Origin: Guillardia theta CCMP2712
Taxonomy: Eukaryota > Protista > Cryptophyta
NCBI RefSeq assembly: GCF_000315625.1
Contig: NW_005434669.1
Location: 1,152,499-1,216,498 of the forward strand
Reading direction: 5' to 3'
Length of the DNA: 64,000 bases
This document shows, in pieces, positions 1 to 64,000 of the stretch. The translations under genes were made by a program, and so were the position numbers. Under the pieces are notes generated by a model. That model ran no database searches and was not told the DNA's origin. It saw only the letters and a program-made list of their open reading frames with translations. Numbering within the stretch: the stretch's first letter is position 1; every line of letters starts with the position of its first letter.

Positions 1-574
1 TTCGAGACGAGGATTGTGGGAAAACTTGTAAAGAATGAAGGTAATGATGAGCGATCAGGGCTCTGTGTGAACGCGGCGTTCAGATGGCAGCGGCTTTAAA
101 GTGTGTTTCCACAATTTCGACGGTCAAGACTACGGTGAGCCACGATGACTTGAGCTCACTTCTTACATGACTTTGAGTAGTTTCATCCTTGCAAACATTT
201 CTCGGCAAGAATGAGGCCGAGCTGAAATCGCAAAATGCAGCAACCAGCGATTTCAGCGAGTTGTCAGGTACGACAGGATTCAGAATGTCCTGTCGGTTCT
301 CACAACAATTTTAGAAGGAAACTTCGTTTTCTTTGAGGGAGATGCGATTTCGTTTTGTATCCTTGCAGATATCTTTCGGCTGTTCAGAGTCGAGCTAAAG
401 ACTTCGCTCCTCCTTTGCCAGACAGCTCTGAAGATTGATAGCATGAATGTCGACGCTCTTGCAATGTGCGGCTTCATCGAGCATCGATACAACAGCAACG
501 TTGTGAAAGCCAAGGAATATTATGAGAAGGCACTGGAGAAGTCTCCAGACAATGTTGACGTGCTGGCCAAGTAG
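1..574 (+). CDS. TPR-repeat protein (partial, multi-exon; 5' end outside window)
   Basis: The exon at ~315-571 translates ...LKIDSMNVDALAMCGFIEHRYNSNVVKAKEYYEKALEKSPDNVDVLAK, a TPR consensus (A..YYEKALE..P.N..VL). It ends either at TAG 572-574 or at a GT donor at 571. Confidence 0.6.
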
Positions 575-729
575 CGAGTGAGGCAGAAAGGTAAAGAACT
601 GGCGTAAGAGTTGCAGTAGTAGTAGTAGGAGGAGGAGGAGGAGGAGGAGGAGGAAGAGGAGGAAGAGGGAAAGACGGAAGAGGATATGGGAATGGGTTGG
701 GGCAGAGGGGAAGGAGGGAGCGGAAGGAA

Positions 730-1283
730 CCTGGCTCCAGCCTTCAGTGGGATTGTAGTGATCAGCTGCCATGGTGATCATGTTGAAGACGATGGTAGCC
801 CTGCGAACAGCAATCAGAAAATGAAGGAAGGGAACATAGAAATAATGTCGTGCAAGTGATGAGAACATAGAAATAATGTCGTGCAAGTGATGGTAATGAA
901 ACCGGTTTCGGTTTGATAACAAGTCTCTTCACTGACTGTGACAAGCTTACAGGATGAGTTGGCTGAAGTAAGGAGAACGGGAAAGATTCCAGGCGAACGC
1001 TTGGACCTGTCAAGTTGTCATTGAGTAGATCAGATGCGCGGGACGTGATCATCACTTGAGATTTCAAGTTGATATGATGTCTTATTGGTTTCAGAGTTGC
1101 AATCTTCTTTTCGAACAGTGTCCAGTTGTTCTGCAGATCCGTTGAGATGACCTGCAGTGAGGTTGGTGGGTGTAAACGAACAAATGTTGCCTTGCTAACC
1201 GCTCCACTCTTCCTCTTGATGTTGTCCACAACAACACCTGATGTCATTTGTATTAGAAAGTGGCAATGGTCCGACGACGACGC

Positions 1284-1369
<86 letters not shown>

Positions 1370-4300
1370 CTCACCTACAACAAGCGGCAGGACCATAAAC
1401 GCTTCAGCAACGATGAATGCAGCGATGTAAACCCAGTTCCATCTTGTGAATTGATACGTCGGCTGTCACAAGAGATGAGTCAAGGAATGACGAATCGACA
1501 ACAGTGTTGGAGAAGGGGATTTCAATGGGAAGAGAAGGGAGGAAGAGGAGGGGAAAGGAGAGAAAGAGGAGAAGTAGAAGTAGAAGTAGATAAGACGATA
1601 GAAAGCAAAGGAAGAGACCTGCAAACCGACTCCCTGACACTCAACTACACTTTGAGCAATTTCTGTCCAATTTTCCTGCACCAGATCCGCATGAGTTGTA
1701 CCATAACATGCACGACGATGAAACTCGGAAGAGAGGATGTGACATGAAAGAAGTTCTTCATCGTGATCGTGAGACTTACCAGACATAAAATCTCAAAGAG
1801 AGTTTGAGCAGCCTGCGTCTCTTCTTACCATCTGACATCTCAGGACACAACACAAGAGAACTCCAACCGTCAAAAAGTTGTCAAAAGACCAGGCAGGCGA
1901 TCGCCAGACCCTTGGCTGCATCGCAAGGGCACTAGATAAGAGGAACGAGCGTCAAGTTGTATCGTCCTCACTTTGAAAATCTCTGTCTGATCTCCCTTAT
2001 ACACATAGTACCCTTGGCTGTTGTCGTAGCTTCCGCCAACTTGTCAGTTGAAGGCAGCAAGATGTCAAACTTGACACCTTAGAAAGCTGCCCGAGCATTC
2101 CCATCTCGTGTTGATCGGAGGTGCAAACCTTCTCCTTGCCTTCCCGTCGCAGTAGATGGTTGACACCGACAAGCTTGAGTAGTTAAAGTCATGACATGTT
2201 GACGTAGCATAAAACAATCGACAGCTGGTGAAAGATAGAATCATAATGTTCTTGAATTCATATCAGAGACAAAACAAACATCAGCTCCATGCAAGTGTCT
2301 TCATAGAACGCTGTTTGTGTTGTATCTTCTTCCTTACCCAGGAGGGGCGTCGAATGTTTGGTTGCTTTCGCACGGAACGGACATGTAAACTGTTCTCACT
2401 CCAGGAGAATCGTCATTGCACAAGTCAAGCTTTCCCGCGAAAAGGTTGACACTGTTGAGAGGTGTCAAGATTGAACAATGTGTCGATGTAAGAAGAGACA
2501 GATGTTAGATACAAACAAGACAGAAGATGAAAGATATTCATCTTGAGAAAGAAATGAATGGTTGTTTAACAACCTCTTACCCAAGAACGCTGAAACATGT
2601 CAAGATAAACAATGCAAGGATGCCAACAGACGCGAAGTCAGTCGCTGTCAAGGTCCAAGTCACGTCAAGCCTTATCGCCTCTCGCAGTACCTGACGAACC
2701 GACTGCTGCTAACAACCTCTGTAACGAGCTGATCTTGCTAAGCAGACGCAGAGGACGCTGACATGAAACTCACACCTCTGTCAAGATTCAGCTCTATGAA
2801 CCCACCAGCACGCGAGCAGCCTTCATGGCTGATATGCCGTGGATCAAACCTGGTGGAGACCAGAATTATTCAGATGTTCAACCAACAACAGACATTAGTC
2901 AGCAAACAACAGACAGCAGGCAACAGTCAAACGACAGCAAACAAGGAACTTCAAGTCTGATGATTTATCGCGTCACCGGTGACATCTGCCAGTTGACAGA
3001 GAAGGACAACAAAGTCCAAGACGTTCCACTCAGATTGGAAATAAGCATCTTTGTGCTCCCAGTAGATTCCATGGTGAAGAACCTGCAGGGAAAACCAAAA
3101 ATTCATGTTTCTTGCGATGACTAAGATATTCATCTCCTTGCCCTCCATCTCTCAGTGCAGCCGTTGGTGACGATTCATCACAACCATCGCTCACCTTGAG
3201 CACAAACTCGATCATGTAGATCACAAACAGCGCAATGTCCGCCTTTGCGAAGAAAGTAGGATCCAATAGACTGAACTCAGAGATCGGAGAGTCGAGAGCA
3301 AGACAGACAGTTCCGACGGCGATGCAGCAGATGATGATGTTCTCAAACCACTGATTGTCGTATATGTCTCTTGCCCATCCTCTCAGATTCCTCGGCGCCT
3401 GAGGGCAGGAGGAGTTGGGAGTCGGAGGAGCTAGGAAGCCGAAGATGACTACATCTTCCTCCTCGTACTCGTACACGTCCTTGAAATCCTCGTTCAACAC
3501 GTCCAGCACGTGATTGGGGATATCTTTGCCTAACTCCTGCTCAAGGTTCTTGTCCTGACTTGCCTGTCTCTTCTTCCTTGAGGATTGTTGCTTTTTGTGC
3601 ATGTCGTTCAAGACTTTGATCCTGTATGCTGCAAGCTGGTTGGAAATCTTTTCTTCGTCGGTCATCTCGAAGTTCTCTATAATGACAGCGATGAAGCAGT
3701 TGAGCAGGATGTAGGCAAGAAAGCTGTACACTAGCACGAAGAAGATCGCAGCTCCGACAGGATTCGAGTAGATTCTCATAGCCGAGTACATGATGCCCGT
3801 CCAATCGTCTCCTGTGAGGACGACGAAGGTCGTGAAGAAGCTGGACCAGAAGGTGTTGAAGTTGATGTACGGCTTGAAGGAGCAGAACATGTAGAGAGGG
3901 CAGTGAGAGTCGTAGAAGCAGCTCTGATCGAACACCGGACACAGCCCTGAAGCGTCTCGCTCCTCCTCCCCGCAGGAGTATGGGCGGATGGGGCACATGA
4001 AGAGCTGCATGCCAAGAAGCGCCACCATCACCATGGCGAAGCAGAGGACGGCGATGACGTGGAGGATGGGGGAGAGAGACAGAGCGACCTTCCAGAAGAG
4101 CATGCGCAGGCGGCGAAACTTTGCGACGACTTTGAAGATCCTGACGAGGCGGACGATGCGGAGGACGAAGAGGTGAACGAAGTTGCCAGGGATCGTGAGC
4201 TGGAGCAGAGAGACGAGGACGAGGGCGCTATCAAGACGGTTCTGCGGGATGATGATGTATCTGAGGAAAGAGCCGGCTGCGGTGATGCGCAGGAGGACTT

Positions 4301-7300
4301 CGAGGGAGAAGACAATTGTGAACAAGACGTCGGAAACCTCGATCAGCCTGCGTTGAGTCGCATTCATGATGAGAAGATGTTGTGGGCAGATGTTGTCGTC
4401 GTCGCAGTCCATGACGACAGTCCCGTCGAAGTGCTCGGTCGTCATGATGAGGAAGTTGACGACTATGATAGAGATGAATACCATGTCGAGATATGAGCTG
4501 ACCCTGATACGCCTCGTCCAACTCCTGCCCTTCTCCGGCATCACGACCGGCTGCAGCATGTTCAAAAACTGAATCAGATCCTCCCGCTGGTCTGTGATCG
4601 AGATTCCCGTCCCTCCCGGCACCATCTCCCCTTCCATCAACGTGATCTGCCCTCCTGCTGATGAGGACAGCGCAGCGACGGCAGGAGTACCGCCCGCCTT
4701 CTCCGCGCTGACAAGAATCTTGCTCCCTCCCGCACCAGCCACCAGCTTCCATGCTCCCACCCGAGGGCCGAAGTCAGCTCGAAGGTGGAGCTGCTCCAGC
4801 TTCTCCATGATAACCTCGGGGATGAGCTCAGCACACTCGTCGAGGACACGAGGAGCTGCCATGGCTCTTGCGATGAGAAGGGGGAGCCTTGTGAAGGGGA
4901 CATTGTTCTTGTGAAGGTACACGTTGCTAACTGGAAAGAGCCCCAGGATCCAGAAGAAGTTTTCTTCCTCCATCAGTTGCTTCTTGTCGTCCTGGGAGAA
5001 CACAAGCCCGACAAGGTACCGCAGCCCTTCTTTCGTCAGGTAGCCCTCGGACGCGCATCCGGCAAGCGCGAAAACTTCTTTGACTGCAGTTTGAAGGTGA
5101 GTGAGTGATGGACAGCCAGACAGACAGACAAGGGGGGATAGAAAGGGAGACGGTGGGATGGAGAGGGAGGGAGGGAGGGAGGGTGAGCGGGGGGGATGGC
5201 GGGCGGTAGGGCTGCCGTGTGTGGCGCTGGGAGGGAGGGAGGGAGGGAGGGAGGGAGGGNNNNNNNNNNNNNNNNNNNNNNNNNNNNNNNNNNNNNNNNN
5301 NNNNNNNNNNNNNNNNNNNNNNNNNNNNNNNNNNNNNNNNNNNNNNNNNNNNNNNNNNNATCGACTCATATCCTCTCATCCCGTAAGTTCCATACTTCTG
5401 CTCATGAGAGGCATAGATAGCCCGAGTCCTTCTGCGATGCCTGACTCCTTTGCATAGTAGAACCTTCTCATCTTGCACCATGTTCTCAAACTCAAATCGT
5501 CAACAGACATAGGAGAAGACTACCTATGGAACTAACTTATTGTGATTCTCTCTCAGTTGGATGTTGAATGGGAACCACGCCATAAGGAACCTTGCTCTCG
5601 ATCGAGGTAGCCTCCCGGAAGGGCCTAGGGTCAGGTTTGCACCGGCATACCCAGATTGAGGGAGGAGGGGCTCGCGGTTATGTGAGCCCTCACCTTCATC
5701 TTCTGTTACGGTTACGCGCAACCTGAGCATAGAGGCGTGGAAATCTTCTATGCTAACAACTCCATCCTTGGTCTTCTCATCTAGAAAGTTGTACAAGTCG
5801 TCGTAGTTTTCCTCATCGATCTCTGACATATTGCTCTTGTCAAGCTTCAACTTGATCACTTCCAAGATCTTGAAACCAACTCAAACACAGACTAACTCGA
5901 ACAAAAGAGCAGTCACCTTGGCGAATTTCTTGGACTGGATGTTGATACTCTCGTCCGTCTCCTTGACTGCTGAGATCTTCTGCTCTTTCTGCAGCTTCTT
6001 CACGAGGAGAGTTTCAGCTCTTATCTGAGCTTTTTCCTTCTGTATCTCCCTCCTCCTGCTCCGAACCTGGTCCCTCTTATATCAGAAACATGTGCAGGAA
6101 GACGTTCAGATCGCTCGTTCTTGTTGCAAGCTTGTAAAAGAACGACGTTGCAGTAACTCGCAAGTAACACAAACATCATCAACCCAAACAACATCAACAC
6201 GTCCGCGTGTCTCGGTATAGACCAACTCACCTCTCTGTACGCCATGGCCATCACTGCCATTGCGAGATTGAGGATCCAGAAGCGTGCCAAGATGATCAGA
6301 CTGAGAAGTATGAGCGAGGAGGTGATAAGGGAGCGGAACACCTGATGAAGAAGAGCCACCCTACGGTAGGATCAAGTCCTTCCATGGCATACATCAGCGT
6401 CATGTTCCAGTTGGATAGAGAAGTTGTTGAAAAGATTGTCAGGACCGCAATCGGAAAGTTGCTAAACCCCAGGAACCCGAAGAAAGGCAACTCTGTGAAA
6501 AAAGAACAGAAATGAAGTCAAACAACAGAGAGCGATCAATATCAGCGATCAGCCACCATCAATATCGACGCAAAAAAAGCATAATTGTCATGGTCATCGT
6601 CTTCATCGTGAACAAGAGAGAGGTGCAGAACAAGGACAAGGACAAGGACAAGGACAAGGACAAGGACAAGGACAAGGACAAGGACAAGCCACAGGTGCAC
6701 TCACGAGGAGCTCCGGTGTTGGTTTGATCCAGTAGAGATCCTGTAGGGCTTCGGCGGCAACCCGGATGGAGCTCGGCAAAACTTATGTCTGAGAGATTCT
6801 CTGAGGGAGGTTTGCAGGAGCACTCAAAGAAATCTTCTTCGCAGCCTCCGCCTGATGGGCCACACACTCTGAGAGGGATCTGAACGCATCTCATGATCAA
6901 ACAATGGCATCATATCAGCCTCGTTCACCTGCATCTCTCCAAATGTCGGCTCCTTGTTCGTAAAGTTCGATGGAACGATCCCGTACATTCTTTGATCCCA
7001 CGTGGCCGCAAGAGTGTTGCCATCTGCTACAACACACTTGCCATAGAAAGAGCCATCAATACCGTACAAGTTGATCCCCAGGATCGAATAGATGAAGACG
7101 ATGAAGCTGAAGAGAACCAACAGGTTCGTCATGGACGACCGACTAGCAGGAATGACCCGGAGAACATCCATAGGCCCCTCCAGGTTGCGCAGAGCTCGTA
7201 GAGGACGGAAGAGTCGCAGGACCTTGGCCATGCGACCGATGTCAGCCGAAGCTTGTTTGTCAATGGCTGCAACGATGAACACAATCCAGCAAACGCAAAC

Positions 7301-8075
7301 GATGAAGAAATCGAGACGGTTCCAGTAGGAGACGAAATAACCGTCGATCACTCTCTCTTCGCTCATCTTCGCTATCTGCTCTCCTTCAGACTCAACACAT
7401 GCATTGACATCTCACTCACCATGATCTCTTTGAACTCCTCAAACTCCAGCTGCCCGCTTCCATCAATATCAGCTGCCTCAAACAGCGACTTCACTTCTTT
7501 CCTGCTCCTGCTTATCCCCAAAGCTCTCATCGCTATCCTCATCTCGAACTCATCGATTGAGCCCCCACCGTCGGCATCGAACATGTCAAAAGCGTCTCTG
7601 ATTGCCTTGACTTTCTCTTCAGACACACTACTCTGTTGTTCGCCTTGTATGAACATGGCCTTTCCCTCGCCAGCCGGCTTGTAGCCGGCTCCATAAGCTA
7701 GGATCTTCAAAGCCGCTTCGAGAGTGAAGATGGACAACACTATGGTGTCTGTGATGCTGTCTAGACGTATGATAGTCTCGTAGTTGTACCATTGCGCCTA
7801 CAAGTAACCTCGTTACCAACACAACGCGAACAGTTGAAGGAGAATTTACATAGATATCATCCAGCGCCATAGTCGCTATGTTGTACAGGATGACCAAGTA
7901 AATGAAACCTTCAAAGAACGGACTCTCGAGAAGCTTTCGGAGTTTCTCTTTGAGCATTTCGAACTCTCTATCACTGTCCGTCATGGTGGGCGGACTGACT
8001 GCACGATCAACGACCAACAGCTGGAGTTCTGATCAAAGTTTTATTCTGTCAGAAGCAACCTTGAACTGAGAGCAT
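730..8075 (-). CDS. Voltage-gated cation channel, four-domain (Cav/Nav-like) family, with EF-hand insertion; domain IV incomplete in window
   Basis: Spliced exons give DI (S4 RMAKVLRLFRPLRALR; pore FSNFPIAVLTIFSTTSLSNW), DII (VLRIVRLVRIFK; FNTFWSSFFTTFVVLTGDDW) and DIII (KAARVLRPLRLLSKI; FDNFLTAAQTLFEILCLENW). DIV S1 (ATIVFNMITMAADHY) lies at ~730-800. Probable ATG at 8075. The assembly gap 5260-5359 lies inside the gene. Confidence 0.9.
832..892. repeat. Tandem duplication of a 30-bp unit (intronic)
   Basis: gaacatagaaataatgtcgtgcaagtgatg occurs twice with a 31-bp period. Confidence 0.9.
1284..1366. repeat. (ATG)n microsatellite in channel intron
   Basis: Pure trinucleotide run. Confidence 0.95.
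5260..5359. other. Assembly gap (100 N) adjacent to a (GGGA)n repeat
   Basis: Run of N preceded by gggagggagggaggg. Confidence 1.
6630..6688. repeat. (AAGGAC)n hexanucleotide repeat in channel intron
   Basis: Direct read. Confidence 0.9.
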
Positions 8076-8159
8076 GGCTGTGACTTGAAGCACTACTGAG
8101 CCTCCTCCTCCTTCCTCACCCCTCACCGCTCGGTCGTCTCACTGACTGGCCCTGAGTTT

Positions 8160-8640
8160 GACTTGACTCCTGGCCCAAGCTTGCCTCAGAAGCCGCTGCC
8201 ATAAAAAAAAACCGTCACGGCGTACGGTGCCGGGCGGTCACGGCGCCTCGGTGACCCGGTGACTCGGACCCCGGGCCCGGGCGTGCCCGGCCCGGCTCTG
8301 CTCGGACCGGCGAGTCGGAGCCAAACTTGATGACGGTTCAGAGTCTGACGAGTCAGTTGGGCTCACTGAGTCAGCCACAGGCCGCCCGGCGGCCCGGCCG
8401 GGCTGCCAGTGTTCACGTGACTGCCGGGCGGTGGTGCGGGCGGCCCGCCGGGCTCCCTGCCAGGCGCTGGGCCGGGGCCCCCGCTCCGATCACTACTAGT
8501 ACCGGGTCGGGCCCGGGGCCTCAGCAGTCACTGACCGGCCGGGTATGGCCCGTGGCCCGGCTTTAACCGCCCGATCACTGACTCGGCTGAGATGATCAAT
8601 CAGCTCCGGGCCCGCCCCGCCGCCGCGGCGCGCGCAGTTA
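8160..8640. promoter_or_regulatory. GC-rich palindromic island; putative bidirectional promoter (channel / BRCT gene)
   Basis: Dense CCGG, GGCCCGG, TGAGTC/GACTCA and GTCAC/GTGAC motifs between divergent start codons at 8075 (-) and 9039 (+). Confidence 0.5.
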
Positions 8641-8699
8641 ACCGTTATTTGTAATAACCGTCTGAAAGGGCTGAAAGGCGGGCACAGGAATCAGGGAAT

Positions 8700-8790
8700 G
8701 AGGGAGGGAGGGGAAGGGAGGGGAAGGGAGGGGAAGGGAGGGGAAGGGAGGGGAAGGGAGGGGAAGGGAGGGGAAGAGAGGGGAAGGGAG
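8700..8790. repeat. (GGGAAGGGAG)n purine repeat
   Basis: Direct read. Confidence 0.9.
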
Positions 8791-9038
8791 GAAGAAGGAC
8801 AAAGAAGCAAAGAGGATGAGCAAGAGAAACAGTGAGTGGACGTGAGACGGTTTGAGATGAAAATTGTGACAAGGCCAAAGGGAGGAAGGGATAGCTTTGA
8901 AACAAGCATTCATATGTCCAACTGAGATTATCAGATGATTTACTCAAAGCTGATAGAGAGCAATTGTTTTGCGTCCCTGTCTCTTGTTCAATGTTTGTGT
9001 CTGATGTTGATGACAGGGTCTCTCGACAAATCTGAGAC

Positions 9039-11465
9039 ATGGAAAACCGGCAAATTCGATCAGCAAAGCTGGCAAAGGGGTTGACGAGCGCAGATACAAA
9101 GAGGCTGCGAGGAGTGCTCAAGAAGCTGGGTTTCTCTGTTCGATACCTTGGTTCTGTACAGAAGGCAGGCGACAAACCAGATGGATGCCAAGATATGCTG
9201 GTTGTAGACTCGTGGGATATTCCAACGGCCTCTTCATTGTTGTCATCGCACCCCACAAGCTTGGTGCGAGGGGTAGACTGTATTTTATCCCCGAGATGGG
9301 ATCCGGACCAGCTGCTCCGGCACAGCGCATGCGTGCTGAATTCTGCACTCAAGGGAGACACCATTTCCTTCAGCGGGATGTCATTGGATGAAAAGGAAGC
9401 TCTGAAATTTCAAGTTGTTGCGTTCGGAGGGAGAGTAGAAGGAGATTTCCACGAGGGAGTCAATGTCATCATAGCTAAGAACGCTGATACCCAGAAGAGT
9501 CGAGTTGCAATCTCAAGGTTTTTACAAGGGAAGCAACAAGTTTATGTAGTTCAGCCCCAGTGGTTGACTGAAAGTGCTGAGCGACGCACCCGGCTCGACC
9601 CCTTCGACTTCCGCTTCAAGTTGTGGTCAGGATGCAAGTTTTCGGTATCAGGTATGGAGCTGGATGAGAGGGCATCTCTTCAAGAGCAGATCATCTTCCT
9701 GGGGGCTGAAGTCTCGCCGGAGCTCGACGAAAGTTGTACAGCCTTGATCACAAGCGGACAGAAGGGAGCCAAGTACGATTTTGCGATGAGGAAGGGCATC
9801 CCCATCATCCCTAAGAATATACTGTTGGAGAGATGGAAGGATGGATGCTTGGACATCGAGGATATCATTTCTGAGCACGATTCTTTTGTCAAGAATAGCG
9901 ACGATGAGGTTGTCTCCACCCAATCATCTACTGCGGCGAGTGAGATGGACTTCACCATTGATTTCCAAGATACAAGGGACGATCTACAAGACTGCAAGAT
10001 ATTTGTTGTTGTATGCGATGACAAGGTCAGAAATTACTCGATCTCGTTGTGCAGGTTGCTGGGGGCAACCGTGATACAGCCCGATGCAGAAGGTTTTCCC
10101 CGTGATCGCTCTGTTACGCACATTATCGCTGCAAGAGATTGTCCCACCGACCTTCACAAGTTCCTGGAATTCCATGAAAATTTTGTTCCCATGGTGGACT
10201 GGAAGTGGCTCAGGGCCTGTTACGATGAAAAATGTCTTGCTTCGATAGAAAATTTTGTGATCGACGTGGACACTGTTGTCGTCAAGGAAAAGAGTAAATC
10301 GTCGAGCTCTGTCGTCTTTGCGAAGAAGAGAGAGAATGCCGGCAAAGAAAACATTCCGGCGAACCTTACAGATGGTCTTGAGACGATGAAAAAAGAAGAC
10401 CACAAGAAAGAAAATGTACAGAATATTCATTCAGCAAGCGAGAGGAAAGATAAGATCTTCAAGAACTGTTTTTTCTCTTTCCATTCTGATTGTCAGCATC
10501 GATCAATTCTCAAGGAGATGATTCAACAAAATGGAGGAGTAGTGGTCGAGAAGGAGATTCTTCGAGAGAAAGCTGATCAAGCGTATGAGATCCATCCACT
10601 GTTTCCCAGCAAGATCAAGGTGCCAACCTTTGGCAGTCGTTCCTTCACAGCCAACAAGGGGGTACAGCTTGTCTCTGAGTATTGGGTGAGGAAGTGTGCG
10701 GCGGTAGGCAAGAAGTTCGCTCTCTCCTCATGTCAACTCCACAAGCCGCTGCGGAGGGAGAAGCCCTCGGCTGAGATGCAGAAGCTCTCGGTCTGCGTCT
10801 CGGGGGTGTACAGGCACGAGAAGAACCTGGTAAGGTGGCTGGCGGAGCAGCTTGGGGGCTCGTTCGAGGAGAAAATGTCGCGCAAGATCACCTCGCACTT
10901 GATTCTCGTGACTGAGGCTCAAGCTGGTATGAGGGAGAAGGCGCTGAAGGCTCAGCAGTGGGGTATCAGCATGACGTCGCTTGCCTGGTTGGAAGCTTGT
11001 GCGGTGAAGGATGAGGTCCTGCCTGTCAGCTCCTTCCCTGCGGGCACAAGTCTCTTTCCTGACTCGCACGGGGAGCCATCGAAACCAGCGTTGCAGCTGA
11101 GCAAGAGCTCGAGCATGCAGAGGCTTGCCATGGGGACCAACAACCGGCAGACGCACATGCGCGGACCCGCGTTGTTCGGAGATGAGATGAGGGACCTCTA
11201 CGCGAGCAGCCCCGACAAGTCCTTCCATGCTGCCCCTGAGCAGGTGCAGGTGCAGGAAGAGAAGCCGAAGGAAGAGGAGGCGGTGGAGGAGCCGAAGGAG
11301 CAGCAGGTGGAGCGAGAGCTGCATACGTCGCCTGCGGAAGCGGAGGAGGCTATTGCAAGTGGTGAGAAGCGAAAGGCTTCGATACCAACGCCAGAGACAA
11401 CCAGCAGAAAGAAACGAGTCTGCAAGCAGAGAGTTGAGGATCAGATTCCCTTCCTTCTGCGTTGA
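9039..11465 (+). CDS. TOPBP1: TopBP1/Rad4(Cut5)/Dpb11-like multi-BRCT protein
   Basis: 808-aa ORF with ~5 BRCT repeats (e.g. ISFSG...FGGRV...VQPQWL; FSVSG...LGAEV...CTALI; VCVSG...LGGSF...TSHLI...LAWLEAC). Confidence 0.75.
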   Translation: MENRQIRSAKLAKGLTSADTKRLRGVLKKLGFSVRYLGSVQKAGDKPDGCQDMLVVDSWDIPTASSLLSSHPTSLVRGVDCILSPRWDPDQLLRHSACVLNSALKGDTISFSGMSLDEKEALKFQVVAFGGRVEGDFHEGVNVIIAKNADTQKSRVAISRFLQGKQQVYVVQPQWLTESAERRTRLDPFDFRFKLWSGCKFSVSGMELDERASLQEQIIFLGAEVSPELDESCTALITSGQKGAKYDFAMRKGIPIIPKNILLERWKDGCLDIEDIISEHDSFVKNSDDEVVSTQSSTAASEMDFTIDFQDTRDDLQDCKIFVVVCDDKVRNYSISLCRLLGATVIQPDAEGFPRDRSVTHIIAARDCPTDLHKFLEFHENFVPMVDWKWLRACYDEKCLASIENFVIDVDTVVVKEKSKSSSSVVFAKKRENAGKENIPANLTDGLETMKKEDHKKENVQNIHSASERKDKIFKNCFFSFHSDCQHRSILKEMIQQNGGVVVEKEILREKADQAYEIHPLFPSKIKVPTFGSRSFTANKGVQLVSEYWVRKCAAVGKKFALSSCQLHKPLRREKPSAEMQKLSVCVSGVYRHEKNLVRWLAEQLGGSFEEKMSRKITSHLILVTEAQAGMREKALKAQQWGISMTSLAWLEACAVKDEVLPVSSFPAGTSLFPDSHGEPSKPALQLSKSSSMQRLAMGTNNRQTHMRGPALFGDEMRDLYASSPDKSFHAAPEQVQVQEEKPKEEEAVEEPKEQQVERELHTSPAEAEEAIASGEKRKASIPTPETTSRKKRVCKQRVEDQIPFLLR

Positions 11466-11532
11466 TGTGATTCAACTTGATACTCCATTGATCTAATACA
11501 ACCTCTTGATCAACTTCACCCTCCTCCTGCTC

Positions 11533-13851
11533 TCACGCGCTCCTGTCCAGCGTCTCTGCATTGGAAACAAGCTTCCCGCGAAAGACGCCTGCAGCCTTGA
11601 GGGCCTGGACGTGATCCTTCCAGTGCTCGAGGAGGAGCAGCTGTGCTCTAGAGTCACCTTGACCATGAGGCGATCAGGGAGCTCGAGAGGGTCAAGAGCG
11701 TCAGCACCTTCTTCCGCCATCCTTCCCAGCTCCATGGCAGCTGCACTTCTCTCGTCCATCACCTCACTCTGCATGCTATGTCAGCCTCACGTTCGAGCTC
11801 AGGTCCTCTTGCTCTCCTCACGCATCGTCAACAGCAACTCGTTCACTCTCTCTTGTGGGTACTCCACCACTTGCTTCGAAGACTCTCTCTGCTAGCATGT
11901 CAAGAAGAACCTGAGGGCAGCAGACTTCAGGTCTACTTGCTGCTCGACTTCGATGATGGACGCAGCGTTTGAGAGCATCTCTGACATTCCTAGAAGTTGA
12001 GAATACTCCTGCATGTTCTTCACGATTCCTACAGCTGCTTGATCGACGCCCCTCGCCACGAGGTTGTGGAGGCACTCAGCTGCTCTTATCCTGATAGCTC
12101 TCCTGTCCGGGTTTTCATCTTCATCCTCCCGAGGTAGTCAGGACGGAGCGGAAGGCTCAAGAAAGGCACCTTGACAACCCTCTTGCGAACTTTCTCTCTT
12201 GGGAATGCTGCAAGAACATCATCATCATGGCACCATGTGCTGCCGAATACCAAAGTCTGTCAATTTCTTCCAGTCATTCTCCTCCTCAAGGTCTTGCATG
12301 TACTGGATCGCGAGCTTGATCTCGTAATCCTGCCTCCTGCAGTCGCAGCAGCATCAGTACATACATCGCTCTCCAGCCATCCATCTTTCGTTGTCTCTTC
12401 ACCTCTTCTCTTCACGAAGGTTAAACTCTTGCAGTGCTTGTTCTGCACTCTTCTCCTCATTCTCATCTTGTAACGTTGCTACCTTTCCATTCTCTTCCCT
12501 CCATTGCCGAACTTCAGGTGTTTCATTCGCTCCTGTCTCCAAGTCACGTCCTATCCACCAGGGGAGGGAGCTGGACCGAGGCTGGCATTTTCAGTTCCCA
12601 GCTCGAGAACCTCGTTGATGTTGCTTTGAAAGGCTCGGACTGCCTTGTCCACTCCTACCTCAGCCAGCTCCATCAGAGACTCCGCGGCCACCTGTCCAGC
12701 CCTCTCCTTCTCAGCTCTTCTCACCCCACAACCTCCTTCGCTTCACCTTGCGAACCTCCAGCTCGGGGTCTGTCAGGGCCTTCACCAACACGTCAACGAT
12801 GTCTTGGTCGTCGAAGACTTGCTCGAGAGCTGCGAACTGAGATCGAATGGCGTCAGGGCTGGACTGATGGAACGAGCTTCGCATGGCGCTGATCACAAGC
12901 CATCGCATGTGGAAGTCGCCGTAGGTCTCGGGAGCGCCTTGATGGTAGGCGCGGATGAGGAAGTTGAAGACTTGAAAGTACAAGGACTTGAAGAAGAAAA
13001 GCCGCAAGTCATCTGAAGCACAAGGGTCGGTGCAAGTATGCAAGACAGAGACAAGACAGGAGACAAGACAGGAGACAAGACAGGAGACAAGACAGGTGAC
13101 AAGACAGGTGACAAGACAGGAGACAAGACAGGAGACAAGACAGGTGACAAGCATCAGCTTCTCTTCGACCTTTCTCTTCTTCTTGCTCCCTCGAAACCCT
13201 TGTAAAGACCTCGCACAGGAGCTCAGTGCCGTAGTGTCTGACCCTCATGTCATGGTCCGACGTCGCCTTGGCCGCTGTCTCCACTGCCTGCCGGTCAAGC
13301 GCCATGGCCAGCTAGCAACATGTAAGACAGCTACGGGTTGAGGGAGAGGAGAGACCGGAGACATGGCGTCGAGAGCAGCATACCTCACTTTTTCGTTGTC
13401 ATCGCTTGCTAGAGCTTTCACCATGTCGCACTCTTCTTGGATGTAACTCTCCTCTTTCAAATCTCCTTGTGACTTGAGCCGAATCGCCTCCTCTGCTCGC
13501 TCAAGCACGAAGACGCTCTTCAGCACCACTGCAACGCTCGCTCGAACGTAGTGCTCCCCGTGACCCGCTAGCTCTTTGAGCCGACCGAGAACAATCTCCG
13601 AGCCCTGGCCTCCTTCCCCATCCCCTTCCTTCTTCTTCACCAGCAACCTGCCCACTCCTTCCTCCACAGCCGTCCTCACGTATCGCTCCAATGGCAGCGT
13701 CAGCAAGCCCAGCAGCTCCTGCATGAAGTCACATGCCTCTCCCTGGCCTTCGCTCTCTCACCTCCTCTGCCTCTTTGTCTCCGTCCTGCGCTGCCCTCGC
13801 TCTGTCCTCTACTTGCCTTCTCCTGATGATCCGTTGCACCCCCTCCTCCAT
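11533..13851 (-). CDS. HEAT/ARM-repeat protein (multi-exon)
   Basis: Exons with HEAT signatures: LAGHGEHYVRASVAVVL, LASDDNEKVRYAALDAM, ATSDHDMRVRHYGTELL, ALTDPELEVRKVAAESLMEL, RSAAAMELGRM. Ends approximate. Confidence 0.7.
13045..13150. repeat. 12-bp minisatellite (ACAAGACAGG[A/T]G)n in HEAT-gene intron
   Basis: About 8-9 tandem copies with no spacers. Confidence 0.9.
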
Positions 13852-13890
13852 TTCCTCCGCTCAACGGCCTGGCCCTAATACCCCGTTGGC

Positions 13891-15935
13891 ATGCTGCCCA
13901 AGCTCAAGGCCGGGAAAGCGGGCGGGGGGAGGGGCGGGGCGGGGACTTCAGGAGAAGCAGCAAGGCAGGTGCACGCTTCGAGCTCGATCGACGTTGCAGC
14001 TGGTGATCGGAGCGAAGACACACGGGGCAGCAAGAAGTTTGTGGTGAAGACGATGAGGTACGAGGACATGCGGGCGTTCATGCTGCAGGCAGAAAGAGAG
14101 GTGGAGGAGACGCGAAGGGCTCTTGAAAGCAGCAAGAGGTGCATCGATGAAGCTGAAAACGCCTTGCAGCAATCCGTCCGACAATCTGCCATGTGGTTCG
14201 TCGAGAAGATGCAACAGAGCAGCAAGCCAAGTAAGCAAAACAAGAAGAAATGGGTGGCTGTGCAAGCGGCGTCCTTCGTCTTGTCTCTCTTCTTCGAGAT
14301 CAAGCGCAGGGCCGAGGAGACAACAGATGGAGTCGGGGAGGAGTCGTCGACCCCCGACATGCAGGAGGAAGCAACAGACATAGTTCGAGAATTGCTGCTG
14401 AGCGTGCAAGAAGACAAGTCGCTCGATGAGTTTCTGCTGATGCTCGCAAAGGTGATGAGCGGTTGATGGAGGTCTTGCTTGCTCACTGTGTCTTGTGCTA
14501 GACCAGAGCGGCGGCTGAGACTGAGTGGATGGTCTTGAAGGAGAGGATACGGAAAGGTCCTTTCCTTGATAGCCTCAACAGGCTGTGGAACACCATCGAC
14601 GAGTTTGAGTTTGGATACCCTCACCGGATCGAGGTGAACAAGAAGCACGTACAGGAGCTGAAGGAGTTGGTTGCCCGGTACAAGAACGAGCTCCGTGGTT
14701 CTGTCGAGAGTGTAAATCACACTCTGAGGATGGTTTTACACTCGGTGAAGATGAATGGTATTGCAGTCTCGGGGAATATCGCCTTGCCATCGCCAGAGCA
14801 TCTTTTTCAGGCAGAGTTGTTGATCTTTGATGAAGCCAAGGCAGGAAAGTGGAGCAAGACAGCAAACGAAGATGTGCAGAACTTCAAGAAGTACTTCAAC
14901 AGAGCCCTGACGAGGCTTCACGAGCTTGTCATCAACGCAGACCATGAGATGTCATACCGCACAAGAACAAACTTGAAGAAGAGGCTCGAGAACATAGAGA
15001 AAGAGAATCAGAGTTTGACAGAAGAGATCGTTCAATACAAGCAAGAAATCAAAGCTACCTATGAAAGTCAAGGAGCTGCTCTCGAGCCCCACGAGAGCTC
15101 TCACAGAAAACGGATGGACGAAGTTTCTCAGGAGAGGGAGAGGCAACAGCAGCAGCTGGATCAGGTGCTCGCTAGCAAGCGGCTTGAACTCGAATCCAAA
15201 AGGACGCGGCTGGATCAAATGAAAGAAACGCTGGCTGGCAAGAAAGCAGACTTGCGAACGATGAAGAAGCGTTCCAAGGAGACGAGTAAAGACCTGGACG
15301 AGGTCATAGCCGCTGCTTACGAGCGAGACGAGACTCTCGTCAAATGCCTTTCAATCATTACGAGCCAAGAATCACTCGAGGACATCAAAGCGTCTATGCC
15401 ATCCAAACAAAACATCAAGAATGAAATCTTCAAGTCTGTTGAGCTTCTTGACAGTGAAGTCTCTTCCCGTGAAGCAGAGTTGAAGGATGCTTCGCAGCTG
15501 ATGTACGAACAGAAGATGTGCTGTCTTAGAGTCTTCAACGACGTTTCACACCAGCCACAAGAAGCCGTCCGACAGGAGATAGAGCGTCAGCAACAGAACA
15601 AACTTGACATGGATGAGATCGGAAAGCTCATTGATGACTACATGCACCACACAGACTTCTACAGTTTGGATTCCTCAAAGCTCAACGCCTTCGTTCACCT
15701 GCACTTACCATTCGCAGCGTCTGAGGCCTGGAGAGACTTTCTGATGGCCAGGTATGATGAGATTTTCAACGACATGCAGGGCAAGGAATTGTACGTGTCT
15801 CATGATGACGAGGTGAAGGTCTTGATAGCCTCTCTTACTGACTACGGGTACTCGACGGAAGAAACGGCACAGATGTCGTATCAAGACTTGCAGAAATTAT
15901 TACAAGAGGAGCAGAGAATATCGAGAATGGAATGA
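13891..15935 (+). CDS. Coiled-coil protein of unknown function (2 exons: 13891-14451, 14502-15935)
   Basis: A 50-nt GT-AG intron joins the 191-aa and 468-aa ORFs in frame (…LAK/TRAAAETEWMV…). Long heptad-rich regions. Confidence 0.75.
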
Positions 15936-16600
15936 TCTCAGTTAACTCTAGCATCATCATGGAATCATCAAACATGTCTTGAAGCCTTGTTCACGCAACT
16001 TGGCAACCGTTGTGAGTTGCCTGGCATCTGAGCTCAGAGCCAAGTTGCTGCCAAGTACGGTTATGAGTACTAGTGACTACCGTACTAACAGTTGAAGTTA
16101 CCGTCTATCACCTTTGGGCCTCGACTCGGATGCCGGCCGGGCCCGGGCGCCCGCTGCCATAGTACGGCGAGTCCCGATCTTTTCCGATCACTCCCAGGCA
16201 TTCTGTACCATTAAACTGTGATGACTAAAAGTTATATAATGATTGTTCCCGTTTTGACCTCTTGAGGTGATGTGGGGGAATGACTGCAGCAGGGGTGGTA
16301 TGGTAAACACTCAAAAGGGGGGTAGGGGGACCCAAACAGAATCTCAGCCCCCTGCACGAGTAACCAGTACCCCAAGATTTCCGGGAAAAAGAAGGGGTAG
16401 TGACATAGGGTATCGTGTGAGCTGACCCGATATGTTCGATTTCCAGTTGCCAGTTTGAGGAGAGAAGGAGAGAGAAGGAGAGAGAAGGGAGATAAGGGAG
16501 ATAAGGAGCAAGACAAAGATACATGGGGAAATACCCTTCATTTCTTTCTTTTTCAGGCCTCCTCTCCCCCTTACTTGTATGATTCTTTCCCTCAACTAAA

Positions 16601-19600
16601 ATGATTACTAGAATGGTTACTAGAATGTTTCCTTCCCTCAACAACAAAACCGTTTTCGCACATCTTGTGTTGGCGCTGTTGGGCTTCGTACACGTTCAAG
16701 GAGATCGATGTACCGACGTCCCAACGTCCAGATGCTGCCCGGATGGCATCAAACATCTCGAGAGCAAGAACACGACCATCCCCATGCATCCTGTCGACAG
16801 AGAGGCTCTGGTGAACTTCCGACGCGCCATTGGGAAGCATGACGGGCTGCTCAACAACTGGTATATTGACGATCCGAGCTCGCATCCGTGTGACTGGTCA
16901 GGAGTGATCTGTGACTGCTGTGCGCTGTATCCAGCGGATGGGTTGGACTTCTGCGACGGCATCGACACCACCTACCAGCATGTCTACCACCTTGACTTCG
17001 GCCCTTCCAAGCCTTCGAACAAACGCCTCAATGGCTATCTGTCGCCCTATCTTGGGAATCTGACGGAGCTGAGGCTGGCGTATCTTCATGTGAATGAGTT
17101 CTCTGGAGAGATTCCCCGAGAGATGGCGAGGCTGCAGAAGCTGCAGAGGCTGGTGCTTCGTGACAACCAGCTGACGGGTCCTCTGCCGGCCGAGCTGGGC
17201 TCCATGCTCGCGCTGAAAGATCTCAACGTCGAGGTGAACAAGTTTGAAGGAGCGATACCGCTGGAATGGTGCAACCTGATAAAGTCTGTCAATAGCAAAA
17301 AGTTGCTGGACGTCAACATTGTTACACCAGCCAACAACCCAAGTCTCTGCGGCCCTGTGCCCGAGTGTCTTGTGAAGCAGGGAAAGCTGCGTACTGCCAA
17401 CGTGGTAGGAACGTTTCTACAGGTCGACGACTCGGTGGACAACCCCGGGAGGGTACAGGGAGTGTGCGACCTGACCCCGGCAGTGTGCAGGGCGGAGGAG
17501 GGGTGCGGCATCAGGTCGGAGACGGTGATCGCGTCGCTGCAGGAGTTCTCGTTCGAGTTCCCGGAGTTCTCGGACCCGGACAGCGGGATGCGGTCCTACT
17601 ACTGGGGGATAGACATGTGCGACGACGAGACCTCCTGCCACGATCGAGACGACGCCATGGCCTTCACTGCCTTGACGGCCATCTCGTACAAGACCTCGGA
17701 CGGGCTGACCATGTACCGGCAGAAGTACAAGGCCAACGGGCTCGCGCTGATCAACGGAGGGTGGTACAAGATCTTGCTGAAGGGATACAACGGGGCTGGG
17801 CCTCCTCTGTCGACGACGATATCGTCCAGGCCGTTCCTGGTGGACTCGACGCCTCCGCTGCCGTCTACTATCTATGACTCGCAGTTCTGCAAGGAGCCGA
17901 TTTTGGTTCAAGACAACGCAGTGCTGGAGGCGTGCTGGTCAGACTTCGTGGAGGCTGAGTCAAGCGTAGTGCGGTATGAGTATCGCGTGCACAAGCGCAG
18001 GAGAGACGGAGAGAGCTCCGAGGCCGTGGGCGAATGGAAGAGCGTCAACAAGACGGCGTACACAGCAAGGACCGGTCGTTATGCCGTGTCTGAGAGCGGG
18101 TACAGGCTAGAGGACGGGTGGGTCTACTTCTATGAGGTGAGAGCGACCAACGCAGCCGGGCTCAAGTCGAGCAGCTCGAGTCGAGGGGTGCTGTACTCGC
18201 CGACCAACCAACGGCTTCTGCTGGCGATCATCCTGTCCGTGATCATTCCTGTGGTGTTGCTGGGCTGCCTGGGGGGATGGGCGTACAAGCGGATGGAGCA
18301 CCACTACCAGCACGTGGAGCAGCAGGAGAGGAGGAGGAAGCATCAGATGGACAGCATGAAGGAGATCTACGACGTGCTTGTTATGAAGCCTTCGCCCTTG
18401 GTCGGGAAGCCTTGCCCGTCGTCTTTAGACGCGAGTCACGATCTGAAAATGCATCATAGTGAAAGAGTGCGTGGAGAGTGTGACATGATGGATCAGCGAG
18501 CAGAGGCTGTCTTCACAGCTGAGAACGTAACCTTCGTCATCACCGACATGGAGTCCAGCACGCTTCTAGCTGAGACCAACCCCGCCCTCTTCCGGGAGAT
18601 CCTCGAGATCCACGACGCGCTTGTGCGGCAGCTGGTGGACGAGTACTCGGGGTACGAGGTCATGTCGCAGGGCGACTCCTTCGAGCTCGCCTTCGTCGAG
18701 CCGTCTCTCGCCGTCTGCTTCTGCAACGCCCTGCAGACGCGGCTGATGAAGCACGAGTGGGACAAGCGGGTGCTGGGCCTGTCGGGGTGCGAGGAGATGT
18801 ACGACGAGCACGAGAGGCTGGTGTACCGGGGGCCGCGAGTGAGGGTGGGAGCGCACCTGGCGAGGAAGGGAAGGGACTTCACGGTGAGGATCCACGACAT
18901 CACGCGGGACATGGTGTTCGAGGGGGAGGGGTACAAGATCGCTCAGGCGATAGGGAACGGGGCGCAAGGGGGTCAGACGCTGATCTCGCAGGAGCTGTTC
19001 GAGGCCATCTCCTTCTGCTCCGGACTGTACAAGGCAGGCAACCCGATCCTGCACGAGCTGGGGGTGTACCAGGTGGGAGGAGACAGCAGCAGCGTCAAGG
19101 GGACTCAGGTCAAGCTCTACCAGCTGTCTGGACCAGTGTGGAAGCTGCCGACGGAGCCTGTGCGAGGGTTTAGCGGGAGCCTGCGAGGGCTTCACCAGGT
19201 GACGGAGGGGCGGCAGCTGCGCGTGCACCCGCTCGAGCAGTCCTTGTCGCTGGCGAGGATGAACACGACGTGCGTGTGTCTGGGGGTGGTGGGGGTGCCG
19301 GGGAGCAGGCGGGCTCTTGCTGAGGCGTGGATGAGAGAGACGGCGACGCTGGTGGCGCAGAGCTTCCGGGGGCACGTGATGGAAGGAGAGGGGGAGGAGG
19401 AGACGTTTGTGGTGTTTCCCAACCCCAAGTACGCGACTCACTTCGCCATGACCGCGCAGGTCGTCCTGCTGCACTCGACGCTGCCGTTCGAGGGGCTGCC
19501 GGACCTGTACAAGGAGGAGCACGGCATCGACGGGCAGCTGCTGTACGCGGGGCCGCGGGTGGGGATGGGGATGGTGACGTTGGAGGGGATGCTTCGGGAG

Positions 19601-20569
19601 TCAGAGGCAGCGCTGACGGAGGACCTGGAGGGTCTGATGGCGGGGGCGAGCAGGACGAGGCGACTGGCGCATGGGGGGCAGGTGGTGCTGGACGAGAAGA
19701 GCTGGAAGTACATGAGGAACATGATGCCGAGCCGCTGCGTGGGCATCGACCTGGGGGCTCACTGGCTGGGGGGCGGGGCCTCGGGGAGCGGAGAGGTGCA
19801 GAAGCTGTACGAGATGAGCCCGAGCGTGCTGGCAGGACGATGGTTCCCGTCGATCGAGTCAGAGAGGATGGTGAGCAGGGGGTACCGGGAGTCGCCGGAC
19901 CCGAAGCAGGGGATCGCGGTGATGTTCCTACGGCTCAAGGAGGCGGCGAGCGCGGGGCCGGAGGCGGAGGAGAGCTGGAGGGAGGGGCAGGAGAAGATCG
20001 GGCAGATCCTGCGACAGGCGCTGGAGGAGTACGGCGGGTACGAGTGCAAGGAGGCAGAGGCGGGGAAGTTCACGCTGGTGTTCGACGACCTGGGGATGGC
20101 CATGGCCTTCGGGCTGACGGTGCAGAAGGAGTGGGAGGCGCTGTGGGAGCCTTGGGGGAAGAGGAGGGAGGGAGAGGACGAGGGGCGGGGGAAGGAGGAG
20201 GAGCAGGGCAGGAAGTCGTCGCTGCAGGTGGGGCTGGCGTACGGGACGGAAGCGTTCAGGAAGCCGCTGGTGAGCGGGAGAGCAGACTACTTCGGGGCTC
20301 TGCCCAACCTGGCGGCGAGGATCATGTCGCAGGCGGAGGGAGGGCAGCTCCTGCTGGAGTACGAGGGGGCGATAGCGTGGATGCGGAAGGAGGGGAGGGA
20401 GCTGCCGGGGGTGGGGAGGAACGCGGTGGTGGAGGTGGACTTGAAGGGGGAGGGAGGAGGGAGGCGGAGGGTGGAGCTGAGCGTGGCGGGGGTGTACCAG
20501 CTGAAGGGGGTAGAGCGGGAGAGGGTCTTGGCAGAGCCGGTGCTGAGGCCACTGGAATGGGGACGGTGA
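16601..20569 (+). CDS. Receptor-type adenylyl cyclase copy A: signal peptide - LRRNT/LRR - FN3-like - TM - 3x class III cyclase homology domains
   Basis: Intronless 1322-aa ORF (start may be 16625). Plant-type LRR cap (DREALVNF...W...CDWSGVIC) and LxxLxLxxNxF/LxGxI/LP repeats; beta-rich FN3-like region (YFYEVRATNAAGL); TM LLLAIILSVIIPVVLLGCLGGWAY; cyclase motifs TFVITDMESST, QGDSF, GPRVRVG, GYECKE, DYFGALPNLAAR, AEGGQ. Confidence 0.9.
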   Translation: MITRMVTRMFPSLNNKTVFAHLVLALLGFVHVQGDRCTDVPTSRCCPDGIKHLESKNTTIPMHPVDREALVNFRRAIGKHDGLLNNWYIDDPSSHPCDWSGVICDCCALYPADGLDFCDGIDTTYQHVYHLDFGPSKPSNKRLNGYLSPYLGNLTELRLAYLHVNEFSGEIPREMARLQKLQRLVLRDNQLTGPLPAELGSMLALKDLNVEVNKFEGAIPLEWCNLIKSVNSKKLLDVNIVTPANNPSLCGPVPECLVKQGKLRTANVVGTFLQVDDSVDNPGRVQGVCDLTPAVCRAEEGCGIRSETVIASLQEFSFEFPEFSDPDSGMRSYYWGIDMCDDETSCHDRDDAMAFTALTAISYKTSDGLTMYRQKYKANGLALINGGWYKILLKGYNGAGPPLSTTISSRPFLVDSTPPLPSTIYDSQFCKEPILVQDNAVLEACWSDFVEAESSVVRYEYRVHKRRRDGESSEAVGEWKSVNKTAYTARTGRYAVSESGYRLEDGWVYFYEVRATNAAGLKSSSSSRGVLYSPTNQRLLLAIILSVIIPVVLLGCLGGWAYKRMEHHYQHVEQQERRRKHQMDSMKEIYDVLVMKPSPLVGKPCPSSLDASHDLKMHHSERVRGECDMMDQRAEAVFTAENVTFVITDMESSTLLAETNPALFREILEIHDALVRQLVDEYSGYEVMSQGDSFELAFVEPSLAVCFCNALQTRLMKHEWDKRVLGLSGCEEMYDEHERLVYRGPRVRVGAHLARKGRDFTVRIHDITRDMVFEGEGYKIAQAIGNGAQGGQTLISQELFEAISFCSGLYKAGNPILHELGVYQVGGDSSSVKGTQVKLYQLSGPVWKLPTEPVRGFSGSLRGLHQVTEGRQLRVHPLEQSLSLARMNTTCVCLGVVGVPGSRRALAEAWMRETATLVAQSFRGHVMEGEGEEETFVVFPNPKYATHFAMTAQVVLLHSTLPFEGLPDLYKEEHGIDGQLLYAGPRVGMGMVTLEGMLRESEAALTEDLEGLMAGASRTRRLAHGGQVVLDEKSWKYMRNMMPSRCVGIDLGAHWLGGGASGSGEVQKLYEMSPSVLAGRWFPSIESERMVSRGYRESPDPKQGIAVMFLRLKEAASAGPEAEESWREGQEKIGQILRQALEEYGGYECKEAEAGKFTLVFDDLGMAMAFGLTVQKEWEALWEPWGKRREGEDEGRGKEEEQGRKSSLQVGLAYGTEAFRKPLVSGRADYFGALPNLAARIMSQAEGGQLLLEYEGAIAWMRKEGRELPGVGRNAVVEVDLKGEGGGRRRVELSVAGVYQLKGVERERVLAEPVLRPLEWGR

Positions 20570-23500
20570 TTGAACTGAAGGCGATGGGATAGTTGACTAA
20601 GATGTCAGTCAGATGAATTTAGTATAAGAACTTGAATCATGAATCGTGACTGACCTGTGGGGCACCGTTAGGCTGGGCCGCGGGGCGGTTCAATGTTGAC
20701 CGGCCGGTCTGACTCAGTGTCAATAGGGCCCGGTCCACTTCACTGTGCAACATCCTGAGTCACCGGGCCCCGGATAGTCACTGTGACGGTGGTCGGGTTG
20801 ACTCATCCTGAGCCAGGCCCGAACCCTGGAACTTGCACGAACCACATCCCCACTATGTCCCAATCCTTTATATGGTCCACCCCAACCTGAACTGAACCCC
20901 TCAAATTCTTGCCGTTGAAGTACCTACCGGGTACTTCCGTTATATACCTGGTTTAGTACCCTTACTTCAAACACTTTGACAGACGGTCCATCTGTCTCTT
21001 GCCCAGAGTCCACCCCCTCATTCTCCCACCACCCCCACCCCCACTTCCTACGCCTCATTTGGGTTCATCAGTTCACGTGGCGAGACTCGAGCTCCTCCGC
21101 CATGAATCTCAACAAGAAGACCATCGCCGATGTCGACGTCAAGGACAAGCGCGTTCTCATGCGCGTCGACTTCAACGTCCCTCAGGACAAGTCCTCTGGT
21201 GCCATCACCAACGTCCAGCGCATCGTCGGAGCCATGCCGACCATTCAGAAGGCTCTTGACAACGGCGCCAAGGCGGTCATCCTTATGTCCCACTTGGGCC
21301 GCCCTGACGGCAAGCCGAACGCCAAGATGACCCTCAAGCCCGTCGCCGACAAGCTCGGAGAGCTCATGAACAAGCCCGTCACCTTTCTCCCTGACTGCGT
21401 CGGCCCTGAGGTCGAGGCTGCATGCGCAAACCCAGCTCATGGCTCCATCATCCTGCTTGAGAACCTTCGCTGGCACGTGGAGGAGGAGGGCAAGGGCATC
21501 GAGCATTCCGCCAGCTGCAACGGCAAGAAGTGCTCTGATGACTGCAAGCCGTTCAAGGCCACCCCTGAAGAAGTCACCAAGTTCCGCGAGTCTCTTTCCA
21601 AGCTCGGAGATGTCTACGTCAACGACGCCTTCGGCACAGCTCATCGCGCCCACTCATCCATGGTTGGCATGAAGGGCAAGATGCCTTGCGTCAGCGGTCT
21701 CCTCGTTGCCAAGGAGCTCGAGGCCTTCTCAAGCGTGCTCAACCCGGACAAGGTCAAGAGACCTCTCCTCGCCATCGTTGGAGGGGCCAAGATCTCCGAC
21801 AAGATTATGGTAATTGAGAATCTGATCGACCAGTCCGACGGAATCATCCTCTGCGGTGGCATGGCCTACACCTTCATGAAGGTCTGCTTTGGCATGTCCA
21901 TCGGCAAGAGCCTTTACGACCAGAAGGGTGAAGTCTCTTCCCTTCCTCTCCCTAACTTTCGCACACTTGTGATCTCGTTTCATTGTTGCTTTCCCTCCTC
22001 CAGTCCTCTCCGACTTCTTCTCTGTCTCCGTGCATGTTGCATGCTATTTCACCTCTTCGTCTTGCTCCTCTAGGATGATCTCTTCCTGCTGTCTCAGTTA
22101 CGCTCACGCTTCTACCAACTGAGACCTGTCTTTGCAGGAGCCGAGCTGGCCCCCAAGCTGATGGAGAAGGCTAAGACCAAGGGGATTGAGATCGTTCTGC
22201 CCTGCGACTGGGCCTGCGGCCAGGAGTTTAAGAACGATCAAGAGATCAAGTTTGTGACCAAGGAGGAGGGCATCCCCGACGGCTGGGAGGGAATGGACTG
22301 CGGGCCTGAGTCGATGAAGCTCTTCCGCGACAAGATCCTCTCCTCCAAGACCGTCGTGTGGAACGGACCAGCTGGAGTGTTCGAGTTCGACAACTTCTCC
22401 AAGGGAACCAAGGCTCTCCTCGACGCGGTCGCTGAGACAACAGCTGCTGGAAACAACGGAATCATTGGAGGAGGAGACTCTGCCACTGCTGCTGCCAAGT
22501 TCAACATGGAGGATCAGGTTTCCTTCGTGTCCACAGGCGGAGGAGCATCCTTGGAGCTGCTTGAGGGCAAGATCTTGCCAGGCATTGAGGCGTTGGATGA
22601 CAACTAAACATTCAATAAATTAATTTCAAGTGAGCAGGACGGGAATGACATAATGGTGTTGCTGATGAAACAACTTGAGAACTCAGTGTTTTGAACATTT
22701 ACCACGACCAAACGACAATCCTTGGGCAAACAGCATCGCCACCAGCAAGCGTAAGGTGACATGGAAAAAGTGACAACAAATGACTCAGGCCTTGGCTGGG
22801 AGCCGCGTGGCTGCCCCTTCAGCTTACGCCGCACTCAGAGGTCAAGGGCTGAAAGTTCAATCCACCCTCGAACAAATGTCGGGGTCTCTGAACACGCAGC
22901 ACACACGGCCCTGCGACATTCCTTCAACAAGTAACCCGTACGTCAGTCACGATTTCTTATACCAACTTCATTGCTAAACAAACTCACTGACTGACTTCAG
23001 TCACATTCCTCAGCCCGTGCTCCTACTCCTCCCCTTCCAGTGGCATCAGCACCGGCTCTGCCAAGACCCTCTCCCGCTCTACCCCCTTCAGCTGGTACAC
23101 CCCCGCCACGCTCAGCTCCACCCTCCGCCTCCCTCCTCCCTCCCCCTTCAAGTCCACCTCCACCACCGCGTTCCTCCCCACCCCCGGCAGCTCCCTCCCC
23201 TCCTTCCGCATCCACGCTATCGCCCCCTCGTACTCCAGCAGGAGCTGCCCTCCCTCCGCCTGCGACATGATCCTCGCCGCCAGGTTGGGCAGAGCCCCGA
23301 AGTAGTCTGCTCTCCCGCTCACCAGCGGCTTCCTGAACGCTTCCGTCCCGTACGCCAGCCCCACCTGCAGCGACGACTTCCTGCCCTGCTCCTCCTCCTT
23401 CCCCCGCCCCTCGTCCTCTCCCTCCCTCCTCTTCCCCCAAGGCTCCCACAGCGCCTCCCACTCCTTCTGCACCGTCAGCCCGAAGGCCATGGCCATCCCC

Positions 23501-26500
23501 AGGTCGTCGAACACCAGCGTGAACTTCCCCGCCTCCGCCTCCTTGCACTCGTACCCGCCGTACTCCTCCAGCGCCTGTCGCAGGATCTGCCCGATCTTCT
23601 CCTGCCCCTCCCTCCAGCTCTCCTCCGCCTCCGGCCCCGCGCTCGCCGCCTCCTTGAGCCGTAGGAACATCACCGCGATCCCCTGCTTCGGGTCCGGCGA
23701 CTCCCGGTACCCCCTGCTCACCATCCTCTCCGACTCGATCGACGGGAACCATCGTCCTGCCAGCACGCTCGGGCTCATCTCGTACAGCTTCTGCACCTCT
23801 CCGCTCCCCGAGGCCCCGCCCCCCAGCAAGTGAGCCCCCAGGTCGATGCCCACGCAGCGGCTCGGCATCATGTTCCTCATGTACTTCCAGCTCTTCTCGT
23901 CCAGCACCACCTGCCCCCCATGCGCCAGTCGCCTCGTCCTGCTCGCCCCCGCCATCAGACCCTCCAGGTCCTCCGTCAGCGCTGCCTCTGACTCCCGAAG
24001 CATCCCCTCCAACGTCACCATCCCCATCCCCACCCGCGGCCCCGCGTACAGCAGCTGCCCGTCGATGCCGTGCTCCTCCTTGTACAGGTCCGGCAGCCCC
24101 TCGAACGGCAGCGTCGAGTGCAGCAGGACGACCTGCGCGGTCATGGCGAAGTGAGTCGCGTACTTGGGGTTGGGAAACACCACAAACGTCTCCTCCTCCC
24201 CCTCTCCTTCCATCACGTGCCCCCGGAAGCTCTGCGCCACCAGCGTCGCCGTCTCTCTCATCCACGCCTCAGCAAGAGCCCGCCTGCTCCCCGGCACCCC
24301 CACCACCCCCAGACACACGCACGTCGTGTTCATCCTCGCCAGCGACAAGGACTGCTCGAGCGGGTGCACGCGCAGCTGCCGCCCCTCCGTCACCTGGTGA
24401 AGCCCTCGCAGGCTCCCGCTAAACCCCCGCACAGGCTCCGTCGGCAGCTTCCACACTGGTCCAGACAGCTGGTAGAGCTTGACCTGCGTCCCCTTGACGC
24501 TGCTGCTGTCTCCTCCCACCTGGTACACCCCCAGCTCGTGCAGGATCGGGTTGCCTGCCTTGTACAGTCCGGAGCAGAAGGAGATGGCCTCGAACAGCTC
24601 CTGCGAGATCAGCGTCTGACCCCCTTGCGCCCCGTTCCCTATCGCCTGAGCGATCTTGTACCCCTCCCCCTCGAACACCATGTCCCGCGTGATGTCGTGG
24701 ATCCTGACCGTGAAGTCCCTTCCCTTCCTCGCCAGGTGCTCTCCCACCCTCACTCGCGGCCCCCGGTACACCAGCCTCTCGTGCTCGTCGTACATCTCCT
24801 CGCACCCCGACAGGCCCAGCACCCGCTTGTCCCACTCGTGCTTCATCAGCCGCGTCTGCAGGGCGTTGCAGAAGCAGACGGCGAGAGACGGCTCGACGAA
24901 GGCGAGCTCGAAGGAGTCGCCCTGCGACATGACCTCGTACCCCGAGTACTCGTCCACCAGCTGCCGCACAAGCGCGTCGTGGATCTCGAGGATCTCCCGG
25001 AAGAGGGCGGGGTTGGTCTCAGCTAGAAGCGTGCTGGACTCCATGTCGGTGATGACGAAGGTTACGTTCTCAGCTGTGAAGACAGCCTCTGCTCGCTGAT
25101 CCATCAGTGATGAGGCAGTGTCTGACGTCTCGTCTCCATCCTCACTCTCTTCTTTTTCCTCACCGATGACCTCAAGACGTGGAACGACTTGTCCAGTAAT
25201 AGGCAGCGGCATAAAGGCAAGCACGTCGTAGATCTCCTTCATGCTGTCCATCTGATGCTTCCTCCTCCTCTCCTGCTGCTCCACGTGCTGGTAGTAGTGC
25301 TCCATCCGCTTGTACGCCCATCCCCCCAGGCAGCCCAGCAACACCACAGGAATGATCACGGACAGGATGATCGCCAGCAGAAGCCGTTGGTTGGTCGGCG
25401 AGTACAGCACCCCTCGACTCGAGCTGCTCGACTTGAGCCCGGCTGCGTTGGTCGCTCTCACCTCATAGAAGTAGACCCACCCGTCCTCTAGCCTGTACCC
25501 GCTCTCAGACACGGCATAACGACCGGTCCTTGCTGTGTACGCCGTCTTGTTGACGCTCTTCCATTCGCCCACGGCCTCGGAGCTTTCTCCGTCTCTCCTG
25601 CGCTTGTGCACGCGATACTCATACCGCACTACGCTTGACTCAGCCTCCACGAAGTCTGACCAGCACGCCTCCAGCACCTCGTCTACTCGTGCAGTATCCT
25701 CCTCCTTGCAGAACTGCGAGTCATAGATAGTAGACGGCAGCGGAGGCGTCGAGTCCACCAGGAACGGCCTGGACGATATCGTCGTCGACAGAGGAGGCCC
25801 AGCCCCGTTGTATCCCTTCAGCAAGATCTTGTACCACCCTCCGTTGATCAGCGCGAGCCCGTTGGCCTTGTACTGCTGCCGGTACATGGTCAGCCCGTCC
25901 GAGGTCTTGTACGAGAAGGCCGTCAAGGCAGTGAAGGCCATGGCGTCGTCTCGATCGTGGCAGGAGGTCTCGTCGTCGCACATGTCTATCCCCCAGTAGT
26001 AGGACCGCATCCCGCTGTCCGGGTCCGAGAACTCCGGGAACTCGAACGAGAACTCCTGCAGCGACGCGATCACCGTCTCCGACCTGATGCCGCACCCCTC
26101 CTCCGCCCTGCACACTGCCGGGGTCAGGTCGCACACTCCCTGTACCCTCCCGGGGTTGTCCACCGAGTCGTCGACCTGTAGAAACGTTCCTACCACATGC
26201 GCGGTACGCAGCTTTCCCTGCTTCACAAGACACTCGGGCACAGGGCCGCAGAGACTTGGGTTGTTCGCCGGATGAACAACATTGATGTCGATGAGCTTGT
26301 TGCTATTGACAGACTTTATCAGGTTGCACCATTCCAGCGGTATCGCCCCTTCAAACTTGTTGACATCAAAGTACAGGTCCTTCAGCGCGAGCATGGAGCC
26401 CAGCTCGGCCGGCAGAGGACCCGTCAGCTGGTTGTCTCGCAGTAGAAGTCTCTGCAGCTTCTGCAGCCTCGCCATCTCTCGGGGAATCTCTCCAGAGAAC

Positions 26501-26933
26501 TCATTCACATGAAGATACGCCAGCCTCAGCTCCGTCAGATTCCCAAGATAGGGCGACAGATAGCCATTGAGGCGTTTGTTCGAAGGCTTGGAAGGGCCGA
26601 AGTCAAGGTGGTAAACATGCTGGTAGGTGGTGTCGATGCCGTCGCAGAAGTCCAACCCATCCGCTGGATACAGCGCACAGCAGTCACAGATCACTCCTGA
26701 CCAGTCACACGGATGCGAGCTCGGATCGTCAATATACCAGTTGTTGAGCAGCCCGTCATGCTTCCCAATGGCACGTCGGAAATTCACCAGAGCCTCTCTG
26801 TCGACAGGATGCATGGGGATGGTCGTGTTCTTGCTCTCGAGATGTTTGATGCCATTCGGGCAGCATCTTGACGTTGGGACGTCGGTACATCGATCTCCTA
26901 GAACGTGTATGAAGCCCGACAGCGCCAACACAA
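16665..26933. repeat. ~3.9-kb inverted duplication (arms 16665-20557 and 23035-26933) enclosing PGK
   Basis: The arms are reverse complements and nearly identical except for discrete patches. Homology is essentially limited to the CDSs. Confidence 0.95.
21102..22607 (+). CDS. PGK: Phosphoglycerate kinase, probably cytosolic (exons 21102-21927, 22138-22607)
   Basis: Motifs [62 protein letters not shown]. Phase-1 GT-AG intron 21928-22137. Strong C3 codon bias. No targeting leader. Confidence 0.97.
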
Positions 26934-26976
26934 CAACAGAGAGCCAGTGTTTTGCAGGAGGTCGCGACAGGAGCAT
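23023..26976 (-). CDS. Receptor-type adenylyl cyclase copy B (same architecture as copy A)
   Basis: Intronless 1317-aa ORF, near-identical paralog of 16601..20569. Confidence 0.9.
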   Translation of the reverse strand: MLLSRPPAKHWLSVVVLALSGFIHVLGDRCTDVPTSRCCPNGIKHLESKNTTIPMHPVDREALVNFRRAIGKHDGLLNNWYIDDPSSHPCDWSGVICDCCALYPADGLDFCDGIDTTYQHVYHLDFGPSKPSNKRLNGYLSPYLGNLTELRLAYLHVNEFSGEIPREMARLQKLQRLLLRDNQLTGPLPAELGSMLALKDLYFDVNKFEGAIPLEWCNLIKSVNSNKLIDINVVHPANNPSLCGPVPECLVKQGKLRTAHVVGTFLQVDDSVDNPGRVQGVCDLTPAVCRAEEGCGIRSETVIASLQEFSFEFPEFSDPDSGMRSYYWGIDMCDDETSCHDRDDAMAFTALTAFSYKTSDGLTMYRQQYKANGLALINGGWYKILLKGYNGAGPPLSTTISSRPFLVDSTPPLPSTIYDSQFCKEEDTARVDEVLEACWSDFVEAESSVVRYEYRVHKRRRDGESSEAVGEWKSVNKTAYTARTGRYAVSESGYRLEDGWVYFYEVRATNAAGLKSSSSSRGVLYSPTNQRLLLAIILSVIIPVVLLGCLGGWAYKRMEHYYQHVEQQERRRKHQMDSMKEIYDVLAFMPLPITGQVVPRLEVIGEEKEESEDGDETSDTASSLMDQRAEAVFTAENVTFVITDMESSTLLAETNPALFREILEIHDALVRQLVDEYSGYEVMSQGDSFELAFVEPSLAVCFCNALQTRLMKHEWDKRVLGLSGCEEMYDEHERLVYRGPRVRVGEHLARKGRDFTVRIHDITRDMVFEGEGYKIAQAIGNGAQGGQTLISQELFEAISFCSGLYKAGNPILHELGVYQVGGDSSSVKGTQVKLYQLSGPVWKLPTEPVRGFSGSLRGLHQVTEGRQLRVHPLEQSLSLARMNTTCVCLGVVGVPGSRRALAEAWMRETATLVAQSFRGHVMEGEGEEETFVVFPNPKYATHFAMTAQVVLLHSTLPFEGLPDLYKEEHGIDGQLLYAGPRVGMGMVTLEGMLRESEAALTEDLEGLMAGASRTRRLAHGGQVVLDEKSWKYMRNMMPSRCVGIDLGAHLLGGGASGSGEVQKLYEMSPSVLAGRWFPSIESERMVSRGYRESPDPKQGIAVMFLRLKEAASAGPEAEESWREGQEKIGQILRQALEEYGGYECKEAEAGKFTLVFDDLGMAMAFGLTVQKEWEALWEPWGKRREGEDEGRGKEEEQGRKSSLQVGLAYGTEAFRKPLVSGRADYFGALPNLAARIMSQAEGGQLLLEYEGAIAWMRKEGRELPGVGRNAVVEVDLKGEGGGRRRVELSVAGVYQLKGVERERVLAEPVLMPLEGEE

Positions 26977-27275
26977 CTTCTTGTGTTATCTGAACCTTCA
27001 AGCCGCCATGGCTCTGCTCGTCTTCGTTGCTCTGACCTCCTATGCCGTCCTTGCCCGTGGGGCAATGACCAAGCTCTTTTTTCACGAACCACTTTGGTTC
27101 GTTAGACCTCCATTGAATTGCCTGCGCTCAAATTTGAAATTACAATATCCTATATTTCAAAATCTTCAATGATTTCTGCGCATGTTGAGTAAACTTTAGT
27201 ACCTACTGATGGTTAAGATATGTCAGGCGCTGATATCTTACTTGATATCGAGCCACGTGACCAGGCGTGCTGGTC

Positions 27276-27429
27276 CTCGTACTGATATTTAACTTAACTT
27301 TGAGTAAAGCGTGTTCCGCTGAGTTCAGTGACCTGTCAACTTCCGGCCCGGCCCGCCGGCCACTCCCCGATGACCCGGACTTACTGGAGAAATGCCTTTA
27401 CTCAAAGTTAAGTTAAAAATCAGTACGAG
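27276..27429. repeat. 34-bp inverted repeat pair (MITE-like or cruciform element)
   Basis: 27276-27309 ctcgtactgatatttaacttaactttgagtaaag is the reverse complement of 27396-27429 with 1 mismatch; 86-bp spacer. Confidence 0.8.
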
Positions 27430-27532
27430 ACTCAGAGAAATGCGCCCTTGCGGCTATCGAGGGATACAAGGAAATGCTTCCATCGCAGATCGTCAGAACT
27501 AACAGAGACAGCGTGTACATACATCTACAGCC

Positions 27533-30500
27533 ATGAGACATCTTGTTCCTGCTGCTTCACTCCTTGTTGCCCTTCATCTCGAGGTTCCTTGTACACCCTT
27601 GAGTTCGGATTTTCTCAGTGAACCTCTAGCAAGTCTTATCGTTCCATACGATCCCTTCCATCCGGACAAGAGCAGGTGTCTTCTCATCTCGTCTGAACAC
27701 TCCTCCTCACTGTTGGATAGCAAACCTCCGCGCACAACACCTCAACCAGAATGACACTCCGTTCATCGAGGCGCTGTTGGTAACCACTCTACCTGGAATC
27801 TTCAGGTTCAGTCACAAGATAGCAACCAGCGAGCAAGCCGCAAAGTCAAGACTTCCTTCTTCTTCCCTGGGCATCAGCTGGGCAGGTAGATGGTGGTATC
27901 GTACTCGCAACGTTCTTGCTGATGTTTGCCGGCAGAGGAACTCCATCAGTGTTGGACCACAACGTCATGTGCGGCAAATCGGTGATGCTTCTGAGCACGA
28001 TCCTGATGGTTTCTGATCGCTCCTCAACAGACAGAAATTCTCAAGTATGACCTTCCAGAGGACATCGAAGACATCGACTGCCTGAGGTCTTGCACGTCGA
28101 CCCTGCTCTGACTCTCGCTCTCTGCTCATGCGCTTTCACGTGGCAAGCTTTCCCGAAGGTCCGATCAAGCATGCACAAGATCTGGCCTCTTCACTCTTCG
28201 GTGACAGCATCAACCCCTCCTCCCCCTCTTTCCCTGATCGATCTCGCCATGTCGTGTGATCCGATGATGCAGGAGCGAGGTCGACTTTCTTCCTGTGCAA
28301 CGGCAGCACGGTAGGGATTCTTGCCTCGGTGTTCGCGAGCATGCAGGCAAGAGCGTTCCCCTGCTCGTGTCTATTTTCTGACGAGTTTCTTACAGCTTTT
28401 CAAACGGTCAAGACGAACGATGTCGGAAAGGTTCACTAGGCTTTAAGCGTTATCTGGTACACTGACAGTTTCCTGACCTGTCGACTAGACCGCCGGTTGT
28501 CATCTTGCCCAGGTCAATGTTTTCTTTTGTCGAGACGTTGCAATCATGGGAGGAACAGAAATTGTCACAAATCTTCGATTCAAGCTTTGATCATCTCGGG
28601 AGCTCAACCAGGTGTGGACGCTGACTCGCATGCATGCATTGTATCTGTGATGGGTTTGTCAACTGCACACTCACGAAGATGGTCAGTGTTCCTCAACCCC
28701 GAGCTCGACACAACCTTCGACGTTCATCATGGCTTCAACATGGAGGAAAGAAAATCTCATGCACCAATAAGACGATGATGATGAGCCTACAAACAGGATC
28801 TTGAAGAGGCCTTGGCAGCAAATGAAGGGAACGTTGCAGCAGTCCTGATGGTACATGCTGCTCTCGGGGCAGGAGAAGTTTTCCTCATCGTTATCAGTTG
28901 TCGCCGACATACTATGGATCGATCCTGGATGTTAGAGCAGTTCAGCAAAGACTTCGTCAAGGTGGGCAGCTATCGTATCAACTCCATTTCGTCCTCCCAC
29001 TTTGACCGCAGAGGAATGCTGGATCCCACTTATCGTGGATGAAGCCCACGGATCGCATCTCCGTAAGTCTCCTTAAGCTTCTTCATCTGTATCCATTTCC
29101 TCTCTCTCACTTATCCATCTGATCTCCTAGCGTTTTTGTCTTGTTTCCTCCTACGATCCTGCCGCTCTTTCTCCACATGAACCCCTTGCCCCTCGTGGAG
29201 GATAAGCCTTGCGACTCGTGTTTTGTCCTGTGATCTCACCGATCTTCATATTTCCTGCAGGTTTCCTCGCCGACGCAGGTCATCTTCCTCCTTGCGACGG
29301 CCTATCCTCAGGTGCTGATTTGGTTGTTCAGAGCATTCACAAGGTGAGGAGGAGGAGGAGGAGGAGGAGGAGGAGGAGGAGGAGGAGGAGGAGGAGGAGG
29401 AGGAGGAGGAGGAGGAGGAGGAAACCCGCACTGACTAGCAACAGACTCTCACGTCACTTACACAATCATCTCTTCTTCATGTCGGAGGGGCGGAGGGAAG
29501 GAGCGGGGATAGGGAGGATCTCACTCGAGCTATTGCTGTTGCCCTGGACATGCTACAGAGCTCAAGTCCCTCATCACTGTGAGATGTGCATCCTTGCCAG
29601 TGAATGAGATAAAAAACTCTTTAATCGGCATGAGTGTAATAACGATGCTGCTGCTGCTGCTTTTATTATTGCTTTTGCTTTTGCTTTTACTATTGCTTTT
29701 GCTTTTGCTTTTACTATTGCTTTTGCTTTTGCTTTTGCTTTTGCTTTTGCTTTTGCTTTTGCTTTTGCTTTTGCTTTTGCTTTTGCTTTTGCTTTTGCTT
29801 TTGCTTTTGCTTTTGCTTTTGCTTTTGCTATTTCTATTAGTTGTTGATGATGGTGGTGATAGAGATGTCCTTGTTGTTGGTGATAGTGATTGTGAAGAGC
29901 ATCTGACAATGTTTGCAGACTTCTAGCTTCTCTTGATGCTACAAGGTGTTTTGTTGGTTTCCATCTCACTAGTGAGACATTGTAAAGATGGCAGTTTGGA
30001 AGTGAGGGAGGAGGAGGTAGAGAGAAACTTACTGCTGTCTCCCAATTGTCTAACAGGACAAGGAGGGCTATAAGTGAGATTTGCACCTCTACCGTCTTAC
30101 AATGACATCGTTCAAGGGCGACTCAAACACTTCAAGCTGCTAGAGCAGGAGCACCGCATTCAGACTTGTATCGCACTGGACCCTCTGCGTCTCACCCTTC
30201 TCACTCCTCACGGACTCTCCGCGGAGGACGCGGCGGAGCTTCTTGAGAGCAGGTGTGAGACAAACGAGGGTTGCTGAAGCTGCTGAGGAGGAGGCAGGCA
30301 TGGAGTGTACGTCGAGATATCGGAGGGTCGTCTCCTCACCGCAGCTCTCGGAATTGCTTCAACTGCACAAGACTGTGCCAAGCTTGTACGAGGTGACAAT
30401 CAGGAGGATGTTGACTACTTTGACTCGCATGACAGGCCTCCGTGTGCTGGACCAACAGGCCAGTTCTAGCCACAGAGAACGAGAGGAGAGAGCGGGGATG

Positions 30501-31020
30501 GTGGCGGAGGAGGAAGAGGTAGGGGTCGAGGGAAGCTTCATACCGGTCACCCCAGCAATGTCTACCAAACCCTCCCTTACCCCGCGGGAAGTATACTTCG
30601 CAGCTGTTGAGGAGGTTACATTCTTGTTTTCCGCTGCGTTGGCTCGTCTGAAGCATCACTCAGATCTCGGTTGATAACAGCGCCGGGCGAACGAGTGCGG
30701 AGACCCTTGTGACGTACGTTGCTTCTCGTCAAACTCCGGCTGATGCGGAGGCAGGTATCCTCCAGGGATTCCCATCCTCTTTCCTGGCGAGGTAAATGGA
30801 ACATGCTACCAGATGAATCTCTGACTACAGGCAGCAGATTATCACCCAGCCTGCTGTCGCAGCATTAAAACGAGCACGAATAGACAAAGTAAGAGTCTGC
30901 AAAATCGGTTTGTGAGTTTCAATTAAATCTACAAGTAACTTGTAAGGGATCTTCGAAAGAGAGACGCCCTTGACGAAAATGGACAAAATCAAAAAGAAGA
31001 TAGAGATTGTTGGTGAATAG
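27533..31020 (+). CDS. PLP-dependent Orn/Lys/Arg decarboxylase (multi-exon)
   Basis: Exons: QNDTPFIEALL, FFFPGHQLG, YDLPED, PEGPIKHAQDLA, FLCNGSTVGI, RNCHKS, SPTYYG, VDEAHGSH, ADLVVQSIHK/TLTSLTQSSLLH (PLP lysine), LQSSSPS, LASLD, DPLRLT, YPPGIPILFPGE. Ends approximate. Confidence 0.9.
29345..29421. repeat. (GGA)n microsatellite in decarboxylase intron
   Basis: Direct read. Confidence 0.95.
29660..29830. repeat. (TTTTGC)n repeat in decarboxylase intron
   Basis: Direct read. Confidence 0.95.
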
Positions 31021-31065
31021 AGAACTTGGTTTTGCGTTTTTGTCTCTGTGCCTTGATTTGTTTCG

Positions 31066-32393
31066 TCATGATGACGGACTTGTGGCACTACCTTCTGGTC
31101 GCACCACTGATGGACTGGTCGCAGCTGAGTGTGGAGGGCAAGGACCGTCCTCGAGCTGCAATGTCGTGAGCCCGAGGGTCACCTGGTCGCCGACAACCAT
31201 CTGCGCATTCGGATCAATCGCTGTAAAGGCGAGTGAAGGGTTTCCAGTCAAACCTTTCTCGGGGCGGATGGGGCTCGATCGTTGCCCTCTCCAACAGGTC
31301 GAAGCCAGTCTCCATTCAGCTTTGTGCCGTTTGTCGAGGCAAGATCCTACAACACCCATCACGAACAAACAAACCTGTGCCGTCGTATTTACCTGGATAT
31401 ACACATCTCCACGTGCATCGCGCCAAATCTTGCAGTGCCTTTTGCTCACTTCAGGGTCACGAAGAAGAACCACGTCATTTGTGCGCGATCTTCCAATCTT
31501 AAACTACGCGTACAACAACAAGTCAACTCATGTCGCATGGTTTCTTGACAATCCTACCTCCCCTTGCTGCAGGTTGAGCGGTAGATGCGTGCTTGGATCG
31601 CATCTTACTGCTTCCTGAGCAGTGAGCAGAACAAGATGAAGTTCTGAAGGAAGCCAAACGAAGTTTGGATTGCGAATGATGTTCGGGATTGTGGAAAATG
31701 TACACGCCATAGCAGAACCTTCCTTGGCAGTCATGTTCTTCAGGACATGCCACCAAAGTTCAGAAGGGAGATCAGCCCTGACAAAGCACAGATGTAAGTC
31801 CAACTCCACGATCTTAAGACATCTATGTGAAATTACCAGACGACTGGGCGGATAAGAGTCCATCCCTCCTCACTAGAACACATCTTGCCGAGTTGCTTTA
31901 AAATCGCCAAAGGAGACTTCAACACGGTCGGCTCTCTCTGAAGCACATATCAGTCTCGATCTGGCAGTACAATTCATTTCACCGTATCATTGAGCAAACA
32001 TGCTTTAACGAGATCTCCAGCATTGTCAGTGCAGACCTCAATCTTTTGTACAAGGTGCCGCGAGGTGCGATGTTGCAGGTGGATGTATGTTGTCCCAGTT
32101 TCTCTCGATGAGTACCGATTCCTTGCCTGTTTGCAGCCACTCCCGAGTTTTTCATCAACCAATTCACCAAAAACGATCTTCTGGAGGAGCGAGACAAGGC
32201 CCATCATGTTCCTGCTGTTTTCATTGAAAGCCCTTGGCGTAGCATTCCTGCTGACATCGGCATCTGACGAAGAGGGCAAGCATCGGGAGTCTCTCCATTC
32301 AATTTCAAAATCCTTGGAGGCATTGTCGGTCTTGATCGTAATATTGACACCCTCCACAGGTGTAATGTCGCAGACTAACGCAGACGATGCCAT
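31066..32393 (-). CDS. F-box-like + FHA domain protein (multi-exon)
   Basis: FHA exons FKIGRSRTNDVVLLRDPEVSKRHCKI / DLASTNGTKLNG / VGDQVTLG. Upstream DLPSELWWHVLKNMTAKEGSAMACTF resembles an F-box. Confidence 0.7.
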
Positions 32394-34161
32394 GTTTTAA
32401 GTTCAAACCAACCGAAAAATCAACAACTCCGCTTTGATTTGATTCACAAGTTTTCTGCAGATTCCTCGTCTAAAGTATCAGAGTGACATGTTGAACCACA
32501 ATTGCACAGGTTACAACTGCCTATCGATCCGAGTCGTGGATGAATAACCCGAGGTATCCACCGCCGTCAAACGCGTTCACAGCAGCCCCTGGAGCAAACA
32601 AGTGAAAGAGTCGAGCCAGTTAAGAAGGGTTGATCTCCTTGATAACAGAGAAGATGTGAAGATACGTGGATGCAAGAGGATGAAGGAAGGGAACGAAAGG
32701 AAGATGCGGAGGGAAGGTGGGCCAAAAAGCTAAAGAGCAGGAGACGGAAGATGCTGCAATGGCGCGCGGAATGGAAGTGGAGGGCGTGCGCCACACAAAG
32801 GGGGTGGGTGGAGAGTTGGGGTGGTCAGAGGTAACTGGATTGAGAAGAGGGGGTAGGGTCGTATCAGCTATGTCGAGAAATTTACGACATTGGTGGGGTG
32901 AAATTCATTGAAAAGGGTGGGGTCCATGTTGTGGGCGGGGATTCGGGGGTAGTGGTATTTCAGTTTCATGATGGTGGGGTTGGGTGGGGTAGAAAAGTTG
33001 GGTTCTATACCAATATCCGGTACATTTCCTGTGAAATAAGGGGTCCTGTTTGAAAGGATTGGGGTCGAGATGAAATTTGAAGCTTTCATAGGGTAGGGGT
33101 AGGGTACAATCTGAGATACATTGCTAGGCTCCGGTGGGGTGTATATTCTAGGGGTTGGGTGGTAACAAAAGTGATGAATTGGTAGGGGTAAAGTGCATAC
33201 TGGTCGGAAAGGGTGTAGGGGTCATGTAAGAGGTCAGAGACTATATTGACCGTTCATTGCGAGGGGGTCATCGAGGACAAAAGTACGGGTAGGATATCGT
33301 TCATTTCCAGGGAGAAAGGTGGGTAGTAGCTACCTCTCGGACTGTCAAATGGTGCTGAGATGCTTTGGAGTACCCCAGTAATGAGGGTAGGGTACTCAGT
33401 AGTTAACGAACATGAAATAGGGGGTGGTGGGGTACGAAATGATCTCTGTTTCCTATGGTGGGTACCGGGTCTGCTTTTCAGGGGTAGGGGTGTTTTCCCG
33501 TAAATTTGTGCCGTTTTGGGAGCTGGGGGACATTCGGGTACCATTAGGGGAGAGAAGGGGTAGGGTCCATCGATGATTTCTTGAAATTGCAAATCTGGAA
33601 TGGGGGTGGGTCACTCGGACAGACGGGTCTATTTTCTATATAATCAAAGGGGTAGTTGTCTAGAGCCTCTTGGAGTCGTATGACGATCGAAAGGGTAGGG
33701 TATCTAGATTCGTGGGGAGGGTGGTGAGGGTAGTAGCGGGAGCTGGGTAGGGTACAAGTCGGTTGAGAGGGATGTGTGGACCAGAGGCAGCAAATCAAAG
33801 CCATCTGACAATTAAGTCAAGGGTGTGCTGCCCTTGTAAGACTTTTACTCAATCTGTGAAGCCTACTGCCATTGGTTTTCGGAAGAGTAGATTATATTTT
33901 CTGTCTTGCGAATTCCTCTAGTGATTTCACTGAGGCGAACTTGAATAATGCTTCTAAGAAAGTGAAAAGATGTTTTTTGCTGTCCCTGGGATCAAAGGAA
34001 AAGACAATCTGAGGCGGATGTTCTGTTGCACATAAGCCGCTCTGGCAGTGGAGACGGAGCAAGAGCAGGCAACAAGAGCACAAACAAGAGCATAGAGGGG
34101 GAGCAGGAAGTAAGAGGCAAGTGGTCTTGGGCTCAGCCTTCGATTGAAAGTCGGAGTAGCC

Positions 34162-35678
34162 ATGGGCAATAAGATATCAACAAGTGAAACCTTGGATAAA
34201 GAAGATTTGGAAAAGGTAAGCCACGACAACCAAAAACCTTTCTGTGCTTGAAGAAGGGATGGGCGAACAGTGAAAGATAGACGGGCGGGAGGGCAGAGAT
34301 GTAGGGGGGCAGAGGCAGGTAGAGGAGGCTGCTTCAGGATAATGTTATGGGTAACAACACTAAAACAGTAAATGGGAGGCATGTCATGATTGATGGAAGG
34401 AAAGGTGATTTAATCGAACTTGCAATGGGATGCAGGGGATGTGTCAAATCAATACATCACGATATGTCCCCATAACCTAAGAATAGAGGAAACGATTACA
34501 ATTTAGATATGTAGAAGACGAGTTTGCATAAACCAGACAGGATAGGGGAGGACCACTCCAACAGCAAGTGCCTGAAAAATCCTCAATGGGGGGTTAGAAA
34601 AATTCTACCTCAGACAAGAGGACTCGAAACCCCAGATGACAGGATATGAGTATTGCACGTGACATACTTCCGGCTTATACTTCTCACTTCGAATGAACCC
34701 TTGCATGAATAGATTGAAGAACTAAAGATGATCTCCAACTTTTCGGACAAAGAGCTTAACAGGTTGGTGATGCCAGATATGCTCTTGCACTCTTTGTTCC
34801 GAAACTGAATTGCTTACATCTCACTTTGCCGTTAAACAGATTAATACGAATATTCAATCAGCTTGATGCTGATAAGAGCGGAACTGTTGTACGTAGTTTT
34901 CTGTTTCTCAATGAATCTAATTTCTGATTGTTACAGGGTACCCAGGAGCTTTTTCAGATGAAAGAATTCAGAGCTAACCCCTTCATACACCGGTGGAGCT
35001 CTGTGTTCCATTGTTCAGCTGGCTGAAACTGTAGAAAAGGATAACAAAAGTCTCGCTGGGCAAAGAAGATGATGGCGACAACACCTCTCTGAGCATCCAA
35101 GAATTTGCGCAACTGATGTGAGCACTCAGCTTCATCCACGATTTTACGATGACAAATAAGCAGGAGTGTGTTTAGTATAAGAGCCACTCGCGAACAAAAA
35201 CTGAGGTTTGCTCAGTCCTGAAAGTTCAAAAATTGACATGCTCTTTTCTGTAGATATGCCTTCAAAATATATGATGTTGATGGTGATGGAAAGGTAAACT
35301 ATGTGATTCGTGGATAGCGCAGTTTATGTAGGGATAAGGCGTAGCTTTGCAAGACTAAGCCAATTTTCTATGCTGACATGGATATCTTGTCTGAAGATTT
35401 CTAAAGAAGATCTTAGAGAAACCCTTCAGCTCATCACCATGTCAAACGATGAAGATTTCCTTGAAGAGGTTTTGAATCAGGTATTTTGCAATCAATGCAA
35501 AGTAACCAACTTAAAGCTGTCAAAGGTGTTTCAAGAAGCTGATACTGATGAAGATGGTTTCATTTTGTTCGAAGACTTTTCTAAGGTTGCTCCCAGGAGC
35601 GCATTGGGTTAGCGGTTTACATTGCGGCAGGTGGTTATGAATTCAGACATCGAAGGCAAGCTTACCATCGATTTCTAG
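34162..35678 (+). CDS. CNB1: Calcineurin regulatory subunit B-like EF-hand protein (~10 exons)
   Basis: MGNKIS myristoylation start; SNFSDKELNRL..IFNQLDADKSGTV; F..NPFIHR; EQKLRYAFKIYDVDGDGKIS; EADTDEDGFILFEDF; ends KLTIDF-TAG. Confidence 0.85.
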
Positions 35679-35799
35679 CCTATTTCTCTGAAAAATCTCA
35701 TACTAAAAAGGACTGTATCGCATTGTATGTTTATTTGTAAATGATTTTGCTTCTACAAATGCCAATCGATTCAATCTGAAGATCATGCCATTTCGTTAC

Positions 35800-37780
35800 A
35801 AAGATTGGATTTAATCTTCCCATTTTCTTTTGCTTGCAATGTATCGAGGAGAAGTACACAACGAATCACGGATATCTTATTTATTTACAGTATTGTTCGA
35901 ACATGAGTTGAATTTTCAATATGGCTACTATTTACAACTGATTTACATTTCTTGGATTGGCGCAATCTCGCAGAACGAATCTCGTCCATCAATTCTTTTC
36001 CATCGCTCTTGACGCGAATTGCTACACATTTTTCATTACTTGGCTGCACATCGGGTTTTTCCATGTTGTCAACAAACGCTTGCTGTGCCTCGTTCAGTCT
36101 GAAACATTTTCTTCTTCGTGTGAGGCTGATCTCATGGATGACAATCTTCCTGCTTGATGGTGTATTGATCGATTCGGTACAGTCCGTGTAATGCATGGCA
36201 GATCCTTGCTAGTGCTGGAGGGCGGCACTCGACGAGGGTTTTGTAGGGTGCTCCGCGTGACTCGGTAATCATGTAAATTACTACCAGGAACTTGCTGACA
36301 TGATGGGTTCTACGATGTCATCCGCTGACTTCTTGGCCAGTCATGGAAGCTCTTAAAATAGTGTTTTAGCCGAAATCAGAGAGGTCGCAGGGTGTAGAGG
36401 GGACCTAGGGAGGATATAAGAGAATCGCTATGGGCTATGCCCCACATCGATTTGTTCCTCACCCCGAGATCTGGCCGAGATGTCATCAAGACCTCGGGCA
36501 GGTTATCAGAACGTTTTAATTTCGTTTTCGATTTCTGTACTTCTTCAAGGATATGTATCCAAAACCCAAACGGTTAGGATCTCGCCGCCTGTCTGAAATG
36601 TTCCAACTCTTTCTGGAGCGAGCGTTGTGGCATACCCCGGTTTTGCTTGAGCACTTCAAAAGGAATACATCACCCAAGCACTGCAGGTGTGCTTTTTGGA
36701 GGAATCCTGAGATTCCTGTAAAAATCCCTCGTGACTTCTTCACCGAAATCCGTGACTGACGAACGTTGCTTGGAATCTTCTTGTAGTAAATATGGTCTCA
36801 CGGTCTCATCGGAACGGGGTACTTTCCGATGTGAATCAAGACAGGGGTGGTCCCAGTATAAAACGGTCACATGGGACTGATGACACGCTGACGCAGCAAA
36901 ACCTGATCTCGCCTTGAAGCTCCACCGTCTGTCTAGCTAGACGTGACGAGATCTTTCGGTCCGCATGACCAGAACCCCTTGGATTTCTCAACCCAGGATA
37001 CTCCTTCCATTTTAATTAAACTCCTTCACTTGTCTCGAAGATACCTTCTGCATATCACTAGAGATGAGATAAGAATCCTTGGTCTTCCTCTCCCTCCTCT
37101 TGCCTCTACCCTCTCCCTGTCATTTGTTTCATTTCTGCTTTCCCTTTCATCATATCCTACCTCGGAAAGGAAACTTCACACGGCCATTTTGGATATTACG
37201 GTATCGGTGCAGATTGCAGATTTCGAGCTCTTATTCATTCATAGGAGGTTGTGGAAACTCTACTTCACACATTCTTGCCATGTCTTGCACAGAATGTTCT
37301 TTTGTCTTTCAATCGTTTCAAAGAAAGAACGTCAAAAAGATGTTCAGATTGAGTATTTCACAACAAGCATATGTTGAATCAATGCCAAGCATGGAAAGCA
37401 AACAACAGTCCTTGAATCCGCAATTAGGACAGTATTACTTCAACTACAATGGAGAGAGATTGTTGAATTCCATCCAAACAGCCAAAAGTAAATACTGCCT
37501 TCGAAAGAAGAGAAAGGCAACCAACGACTCTCCTTCCAATCAGCAAGTGCTTGGAGAGATCATTCAAGAGTCGAACAGATATCTCTCATAGCTATACACT
37601 CAGTTAGAGAGTTTAAGCTAAGCATGTAAACCTACAATAAATCAAGATCCCACTCCATCCTGTGCTGATGAACCTCATTGAAATGAGGCAGTGACGCTGC
37701 ATCATTCAATGATTAAGCCAGTGATGTTCACATAGCGACTCTGAGATCCGGATCGACATCTGACTGCATACCTTGAACAT
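35800..37780 (-). CDS. Hypothetical multi-exon protein
   Basis: Several short open segments with GT/AG boundaries (e.g. FFETIERQKNILCKTWQECVK, LEICNLHRYRNIQNGRVKFPFR). No recognisable family. Confidence 0.3.
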
Positions 37781-37789
37781 ACTCAGTAC

Positions 37790-38660
37790 GCAAGAGCTCC
37801 CAGCAGTGATGAATTTTCCTCAGTCTCACGGTCAGTATTGAAGTGACCGTACATAGCATCACGGTTAAATGTCGCCGGAGTCCACTCAGCCTGGCCGCCC
37901 GGCAGTGTGGCATCCGATGATCAGTGTACGGGGGCCGCACTATCACTCAGTCACCGTAAGGCTCAAAGTTAAGTTCAAACACTTGAGGCTCAGGTCACTT
38001 GTGATCGGACTGTCCCTGAGGCTCAGGTCTCACTTGCCAGTGCCACACTGTGACAGTCGGACTGTCCGAACCGGAAGTCTGTCAAGCCCGGGCCACTGCC
38101 GGCCCCCAGGCCCCCAGGCCCGGCGGCCCGGTCGGACACTGGCCAGCGACCGTACGGCCCGGGGGGTTCTCCCGGGCCGACTCACCCTCGGCCGCCGCCG
38201 CCGAGTCCGCCATCCGACACTGCGGCTGCCGCAAACTGATCAGTGAGAGTCAGGCCGGGCTCCGAGCTCGGCAAACTTGGCTTGAAACTCGGAGCGGCGG
38301 CCCGCTGAGCGGCGGCCGCCGCCCGGTACGGTACTAGTCCAAAGTCACGCAGATATCCGACTGTCACATTCATCGACCTTAGTTGCAACAAGACAGTTTT
38401 TGCTCAAGACCGAGTTTAATGCACACAAAACCAGATTTGAGGAGCACATGAGAGATAGACTGTATGCTAGCGTACGGTACCTCAGTGGCAGTGGGCCGCC
38501 GGATCGGACTGCGATCCGATCCGATGATCCGGCGGTGATCGCCGCCGGACTGAGCCTCAGGCTCGGAAAAAAGTTTGACCGTATCCGGGAGTCACTACTG
38601 GCAAGGTCAGAGTCGCAATGGAGCCGCAGCGCCGTCAAGCTGCGGTGACTCAAAAGCAAG
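37790..38660. promoter_or_regulatory. GC-rich palindromic intergenic island
   Basis: Same motif vocabulary as 8160-8640, between apparently divergent genes. Confidence 0.5.
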
Positions 38661-38760
38661 CGCAGGTAACGAGGAGTCGGAGAAGTCGGAGGGAGGAGGT
38701 CCCGAGGGAGGAGGGAGTGACCGAGAAGAGAAGCCGGGAGAGGGAGAAGGGAGAAGGGAG

Positions 38761-40150
38761 GATGACAGACTTTTTTGCGACAGAACGAGCGGCTGGAGAA
38801 CTTGATAGTGTCTTCGACCATCTCAGCGTTTCACAAAGACGCGTTGCTGATGCCACTGCCTGGAGACTTGACAAGCGTGAGCAAGGGCTGTTTGGGATCT
38901 ATCTTTGAACTAAGACGTCGATTCATACGCTTCAGATCAAGAATCATATTGTTGTGACATTGAAGAGAAACAACGGTTGTCCAGAGGATATTCTAGGGCA
39001 AGGTTGTTATTAACTTATTGAGCAGATTCGGCATCAGCACGAGTTGGAGTTGGACTAGAAATTCAAATGATTGCCCTGGTAGAAATTGTATCATCAACCT
39101 GAAAGTTGACTTGTAGTGAAGGGCCAATTCTTGATCACATCCGTTCTGCCGAATGTGACTTGTTCTCTAGTCGCCTTCCGACTTGATTCAATGATTGCCA
39201 GGGATCGGCAGCAAACTGTGGGAGAATCTTTCCAGGGATGCAACTTGTTGCAGTCAATGACATCAGACTAGTGGATAAGAAACTACACGTAAGGAATTTT
39301 GAGCAGGTTATGAATTCTGAGCAAGAATTCAACATTTGTGATAGGATGTTTCAAGACTCATCCTTGGAGAGCCGAACACGGAAGTCAAACTTACGCTCAT
39401 CAAGGCATGATTGCTGGCTGAGGGGTTTTCAACGACATGACTGCATTGTTTTGCAGAGCTACTTCACAGACGCGGAGAAGGTAAATGACTTCATTGATCG
39501 ATGTTAATGAAATCGATTCCTGTCAGTCCATCAAACATGGCTTGCAGCTTACCAATCAGAGTCTGACTCAACTGATTGAGGTGGGGTCAAACCAACACAA
39601 TTTGTCCTCATAGCATGATTCGTGTGTATGTTGTACGTGACGGATTAGGTACAGAACTACAACAATGCAAGATTCAGTCAGCGAGGATACGATGGTGAGT
39701 CCTTGACCTTTTGCTCCATGTTGAAGATGTTCTCTTGCTTCCTGGTCGGAGCTGGGGCTTCTGACTTACGTTTTGTGACGTATGATATAATACTGTTTGT
39801 CGAGCAGGCTACCAGGTCATCGCTAGCTTGCCAATGATACAATGATCGTGACTTGGAAATCTCAGGAGCCATTGGTTCCAACCCGAATCGTCAATTTTGC
39901 TTACAAGCAGGAGGAGGAATTTGCAGGCAGAGGACATGTCAGCTCACACATCTTTTACAGCAGCTCGTCGTTACCTCCTGCTACACCTCAGACTCCTTTC
40001 ACTCCGATGCAACATGTTCCAGCAGCAATGGTCAACGGCCAGTTTCCTACGGTGAAAGCAGCTCCGGCCGGCGCTGAGTTTCTGCGGCGAATGGTTTAAG
40101 AGCTGTTGCACATTCTCAGCAGCTCAGCAGCAGCACGCTGTCCAAGTCCG
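38761..40150 (+). CDS. PDZ-domain-containing exons (possibly the 5' part of the downstream kinase gene)
   Basis: ARVGVGLEI / GQFLITS / GSAANCGRIFPGMQLVAVNDIRL / DVSRLILGEPNTEVKLTLIK match the PDZ consensus. Confidence 0.65.
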
Positions 40151-40179
40151 TAAGCATTCAGCCGACGACGTCGACAGAA

Positions 40180-40180
40180 A

Positions 40181-40211
<31 letters not shown>

Positions 40212-40386
40212 GGCAGGATCAGAAGCAGGGGCAGGGGCAGGGGCAGGGGCAGGGGCAGGAGCAGAAGCAGGGGCAGGGGCAGGGGCAGGGGCAGGGGCAG
40301 GGGCAGGGGCAGGGGCAGGTGCAGGTGCAGGTGCAGGTAAAGGAGCAGAAGCAGGAGCAGGAGCAGGCGCAGGCGCAGGCGCAGGC

Positions 40387-40460
<74 letters not shown>

Positions 40461-40538
40461 ATTCTACCGGCTGTTTGGGAGCAGCAATCTCTTCAAGTCA
40501 GTGAGCGTGAAGCCATCGGTATCAACGGTTGGGGGACG

Positions 40539-40576
<38 letters not shown>

Positions 40577-40638
40577 CAGAAGCAGCAGAAGCAGGTGCAG
40601 GTGCAGGTGCAGGTGCAGGTGCAGGTGCAGGTGCAGGT

Positions 40639-40687
<49 letters not shown>

Positions 40688-40690
40688 ACA
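40180..40690. repeat. (GCAGG[A/G/T])n hexanucleotide array
   Basis: Direct read; two blocks. Confidence 0.9.
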
Positions 40691-42008
40691 ACCAACAAAC
40701 CAGTCTGACAGTGCCGCGCGAGCCCGTACGTTACATGATGACGATCAAGAAGAAAGTGACTGTTTACAGATGAAGAACATAGAAGTAAAGAGCGCTGGAG
40801 AACTAGCAAGTCATTTTGTTCCGCTGAGCCATGTGAATCGAAAACTTGAAGTTTCCTGGGTGACTGACTGTCAACAAGGCGAGTTCTCAGCAAGCAGGAG
40901 GGCAGCAGATGGTTGGAAGAGAACCAGAGAATGCAGGGAATGTGCATGCGGAAGTTGGAGAGCTGCTAGAAGATGAAGAAAGTATTCCTCATGATCCTTT
41001 CGATGTTGAGAAAGAGCAGCAGGGTATGTTATGACTGCATGCTTGTGTTTGTTTACAATTGACAGCTTTACCCAGGGGCTCCTCTATCATCAGATTTATC
41101 AAAGTGTGTTATAAAGATTTCTTTCTGTTTGTTGTTCCTTGTAATCTCTTGCGTTCAGCTGGCCGATCAAAGCGTGCAGTCAAGGAGTTTCTCTGCAAAC
41201 AGTCCTGATGAAAACGGACGACAAGACCTCTACGGTCGCTGTGGTACTTGATATTGAGAGTATGCTTTTCTTTCTAATGACCTTGCGCTGTCAGACCCAG
41301 ACAGGACGCTATGAAGAGGTCAGAAGGAAATCTTGCTTTCTCAAAAATGATCCATGTTGTTAGGTTGTTGTCCTCAAAGTCTTGCAAGCATCAGGTAAGA
41401 ACATTTCTTCTTCACGTGTGTTTGCGCTCACTTTCTTTCAGCCGATTCAAGGATGAAACGCAGAATGATGCGGGAGGTGCTATACTTTTCTGCCCGCCCC
41501 GTTCCTCCTGATCGTGCATCAACCTCTTCTCCTCCCCCTTCACTCTCCCTCTTCCTCCTCCTCCTCTGAGCGACATCAAGGTCGAACTGCTCTCGCACGT
41601 TCTACATCCCAACATCATTCAGGAATTTTCGTCTCCTCGTGCTTCAGTTCATAACCTTCTCAGCAGTCGAGGAACCGAGGGAGGGAGGAGGATGGTCGGG
41701 TTTGGACTTGGAACTCGTACGCGTACGGCTTGTAAGCATGGAAGGAGGCGGAGAGGGGAATGGCGATAAGGAAGAGCTTGAGAAAAGTGAGGGGAGGTAG
41801 AGGGAAGGAGAGCAAGGGGGATCAAATGATTTTGAAGAATTTCTTATCTTCTTGCAGGAAAGTTGATTCTTTTATACAAGAATATGAAGTGATGCAACCA
41901 GAAGTTGTAGCCCTGGTCGTGAAAGGTAAAATTAATGTTGACAAGATAATCAAAAGCGACATCGTGAATGTCATCATCATCATCATTATCATCATTATCA
42001 TCATAATT

Positions 42009-42099
<91 letters not shown>

Positions 42100-43620
42100 A
42101 GCAGCAGCAGCTGCTGCTGCTGCTGCTGCATTATCATCGTCATCGTCGTCGTCGTCGTCATCATCATCATCATCATCATTACTGCAATGTTCTCAACAGG
42201 CTGCAGGTACACTTCAAGCTCTCGAAGCGATTCATGCGATGAATGTAAACGGAAAGATTGTTTTGTTGGAATGTTCTTGAGGAGCCAACAGTTCATTCAT
42301 CGCGACATTCAACCCAGACACATCATGTATGATCGAAGAACAAAGAGCGTCAAGGTGAGGAGTGAACAGAACGTAATTGGAGGAGAGGGGAGATGTGAGC
42401 AACGTTGCAGTTGATCGATGCTGGACAAGCGATCAAGATAGGAAGCAGGAACATTGACAGGTCTCTTCTTACCCCCTCCCCTCCCTCCCCTTCTCCTCCC
42501 TCTCTCTGATTTCTTCTACTCCTCTGTTCTTCCTGCAGCTTTCTTTGCATGTGCTTTATCATTCCTCATCCATTTTCTCCTCCTCCTCTTCCTCTTCTTC
42601 CTCCTCCTCATTTCTTGTACCTGCAGCAACCTTCTCGAGGCCAACGCTTTCTTCCTCGCGCCAGAGCAGGTGGGAACAAGTCTCTTCCTGCAAACCTCAA
42701 CAAATCCTCACCACCATCTTTTCTCTCTTCTCATCTGCTCCATATCTTCTGCGCTTCTTCCGGTTTCTGTGCCCCTTCACCGTTTCCTGTGCCCGCACTC
42801 CTCCTCCTCCTCTTTCTCCTCCTATTGTCCTGACGGTTCCTCTCAAGATCCGGGAGGATCTCTTTCTCTCTTCCTCCTGCGACATCTGGTCAGTCGCAGT
42901 CCTCATGTTCTACTGCTCTACAGGTCGTCACTTCCTCCTCTCCTCTCCTCCTCTTGACCTTCCGTCCTCTCCCTCTCTATCTCCTTCTTCACGTTCTTAC
43001 AGTAGTCAATTTCCTCCTAACTTCAACTTGCTCGCTCCGACTGCCCCCTCCCTACCTTTCTCACCTTCCCAACTTGTCTCCCTGCTCTTCTTCTTTCTCA
43101 CTTGCTGATCCACCAGGTCAATTTCCCTTTGGAAAACAAGGAGACTCCATCAAGGAAATCTCCGACAAGATTCTCACTCAGGTGCTAGAGCATAACCTGT
43201 CCTGTCCTGTCCTGTCCTGCACTTTCTAGTATCTTTCCTTGCCTTGCCCTGTGATTGCTGGCTTTCTGATCTAGTTCTTCTTCAGCCGCACCGAGATATC
43301 GTTGCTGCCAGTCAAGGAAGAATTTCTCTCAAGTTCAAGAAGGTGAAATCATCTCCCGTCCTTCCTGCTGTTTGAACTCCCCGGTCCCTCTTGTCCTATC
43401 CCTCTCCCTGTCCCTATCTCTTGTTTTCCTCGAATCTAATTCTGAGACCTCGCACTCCTCGTCCTGCTCCTCTCGCCTGCTCTGCTTTTGCACATTCCTT
43501 TCCTTATCCTTTCCGTGTCACTGACGTGAGATGCACAGTTTTGCGACGAAATTCTCATCAAGGACGTCGAAAGGAGGATAGCTTCGGCGCAAGAAGCAAT
43601 TCAACTTCTGATCTAACATC
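40690..43620 (+). CDS. Ser/Thr protein kinase-like protein, probable pseudokinase (multi-exon)
   Basis: Exons VVVLKVL (II), VELLSHVLHPNII (IV), FIHRDIQPRHIMY (VIb), LIDAGQA (VII), FLAPEQ (VIII), SCDIWSVAVLMFYCSTG/QFPF (IX). Start uncertain. Confidence 0.7.
41968..42180. repeat. (CAT)n / (CGT)n / (GCT)n microsatellite in kinase intron
   Basis: Direct read. Confidence 0.9.
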
Positions 43621-43669
43621 GCCAAATTCGTGATAGAATGCATTGACACTCGTAGTATTTTTCTATCAT

Positions 43670-44282
43670 CCCAGTCTTGCATCGACTCTTTGTTGACAGA
43701 TTTTCTCTTGTTTAACAAGAAGTCATTATTGTGCATTCTTGTCACTTTCGTAATACAGAGAACCCCGGTGTGCTGGAGGACTGCAGGGGATAGGAATGAG
43801 GTTGTTGGGTGAGGGTGGTGAGAAATGATCAGCAGGAGAGTCAAGATGGTCTTGCAAAGGTGACCCGGACTGAGCTACTGAGAAAAGAAGTCAAGGAAAG
43901 CGATGAAGTTGATCGGAAAGTGCAGGGTGGAGGAGGAGAAGGTTGGGAGAAGGGAGAAGGAGAATAGAAAGAAGGAGGCTAGAGAGCAGGAGGAGGCAAG
44001 AGATAAGTGAGAGGAGTGCACGAGGAAGAGGAAGCGAGGGAGGAGGTGCAAGTGAATGATAATAGGGGGGGGGGTGGGAGGGAGGAGCGACTGAGAAAAC
44101 TCAAACCTTTCAGCTGTCTTTTCAGATCTTGAAGAGTTTGAGTCAAAGCAGCAATCTCACCTACATCAGCATTCACTCAACATCTCCATATACTGAGACT
44201 CTTCAACTTCATTTGCTCTGTTTGCATCTTCCCTTCGTCTTCAATTGTGGTCAACCATGACGACAACATAGCAAAATGGAAT

Positions 44283-44357
<75 letters not shown>

Positions 44358-46241
44358 CGACATGTCCGTCACCTCGTAGCTTGTCATTCAAATGCCTTTC
44401 TCCCATCATCGCTCTCTCGCAGGCCTCAAGCTCCTCGTCTCGCTGAGCCACAGCAGCCTGAAGCAACATGAGGCACAAGAGATGAGCAAGAAGCGTGAGA
44501 AGAGGGGAGGGGAGAAGAGGGGAGGGAAGGGTAGAAGAGGGGAGGGGAGGGGAGGGGAGGGGAGGGGAGGGGAGGGCACAGCACCAAAGGCAGAGGGAAG
44601 GCGATGTTCTACCTGCATTCGCTGCTTCGCCATCTCCATAGTTTGTTGGAAAAGTTTTTCTACTCAAAGTGATCTACGTCAGTATGCAGACGCAGCTGTG
44701 GAACGAAAACAAGACAGGGAGAAGAGAGAAAAAAGAGAAAACGAATGTGTAGGAGAGAGGGACAGGAAGGAAGTGGGGGAGAAAGGGAGGAAGGAATGAG
44801 TTTGAGGGAGGGGAGGAGGGAGCGAGGGAGAGAGCGAGAGGGGGAGGAAATAGATGTATGAAGGTTCGAGAAATAACGCAAACGTTTGTATGTCTTACTT
44901 TGATTGCTGGAGATCTGAGATCGCTCATGCGCATCCTCTCGTGACTTGCAATATGTTTTTACATTTCTTCGCAATTTCTTCTTCTCCTTACCTCCTCCAA
45001 AGCCTTTTCAAGCAACGTTGTCTCTGTTTGCAACTTGTGCAACTTTGCCTTGTAGTTTTCTTCCAGTCTGCCTTTGATTTCAGACATTGTGGATGTAGCG
45101 AAGAAGTGAGTTACAGGATGATGTTTTTGTTTGCACTGCACACAGCAACTCTGAGTTCTTCGTTCTCTTCAATTAGTTGAGTATTCTGCAACCTGCTGTC
45201 ATCGTTCGGTCGGGCCGTCGGTCGGTCGGTCGTTTCCCACTCACATGAATAACTTGTTTGGTGAATGCGTCTTGTAAGCTTGTCAACTCCATCTGATAAT
45301 GTGTCAGCTCCACATGAAGGGACATCAAGCCGAACTTCCAAGCCTTCTCCGTACCTGAAGCTCGCGTTTCTCTTTCGACAACTTTTCTTGTTTGATCTGG
45401 CAACTTCCAGCATGGGAGTTAAAGCAAGAGAGAAATATTGGCTGCGCTTGCACCTTTTCCACAATTTCTCCATCAAGTTCACATGCTTGAAGCAACAGTC
45501 GTTGACGTTGGTCGCCCTCAGTTGCAACAAAACTTGATGATCCAACTCGTCAAATTCTTCCGACAGCGATATTGACATGTTTCCTCCCATCACTTTGCTC
45601 TCGTTTAAGTTTTGCAATGGTCTGATCGCTTCAGTGATGGGGACCTTGAGCAATCAATCAAGGGTAAGAGAAAAAGAACAAAACTCAATTGACATGTCAT
45701 ATCAAAATTCAAACAATCAGAACAGGTAATCTAGCAGCATTTACCTGATATTCTGCTGTCCCGTTGGAGCTTATTTCTTCGAACAAGAACTCGTAAACAA
45801 ACGCCGCAGCTTCTAGTTCTTCCCCCATCTTCGTGTTGTGACCATGAGCGAACCCGATCACATCTCCATGCGTCAGTGATTGCTTGCTGACTCGCCGTCT
45901 GTTCACAAATAACCCGTTAGGACTGCCATTGCATATGATCTGCCATCGGCATTCATCCGCACGGCCCCTGAGCCTATGCAGGTCCATCCAGGCGTGAGCT
46001 CGAGAGATTCCCTCCCATGCCAGCTCAACGTCCGACCGCGAGTCTCTTCCAAAGGTCCTGAGAAGCTACTGAGCGCAGCGAGGAGCGAGCAAGGAACATA
46101 CAGGCACTGGTGATGCGTCAGATCCACTACCTTGCCAGCCATCAGGCGTGTGTTGCTCTTCTCTCGCGCATCAGTCTCGTCGCTTCTTTCCTCGCCCTCC
46201 CACCATCGCTGCACAATCAATCTTGCGCTCAGACTCGTCAT
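43670..46241 (-). CDS. FHA-domain + coiled-coil protein (multi-exon)
   Basis: TFGRDSRSDVELAWEGISRAHA...SPNGLFVN...LTHGDVIGF (FHA), followed by coiled-coil exons (IKGRLEENYKAKLHKLQTETTLLEKALEE). 3' end approximate. Confidence 0.7.
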
Positions 46242-46249
46242 GCCAGGCT

Positions 46250-46900
46250 GCTCAACTGACCGCCATCTTGGGGATCAAATGTCAAACTTCAAGTTCAAAT
46301 TTTCAAAATTTCAAATTTTAGGGCTCACTCGAACAAATTTTAGGGCTCACTCGGCCTCCGGCCGGTTCAAGTTCGGCCCCGAACGGCCGGGTCCGGCACG
46401 GTGACCCGGGCCGTCTCACGCCTGCTGAGCCTCGGAGCGCCCGCCCGGCGGCGCCGCTCCGATCTACTACTGAGCCGACTCCTGTTCACGGGTGGCCCAG
46501 TAACCGTGAGTCACTGTCACGCTCAGTGACTTGAAGGGCCCCGGGCCCGGAGCGGCCCGGCCCCCTGGAGCCAGAAACTTGCCGGCGCGGCCCGCCCCCC
46601 CAGGAGCGGCAACCCAGGGGCGGGCAACTTGCAATCATTGAACGGTCCTGGCCCGTCATTTTGACTTACTAGTAGGATCCGAATGATCCGACGGTACACT
46701 GGGCTGGCTCACGGTGACGGTACTCGGAGGCTCAGTACGGTACTGAGAGTCACCGTGCAATGGACCGCCGAGCGTGAAAGGCCATGGTTGTGACGGCCCG
46801 GCCCGCAATCCGATCATGGGCCCTTGTCCCGACTCGGTCCGGCGATAGTGGCAGGCTGCCTGGCCGCGCTGAAGTCGGTATGACGATGATACTACCGAAA
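46250..46900. promoter_or_regulatory. GC-rich palindromic island upstream of the FHA/coiled-coil gene
   Basis: CCGG/GGCC/TGAGTCA/CGGTAC-rich. Confidence 0.45.
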
Positions 46901-46987
46901 AGTGAACCGTTGATCAGGAAGGAGGAGCAACCAGTGATAGCGGTTGAGAGATTTAAGTTATGAGATACTAGCAGAAAGACGAGCGAG

Positions 46988-49762
46988 TCACTCGCTCCTG
47001 AGGATGATGTGGCAGCCCGAGTCAGTCTCGACTATCCCTGATACCTCGCCCACCTGCCAGCATGTCAGGCCGTCGGTCAGCTAGGAAACGCGCACGAACT
47101 TGGAGAGAGAAGGAAGCCTCCTCGAATGGTTTCTGCATTTTCCCTCGCGCAAACGTTCCCAGGTCACCATGATCTTTGGCCGAGGAGCAGTCAGAATGTT
47201 TGTAAGCAAGCTCCTTGAACCTAAAGTGAAAGTCAGTACAGATGAAGGTGTAGAGAGAGGATGAGGATGAGGATAAGATGCAAGTGATCAAAACGATTAT
47301 TTCAGTCTTCAGCGTAAGGATCGCATCATTGTGGTTAAGTTAAAGATGTGATGCGCGGAGAAAGTGTAAAACCTCTGCATTGTGTTGCGAGACGAGGAGA
47401 TATCGGCGAGAAGATCCGAGAGAATCTTTCTGGCTTCGTCCCTGCTTCTTGATCGGATCACTTTGCCCTCCTCATCCCTCCAACTCGAGGGCCTTCGTGA
47501 ATCTGAGAACATCCCAATCGTCACCATCACGAATAACCTCAGCACTCTTGCTCCGTCTTCTCAACGCCTCCAAATTCACCTTTGTGCTTTATAAGGATAT
47601 GGTATGCTCCCACCATTTCCTTCTGCCTCTTATTCGGGGGACATTTCTGTGTCTCCGAGCTTCGCTTCATCCCGACGCTCTCCTTCTGCCCTCGAGAGAT
47701 GACATACTTCCTCGTGCTCGCACCGAACTCCAGCACATCTCCATCCTTCACTTCCACCTTCCGCTCGGGCTACAGCGAAAGCGACTGAGCAGGGAAGGAG
47801 AAGAAGACCTTGTACCTCGATGTTTCTGCTGTTGACCTTGGTGCCGTGCGCCGATCCCAAGTCGAGGATGTAGACTTTCTATAGGCAAGTTAAGAGAGGA
47901 GGCGAAGAGCTGGAGGCAACCTGTCCCTCGGACTGTAAGATTGCATGCTGTCTGCTGACCGATGGATGCTCCATCACGATATCCGTTTCAAGGCTTCGAC
48001 CCAGGGTCTATAGGTTGATGTTAGAAAAAGAGTTGGAGAATGAAAGGCGATATCTAAGAACAAGATCCAACATCATCATGACACAAAATGCTGGAAAGTC
48101 AAGACACGCGTCAAACGATGATTGTTGAGCAGCATGACATGCGCAGGCAACACGAAAGTGCCATTTTGCATCACCAATTTTGAGTTTCCTGGCAGCTCAA
48201 CACGATCTACAACTGTTTCGTCCTTGTATACAGTGACGAAGCAAGGGACGGGATCTGCTGCTTCCTCTACAACATGTTGGTCCCCATTCTTGTCTTTCTG
48301 CTCGTCGACAATCACTGGATTCTCTTTTTCCTTTCCTTCATCTGCGTCCTCGGGATCATTCGATAGCGAGAGATGGGGGTGAGTCACCCGCAGTCTTGTC
48401 GTCGGCGATGCCAAGCTTCTTCTGGTAGTCGTGCAGGGCCTTCATAAACCCTGCCGATCCTCAGCGACAGCAAAGACGCGACGAGTTACCTTCGTTGGGA
48501 CGAGCGACCTTCCTGCACCTCACCACATGCGCGACCGCGCGAGAGGCAGGCCACTTGAAGCGATGGATGAGGTAGGCGACACAAAGCGACGCGCTCCTGG
48601 TGACCTCTGTCACTCGCCCATCGCCAACCCTTGAGGAGGAAGCGTGCACCTCGAGATTCCTGCTCCACAATGCACGAGTGTCGCATGCTTCTTCGAGATG
48701 GCTCGTTCGATGAAATTATTAGAAGCGTCGATGTGCTGCCGATTAAGTTGAGGGTCAGCTTCCACGCAAGCAGCAGCATTCTGTCACCTGCAGGATCCCG
48801 TCCGTGTCCACATCATCCTGCTGCAACCGCAGATGCTGCCGTTTGCTTCCGAAGGAGATGTCTTTGGGCCGTTGATGGATTGTAATGACTGAGCGAACAT
48901 TGAGATGGTCCAGGCTGGTCTGGGGCACCAGCGTCATTGGCAGAACAAGTAGAACAGCGAGGCATCAACCTCGTCCTTTGCATGATCCCAGTCCCCCAGG
49001 TACAGTTCTCCTGGTATCACCTCAGCAGGATACCTTCTTGGCTCTCGTGGTTTCCCAAAGGTTGTACAAAGTCCTGGGTACTTTTCCAGGACGGTATCGA
49101 AAGGAACATCAAGAAGTCGGATGAGGCGCGGAAGGGTAAACTCATCGCTCTGAAGGAATCTAACAACCTCATGCTCAGGTGTGAGAGCTGCTGAGCCGTA
49201 GAGGACAAGTTCCCTCCCCATCCACAACGACGGCTGCCATAACCCTCGAACCCCAAGGATTCGCTCTCGCTTCCTCTTAAGATCCTTGTGGTCGTTTGAG
49301 TCATGGCGGAGACTGGAATCTTCCAGCACCCTCCTGTTCCCACGGTTCACGATGGAGACACAGAAAGCACCGCACACGTTCCCCTTGTGAAACTCTTTGT
49401 GCGGCCTTACGTCCACAATAAGAGGAGGTTTCCGCTCGTTGGCAGTGCCTTGGAAGCATGAGAACAAGTCAGACGCAGTGCATGTTTCAACAGGAGCTGC
49501 TCGTTTCTTGACTTCTTCCTGTCCTTGTCCCTGTTTTGTTGAAATATCCTCCTCCTCGTCACCAGCCTCGTCCCACCTGTTTAGCAACCTCACTCACAGA
49601 AAGTATGAGATGTGGAAACAGAGCAGAGAGGGTGGATTCACAGAGAAACTTTGCTGCAAGACATGTGATCGACATCATCGAACATGATTCCTCTGTCAAG
49701 ATCTGCATGCGAGGCATCTGCGGTCGTAGATAGACCGCGCGTGCACCATCCTACCTTCCCAT
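46988..49762 (-). CDS. Rhodanese(CH2)-dual-specificity phosphatase-FHA-Pin1-type parvulin fusion protein (multi-exon)
   Basis: Exons splice in frame: [19 protein letters not shown] (rhodanese); [43 protein letters not shown] (DSP); [32 protein letters not shown] (FHA); [61 protein letters not shown] (parvulin). Confidence 0.85.
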
Positions 49763-50182
49763 GACGGTGAACGAAGGACTCGGTTTGAATCGAAGAGAAT
49801 CGATTAGACTCGGCGAGTCACTGATTCCGGCCCGGCCCCGGCCCGGCCGCCCCGAACTAGATGTTCTCTATTCAAAAGGTAAGAAACTTTTGTGTCCTAA
49901 AAAAGTAGTTGCCCCACCCACTTCCTGGGAAGGATTTGAGTAACAATTCGTCCTAGCTCTCCATGCTGATAGGAGGGAAGGAGTGAGGGAGTGAAGGAGC
50001 GGATCGAAGAAGGACGAAGACAAAGAGAAGAAGGGAAGGACAAGGAATAGCCAGTGCTGAACAACAAACCTCTCCTACCTGTCGGCGGACTCTTATCGTT
50101 CCGTTGGTCGCTGAGTGAAACAACGCAAACGTCCAACATCATTGAGTGGATCAAAGGCGACCTCCAAATTGTTTTCTCGAAC

Positions 50183-50815
50183 ATGGAAATTGATTTTGCT
50201 TTGTTCTTGTTGTTGCAAATTGTTCAGATTATTCTTCTGTTGGCAATTGCGTCGATTCTTCTTCTCCTTGTCTATCGCAAGATCGTCAGGCCCAAGTCAG
50301 GAGCATTCAAAACACTGATCGTTTTGGGATCAGGAGGGCATACAACAGAGATGTTAAGTATTGCAAGTAGTTTGCCTGCGCCGTTGATTGATGATGCAAC
50401 ATTTTTGATCGCTTCTACGGATAGGATGAGCGAAATCAAACTGAGACAGAAGTTTCCCGGTGCGATGGTGAAGAAAACTCCTCGTGCACGGGAAGTGAAA
50501 CAATCATGGATCACTTCTGTGTACACCACTCTGATTGCATCATTTCATGCAATGTGGTTTGTATTCATGATTCAACCTGATCTTGTCCTTTGCAACGGAC
50601 CAGGAACTTGTGTACCCATCGCATATTCAGCGTTCCTGTTCCGTTTTTTCCTTATGCAGAGATCAAAGATTATTTTTGCAGAGAGCATTGCCAGAGTGAA
50701 ATCCTTATCTCTCTCTGGAAAGCTCTTGTATCCGATAGCCGACGAGTTCGTTGTTCAGTGGCAGGAGCTCATAGAAAAGGCTCCACGTGCTCGTTATGTT
50801 GGCTTCTTGATATGA
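50183..50815 (+). CDS. ALG14: UDP-N-acetylglucosamine transferase subunit ALG14
   Basis: N-terminal TM; LIVLGSGGHTTEM, PRAREVKQS, PDLVLCNGPGTCVP, ESIARV..LSLSGKLL, F.VQW. Confidence 0.95.
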   Translation: MEIDFALFLLLQIVQIILLLAIASILLLLVYRKIVRPKSGAFKTLIVLGSGGHTTEMLSIASSLPAPLIDDATFLIASTDRMSEIKLRQKFPGAMVKKTPRAREVKQSWITSVYTTLIASFHAMWFVFMIQPDLVLCNGPGTCVPIAYSAFLFRFFLMQRSKIIFAESIARVKSLSLSGKLLYPIADEFVVQWQELIEKAPRARYVGFLI

Positions 50816-50890
50816 AATGACTTGAACATGATGAGTGTAAATGTGATCGATGATAAGATTCATTGCGATTGCTATCTAAACGAATGGTCT

Positions 50891-52038
50891 CTATCCGCTG
50901 GATGAGAACAAAATCAAATAAGATGGATAACTCTGCGCATCTGAGGTGGAAACCAGGATTGTTGGTTTGTCTACTTTGTCTGCAAGCGTGTCAAATCTGT
51001 AGAGATCAGGAGTCAAAATATCATAGTAACGTATAGTAAATCCTCTTGGTCTCACCTCCTTTTTGTTCGAGATTCAGGGATGACGGGAGCCGATCCTTCG
51101 ACATGATCACCGACTGTCACATCACACACGAAGAGAGTAGCCAAGAAGATCATTTTGCATCCCACCAGACGGGCAGGATGCACAGCAAGAGACTTTGCAA
51201 GATCTTCGTCTACAGTTGCTGCAAACCGAGCTGCGAGATCGCTACAAGTGGCAAAGTAACAGCCCTTGCCGTATTGATTCACGCCGTCTTGCCCTGCATG
51301 TACAAGCAATCCCTTCTCAGCGATTGATATGACGTTTGCAGATGTTTTGCATCCATGCCAGACAAGATCGCTTGCTAATGATTGACGCGATTCATCCGCT
51401 TTGAGTCGCTGTTGCATCATCTCCAGGTATTTCCTGGTTCTGCTTAACAATTCTTTGTTCTGAACGCGCATGATCCGGACGAGCGAAACCTGCGGCAGAC
51501 CTTGAAAGAAGCGGTCCGAGACAAGCTTCCACTCTTCAGTATCTTTGTAAACTTTCGACAAGGCGAAGCTTGTAGTGCGGGATTTATGTTGCAAGAGAGG
51601 TAGGTTTTGTTCCCAATAACGTGTGATGTCATCTCTCTGCATGAAAGATGTGTAATCCTTTGCTGTGAAAGTTTCCATTGATGATTGTAAGAACTTTATG
51701 CACGCATCCCTTCTATTGTTGTTTGCTGCTCGGAAAATCATTTCCGATGAAGCGGTTTTCAATCGAAATACGCGGTCATCGTCATTTGTCACATTCAAGA
51801 TGTCGTTGAAGGGAAATATTTTCACATCAGCCTCAGGATTGGAAAGGTCTTCTCTGTTCTTGGCAACGATGAAATGATTGCAAGTTATTCTGATGATTCT
51901 TCCCTTCCATGAAGTGATAAAGAACTTCTTGCTCTGCAGCTCAACAGCTTCATCAAGAATCTTGTGTTCTACTGTGCGATTCGTTTTGACATCCACTCCT
52001 GTCTTGCTCTGGCCTTTTGTGCTTTTCTTGACCGGCAT
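50891..52038 (-). CDS. PH domain + PARP-like (mono-ADP-ribosyltransferase) catalytic domain protein
   Basis: N-terminal PH-like fold (SWKGRIIRIT..FRLKT..IFRA..RDACIKFL). PARP motifs RVQN, VWHGC, YGKGCYFA, MIFLA; last exon FDTLADKVDKPTILV..QSYPSYLI-TAG. Confidence 0.8.
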
Positions 52039-52458
52039 CGTGATTAGCTTTGATATGTCTTCTCAACATTTGTTCTCACAGCTCGTCGTTGTATCTCTCG
52101 TCAACGCTACTCTGTCGCCATCGCATTCCATTCTGGATTTCCTTGTGGTCAAAGTCCATTCAAGCTCCCCTCAGGGCTTTACTAACACAAGATGTAGGAC
52201 AGCACCCCCCAGTACGGCGATGACTATTTATTTGTTGTTATAAAGACAGAGGCAGTATACCTGCTGAAACATTGCCATGCCACGGATGGAGATGAAGGTG
52301 AAGAAGAGGACGGATAAAGACGTAACAATGAGGAAGCTTCTATGATTGTGATGTTCATTCGAAGTGATGAGAGGGGGATGACGCTGATGCTGCTGCCTGA
52401 AAAGACTGTTACGGGTATCCTTGAGAAAAGTTGACCTGAACCAGGCCGTCCCCACTTG

Positions 52459-52543
52459 GGGAGGGAGGGAGGGAGGGAGGGAGGGAGGGAGGGAGGGAGG
52501 GAGGGAGGGAGGGAGGGAGGGAGGGAGGGAGGGAGGGAGGGAG
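52459..52543. repeat. (GGGA)n microsatellite
   Basis: Direct read. Confidence 0.95.
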
Positions 52544-53099
52544 ATTATCAAAACAGCTTTTAGTTTACCTTCAAGATAACATCTGTGCCGTATGCACCAC
52601 CATTTATCATGAACTCAAGAGCGGTGTCCGGCAGGTACCTGAGATGTCTTGCGGGCATTGCAAGTCGACCATCGAAAGAGAGGTTGCCCTCCCTCTTTGT
52701 CTGGCCCCTTGCTCGCAAACCTCATTATCTCAGCAGGTGGGAAAGATTGAGGGAGTGAAATCAGTAGTTGCGAATCATGAAACGAAAGATGTACAGGTCG
52801 CCTTTTGATATCTTCCTTCCTTGATTTTTTTGTTTTTGAATTGTTTTGATCGCCAGGTGGAGTTCAGCGATCCTGCAACTTGGCAGAACATTCGACAAGT
52901 TCTGATAGATAACGAATTTCCACCCGAGAATGAGAAGGAAGTTTGAAAGTTTGAAATTTACACATACACAAGCATCTGCTGGAGAATCATCATAATGACT
53001 GTGGTTTGACTCTTTCAGATGGGAATGAGATTGCAATGATCATGCCCCTCTTCTTGTCTGTTCTATATTTCCCACCACGCTACCGCACAGCAATGACTG

Positions 53100-54150
53100 A
53101 AAGAACCTCACGAATTCCCGGCCGGCCGGGCACTGACTAGGTGACACTGTCTGCCTCTCTTTACTCAAAGTGGACTCGAAGTTAAACAGTCCCATTGCCA
53201 CTGGCGGCTGAGCACTGGCAGGCGGGGTCCCCGGGCCCGGGAAGCCTGAGAAACGCCGGTAGTGCGATCGGACCGTGTCTCTTCCAAGTTCTTGCACTGC
53301 CACGGTCACTGGCACAGTGTATGGCTTGTTACTTCATACATTGATTGACCGTACTGTCCGATGATGGGCTTGAGTCAATGGCCCGTGACTGAGTCAACTG
53401 AGTTACAAGTTTGAGTCGGCTGAGAGTCATGCTCAGCGGCTGGCGCCCCCCGGAAAGTTTAGTTAGCCTGAACTTCGGAACGGTTGCCGCCCCGGGTCAC
53501 TTCAACTTCGCAAGTGGCCGGGCCGGGCCCGGCGGCCGCCCGCGCCGCCGCCGGGCGCCGCGGCGCCGCGGCGGGCCCGGCGGTCACCGTGTCACAGGCT
53601 CAGCAGGGCCCGCCGACCGCAGTACGGTCGGACTCCGGGACGCGGGGCTCACTGAGTCCGAGTCAGCCCGGCCACTGAGACTACGGTGCCAGTGTCCCGG
53701 CTCCGATCAGCAGTGTTCAACGGTTGTGGGGCCGGGGCCGGCCGTGCGGCAGTGCTGTAGTGGTCCGACCGTCACTGACTCGGACTACGGGAGCCCGGCC
53801 TCACCGTCACGCGTGGCGTGACGCCCGGCCGGCGGGCCGGCCATCCGATCCGATGATCCGATTGATTCGTGACTAAGCCGCGGCTGTCGAGTGCACTGCC
53901 ACTGGCACCGTACCGTGACGGTGGCGCCGGCCCCCCCCGCCGCGCGCGACTCGGCGAGCGTACTAACAACTCCCGAGTCCCGGGGCCCGCCGGGCCCGCC
54001 GGGCCTTCCGGGCCGTCCGAAGTTTACGCCGGGTGGCCGCCGGCCGGCCCGGCCCCGGTACTCCGACACTCCCAGCTATCATCTCCGAATATGGCATCAC
54101 TGCCCGGCCACAGTACGGTAGTGAGTGGCCTGCTGCTTCCGGCCGGTCAT
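53100..54150. promoter_or_regulatory. Large GC-rich palindromic island between divergent genes
   Basis: Very high GC with CCGG/GGGCCC/TGAGTCA/GTGAC motifs; no credible protein. Confidence 0.5.
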
Positions 54151-55104
54151 CGTCTTTCCATTATAAAAGGTTTTAGATATATACAAGTGTTTTGGCCTCT
54201 TCTGACAGCAGTACCATGAATAAAGTAAATTCTAAGATTAGATTTTTAGTATCATTTTATGCCATCTATCATTGGAAACGGCTCTTATTCGCATTCTGGA
54301 ATATTTCACAGCCATAAAGTTCAGAGTTGGCGTGCATTTGTTTCGGTAGAAATCTCTACAGCCCCCCTCGGAATGTACGAGAACAAAAACATTTTGTAAA
54401 ATTGGGACAATTTATAACTATAATATATATTCGAATGTGCCATGAGGCCTATCGTGATAGGACAAGCTACGGTCGAGTGGCTAAGACTGTAGGACCTCCT
54501 ACAACGCTAGGAACGCCTTCCCACATTGCTGACCCCCCACCCTCGTCTTTTCCACTGCTTCGAGAACAGACCCGTCCTTTACTCATAAAGTTTAGTACCC
54601 ACCTAGCATTATTTGTGATGAACTAGAACAGTACGCGGCTTTTTCCTCTTTACTGTGTTATTTGAAGGGGTAGTATCGTAACCCTTTCACAATGAAAACT
54701 ACCTCTACCCACTCAAATGTACCCCTACCCCTCTATTGCATTCGGTTTGATCTTGCAGATGGAATCGGAGTAGGAGAGATGGTGGACCAGGCGAAGGGGA
54801 GAAATGGCGAGATGAGAAGAGAGTTGCACCAGAGGACGAGGAGAAGAAAGCCAAACAATATGATGTCATGAGCGATTCATTGAGAACTAAATTCATATGG
54901 AAAACAGTTATTTGAAGACGCAGGAGAAAAGATCCGGAGCTTTCGAGGCAAGGGAAGGAAGGCGGGGAGATCGTAGATATGCGATCCAAGTGGAGATCAG
55001 ATACGAGTAGTGGCTATTTTAAGATTTGAGGGATCTAACCGGTCCAGATAGAATCTGAATGGATGCCGAGGAGTTGGTTCGGAGTCAGATAGATCTAGCT
55101 TAGA

Positions 55105-57437
55105 ATGAGAATCAAGAACGAGGCGATGGCTAGCCCTTGTTCACAATGCAACACATCACATGGAGGTGTATCGCCTCTGGAACATACTTCAAAAATCATG
55201 AGTGTCTTCATTTGAAATTTCTCTTGTTATCACTCAGGCGTTCTCACTCTTGTTTTCTTTCAGATCCCCTAACTGTCTTCCGCCGAAGACGGAAGGTTTT
55301 CGATCAAATGAAGTTTGATGGGTCCAATCATGAACCAAAGAATCCTCATGTGCGAGGCCAAGACCATCCTCACTGTGAAAGTCTTGACATGAAATCCCAC
55401 TCATACGAAAAGAAAATCTGCATTGAAATACCGGAGTCAAGCATCAATTTCAACGGCCACCTCCAGACAGTAGCAGAGAGTGAAGAAGGTTGTCTGAACC
55501 TGAGCATTCTGGATTCCGGTCACACTGTCAAAGATGATTTGCATCTCACTCTTAGCAGCTCTGGTCTGTGGATGGGGAGTCATGCATCCCAACAGCGCTT
55601 CCGAAGTGAGTTCAAGGAAGTGGATTTCATCGGAAAAGGTGGCTTTGGGAAAGTCTACAAGGTGTATCACTATTTGTCAGACAGAGAGTATGCAATCAAA
55701 AAGATTGAGATCAATGATTCCAACGCTGAGCATGTTCAGTCTGTGATACGCGAGGTTCGAATGCTTGCAAAGCTGGACAATCACGGGAACGTTGTTCGGT
55801 ATTACAACGCATGGATTGAAGAAGATTTCTCGGCAAGGTCAAAGCGTCCTTCTGTACAGCTTCTTTCCAATGATGGATGCGTGTTGGACGAGGAGGAATC
55901 GACAGAGTTTGAAAGTGACTTGGACTCCGACATAGAAACTTCTATGACCCTGAGGCGTACCAGATCAAAGTCGGACTCTTGTTCACTTGACGCTTCTCCA
56001 GGAGGCTTGTGGAGGGGCGACAGCTTTCTCTCCGAGTTTGCTGATGAGCCCAATGATGACGATGGCTGGTATGATTCTTGGGGTCATGAGGACACATCTG
56101 TAACCGAGGAGGAGGAAGAACATACTTCTCCTGTCGAGAGGAAAGGCAGTTTGGCTCTGGTTGCAAGTAGAACTCGCAGCGTGTCCAAAGAGCCATCGCC
56201 AAAACCCCGGTGCAGATGGAAATATACTCTTTATCTTCAAATGGAGTACGTGATGTGCAGGACATTGGAAGAATGGCTTAGTAGCGAAAACCGCAAGGAA
56301 GTTGATTATGCCGAATCTTTCAGCATTGTTCGACAAGTAACATGTGCTCTCGAATGGATTCATAGCCACGGAGTTGTTCACCGCGATCTGAAACCAAGTA
56401 ATCTCTTCATTTCCATTGATGGAGTGATCAAGCTTGGTGACTTTGGCCTCGCACGTGAAATAGCAAAATGCGCAGGAGACACGGAAGAGGCCAGCCCTCA
56501 CTCTTACTCATCCAACCACACGCAGGGTGTTGGGACGCAAGTTTATGCATCACCTGAACAGCTGAAGGGAAGGCAGTGCAGTGACAAGTCTGATATCTTC
56601 AGCCTGGGGCTCCTCATTGTGGAAGTTCATCACGTCTTCAGGACTGGAATGGAACGCGTCATGACCTTGTCAAACGCGAGACAGTCCATGTTCCCGGAGT
56701 CTTTTGACAGAGACTTTCGATTCATGAGTGCCATGGCACGCAAATGTGTCTCGGACAACCTGGACAAGAGGCCAAGCGCAGCTGAGCTGATGGTTTCTTT
56801 CTGCCACACGCCTGTGAACAAATCTCATCTGCTGCACCAAGATTTGAATGTCTCCAGCCCTAAGATTCGCATCAGCATGTTCCCCTCACCGGACAGCAGC
56901 CCGTCCACTTCTCCGCAGCAGGATGTCCAGTGTGATCCCTTTTCTGCTGACAAGCTCGAGGCGATCGATTTGAACCAGGACAATGACGCCGGATCGCCCG
57001 ACGTGCCTGCACCGCGATGTTCGTGCACGAAAGCCAAGCGAGTGTTGCACGGAGACTTTGTTGCCGACGGCAGACATCATGACTCCAAGGAGCACAAGAA
57101 TGGCAGGCAGCTGCAGGAATGTGCACAGGGCGAGGGATGCGATTGCACATGTCCTCGTGTGAAAGAGCTTGAGAAGATTGTTGACAAGTTGCTGCACGAG
57201 AAGCGAGTTGCTCAAGACCGCATCCAAGAGCTCGAGCGCCTTGTGCAACAACAGGTCGGCCTTTTCTTTCCTCTCTTTTTCTGCGATCTAACTCTATCGC
57301 CACAGGCAAGTCTTGCTGCGTCACTCCTGTGCCTTGGGAATGTTGTATATACAGATGATGGTTCCTCCTGCAAAATCCCTATCCTTCGGAATCGTGGACC
57401 GAAAACGCACAGCGGGCATATCTACTCCTTACAGTAA
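55105..57437 (+). CDS. eIF2-alpha kinase, HRI/PKR-like
   Basis: RFRSEFKEV..IGKGGFGKVY, YAIKKI, REVRMLAKL.H.NVVRYYNAWIE, acidic kinase insert, LYLQMEY, HRDLKPSN, DFGLA, HTQGVGT..YASPEQ; C-terminal coiled coil. Short first exon (ATG 55105 or 55126) spliced to 55264. 3' end may be spliced. Confidence 0.9.
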
Positions 57438-57519
57438 CATGCGCCTGCTATATGCTTGACCTTGTAGTCTAGAAGTCGCTGCTGAAGCCATTAGTAGTGT
57501 CTGTGTAAAATGGTATTTT

Positions 57520-59022
57520 ATGAACTGTAATCTCTTCCTTGTGACCCTTGACCTGCAATGAGCATTCAACCTGCACCGAAATCTGATGGTCTCTTTCCAT
57601 CGACAGGAAGGACGCATGAAGCGAAGACATCGTTTCTGATTCACACCACAGCTAAGTTGTCTCTTGCTTCCTAGCGTACACCACGTTCATCTCATGTTTC
57701 GTCAGATGTAGAGACTTTTTCTTACAGGTTCTTTTGCATCAACAATTCTACAAGCAAGATAGACATTTTAATAACCAAAGATTCTGTCGTTCTCAAGGCA
57801 GAGGCTTCAGATGCGGCAGGAGGGGATCCTTCATCATCTCCTCTGCATCACTCCAAGTCAAATGAAATCTTTGAGAGAGAAGAAAGCTTTGTTACCAGCC
57901 GCACTCGCTGCTTCCACTCCCGAGCTTTCAGCCGCCATGACAGGAGATTGGAAGGCAGTGCGAGCCTTTGATTTTTGTTGTTTTCGACGGCCATGGGCTG
58001 CTGCTTCCACCGCATCGCCAGGTTTCTCCTTGAGCGGCGCTTGAATTTCAGCCGTCGAAATCTTGCTCCTCGTGGCATGCACAATCTTTGCTGCAACTCG
58101 CTTTCGAGGAGCTGGGGGAGCGACTTCTGTGAGAGAGCAGATTGTCATCCCAGTTGTTTTTGCCTCCATGAACATCAGATGGATCAGCACAATAGATATG
58201 ATTTTCATGCCCCTAACACCTCTATCACCTCGACAAGTCACCCTTGACTTGGCATGTGCACACTCATTCTTGATCATCATCCACCCATCATCATATCATC
58301 ATCACTTTCAACCCCAACAAGATCATCATGACATCCTAACATCGGGCACCTTTTACATTCTTTGAATCTGCGTGCTTTGTTGCTATGTTTGATAGACCTT
58401 GCAGTCGCTTGATGTCCTGGTACGCAAACGAAGCCCCGGCCACCACTGGGGCATGAGAGGGAATCGAGTTATCAGGGGTGTGAAGGAATCCCTTGGGAGG
58501 GATAAACTGTTGAGTCGATGTTTCTTCTTGTTGTGCTGAGGATTTCTGGCGCTTTTGCCTTGATACTGACGAATTACCCTGGGCTGGAGTCAGGACGAGC
58601 AGCTGCTTCGTTGCTTCACTGCATGAAGCTGCTTCACCTGGCCCAGTCCAAACGCCGAGACGTAGACGAAGAGGAGCAGGCAAGCAATGCCTCCCAAGTT
58701 CATCAGCTTCCGACGCGTATCCAAAATCGTTGATGGGCGCGAAAGTCTGCAGACACGAGAAATTAGCAGGACTTGTCGTTCCATGACGCCCGCACCTTGC
58801 TGTCAGCACAAGGGAATCGTTGAAGATCCTTCGACTCCTTATGGTATTCTCATAAACATTGAGTCGAGAGTACAAGGTCATCAAACAGAGTTGTTCGCAC
58901 CTTCTCTTGACATCAACATGAACCTCTCCAAAATGATCGAGAGTGACGTGTTTGTCTTCTGCAGACATGATCAATCCGACATTGCAAACGTGCGCGAGGT
59001 TGCGTGTACCTTTTCTCTTCAT
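57520..59022 (-). CDS. Hypothetical multi-exon protein
   Basis: Open frames of 228 and 140 aa with apparent introns. No recognised domain. Confidence 0.35.
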
Positions 59023-59872
59023 GCGGATGGTAACTAGTGGAAGAACCAGATAGGAGGCAAAGGAGCGATTGAGAGACGAGCACGGTCACGATGACGGAGG
59101 GAAGTCAGCAGGTATTGGCGAGGAGAAGGAGGAAAGAAAGAGTAGGAGAGGAAGGAGGAGAGAGGACAAAGGTGAGCGAGCCGAAAAAAATGCTTATTAT
59201 AGCTCTACGGCCCCATCCCCTCTCAGATCCCTCTCAGTGACCGGCACAGTAGCCGGCACAGACCTTACGGGCCCGGGCCGGGCCTGAGAATTCCACAGAC
59301 GGACGACAGGCGCCAGGTCAACCAGCTAGTACGACCCAAACATGCGGATGGACATTTGTGGGGTAGGGGTACTACTATACTGTAATAGGCCCCGAAGATC
59401 ATTGGAATAAAAATACAATTGATGGGGGTGGGGTAGTTTTGGGACATCGGAGCACATGGCGAGCCCAGGGCTTCCAGAGGTCGAAGAGGATGAGGTGGAG
59501 GACAAGAACATGCTGGGGTGACGTGAGATGAGATGGACAGAAGTATTTGAGACAGTCCAGTCCAGTGAGAAGAGTGTTCACAGGGACAGGAGGCGCTGGT
59601 TGAAATTTGTGTATCCAAAGATGCAACTACTACTTGTCGATTTGCGCTTTCTGAGCAAGGATGCATTCAATCGAAACAAAACGGACAGGGATTGATATTC
59701 AATGAAACAATACCTCGAATGCTAAATACTGTGCCAGTGAAAATGAGCAGATGCGATATCTTGTAAAGACAGAAGCATGAGATCATGGCCAGGTCGGAGT
59801 CACTCTAGGGGCGACACACAGACAGTTCTACAGCCCCAGGCATACTATGGCCTAAGGTCAGAGCGCAAGCAC

Positions 59873-61888
59873 ATGAAACGTAAACGTTCTATACAGACAT
59901 GGCATTTTCATGGGTGGTTCGCCTTGCTGATATCATTCAGCATGTCATGTCATGGCGTCGGCACCGCCGTCGATGGGGACGTAATTCTCACGCTTGGGCC
60001 CTATGGCTGCAGGGCTGGTCACAAATCACATGCCATGGTTTCTCAAACACGCTTGAAATTCGAAAAAGATGCTGATGATCAACATGGTTCGATAAAGATA
60101 ACTTGAACAATCTGAAGCTAACTGTGCTGACAGAACTTCACGGCAAGAAGTTGTGCCTGTTCAGTTCTGCACTGCCGGATGCATCCACCTTTGCTACAGA
60201 GGCACAGACGTCGTTACATGAGCTCAGACGACTCAGTAGGCCAACAGCAAACCACTCAGCTACCTGTTGCTCCGCTCCTGATTCTTCCTTGCCCAAACTA
60301 TCTGAGCATAACATGACATCGTTGCTTCGCTCTCACCTTTCAGGTTTGCGATATCACCGATGTCCAATGTAACATTCCACGTTTTGACAAGTCAAATTTA
60401 GATCTCATCAAAGAAGGCTGGTGGCAAGACTGTCTCAACCAAAAACACTGTCATTCTTGCATGTCTGTAAACCGGGAGGTAAGTTTAATGACTCCACCTA
60501 GGCGACACGATTGACATGAAATTCAGCAAACACCAGCTTCATTTGGTGTTGCCTGTCCGGTGAGCCTGAAATGGACCTTTTTCTTCTGCAAGAAATGTCT
60601 TGTCGGCTGCAGACCTCTGCCGCCACATTTCATTTCGTTGTACAGGTAACACAATTACATTTCCAGTCGTTTTGTGTTGGAATTTATTGACTGCGAGCTT
60701 TGTTCGAAGACGTTGCAGACTGTGCAGACGATTTGCTACATTCGGTCCCATCAATGGACATCGCATGTCGGCAGCTCATTGCAAAGAGCACAAGCATGCC
60801 GATGAGGTCGACGTGGTCTGCCGGAAGTTAGTTCGCTGAACACATTCGCTGCTTCATGTCTTATCGATTGATTTTCTAGATGTAGCTCTCCTGGATGTGC
60901 TCGACGGGCATTATTTGGACAGCCAAAGTACATGGATGACTTCAAAACTATGTCATCAGGAAACAGAAATGTTAATAGTAAATTCATTGTGATTCCAGAG
61001 CGATGTGGCTTCCATCGGAAGGTACCTCTGATTGTTTCTTTAGAACAAGTTCTCACAGTTTTCTTTCAGAAAGGTGATATGGGCTCGCCAAAGAAGTTTT
61101 GTCAGGTCCCAGGATGCTATCAATATGCCACGCAGGGCAGTAGGAGTTGGAACAATGGAGCGAGGCAAATACCTTGAATGAGTTGTAACTTGCTTACCAC
61201 ATTCTGCAGGGTATTTTGCGCTAAGCACAAGCCCATAGACTTTCATGACTTGAACTCTAAGGTAAGCAAAATGCTGAGTGTGTTGAACATTCTGATGGTA
61301 CAGCAGCGATGCAAATTTCCTTTGGGTTGTGATAGGTTGGCAAACTACGGCAATCCAGCAGAAGGCTTAGCTAGGTTTGAAACCCTAAGATTGGCTTTGA
61401 TCTGAGAACGTTCTTTGCAAACAGGTTTTGTGCGTCTCATCGCTCATGGGGCGATGTGCACTTGAAGGTTTGCCGTAAGGTCAGAAGCAAGAAGGAGTGA
61501 CTGCATATCCAGAGGCGGATTTGCAATCACTACAAGTGCTGGTCTACAGCGGCTTTTTCCACGCGGGTAACATTTTTGCACTCGATCTTTATCATGTTCA
61601 GAACTCACCATCATGTTTCAGAGTATTCCTGTCAAACACTTCTGCAAAAAGCATTGGCGGCCAAAGGGTCATTTCGTTCGGCAACTTGATGGCAATCCCG
61701 TGGTACGGCGAAAAGAGCAAAGCTCGTCGGGAAAGAATGACATCAGTGGCGAGCAGGTGCTGCAGGGAGCTCCTGTCCTTCCGAGGCCCAACACTCCAGA
61801 ACCTCGTCCGTCAACACATCCTCTCTCCGAATCGCATCTACTCTGCTTGTCACCTGTCACGCCGTGCGAGAGTGGATTAACTCCATGA
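59873..61888 (+). CDS. EsV-1-7-type cysteine-rich repeat protein with hydrophobic N-terminus (multi-exon)
   Basis: Repeats CRLCRRFATFG..HCKEHK..VDV, CSSPGCARRALFG..RCGFHR, CQVPGCYQYATQG..FCAKHK, CKFPLGCDRLANYG..FCASHR match the EsV-1-7 motif pattern C..GC...A.FG...FC..H. Confidence 0.7.
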
Positions 61889-62009
61889 TGAACTGAACTT
61901 GCCCAACATCCTGTCTTCCGAAGTTCTACTTGTCATCTTCAACATGCCAGAAGTCGGAGACCGTACGGTGGATCAACTTGACTTGAATGCATTGGATGAA
62001 CTTCGGAAC

Positions 62010-62280
62010 TTGCTACTGAGCCCGGGCCAGTCTGGCGCCAGCCTGAGTACCCGGCGGCCGCGACTCGGATACTATTATGATTGCGACGGCGGCTTGGCTC
62101 AAGCCGGGCCGGGCGCCGCCGCTTGACTCACACGGTGAGAACCTCGCCGGCGGCCGCCGGGCAGGCCCGGCCGCTTCACTGCCGTGCACTCCGATCGGAC
62201 TCTGGCGCCGCCCGGTTCATATCCGGCGGTGACCCAGCGCGAGGAATGCAACGGCTGTAACTGCCAATTTTGATTCTCCA
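62010..62280. promoter_or_regulatory. GC-rich palindromic island upstream of PRP16
   Basis: Same motif vocabulary as the other islands. Confidence 0.4.
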
Positions 62281-62930
62281 CGAGAGGACCCACCCCCCAC
62301 CCCCTTCGGTGTATCCATACCCCATTTTTCGGACCCACTATAGTACTAAATAACCCACCAATTCGGCTTGCATTCAATGCTCACCCTCTCTCACCTTCTA
62401 CTCGTCTTCCTCACTCAGGCTGCCATGCGCGCGGCTGGCGTGGGGGATTGGGCGGTAGCGAGCGAATGAGATCTAGTTTCCTTCTCATTCCCTCCTTCCC
62501 CTCACTCTCTCTTCTTCTCGTCCGGAAATGTCCAATGCTGTTCCTAGCATGCCTTGTGTGTCTGCCTAGATTGCATGGCAGGAACATTTGAATTTTTATC
62601 GCTTCAGTGTTTTCAAGTCTCCTTCGTACTCACGAATTGCATTGTGTCTTAGAAGTATCTTTATCAGAGCAACGATTCTCCACTTGATTTCATGCCTTGT
62701 TTGTGACTCCATGTATTGTTCTCATGTTCGTGTGCCATGCACTTGAGGTTTCATACAGCTGTGCGATAGATCTTGGTTGTAGGATCATTTTGCAGATATC
62801 TTGCTCTGCTGTATCTGACATTATATTCGAAGGAAAGTGCCATGCAGCATTGTGCAGCCCGAGAGTGGATGCAAGATAGTTGATAACTGTTTTATTCGGG
62901 GGGAAAGTTCGCATTCTCAAACGCAAAGAA

Positions 62931-64000
62931 ATGTCTGTAGTTGCAAGGGAATACGAAGGCTCGCTTGTGTCTCAGCAAGCTGACAAGTTGTACAATGGAA
63001 TACTCGAAGACCTCAACAGCTTTGCCAGAGGAAAACTGTCTCGTTCGCTGACCATCACGGACGCGAAGAAAATAGTCAGTCTTGCAGTCTCGTGCAAGGG
63101 AAACCCAAATTCGTTTGATGAAAAGGTCAAGGCGGAACTCGGGTCGAACCTTCCATTTGCTGGAGACCTTCAGAGGAAGATCCTTGGCCGTGTTACCGAC
63201 CATGCTGCATCCGTCAAGATGCAGCAGTCGATGGCAGGTTTTTCAGGTGGTGCCCGTGAGCGCGTGGAAGGGGGTGGCATCACGAAGGGAGGTCTTGTGC
63301 GCATCAACAGTGATAAGCCAGTCTTTAAGAAACCAGAAGCAAGACAGTCAGTTCTTGGACTGCAAAGCCTTGCTCAGAAAAAAAGGCTAGAAGAAGGCAT
63401 CACGCTTCCGAAACGTGGTCGTATGTCTTTTGAGAGTCAAGAGGAAAACGCCCTCGATGATCAAGTCGCTGACTCAGGCAGTAACTCTCGAGGCTCGAAA
63501 GGGCAGCGACATTATCGTGTCAAGGGATCCGATAGTCAGCAAGATGATAATGATGGAGCGAAACGACATCGGGATAACTCCGGACAATCGTCAAGGCGCA
63601 ACAATGACGAGTACAGAAAGAAAGGAGACAGTGACCTTGAAACCAGCGAATACACGCGCGGTTACCGTGGCCCGGGATCAGAGTCAGTCAGATCGTCTGC
63701 AAGCACTTGGGAACCTGACGCTCCGTCTGGCAGGCAGAGCCCTTCAGTTAATGGATCGGTTGCTAGCACCCCGGCTAGGACATCTGTAGACCAGTGGGAT
63801 ATTGTTGCAAGCACAGGTACCAAACCAGAACGAGAGCGTGCAGAAGCGTATGGCAAAAATTTGCGAGACTACAGATCGGGCACGACAACTACAAGGACTT
63901 CTGAAATGTCGAAAGAAGAAATGCGAGAATATGAAGAAATGGAGCAAGCGCTAGATCGTGATTGGTACGACAATGATGAAGGCGGGACGTTTCTTGATGA
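62931..64000 (+). CDS. DHX38: Pre-mRNA splicing DEAH helicase PRP16/DHX38, N-terminal part (runs off window)
   Basis: Open frame from ATG 62931 to the window end: GGLVRI..VFKKPEARQSVLGLQSLAQKKR and EQALDRDWYDNDEG match the PRP16 N-terminal conserved blocks. The helicase core is outside the window. Confidence 0.75.
   Translation, partial: MSVVAREYEGSLVSQQADKLYNGILEDLNSFARGKLSRSLTITDAKKIVSLAVSCKGNPNSFDEKVKAELGSNLPFAGDLQRKILGRVTDHAASVKMQQSMAGFSGGARERVEGGGITKGGLVRINSDKPVFKKPEARQSVLGLQSLAQKKRLEEGITLPKRGRMSFESQEENALDDQVADSGSNSRGSKGQRHYRVKGSDSQQDDNDGAKRHRDNSGQSSRRNNDEYRKKGDSDLETSEYTRGYRGPGSESVRSSASTWEPDAPSGRQSPSVNGSVASTPARTSVDQWDIVASTGTKPERERAEAYGKNLRDYRSGTTTTRTSEMSKEEMREYEEMEQALDRDWYDNDEGGTFLD

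Follow-up and report, generated by a model that had tools for sequence, protein, structure and literature searches.

Class III nucleotide cyclases form their active sites at a dimer interface, and the mammalian enzymes are the model for unlike halves carried in one chain; a Lys/Asp pair specifies adenine in this class. The trypanosome receptor cyclases have a periplasmic-binding-protein-like ectodomain. The fungal cyclase Cyr1 is a cytosolic or peripheral protein with intracellular LRRs, a PP2C domain and one complete cyclase-homology domain (CHD). As far as we are aware, LRR receptor kinases are scarce in chlorophytes and in the cryptophyte lineage. Here we describe a gene of the cryptophyte Guillardia theta, situated in a window of 64,000 nucleotides (the whole stretch of DNA that was analysed), in which a plant-type LRR ectodomain, of the kind seen elsewhere on receptor kinases, is joined to a predicted second-messenger enzyme. 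Its layout is new: a C1/C2-type split with a third, empty cyclase domain inserted between the two halves, conserved in an algal family. Literature searches retrieved no published description of an LRR/three-CHD architecture.

The open reading frame and its extracellular part

The receptor cyclase gene (16601..20569, plus strand, as are all features of this protein) is a complete, intronless ORF of 1322 aa. The ORF check found it free of stops, and contigs of runs X1, X2 and X4 span it without a splice joint; X17 RNA reads concentrate at its 3' end (20343-20676, copy-specific). The public G. theta model at the locus, GUITHDRAFT_48629, is a 147-aa chimera in which aa 645-750 are fused to aa 1212-1252, with 1383 nt of the ORF omitted (18845-20227, in frame). 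In practice this model should be superseded by the 1322-aa ORF, which encodes, in order, a signal peptide, an LRRNT_2 cap with LRRs, two FN3-like modules, one transmembrane helix, a juxtamembrane segment and three CHDs.

The signal peptide (aa 1-34, 16601..16702) is a prediction read from the sequence by eye, with cleavage at about G34|D35. The LRR region (16793..17350) comprises the LRRNT_2 cap and about four to five plant-type LRRs with a Cys-containing C-cap that extends to about aa 250. Pfam placed LRRNT_2 at aa 65-105 (E 8.6e-10) and the LRR_1/LRR_14 models at aa 145-214, and phmmer searches of the PDB matched ectodomains of plant LRR receptor kinases, SERK2 over aa 68-253 (E 2.3e-12) and also GSO1, FLS2 and SERK. 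Pfam detected no protein kinase domain, either in the whole protein (E up to 1) or in pieces of it (E up to 10). Hydropathy gave a single transmembrane helix (aa 538-562, 18212..18286), since aa ~538-562 form the sole 19-residue window with a Kyte-Doolittle mean above 1.6 (maximum 3.09). The sequence-only reading had described a single-pass receptor with a plant-type LRR ectodomain and a cyclase interior, and the Pfam LRRNT_2 and LRR hits, the plant receptor matches and the single transmembrane helix bear this out. It had also proposed an FN3-like stalk. The stalk (two FN3-like modules, aa 291-537, 17471..18211) aligns by BLASTP over aa 301-527 with residues 300-560 of the Bryopsis homologue P0014 (E 1e-16), a region containing a Pfam-significant fn3 (E 2e-8), but a direct Pfam search gives no fn3 in the window protein itself.

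A second gene of the same architecture, an inverted paralogue of 1317 aa, lies nearby on the minus strand (23023..26976). Alignment of the two paralogues showed the cyclase parts to be essentially identical, with a 2076-nt arm that is reported to be 100% complementary and two amino acid differences by alignment. The N-terminus of the paralogue has a different sequence of equal hydrophobicity, and the LRR faces of the two neighbours have diverged. Within the juxtamembrane segment (aa 563-638, 18287..18514), residues 594-629 form a cassette that is wholly different between the paralogues, and both versions are present in contigs (joint 18380/18486; X1 record 4). Among the algal homologues, the ectodomain is conserved.

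Three cyclase-homology domains and their conservation

The intracellular part contains a C1-like CHD1 (18515..19129), a degenerate CHD2 (19265..19840) and a C2-like CHD3 (19892..20533), with borders that agree with those given by the sequence-only reading to within ~30 aa at the N-terminal edges. CHD1 and CHD3 are both supported by phmmer, alignment and fold, and CHD1 also by Pfam: Guanylate_cyc (PF00211) passed its gathering score for the N-terminal half of CHD1 only (25.9 vs 21.9 bits). The PDB phmmer match to T. brucei GRESAG4.1 (1fx2, E 1.9e-17) was divided between the two domains, its N-terminal half falling on aa 641-728 of CHD1 and its C-terminal half on aa 1208-1283 of CHD3. CHD2 (aa 919-1080) scored 55 bits against a CHD profile built without it, and CHD1 cross-hit the CHD2 region of homologues (for example P0001 at 2e-12). 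In the AF2 monomer model of the three-CHD part (pLDDT 89, pTM 0.86), CHD1 superposed on 1fx4 with Z 26.5 and an rmsd of 2.4 Å over 212 residues, and CHD3 matched Rv1264 with Z 19; Ma1120, Rv1900c and Rv1264 were likewise among the matched solved adenylyl cyclases. CHD2 was modelled with the strand/helix order of a CHD, but with one long helix in place of the beta-hairpin arm.

The catalytic residues are divided between the outer domains. CHD1 keeps the metal-binding Asps D649 and D692 and the beta4 Arg R748, and has lost the residues for substrate binding and the transition state (M688, V772, K779, A783). CHD3 keeps K1150, D1229, N1236, R1240 and K1302, and carries R1111 and K1156 at the metal positions. 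Over eight sites (Me1, subK, Me2, b4R, subD, N, R, K7) the signatures are DMDRVKAG for CHD1 and RKGQDNRK for CHD3, and no single CHD combines the Asp pair with the K/D/N/R set. All motifs quoted earlier were found in the 1322-aa ORF where they had been placed: ITDMESST (aa 646-653), EVMSQ/QGDSF (aa 686-694) and YKIAQAI (aa 778-784) in CHD1; ECKE (aa 1148-1151), ADYFG (aa 1228-1232) and NLAAR (aa 1236-1240) in CHD3.

This division extends across an alignment of 46 diverged homologues (about 30% identical). In CHD1, D692 and R748 are present in 46/46 sequences and D649 in 45/46; in CHD3, K1150 is kept in 40/46 (the rest have Gln), D1229 and R1240 each in 45/46, N1236 in 44/46 and K/R1302 in 39/46, and the reciprocal positions of both domains are lost and variable. 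The sequence-only reading, that CHD1 has both metal Asps but neither the substrate Lys nor N-x3-R, and that CHD3 lacks the Asps and has the Lys/Asp pair with NLAAR, describes a family-wide split. Its claim that CHD2 is fully degenerate holds for the catalytic residues, none of which is conserved, but the structural Arg R986 is still kept, and is all that CHD2 retains across the 46 homologues.

Consistent with these counts, a profile-based signature table classed the family as C1-degenerate-C2, and the position of the degenerate middle CHD2 is conserved. Dozens of species carry the three CHDs in this order within one uninterrupted ORF; homologues, none of them characterised, come from Trebouxia, Coccomyxa, Nannochloris, Bryopsis, Ostreobium, Tetraselmis and Pyramimonas. 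Green-algal public protein sets already hold the architecture under entries that are unnamed or labelled 'putative adenylate cyclase'; it is conserved in green algae and so is not unique to the G. theta genome. The C1-type plus C2-type split recurs in a sister family with many two-CHD members, and complementation between unlike CHDs thus appears to be the rule in this clade.

A proposed composite site and its alternatives

The complementary split is the pattern expected from selection on one composite, ATP-specific site, and a receptor adenylyl cyclase with such a putative site shared by CHD1 and CHD3 is the most likely reading of the locus, which we hold to be probable. The protein would be a type-I membrane receptor, whose short plant-type LRR ectodomain, raised on the two-module FN3-like stalk, would perceive an extracellular ligand; one transmembrane helix and a poorly conserved juxtamembrane linker would connect it to three tandem GRESAG4-like class III CHDs. 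Catalysis would require two of the three domains. As mammalian C1 does, CHD1 would contribute both metal-binding Asps together with the beta4 Arg that binds phosphate; CHD3, in the manner of C2, would contribute the Lys and Asp that specify adenine, the Asn and Arg of the transition state and a distal Lys. Their head-to-tail association may create one complete site converting ATP to cAMP and one degenerate pseudo-site, with CHD2, conserved yet catalytically empty, as a structural or regulatory spacer. For the regulatory role that the sequence-only reading gave to the pseudo-domain, the evidence is the conservation of CHD2 in its degenerate form. Pairing could take place within one chain or between two receptor chains, the paralogue included. 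The architecture, the folds and the complementary conservation throughout the family are observed; from the residues kept, we infer an active enzyme specific for ATP, and the ectodomain presumably controls the pairing of CHD1 with CHD3. The six members out of 46 with Gln for the specificity Lys count against this reading.

The earlier proposal of one CHD1+CHD3 cAMP site agrees with the complementary split in the 46 homologues, but its pairing in cis as a pseudo-heterodimer is unsupported by the AF2 monomer model, in which a closed C1:C2-like dimer is absent and superposition on the C1-C2 pairs of sAC and AC9 fails. The sAC structure 4clf aligned to CHD2+CHD3 (rmsd 14.7 Å) and the AC9 structure 6r3q to CHD1+CHD3 (rmsd 27 Å), and Foldseek gave a TM of ~0.27 by target. 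The monomer model of a two-CHD relative, meant as a control, likewise did not superpose (rmsd 15-20 Å, TM 0.26-0.33). This may mean that the CHDs of this clade pair in another way or in trans, or else that monomer models such as these depict an open state. Since neither the model nor the two-CHD relative shows a closed dimer, pairing in trans or a switch of conformation appears just as likely as pairing in cis, and the models tend to disfavour a constitutive cis CHD1:CHD3 dimer.

A strictly trans arrangement would be a sub-case of the composite-site reading with a specific pairing mode. CHD2 would keep CHD1 and CHD3 of one chain apart, and ligand-joined chains, either two copies or the two paralogues, would form the site from CHD1 of one and CHD3 of the other, so that cAMP output would report receptor dimerisation. 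We consider this possible but doubtful. It gains from the compact and confident monomer model, which lacks a C1:C2-like pair as its two-CHD relative does, and from the recurrence of the three-domain arrangement in the ESM Atlas model of a chlorophyte relative (TM 0.52 over 429 residues). The long juxtamembrane linker, non-conserved between the paralogues, disfavours rigid helical coupling and suits proximity-driven activation, and adjacent paralogues with diverged LRR faces point the same way. The trypanosome receptor cyclases (1fx2, 1fx4) reportedly crystallised as monomers and need dimerisation, which we also count for a trans site. Against it, a monomer AF2 model is unable to display trans contacts, the alignments had little depth (40 and 26 sequences), cis pairing is what the known tandem-CHD enzymes (tmAC, sAC) use, and the argument relies on a negative result with an uninformative control.

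That the CHDs form an inactive pseudo-cyclase, a nucleotide-binding or scaffolding module whose signalling would not proceed via cAMP, is in our view improbable. Each CHD alone is incomplete, the CHDs are barely detected by Pfam, the canonical dimer is absent from the AF2 model, and the structural matches include the cyclase-like ATP-binding protein 6yii (Z 12.9), all of which would fit such a module. However, all eight C1-/C2-type catalytic positions are kept complementarily in 46 sequences of such low identity, whereas degenerate positions elsewhere drift freely, and such retention would be difficult to account for if catalysis were not under selection. The solved closest relatives are active adenylyl cyclases, which we count in favour of a cyclase.

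An active enzyme that makes another cyclic nucleotide (cGMP, cCMP or cUMP) is very unlikely. In its favour, Gln or Glu replaces the specificity Lys in some relatives (Glu in P0088, for example) and the fold matches include bacterial cCMP/cUMP cyclases (Z 15-17), but the window protein itself carries K1150 and D1229, the family keeps Lys in 40/46 and Asp in 45/46, and the nearest solved relatives are adenylyl cyclases. It is scarcely credible that the three-CHD reading is an unspliced artefact and that removal of 18845-20227 (1383 nt, in frame, GT..AG) would leave a single canonical-looking CHD, as the two parts of GUITHDRAFT_48629 and the GT and AG at its two boundaries might suggest, given that the skipped part is an open frame with a confident CHD fold, that dozens of species have the three-CHD order uninterrupted, that contigs of three runs pass both boundaries unspliced with no such joint reported, that the junction joins equivalent beta4 positions of CHD1 and CHD3, just what a homology-guided gene model would produce from a template with one CHD, and that the spliced product would still be without the specificity Lys (M688).

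Comparison with known cyclases and receptors

The nearest solved relatives are T. brucei GRESAG4.1 and GRESAG4.3 (1fx2, 1fx4; ~30% identity). Like ESAG4/GRESAG4, the G. theta protein is a type-I receptor that crosses the membrane once, with class III CHD sequence inside the cell and a large ectodomain outside, and a C-terminal extension after the CHD is common to both. The T. brucei enzymes have one complete, homodimerising CHD, whereas the G. theta protein has three, none complete, under an LRR/FN3 ectodomain. With animal receptor guanylyl cyclases (GC-A, 9bcv) it shares the single-pass layout, an intracellular pseudo-domain beside the catalytic CHD and the CHD fold (Z 19.4); in those obligate homodimers, which are GTP-specific and have one CHD per chain, the pseudo-domain is a kinase-homology domain, whereas here it is itself a CHD. 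Fungal Cyr1/CDC35 also combines LRRs with a class III CHD in one polypeptide, and an ESM Atlas cluster of this type was among the shape matches.

From plant SERK, FLS2, GSO1 and BRI1, the likeness is in the LRRNT_2 cap, the plant-specific LRR consensus, the SERK-like short repeat number and the single transmembrane helix. The plant receptors have a kinase output; the G. theta protein has a cyclase module, and an FN3-like stalk between the LRRs and the membrane. Its host is a cryptophyte and its relatives are chlorophytes, again unlike the plant receptor kinases. Tentatively, and against the odds as we see them, the chlorophyte and cryptophyte proteins may form an ancient class of algal LRR receptors of plant type, natural split enzymes that need two chains and signal through cAMP in place of phosphorylation. 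The family is relevant to the evolution of LRR surface receptors before or alongside the kinase fusion, and to the control of cAMP in algae.

The split itself matches, residue for residue, that of the mammalian C1/C2 cyclases and ADCY10, whose unlike CHDs give one active site beside one degenerate pseudo-site. The mammalian tmAC and ADCY10 enzymes have two CHDs of a different subclass in a 12-TM or soluble protein, whereas G. theta has three, in a predicted arrangement that fits neither sAC nor AC9 on superposition (rmsd 15-27 Å). The comparison raises the question of whether the extra CHD forces the chains to pair with one another, in which case cAMP output would be a read-out of receptor dimerisation.

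The receptor and its three cyclase-homology domains

The stretch 16601..20569 (+) is a single unbroken ORF of 1322 aa. From the sequence alone, its product had been read as a single-pass receptor with a plant-type LRR ectodomain and an FN3-like stalk, and each of these elements was recovered. A signal-like hydrophobic N-terminus (aa 1-34, read from the translation) precedes an LRRNT_2 domain (aa 65-105, Pfam E 8.6e-10) and LRR models (aa 145-214, Pfam). The sole strongly hydrophobic segment of the protein is aa 538-562 (Kyte-Doolittle maximum 3.09), which supports a single membrane pass. When the PDB was searched with phmmer, the ectodomain matched those of plant LRR receptor kinases. The very low E-values of GSO1 and FLS2 result from one ~80-residue query block matched against many repeats; SERK2 aligned end to end with aa 68-253 (E 2.3e-12), so the LRR part resembles that of SERKs in being short. 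Pfam has no match for the stalk (aa ~291-537) itself. Its FN3-like character is backed by homology, since a region of the Bryopsis homologue P0014 in which Pfam places fn3 (E 2e-8) aligns with it at E 1e-16.

The C-terminal 690 residues contain three class III cyclase-homology domains, CHD1, CHD2 and CHD3. Pfam detects the first half of CHD1 only (aa 640-715, 25.9 bits against a gathering score of 21.9) and, when the protein was submitted piece by piece, gave no match to the stalk, CHD2 or CHD3; profile and structure evidence was therefore used for these. The T. brucei cyclase GRESAG4.1 (1fx2, E 1.9e-17) matched aa 641-728 with its N-terminal half and aa 1208-1283 with its C-terminal half; thus, the conserved halves of a normal CHD are split between two domains here. 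Searching with each CHD segment separately (phmmer), we found that the order 1-2-3 recurs in dozens of homologues; CHD1 also picks up the region of CHD2 in relatives, among them Trebouxia P0001 (2e-12). CHD2 itself (aa 919-1080) scored 55 bits against a profile of CHDs from which all CHD2 sequences had been left out. An AlphaFold2 monomer model of aa 631-1322, obtained with a 40-sequence alignment, was confident (mean pLDDT 89, pTM 0.86). In this model, CHD1 (model residues 1-235) superposes on GRESAG4.3 (Z 26.5, rmsd 2.4 Å over 212 residues) and CHD3 (model 470-685) on Rv1264 (Z 19). The strands and helices of CHD2 follow the same order as in the other CHDs except at the β-hairpin "arm", which sits between β4 and the helix normally bearing the Asn and Arg: a single 21-residue helix (model 372-392) takes its place. 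All together, these data bear out the three domains of the sequence-only reading. A feature-based search of the ESM Atlas with the full receptor gave no usable match.

Gene model, expression and an inverted copy

The full 1322-aa product is absent from a collection of 15 billion proteins. A partial public model from Guillardia theta CCMP2712, GUITHDRAFT_48629 (147 aa, 99% identity to segments of the query), exists under two accessions, fitting two gene copies. By taking 18845-20227 (1383 nt, in frame, GT..AG) for an intron, it fuses aa 645-750 directly to aa 1212-1252, and with them the good N-terminal half of CHD1 to the good C-terminal half of CHD3. We rejected this spliced single-CHD gene and regard the model as a homology-guided modelling artefact, because the skipped 1383 nt are open, fold confidently (AlphaFold2) and form a continuous reading frame conserved in other species, and because contigs from three public sequencing runs cross both boundaries unspliced, with no joint reported. 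These runs are probably transcriptomes, their RNA status being a guess. A further run, X17, is recorded as RNA; its 3'-biased reads cover 20343-20676 at a depth of about 50-60, the first mate on the + strand. Since these reads extend past 20561, where the repeat shared with the paralogue ends, this copy of the receptor is transcribed. Upstream, an ORF at 14529-15935 encodes a 468-aa coiled-coil-rich protein; X17 reads at 16001-16668 probably represent its 3' end and not the receptor 5' end.

The paralogue (23023..26976, (-), 1317 aa) is inverted, and a phosphoglycerate kinase gene (20976-22607) separates the two copies. This gene seems to contain one short intron, between the ORFs 20976-22073 and 22161-22607; both ~4-kb receptor genes flanking it are intronless. 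The repeats span 16665-20561 and 23031-26933. Their cyclase-coding stretch, 18486 to 20561 (2076 nt), has a reported complementarity of 100% with the other arm; the protein alignment of the copies has 2 differences within it. The ectodomain is about 96% identical and the LRR region 97%, with differences clustering in the LRRs (aa 185, 209-211 and 233-242), and the signal peptide is not the same in the two copies. Between near-identical flanks, a 36-residue juxtamembrane cassette (aa 594-629; 18381-18485, about 105 nt) is completely different, an unrelated 111-nt stretch taking its place in the paralogue. Either form of the cassette is found on contigs from public runs. The homogenised part has a GC content of 0.64, compared with about 0.51 for the window, a difference compatible with ongoing (GC-biased) gene conversion; the near-identity may also be an artefact of assembly.

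Catalytic residues across the family

We aligned the cytosolic part of the query with those of 45 homologues, to which it is 26-33% identical. CHD1 keeps both metal-binding Asp (D649 in 45/46 sequences, D692 in 46/46) and the β4 Arg (R748, 46/46); its substrate Lys/Asp and Asn/Arg positions (M688, V772, K779, A783) are lost and variable. CHD3 carries the substrate Lys (K1150, 40/46, with Gln in the other 6/46) and Asp (D1229, 45/46), the transition-state Asn (N1236, 44/46) and Arg (R1240, 45/46) and a distal Lys (K1302; Lys or Arg in 39/46), and its metal positions are occupied by R1111 (Ser/Arg/Lys in the family) and K1156 (Lys in 37/46). The division of catalytic residues between CHD1 and CHD3, noticed at first in this one protein, is therefore a family trait. 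In mammalian adenylyl cyclase, C1 supplies D396, D440 and R484, exactly the residue set of CHD1, and C2 supplies K938, D1018, N1025, R1029 and K1065, the set of CHD3; in class III cyclases the Lys/Asp pair sets adenine specificity.

CHD2 retains the structural β4 Arg (R986, 40/46) and is degenerate, as had been proposed. A first hand alignment suggested that it had kept a catalytic Asp and Arg; this idea was dropped because these residues are unconserved in the family (D in 16/46, R in 4/46) and because the model has a helix for the arm.

Homologues with LRRNT_2, LRR (and fn3) and three CHDs, at or near full length, were found in Trebouxia, Coccomyxa, Nannochloris, Bryopsis, Ostreobium, Tetraselmis and Pyramimonas, and many metagenomic contigs also encode them; three others (P0025-P0027) have a Receptor-L-domain ectodomain in place of the LRRs. 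An exhaustive HMMER scan yielded 95 clusters at E <= 1e-30, and the homologues carry the database labels "hypothetical", "Guanylate cyclase" or "putative Adenylate cyclase". A quick tree placed the query on a long branch with metagenomic sequences and close to a Pyramimonas clade, outside any strongly supported small clade. The closest homologue of the same architecture, P0041 (1332 aa, 35% identical), lies on two metagenomic contigs (L001 1957-5955 and L002 540-4538). Its neighbour genes are all on one strand, abutting or overlapping by a few bases, which points to a very compact genome, that of a picoeukaryote or else of a giant virus.

When signatures were read across all 182 relatives retrieved, the three-CHD family came out as C1-degenerate-C2. 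In a large sister group of proteins with two CHDs, the first domain is C1-type and the second, in which Gln replaces Lys, is C2-type; farther relatives have four to six mostly complete CHDs. The sister family includes P0073, P0098 and P0103, with p25-alpha domains also present in P0073. Among P0036-P0038, P0088, P0129 and P0170, some chains have five CHDs (complete-degenerate-complete-complete-complete) and others are two or three tandem copies of the whole C1-degenerate-C2 module; P0036 comes from EukProt, and in P0088 the specificity residue is a Glu. All together, the case for a conserved three-CHD receptor family is strong at the sequence level.

A candidate composite site and its precedents

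Across sequences only about 30% identical, CHD1 and CHD3 conserve complementary residues, and selection for a single composite ATP-cyclising site is the best explanation of this pattern. CHD1 and CHD3 together would build this single site, with a degenerate pseudo-site opposite it; speculatively, the conserved K1156 in the pseudo-site could bind a regulator. The structural model gave no support to the cis form of the proposed pseudo-heterodimer: the confident monomer contains no C1:C2-like dimer. Foldseek and VIA-align against the PDB, including sAC (4clf), AC9 (6r3q/7pdd) and AC5 (8sl4), gave single-domain superpositions only. Two-domain alignments to single-chain two-CHD enzymes had rmsd values of 14.7-42 Å (sAC on CHD2+CHD3, 14.7 Å; AC9 on CHD1+CHD3, 27 Å), and for the catalytic-domain chains of sAC and AC9 the Foldseek TM by target was about 0.27. 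As a control for detecting a canonical cis dimer, we folded P0090, a natural two-CHD relative from the sister family (pLDDT 90.4, pTM 0.89). Its two domains also failed to superpose on AC9 and sAC (rmsd 15-20 Å, TM 0.26-0.33; arrangement not sAC-like), thus the test has no power to separate an open from a trans state. A chlorophyte relative modelled in the ESM Atlas has a compact arrangement in common with ours (TM 0.52 over 429 residues). Either the monomer models show an open state, or the proteins of this clade may pair between chains and do not close in cis. As regards activation of the putative composite site, the long linker between membrane and CHDs shows no conservation between the paralogues; such a linker would suit a proximity- or dimerisation-driven mechanism, like that of the trypanosome receptor cyclases, better than rigid helical coupling.

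Several elements of this design have precedents, namely pseudo-heterodimeric cyclases, receptor-type cyclases and LRR-containing cyclases. Full-text literature searches yielded no description of receptors combining LRRs with multiple CHDs, although most subscription journals lie outside their coverage and absence is not proof. Fungal Cyr1 is a precedent for joining LRRs to a cyclase, but it lacks the extracellular plant-type LRR/FN3 sensor. It is this sensor, together with the single transmembrane helix and the conserved C1-pseudo-C2 triple CHD, that matches none of these precedents.

Follow-up and report, generated by a model that had tools for sequence, protein, structure and literature searches.

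A palindromic pair of receptor-type cyclase genes that flank PGK in the Guillardia theta nuclear genome, with signs of gene conversion between its arms

Two convergent receptor-type cyclase genes, A on the forward strand and B on the reverse strand, form the arms of an inverted repeat in the nuclear genome of Guillardia theta CCMP2712, with the PGK gene between them. We consider it likely (probability of about 0.8) that this locus goes back to an old inverted duplication of a class III cyclase gene with an LRR ectodomain, and that the two copies have been homogenised by repeated gene conversion from arm to arm. The analysed window is a stretch of 64,000 nucleotides on scaffold JH992969.1 (2012 draft assembly). 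It was compared with reads of 38–60 nt, among them raw DNA reads of 2026 (X29, 38-nt ChIP reads), a 2021 run independent of the assembly (X2, with bubble-popped contigs at k=31 that break at each paralogue difference) and a metagenome strain which is about 1% diverged from the window across PGK (X16, bubble-popped k=31 contigs). The main features of the locus are as follows:

16665..20561, forward strand: arm A of the inverted repeat, 3,897 nt, X29 read depth about 1.9-fold that of the spacer
23031..26933, reverse strand: arm B of the inverted repeat, 3,903 nt, from repeat search and alignment
20562..23030, no strand: unique spacer, 2,469 nt, with the 3' UTR of A, PGK with its own upstream region and the 3' UTR of B; spanned into both arms by X2 contig 15
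16601..20569, forward strand: gene A, intronless ORF, 1322 aa, Pfam LRRNT_2, LRR and Guanylate_cyc
23023..26976, reverse strand: gene B, intronless ORF, 1317 aa, paralogue of A with the same architecture (ORF and Pfam)
21102..22607, forward strand: PGK gene, exon 21102-21927, intron 21928-22137 (GT..AG), exon 22138-22607, 431 aa

In the repeat search, the homology between A and B runs over 16665-20561 versus 26933-23031 and falls into three collinear inverted blocks, 16665-17896/25702-26933 (97% identity), 17916-18380/25218-25682 (99%) and 18486-20561/23031-25106 (2,076 nt, approx. 100%). Beyond 16665-20561 the identity drops to random level in the MAFFT alignment; the homology sets in at codon 22 of A, inside the hydrophobic signal-peptide core, and stops three codons short of the stop codon. 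The first-pass annotation had described arms of about 3.9 kb lying tail to tail around a PGK-bearing spacer of about 2.5 kb, as well as homology that starts in the signal peptide and ends about three codons before the stops. Both descriptions hold, the first by repeat blocks, alignment, read depth and X2 contig 15, and the second by alignment and hydropathy. Along the arms, three diverged patches and the most homogenised tract can be told apart:

17149..17401 (B: 26197-26449), forward strand: patch 1, LRR region, 32 substitutions, mainly at third codon positions, dS 0.39, dN/dS 0.18
17897..17920 (B: 25678-25701), forward strand: patch 2, eight ectodomain codons, PILVQDNA in A versus EDTARVDE in B, similarity undetectable
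18381..18485 (B: 25107-25217), forward strand: patch 3, juxtamembrane linker, 105 nt in A versus 111 nt in B, unalignable (z 0.4)
18486..20561, forward strand: cyclase block, 2,076 nt, the tract with the strongest homogenisation, seven assembly differences, dS 0.012, GC3 0.90

Patches 2 and 3 are much more diverged than patch 1 or than the homology remnant in the 3' UTRs that is described below.

An inverted repeat in a draft scaffold that also has an N gap (5260-5359) could be an artefact, produced by collapse or false duplication of a repeat or by chimeric joining into a palindrome, and the assembly consensus is indeed contradicted by all four runs at position 20540 and by X29 and X16 at 19279 and 19594. 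We nevertheless hold such an artefact to be extremely improbable. The mean depth of X29 is 19.7 in the arm versus 10.2 in the spacer, and at A/B sites the B allele is found in about half of these reads, which excludes the assembly collapse that the first-pass annotation had been concerned about. X2 contig 15 runs from 20510 across the entire spacer to past 23060 and enters an inverted arm end at either side. In other runs, patch 1 and the juxtamembrane linker each occur in both versions (the 111-nt version of B is present as a joint in X2 and X16). On this evidence, collapse and false duplication were rejected, and the two-copy inverted structure is an observed property of the genome.

The single-base detail is a different matter. 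The assembly has only scattered single-base differences in the cyclase part, seven in number, just as the first-pass annotation had it. At 19279, 19594 and 20540, a second allele is seen in the X29 raw reads and is absent from the assembly, and the variable sites of the cyclase part come to about 11 in total, including four assembly sites outside those listed for the reads. Because of the conflict between assembly and reads at these three positions, single-base detail in the arms is not fully reliable. X2 contigs 10 and 13 mix A and B alleles, as bubble popping is expected to yield. In practice, the single bases of the 2012 assembly should not be relied upon in such arms, and the A/B pair needs paralogue-aware mapping.

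The predicted proteins of A and B are 94% identical. Gene A encodes, in this order, a signal peptide, LRRNT_2 and LRRs, a further ectodomain part, one TM helix at about residues 538-560 (hydropathy peak) and a juxtamembrane linker, followed by three folds homologous to class III cyclases. By sequence, its best match in the PDB is GRESAG4.1 (1.7e-17); the AF2 model contains three beta-alpha-beta-beta-alpha-beta units, and Foldseek matches it to class III cyclases, with GRESAG4.3 (1fx4) and GRESAG4.1 (1fx2) as the top two. In the alignment to GRESAG4.1, the metal-binding aspartates (TD..E and GDSF) are located in fold 1 and the N..AR motif in fold 3, and none of the three folds carries both. Judged by architecture (signal peptide, ectodomain, single TM helix and cytosolic cyclase-homology part), A and B are predicted to be receptor-type class III nucleotidyl cyclases. 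The public G. theta annotation breaks both genes into small fragments (81 and 147 aa at gene A), so two full-length receptor genes with an LRR ectodomain and a triple cyclase fold are recovered here.

PGK in the spacer is single-copy and spliced (Pfam PGK match 7.5e-90), and its spliced translation is identical to P0138, GUITHDRAFT_91943; no obvious N-terminal targeting extension was found in this protein of 431 aa. Sense RNA reads are present at its 3' end. The RNA reads, which are 3'-biased, form a sense pile-up at 20461-20660 in gene A, while sense depth in the 3' UTR of B (22661-23060) is low, at about 1–2, and B-type reads at 20540 amount to about 6%. Gene A is thus expressed far above B in the single RNA run examined.

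The divergence between the two genes is a mosaic and not uniform along the arms, as was to be seen from dS, the measure that the first-pass annotation had proposed: values are 0 to 0.046 in four segments that make up most of the CDS, 0.39 in patch 1, and saturated in patches 2 and 3. The clustering of the differences far exceeds chance. Counted per 100 nt, the differences have a variance/mean of 21. An uninterrupted identical stretch reaches 598 nt, while none of 20,000 permutations gave one longer than 370 nt, and the clustering persists when only third positions are considered (permutation P = 0.0006). The low dS in the four segments rules out purifying selection as the cause of the identity of A and B. 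Patch 1 is an old divergence that was spared by the latest conversions; selection tests on the escaped islands gave no significant result (patch 1 dN/dS 0.18).

Base composition follows the same mosaic. GC3 is 0.88 in the homogenised segments (n=1010) and 0.66 elsewhere (n=289; Fisher 4e-16), it is 0.84 versus 0.68 within the ectodomain only (P = 3e-5), and it climbs with the degree of homogenisation, while neighbouring ORFs have GC3 of 0.39–0.72. The contrast is a correlation, and it is as GC-biased conversion would give.

Evidence on the age of the duplication comes from the flanks and from the second strain. The first-pass annotation considered promoters and UTRs to be dissimilar, which stands for the 5' flanks, where similarity is not significant (z 2.9), but is not quite right for the 3' flanks, where a remnant of homology survives that is short (about 70 nt) and diverged (about 70% identity; z 7.6). 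In A, this remnant lies at approx. 20594-20661 and includes an element that is repeated in B:

20604..20654, forward strand: conserved 3' UTR element of A, stem GTCAGTCA...TGACTGAC, directly ahead of the end of RNA coverage
22942..22995, reverse strand: the same conserved 3' UTR element in B, fold z -3.4

The pattern of this element has two matches in the window versus 0 expected. Homology continues into the 3' UTRs, at about 30% divergence, so that the duplicated unit reached past the stop codon and is old, and the divergence of the remnant resembles the dS of patch 1. The X16 strain has both the A and the B version of patch 1 (its loose ends match 26266-26295 exactly), a B-like version of patch 2 with three changes and the 111-nt patch 3 of B, so that the patches are older than the split from this strain, about 1% diverged as it is.

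The competing view is that the duplication is recent (dS of about 0.01), that its ends fall at the ends of the CDS by chance, and that the patches were later written into one copy by conversion from family members elsewhere or by local replacement. The sharp repeat boundaries within the CDS speak for it, and so do patches 2 and 3, which are unalignable and not gradually diverged. X2 contigs have loose ends at 17686, 18322, 18767, 20183 and 20443, which means that other loci have short stretches in common with the arm, and a third paralogue at some other place in the genome may have supplied the patches. A single duplication age for all segments needs extra assumptions, namely fast-evolving linkers or sequence replacement. 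We still consider a recent duplication improbable, given the old 3' UTR homology, the mainly synonymous differences of patch 1, which are on a level comparable to the UTR remnant, and the patch versions already present in a strain whose divergence is greater than that between the paralogues in the homogenised blocks; moreover, no further LRR-cyclase paralogue was found within the 64-kb window.

An old duplication with later gene conversion, in which a few patches escaped, had been suggested in the first-pass annotation, and it is well supported by the dS mosaic, the clustering, the diverged 3' UTRs, the patches in X16 and GC3. Divergence between the paralogues is approx. 0.35–0.5% in seg2 and the cyclase block, and strain-specific differences of X16 come there to approx. 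0.6–0.8% among the differences listed, which come from bubble-popped contigs; that paralogues within a strain are closer than orthologues between strains, as concerted evolution would have it, is only suggestive. Two scans of metagenomes gave no matches, and the X16 contigs alone served for this between-lineage comparison.

In the likely course of events, a receptor-type class III cyclase gene with an LRR ectodomain would have been duplicated tail to tail in the nuclear genome with PGK in the spacer, and repeated intrachromosomal non-allelic gene conversion between the arms would then have replaced most of the CDS. The newest and commonest conversions would concern the 2.1-kb cyclase block and two ectodomain blocks, and the LRR patch, the 8-codon ectodomain patch, the juxtamembrane linker and the flanks would be still diverged because, after drift or indels, the homology for heteroduplex formation is gone. 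Selection for distinct ligand-binding or linker properties may also shield the patches. GC-biased conversion would have raised the converted tracts to a GC3 of about 0.9. A and B keep different 5' regions. We infer that conversion is still ongoing, and that it takes place during break repair from the other arm, with a GC bias.

The same structure, fully compatible with gene conversion, may double as an invertible segment, in which crossovers between the arms flip the PGK segment so that both orientations coexist, and in which crossovers upstream of the juxtamembrane patch make chimeric receptors. Taken together, these two proposals, which are drawn from the geometry, appear to us rather doubtful. 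The geometry permits them, since the arms are inverted, match perfectly over as much as 598 nt and share a block of 2.1 kb that is approx. 99.5% identical, and excerpts of the work on human Y palindrome P6 describe arm conversion that comes with inversions, rare there (PMC3723533). However, there is no sign of a dedicated recombinase or of specific sites, and the likeliest place for a crossover is the cyclase block, the longest stretch of identity, where it would flip PGK and exchange only a few SNPs, the last three codons and the 3' UTRs. Ectodomain and juxtamembrane combinations would stay unexchanged, contrary to the swap envisaged in the first-pass annotation, and since the products would be nearly indistinguishable from the parents, little functional consequence is to be expected. 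Bolder still, and in our opinion quite a long shot, small gene palindromes might be a regular genome-wide device in G. theta, in which GC-biased conversion keeps inverted paralogue pairs of receptors and surface proteins alike, short islands that face the ligand or lie in linkers stay different, and occasional crossovers flip the enclosed segment and reshuffle the islands. If true, shufflon or phase-variation logic would have a counterpart in a eukaryote, with islands swapped between two genes under different regulation.

Flip-flop inversion between inverted repeats is known from plastid IR isomers and the yeast 2-micron plasmid. As in these systems, inverted repeats flank a unique segment in G. 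theta, and homologous crossover would invert it; unlike them, the locus is known in one orientation and no recombinase is implicated. The predicted receptors resemble the receptor-type adenylate cyclases of trypanosomatids (GRESAG4/ESAG4) in their single-pass layout, in which one TM helix joins a large ectodomain to a class III cyclase in the cytosol. In G. theta, however, the ectodomain is a plant-type LRR (LRRNT_2) and not a periplasmic-binding-protein fold, and there are three cytosolic cyclase-homology folds where the trypanosomatid proteins have one.

We found no description in the literature of a gene palindrome with concerted evolution in cryptophytes. In the human Y palindromes P1-P8 and primate X palindromes, intrachromosomal, GC-biased gene conversion holds arm identity high and inversions are occasional, according to excerpts of the published studies (PMC3723533, PMC8981503, PMC8600007). 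Like those of mammalian sex chromosomes, the G. theta palindrome has gene-bearing inverted arms around a unique spacer, but its arms measure 3.9 kb and not tens of kb to Mb, and its homology is limited to one CDS with internal diverged patches, while the sex-chromosome arms are >99.9% identical throughout. It belongs to a cryptophyte alga without a known link to sex chromosomes, and its conversion is deduced from one genome and fragments of a second strain. Concerted evolution with mosaic tracts is also familiar from linked inverted or tandem paralogues, such as duplicated globin, opsin and RHD/RHCE-type pairs. The A/B pair shares with them conversion tracts within the CDS, diverged flanks and islands of divergence where function differs; it belongs to another gene family and lineage, and its islands are the LRR patch and the juxtamembrane linker. 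Next to these systems, it offers a compact and clean case of concerted evolution in a gene palindrome, with internal age markers and the GC3 signature of biased conversion.

The repeat search found three collinear inverted blocks, jointly 16665-20561 against 23031-26933, with the innermost arms 2,469 nt apart and no further long repeats in the 64-kb window; this agrees with the first-pass annotation, which had described two tail-to-tail arms of about 3.9 kb around a spacer of about 2.5 kb holding PGK. In the global alignment, the arms are 98-100% identical per 100 nt over most of their span, with three dips, and fall to random level beyond it. Homology of the two genes extends from the hydrophobic core of the signal peptide to three codons before the stop, so both limits claimed earlier are seen in the arm alignment. 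The proteins of A and B are 94% identical, and spliced PGK matches GUITHDRAFT_91943 of Guillardia theta CCMP2712 at 100% identity. The stretch 11102-32607 equals JH992969.1 (GCA_000315625.1) 1163600-1185105 base for base, which makes the window nuclear DNA of this cryptophyte alga, as given in the 2012 draft assembly.

Genes of the inverted repeat and its spacer
16601-20569, + strand: gene A ORF, 1322 aa, intronless
26976-23023, - strand: gene B ORF, 1317 aa, intronless, convergent with A
21102-21927 and 22138-22607, within the spacer: PGK exons around a GT..AG intron; the translation equals the public 431-aa protein

Long microsatellites and short-period repeats were also observed at 29327-29445, 29622-29873, 40125-40747, 52437-52551 and 5159-5257, with the motifs (GAG)n, (TGCTTT)n, (GGGA)n and a 6/12-nt GCAGGN array within likely coding sequence; one (GGGA)n run adjoins the 100-N assembly gap 5260-5359.

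Reads were compared with the window over 17061-23060 (6,000 letters), using X29 (raw 38-nt ChIP DNA reads, 2026) and X2 (contigs of a 2021 genomic run). The read-depth check proposed against assembly collapse gave a mean X29 depth of 19.7 over 17461-20460 vs 10.2 over 21261-23060, and this ratio of 1.9 is the value expected if arm A collects the reads of both copies; the B allele is present in about 30% to 65% of the reads at 17681, 17723, 18013, 18302, 18852, 18886, 19105 and 20056. As X29 has only 18 variable places across the whole 6 kb, the near-identity of A and B is real in the DNA and was not made by consensus building. Furthermore, one X2 contig extends from 20510 across the entire spacer to past 23060, which means that inverted arm ends flank PGK on both sides in independent data, and another has 111 different letters between 18380 and 18486, which is the B version of the juxtamembrane linker. 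Other X2 contigs match the arm up to 17686, 18322, 18767, 20183 and 20443 and then run into sequence absent from the window; therefore, other genome loci, which could be additional paralogues or low-complexity matches, have short stretches in common with the receptor genes. X29 depth is 2-6 at 20661-21260, between the 3' end of A and the PGK start codon, vs about 10 elsewhere in the spacer; an open promoter region could explain this dip, and so could effects of mapping or of ChIP.

The cyclase regions had been said to differ by scattered single-base changes only, and this was found: there are 7 assembly sites, or about 11 paralogue differences with the read-supported sites (4 of the 7 lie outside the differences listed). 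At 20540, all four runs have A, while both assembly copies have G; at 19279 (T/C) and 19594 (T/G), X29 has a second allele at 36-43% and X16, a further run, the alternative base, and here the two assembly copies do not differ. Draft consensus errors in a near-identical repeat are the probable cause of these conflicts, and a real change between cultures is a possible one. The three sites were rejected as direct proof of recent conversion, because draft consensus error explains them equally well.

Divergence of A vs B per segment (Nei-Gojobori; coordinates on arm A)
16665-17148: seg1, dS 0.046
17149-17401: patch 1, dS 0.39, dN/dS 0.18
17402-17896: seg2, dS 0
17897-17920: patch 2, dS about 1
17921-18380: seg3, dS 0.019
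18381-18485: patch 3, the juxtamembrane linker, dS saturated; 105 vs 111 nt, unalignable (z 0.4)
18486-20561: cyclase block, dS 0.012

The proposed check by sliding-window alignment and dS thus shows divergence that is not uniform along the arms, at 0-0.046 in the alike stretches vs 0.39 or saturated in the patches. The identity at synonymous sites cannot be caused by selection at the protein level. The longest identical run of A and B is 598 nt, where 20,000 permutations gave none above 370 nt, and the differences are clustered (P = 0.0006 at third positions alone; variance/mean per 100 nt = 21). Differences in patch 1 are mostly at third positions and under purifying selection, which argues for old divergence and not for fast adaptive change; positive selection in this patch has no support, with a dN/dS of 0.18 across the whole of it. 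Replacements in patch 1, including V185L, N209Y and E211D, fall at variable LRR beta-strand positions in a manual alignment to LxxLxLxxN. The mosaic dS, the clustered differences and a diverged 3' UTR remnant together support the earlier proposal of an older duplication homogenised by gene conversion, with patches escaping.

The descriptive statements of the first-pass annotation all hold, and one of them needs a qualification: promoters and UTRs had been called dissimilar, which is so for the 5' flanks (no significant similarity, z 2.9) and not strictly so for the 3' UTRs, where a stretch of about 70 nt, about 70% identical, begins 25 nt past the stops (z 7.6). The duplicated unit therefore extended beyond the stop codon. 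This remnant includes an 8-nt stem pair, GTCAGTCA/TGACTGAC, of which the window has no further copy (2 matches vs 0 expected):

20604-20654 (+) and 22942-22995 (-): 3' UTR stem GTCAGTCA...TGACTGAC, with a diverged loop of 35-38 nt

In gene A, the stem lies immediately upstream of the end of RNA coverage, and as a candidate structured RNA it has a significant fold in B (z -3.4) and none in A (z -0.2). The divergence of the non-coding remnant is comparable with the patch 1 dS, and a recent duplication is contradicted by this diverged, homologous sequence.

X16, compared on 17061-22639, is labelled "freshwater metagenome", while CCMP2712 is a marine culture strain; its G. theta-like contigs could have come from a close relative, from contamination or from a spike-in. 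Across PGK, they are about 1% different from the window (13 differences/1,377 nt); the X16 contigs also have 11 nt inserted after 20657 and lack 3 nt at 21518. X16 has the A version of patch 1 together with the exact B version (loose ends equal to 26266-26295), a patch 2 that is like that of B apart from three changes, and patch 3 in its 111-nt B version. Since it holds patch versions of both paralogues, the patches are older than the split of the X16 and CCMP2712 strains. In seg2 and the cyclase block, paralogues are about 0.35-0.5% apart vs about 0.6-0.8% strain-specific change, counted among the differences listed and in bubble-popped contigs, so this pattern of concerted evolution, with paralogue below strain divergence, is suggestive only.

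The GC content at third positions (GC3) follows the same segments, with 0.87 in seg2, 0.82 in seg3 and 0.90 in the cyclase block, 0.69 in seg1 and 0.68 in patch 1; patches 2 and 3 range over 0.38-0.54 in the two copies. Pooled GC3 is 0.88 in homogenised sequence vs 0.66 in the rest (Fisher 4e-16), and 0.84 vs 0.68 within the ectodomain alone (P = 3e-5); neighbouring ORFs and PGK have 0.39-0.72. Within one gene, GC3 thus rises with recency of homogenisation, as GC-biased gene conversion predicts, a process documented in primate palindromes (PMC8981503, PMC3723533).

Regarding the products, Pfam places LRRNT_2 and LRRs in the N-terminal third, with a weak Guanylate_cyc match, and hydropathy has one strong peak, at residues 534-560. 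The 698 cytosolic residues match the PDB trypanosome receptor adenylate cyclase GRESAG4.1 (1.7e-17) over two stretches. The one with TDMESS and GDSF belongs to fold 1, and the one with ADYFGALPNLAAR to fold 3, of three successive cyclase-type folds in the AlphaFold model (mean pLDDT 62, first fold >80), whose Foldseek matches are class III cyclases:

18524-20548, + strand: three cyclase-type folds of the AlphaFold model, protein A residues about 642-842, 891-1072 and 1105-1316

Aspartate motifs occur in the first fold only and the Asn/Arg motif in the third only. The cyclase-region search, which took only proteins 0.55 to 1.75 times the query length, gave 17 relatives, the best two being JGI metagenome proteins at 31-32% identity, and thus yielded no orthologue for a tree; the triple-fold layout is common to two metagenomic relatives of that identity (P0121 and P0122). 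From these domains, the hydropathy peak, the GRESAG4.1 match, the model with its Foldseek matches and the metagenomic relatives, genes A and B are predicted to be receptor-type class III cyclases with an LRR ectodomain and with catalytic motifs split between folds 1 and 3. A whole-protein word search was discarded as a family guide, being swamped by LRR proteins. Full proteins A and B have no exact record in protein collections, and in the metagenomes scanned neither a protein pattern nor the exact 26-mer adjoining the juxtamembrane patch had a match. The public annotation has, for each receptor-cyclase gene (L001 5923-9255 and 12135-15473), two small models of 81 aa and 147 aa; full-length A (1322 aa) and B (1317 aa) are thus brought out here, where public G. 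theta models are fragments only.

In the 3'-biased RNA-seq run X24, the 3' end of A (20461-20660) has a sense depth of 86, which drops to zero beyond it; depth is 29 at the PGK 3' end and 1-2 on the B 3' UTR, and 117/124 reads at 20540 carry the base tied to copy A by the X2 spacer contig. Given these depths and reads, A is expressed at least tenfold above B in the X24 sample, in line with the unrelated 5' regions.

The first-pass annotation had also proposed an invertible PGK cassette yielding chimeric receptors. A crossover between the arms would flip the stretch that lies between the crossover points, linking A 5' to B 3' and B 5' to A 3', and the most likely place for it is the 2.1-kb cyclase block, where the exchange would be limited to a few SNPs, the final three codons and the 3' UTRs. 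Novel ectodomain/juxtamembrane combinations would require a crossover in seg2 or seg3 (495 and 460 nt). Contigs 10 and 13 of X2, in which A and B alleles are mixed, and chimeric patterns in X16 were considered as recombinants and rejected as a product of bubble popping; they carry no weight, because k=31 contigs break or pop at each paralogue difference. The reads used are 38-60 nt long. Inversion would be a plausible by-product.

The literature searched had nothing on the A/B locus, on inverted gene pairs of the G. theta nuclear genome or on G. theta LRR cyclases; a paper on GC-biased gene conversion that names G. theta deals with the nucleomorph only. The closest known systems are gene palindromes with GC-biased arm-to-arm conversion and rare inversions, best studied on primate sex chromosomes, and the A/B locus has their structure, their mosaic divergence and their GC pattern.

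Follow-up and report, generated by a model that had tools for sequence, protein, structure and literature searches.

The window, that is, the whole 64,000-nucleotide stretch of Guillardia theta CCMP2712 DNA analysed here, carries on its minus strand a real, expressed gene that encodes one protein of 608 residues with the domain order rhodanese, dual-specificity phosphatase (DSP), FHA and Pin1-type parvulin (Table 1), the FHA being set between two flexible linkers. The gene model was built from the three-frame translation of the minus strand and the splice joints of RNA contigs from runs X1, X4 and X7. Spliced at these joints, the sequence forms one open frame of 608 codons from the start ATG at 49762 to the stop codon ending at 46988, and all 12 introns were computed to be bounded by GT..AG. 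Exon 1 was placed by nine loose 5'-terminal letters of the single X1 contig, identical to the window sequence at 49757-49765. Upstream of the start ATG, there is an in-frame stop 36 codons away and no further ATG. A bacterial-style ORF listing was uninformative for this locus, as the gene is broken into 13 exons. The neighbouring gene is Alg14. The 9-mer GAGTCACTG occurs at both flanks of the four-domain gene, at a frequency no higher than chance, and was set aside.

Table 1. Coordinates of the four-domain gene and its parts in the window (numbered along the plus strand)
Feature	Position	Strand	Details
Complete coding sequence	46988..49762	minus	13 exons, 608 codons plus stop
Exon 1	49755..49762	minus	8 nt, contains the start codon; next intron 178 nt
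Introns 1-4	49577-49754, 48920-48969, 48736-48787, 48597-48649	minus	contig joints
Introns 5-8	48451-48489, 48342-48387, 48008-48174, 47879-47920	minus	contig joints
Introns 9-12	47770-47815, 47503-47579, 47221-47372, 47054-47099	minus	contig joints
Rhodanese-like (CH2-type) domain	49015..49467	minus	residues ~40-190; Pfam and alignments
DSP domain	48392..49002	minus	residues ~195-333, five exons; Pfam DSPc on exon pieces
DSP-FHA linker intron	48342-48387	minus	46 nt, phase 1, GT..AG; absent from the X1, X4 and X7 contigs
FHA domain	47689..48246	minus	residues ~367-467; Pfam on exon pieces, alignment
Shared FHA/parvulin exon	47580..47769	minus	last FHA strands, NKRQKE linker, first parvulin strand HILIKHK; frame uninterrupted in the genome
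Pin1-type parvulin domain	46991..47613	minus	residues ~493-608, C-terminal; structure matches of exon pieces, tree

In each of these three runs, which come from three studies, one spliced contig of 1834-1879 nt covers positions 46940-49578. All 11 internal introns (11/11) are removed in these contigs, with zero letter differences from the window. Each run gave a single contig at the locus, and transcripts divided into two genes, which had been named as the outcome that would overturn a single-gene reading, were looked for in the three runs; each showed one spliced molecule. Ten RNA-like runs, drawn from five studies, contained 0.48-0.54 of the words sampled, close to the value calculated for the spliced form alone.

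The first-pass annotation had proposed a single rhodanese-DSP-FHA-parvulin polypeptide at 46988-49762, and the spliced contigs agree with this to the exact coordinates, as the single-ORF relatives do with the fusion. It had also relied on the canonical 46-nt intron for the DSP-FHA join, and this intron is indeed removed in the three contig sets, so that the last DSP exon is joined in frame to the FHA exon in 3/3 of them. No in-frame ATG was found in the spliced frame between this intron and the FHA core, as had been claimed for the FHA part. Retention of the intron would give ten extra codons followed by TGA. The stop from which a phosphatase-only isoform had been predicted is therefore in the sequence; the isoform itself was not seen in the contigs, from which rare variants are dropped in assembly, so that a minor form keeping 48342-48387 could escape them. 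The raw-read RNA run X19 had just 3 reads on the locus, too few to gauge intron retention. At the next junction, FHA and parvulin share one exon and are therefore not separable into two genes.

The metagenome scan returned only three loci. In the environmental relative L003, whose product is P0070, a single ORF spans DSP, FHA and the parvulin up to two thirds of its length; the other parvulin exons follow downstream, and P0070 ends in translated intron. L006, also environmental, has the same arrangement, with the junction inside a single uninterrupted ORF. The fusion is thus not splicing-dependent in these two loci. In L002, the gene order is the same and an in-frame GTATGT..AG intron is available; its FHA-parvulin ORF has an initial Met and was predicted as a gene of its own. 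Linker lengths vary among the relatives and no conserved linker motif was found, so no fixed geometry is implied between the active sites.

The domains of the window protein were called from Pfam on single exon pieces, from full-length relatives and from alignments; Pfam on the full-length relatives gave strong matches for all four domains. The rhodanese match was weak on the window exon (E 9e-4, under the curated cut-off) and clear in the homologues. Gly130, within a YG pair, occupies the catalytic-Cys position, and in the alignments this YG is invariant in close relatives and almost so across the wider family. By this substitution, the rhodanese domain is probably inactive and of the docking type seen in MAP kinase phosphatases (MKPs). 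In a language-model search, exon 2 was placed beside the rhodanese domains of DUSP16 and DUSP10, with scores below 0.9. A basic cluster, KRKRER (residues 103-108), is conserved in close relatives with hydrophobic residues next to it, and this insertion is missing from the green-algal members of the family alignment. The whole K/R-hydrophobic stretch (residues 103-112) resembles a kinase-docking motif and could equally be a nuclear localisation signal.

Pfam DSPc matched two single exons (E 3e-7 and 1e-5). The DSP signature HCGAGISR is intact (H271, C272 and R278, then Ser), with Asp241 31 residues upstream, and the D, HCGAG, SRS and R columns are invariant across the family alignment. Judged by these residues, the DSP should be catalytically intact. 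The closest solved structures to the DSP of P0070 were DUSP5, DUSP22 and DUSP10, with DUSP16 also among the best, and this DSP was about as similar to the atypical DUSP22 as to MKP-type DUSPs. A rhodanese domain followed by a DSP is the architecture of MAPK phosphatases. Specifically, the window protein shares with the MKPs (DUSP1/5/6/10/16) a Cys-less N-terminal rhodanese domain and then a DSP with HCxxGxSRS and an Asp 31 residues upstream; unlike them, it carries FHA and parvulin domains, and a classical kinase-interaction motif is not demonstrable in it. We know of no MKP with an FHA or parvulin domain.

The FHA domain was matched by Pfam on a 42-residue exon (E 2e-7). Its pThr-loop residues are intact (G393-R394, S408 and H411 of SxxH, and N435 in SAHGTKVN), and it contains FGASTRKY, a motif typical of the kanadaptin/NIPP1-like subgroup. 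Among solved structures, TbPar42 (2N84) and NIPP1 (2JPE) have the FHA domains nearest to that of L002. The FHA domain of NIPP1 binds pTP, i.e., reads pThr-Pro (PMC3553949), and a pThr-Pro peptide is bound by the FHA domain of TbPar42 (PMC6468809). In the plant FHA-PP2C protein KAPP and in NIPP1-PP1, an FHA domain likewise directs a phosphatase to phosphothreonine marks. However, these systems have metal-dependent PP2C or PP1 folds and no isomerase, whereas the window protein combines a Cys-based phosphatase with a Pin1 domain. In NIPP1, the phosphatase is bound non-covalently and inhibited, whereas the domains of the window protein lie on one chain. The FHA-domain tree gave no resolved grouping; arrival of the FHA together with the phosphatase and arrival together with the parvulin are both compatible with it, and it sets no order of domain gains.

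Pfam Rotamase gave E 4e-3 on the last window exon and 1e-18 in the relatives. The basic phosphate-binding triad is present (K501, R506 and R507, equal to K63, R68 and R69 of human Pin1), as are C558 (in SDCSS), H497, H602, S599 and M575 (C113, H59, H157, S154 and M130 of human Pin1). All catalytic and phosphate-binding residues are thus common to the window parvulin, Arabidopsis Pin1At (1J6Y) and human Pin1, and the domain is predicted to be catalytically intact. The parvulin core exon is ~70% identical to residues 103-141 of human Pin1 (E 7e-13). Its exon alignment with Pin1At is gap-free, with a 4-residue gap against human Pin1, and the phosphate-binding loop carries the plant-type 4-residue insertion. 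In the parvulin tree, the window domain groups with plant single-domain Pin1 (support 94/88). By sequence, the parvulin is of the Pin1At type, and TbPar42 is much more distant from it than Pin1At or human Pin1; the parvulin of a relative scored 121 bits against the active Pin1At and 53 bits against TbPar42. Plant Pin1 is without a WW domain. In the window protein, no WW domain was found ahead of the parvulin and the FHA occupies that place; animal and fungal Pin1/Ess1 have an N-terminal WW domain. The window parvulin is the C-terminal module of a phosphatase. The motifs that the first reading had regarded as intact, HCGAGISR with its Asp, the FHA GR, SxxH and Asn, and the parvulin loop with SDCSS, are all in the spliced product. 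Its comparison with trypanosomatid FHA-parvulins has to be amended for the parvulin, which is far nearer to Pin1At and human Pin1.

By sequence, the window protein is related most closely to algal rhodanese-DSP-FHA proteins, and less closely to animal MKPs. Phmmer matches down to E 1e-11 share this architecture, and those listed include Chlamydomonas incerta KAG2441094, Chlorella variabilis CHLNCDRAFT_138968 and proteins of Chlorokybus, Trebouxia, Auxenochlorella and Micractinium. Those of C. incerta, C. variabilis, Chlorokybus, Trebouxia and Auxenochlorella are all annotated as hypothetical. Identity between the window protein and these homologues is ~30% in the rhodanese domain, 40-44% in the DSP and 35-41% in the FHA, and the catalytic and FHA residues are invariant. 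The first three domains stand in the same order; the green-algal DSP-FHA linkers are often long and RS-rich. The green-algal proteins stop right after the FHA (with an RS-rich tail in Chlorokybus), whereas the window protein adds the Pin1 domain. By its sequence, the window protein is a member of a previously unnamed rhodanese-DSP-FHA phosphatase family of green algae, which is hereby brought to light; in the lineage of the window, as in no fewer than three environmental relatives, this protein ends in a plant-type Pin1 domain.

A profile search of a 5.8-billion-cluster collection gave few family members among at most 8000 candidates. Within the protein collection, all four domains occur together in a single full product, an unnamed metagenome ORF, and no entry corresponding to the 608-residue window product was found there. 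When the FHA-parvulin region of P0070 was searched among proteins of 356-1132 residues, P0070 itself was the only match. No description of the three- or four-domain architecture was found in the searched literature, in line with the earlier statement that the four-domain fusion was not known. The MKP-type rhodanese-DSP and the FHA-parvulin pair are known combinations.

Gene fusions often mark proteins working together. To our knowledge, Pin1-assisted dephosphorylation is known solely between separate proteins (PP2A, Ssu72). The fusion described here hints at a physical coupling of isomerisation and dephosphorylation at Ser/Thr-Pro sites. In the mechanism we favour, the FHA would dock the enzyme at pThr(-Pro) sites that proline-directed kinases have marked, the tethered Pin1 domain would interconvert cis/trans pSer/pThr-Pro bonds within the same client, and the Cys-based phosphatase would take off phosphate, either from those sites or from a docked kinase. 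The isomerase might keep the phosphatase supplied with its accepted conformer, as free Pin1/Ess1 does for Ssu72. Such a bind-isomerise-erase mode for Pro-directed phosphosites is plausible. Taken as a whole, the explanation, one expressed four-domain gene in which FHA docking, a tethered Pin1 and a DSP are coupled on Ser/Thr-Pro sites, is in our judgement moderately probable. A nuclear location is suggested by the KRKRER and NKRQKE clusters and by the RS-rich linkers found in the green-algal homologues.

The most serious alternative is that the protein is a genuine MAP kinase phosphatase, whose DSP acts on the pT-x-pY loop of a docked MAPK while FHA and Pin1 only target or regulate it. In that case, the FHA-Pin1 part would recruit the enzyme to scaffolds or substrates phosphorylated by MAPKs or CDKs, with no hand-over of a phosphosite from isomerase to phosphatase, or it would isomerise phospho-Pro sites in the kinase, in its substrates or in the enzyme's own linkers. 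The classical MKP target, pT-x-pY, is not a pS/T-Pro site, so with an MKP-like architecture the isomerase may act on something other than the substrate of the phosphatase itself. The Cys-less rhodanese followed by a DSP, the presence of DUSP5, DUSP10 and DUSP16 among the nearest solved DSPs, the placing of exon 2 near the DUSP16/DUSP10 rhodanese domains (at those scores below 0.9), the likeness of the basic cluster and its hydrophobic neighbours to a kinase-docking motif and the green-algal homologues with no parvulin at all are consistent with this possibility. However, the basic cluster is absent in the green-algal members, which means that the family as a whole does not share a kinase-interaction motif, and the DSP is about equally like the atypical DUSP22. 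Moreover, an intact Pin1 active site is kept in at least three diverged relatives, which argues for catalysis and not mere binding. We regard this alternative as possible but not likely.

Coupling of the three activities at Ser/Thr-Pro sites, the reading we prefer, has a stricter form, in which the protein would be a self-contained read-isomerise-erase enzyme with a conformer-specific DSP, acting on nuclear proline-directed sites as a covalent version of Pin1/Ess1-Ssu72. Its FHA would hold a pThr-Pro mark while the tethered Pin1 domain turned pSer/pThr-Pro bonds nearby into the isomer that the DSP takes. We know of no report of conformer specificity for any dual-specificity phosphatase. Pin1 stimulates the Cys phosphatase Ssu72, which is specific for the cis form, and PP2A requires Pin1 when acting on c-Myc (PMC4350670). 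With Pin1/Ess1 and Ssu72 (or PP2A), pS/T-Pro recognition, isomerisation and phosphate removal are likewise needed, on separate proteins (PMC4350670). Ssu72 has a low-molecular-weight PTP fold, whereas the window phosphatase is a DSP with all activities on one chain, and its conformer specificity is conjectural. This stricter form is tentative and, in our view, rather doubtful. If true, this would be the first demonstrated case of a dual-specificity phosphatase whose action depends on the prolyl isomer state, and the TP repeats of splicing factors and the RNA polymerase II CTD would be candidate nuclear sites. A reader, an isomerase and an eraser on one natural chain offer a compact system for asking if cis and trans pSer/pThr-Pro are told apart by a DSP.

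A parvulin that does not catalyse and serves only in phospho-binding or as a structural element, making the protein a phosphatase with two readers, is quite unlikely. In TbPar42, the PPIase domain is reported to be inactive although the basic triad and a Pin1-like fold are retained (PMC6468809), so conservation alone is no proof of isomerase activity. However, Met130 and Ser154 of human Pin1 are replaced in TbPar42 by Tyr350 and Leu374, and a single swap of either failed to restore activity (PMC6468809), whereas the window protein has the canonical Met575 and Ser599 along with Cys558, His497 and His602. The bit scores of the relative's parvulin, more than twice as high against Pin1At as against TbPar42, also speak against a silent domain. 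Finally, two adjacent genes (an MKP and an FHA-parvulin) falsely joined by read-through or chimeras, or a fused mRNA that is minor beside a phosphatase-only isoform, would fit the stand-alone FHA-parvulins of many protists and chlorophytes, the separately called L002 ORF with its initial Met and an intron whose retention would close the frame after the DSP in variants rare enough to be dropped from contigs, but this is very improbable given the in-frame DSP-FHA splice in 3/3 contig sets with one contig per run, the FHA core with no preceding in-frame ATG and the junction within a single ORF in L003 and L006.

The FHA-parvulins (TbPar42 and other trypanosomatid proteins, and those of Chlamydomonas, Plasmodiophora (PbPAR1), Physarum and environmental protists) share with the window protein an FHA, a flexible linker and a Pin1-like parvulin; unlike it, they are without a phosphatase. 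TbPar42 is a two-domain protein with a diverged, inactive PPIase, whereas the window protein has rhodanese and DSP domains in addition. The retrieved stand-alone FHA-Pin1 proteins have a short loop without the 4-residue insertion and lie on the opposite side of the parvulin tree. Such stand-alone proteins are common in protists and are also found in chlorophytes. Outside animals and fungi, Pin1 is thus recurrently paired with FHA and not with WW.

The four-domain gene lies on the minus strand, where a bacterial-style ORF listing split it into many pieces. Three-frame translation of the reverse strand placed its rhodanese-like, DSP, FHA and parvulin segments in shifting frames with short GT..AG stretches between them. 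Pfam was run on single exon pieces (Table), and the full spliced protein was assessed via exon pieces, relatives and scripts. In a public-run search, ten RNA-like runs from five studies contained a fraction of 0.48-0.54 of the 31-mers sampled across the locus, where ~0.53 was calculated for a fully spliced message, and DNA-like runs contained up to 0.97. Four runs were mapped on 46900-49860; X1, X4 and X7, public RNA runs, represent three different studies and two organism labels. In each of these, one contig of 1834-1879 nt spanned 46940 to ~49578 with 0 mismatches, and each of its 11 joints read CT..AC on the plus strand and hence GT..AG on the gene strand. A raw-read RNA run gave just three reads on the locus. 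Nine extra letters at the end of the X1 contig matched window 49757-49765, from which exon 1 is 8 nt long with its ATG at 49762, followed by a 178-nt intron 1. Splicing the window at the contig joints yielded 1827 nt (608 codons plus stop), and the resulting CDS, 49762..46988, was identical to that of the first-pass annotation.

The four domains are encoded by one gene, on which three independent lines agree, and we consider the four-domain architecture itself very likely. First, all three contig sets connect the last DSP exon (48388-48450) to the linker/FHA exon (48175-48341) with the reading frame kept. The joint 48341|48388 corresponds to exact removal of the 46-nt intron that the first-pass annotation had placed between DSP and FHA and proposed to check by RNA across it; as it had also stated, no in-frame ATG occurs in the spliced sequence between this joint and the FHA core. 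Second, the genomic exon 47580-47769 spans the last FHA strands, the linker and the first parvulin strand. Third, two environmental relatives keep the arrangement without a splice. In P0070, a metagenome ORF at locus L003, a single unbroken frame encodes a partial rhodanese, the DSP and the FHA and continues through the first two thirds of the parvulin, with the last two parvulin exons downstream; L006, from another collection, has the same arrangement, with a DSP-FHA-parvulin frame free of splicing. The single polypeptide claimed earlier is thus borne out. A further relative, L002 from Tara Oceans, has a rhodanese-DSP frame, then low-complexity sequence and an FHA-Rotamase frame, and a 178-nt GTATGT..AG intron could possibly join the two frames, in phase, into a 667-residue product.

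Table. Pfam matches of the four-domain gene and features of the flanking DNA
Feature	Window position	Strand	Detail
Pfam Rhodanese	exon piece	-	E 9e-4, just under curated cut-off
Pfam DSPc	exon pieces	-	E 3e-7 and 1e-5
Pfam FHA	exon piece	-	E 2e-7
Pfam Rotamase	exon piece	-	E 4e-3
Alg14 gene, apparently intronless	50183-50812	+	Pfam Alg14 E 7e-59
GGCCCGG/CCGGGCC clusters, GC-rich, intergenic	46508-46575 and 49815-49861		flanking the four-domain gene; GAGTCACTG before each
Similar GC-rich clusters	near 8.3, 38.1, 53.5, 54.0, 59.3 and 62.1 kb
Perfect 20-nt direct repeat	46312-46353		two copies of CAAATTTTAGGGCTCACTCG with starts 22 nt apart; downstream of the four-domain gene

Residues are numbered along the spliced product. 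In the rhodanese domain, Gly130 occupies the position of the Cys of catalytic rhodaneses, as it is also lacking in the MKPs. The DSP carries H271-C272-G-A-G-I-S-R278-S with Asp241 31 residues upstream, in columns invariant across the family. The codon of the catalytic Arg278 in the phosphatase P-loop is split by a 53-nt intron, 48597-48649 (window 48596-48651). The FHA domain has G393-R394, S408, H411, N435 and the motif FGASTRKY, and the parvulin has H497, K501, R506, R507, C558, M575, S599 and H602. The core parvulin exon aligned with human Pin1 residues 103-141 (E 7e-13), and the loop exon aligned without gaps to Arabidopsis Pin1 (Pin1At, 1J6Y), whereas a 4-residue gap was required against human Pin1, indicating a plant-type Pin1 with a loop insertion. 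Among solved structures, the L002 parvulin scored 121 bits against Pin1At, ~88 against human Pin1 and 53 against the trypanosomatid FHA-parvulin TbPar42; the closest to the L002 FHA were those of TbPar42 (2N84) and NIPP1 (2JPE), and to the P0070 DSP, DUSP5, DUSP22, DUSP10 and DUSP16.

With exon 2 as query, exhaustive phmmer searching retrieved 45 proteins, the nearest (58-62% identity) being unnamed marine metagenome ORFs. Green-algal proteins with 33-38% identity were Rhodanese-DSPc-FHA chains that stop just past the FHA; they came from Chlamydomonas incerta, Chlorokybus, Trebouxia and Auxenochlorella, to which Chlorella variabilis and Micractinium were subsequently added. Stand-alone FHA-Pin1 proteins (214-343 residues) were common, including one from Physarum; their Atlas clusters were mostly from Chlorophyta and Euglenozoa, and published cases come from trypanosomatids, Chlamydomonas and Plasmodiophora (PMC6468809, PMC5854754). 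The retrieved FHA-Pin1 proteins lacked the loop insertion. In a maximum-likelihood parvulin-domain tree, three four-domain proteins grouped with plant single-domain Pin1, and a branch with 94/88 support parted this group from FHA-Pin1 and WW-Pin1; the FHA-domain tree gave no resolved grouping. Most simply, a green-lineage-type Pin1 domain would have been added to a rhodanese-DSP-FHA phosphatase. Alternatively, the parvulin may have been lost in green algae, or the gene may have recombined with that of a chlorophyte FHA-parvulin. Two closer relatives on short Logan contigs (P0003/L001 and P0071/L004) stop right after the FHA, where the window gene enters the parvulin, and may represent either genuine three-domain proteins or contigs that run out in unspliced sequence. 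Introns in L002 (2117-2294) and L003 (2200-2514) are packed with low-complexity repeats of CATA/CATG and TCTC types, which prokaryote-style gene callers turned into spurious protein tails, among them the C-terminal tails of P0001, P0051 and P0070.

The individual domains, the FHA-Pin1 pair and the rhodanese-DSP pair are all already known, so this is a new architecture of known kinds rather than a new kind. Full-text searches found no paper joining FHA, parvulin/Rotamase and DSP/MKP/rhodanese, and for Chlamydomonas FHA-parvulins they yielded only the TbPar42 paper. The unnamed P0070 was the sole product spanning all four domains among the matches listed in the protein collection, in keeping with the earlier description of the fusion as unfamiliar.

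Pin1-type domains isomerise pSer/pThr-Pro. The established ligands of the NIPP1 FHA have only pTP in common (PMC3553949), and the TbPar42 FHA bound a pThr-Pro peptide (PMC6468809); these two, the closest solved FHA domains, read pThr-Pro. Ssu72, a Cys-based, cis-specific phosphatase, is stimulated by Pin1, and trans-specific phosphatases bypass Pin1 (PMC4350670). With FHA, Pin1 and DSP on one chain joined by flexible linkers of ~25-35 residues, isomerase and phosphatase would both be concentrated locally at a docked proline-directed phosphoprotein, and the DSP could remove phosphate from the isomerised pS/pT-Pro site or from the activation loop of a docked MAPK. We put forward such coupled isomerisation and dephosphorylation only tentatively, and the reading as an MKP with FHA and Pin1 as targeting modules with about the same reserve. 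Basic clusters (KRKRER at residues 103-108, NKRQKE at 486-491), together with the algal RS-rich linkers and the nuclear location of TbPar42, hint at a possible role in the nucleus. Among the green-algal homologues, P0008, P0012 and P0019 have long Arg/Ser-rich, RS-like DSP-FHA linkers and P0010 has a long RS-rich tail after the FHA, stretches suggestive of a connection with nuclear speckles or splicing.

Alg14 and the four-domain gene are arranged head-to-head with start codons ~420 nt apart, and they therefore probably share a bidirectional promoter region. The 9-mer GAGTCACTG alone occurs at chance level. The GC-rich clusters recur and resemble a dispersed intergenic element or a feature of promoters or terminators.
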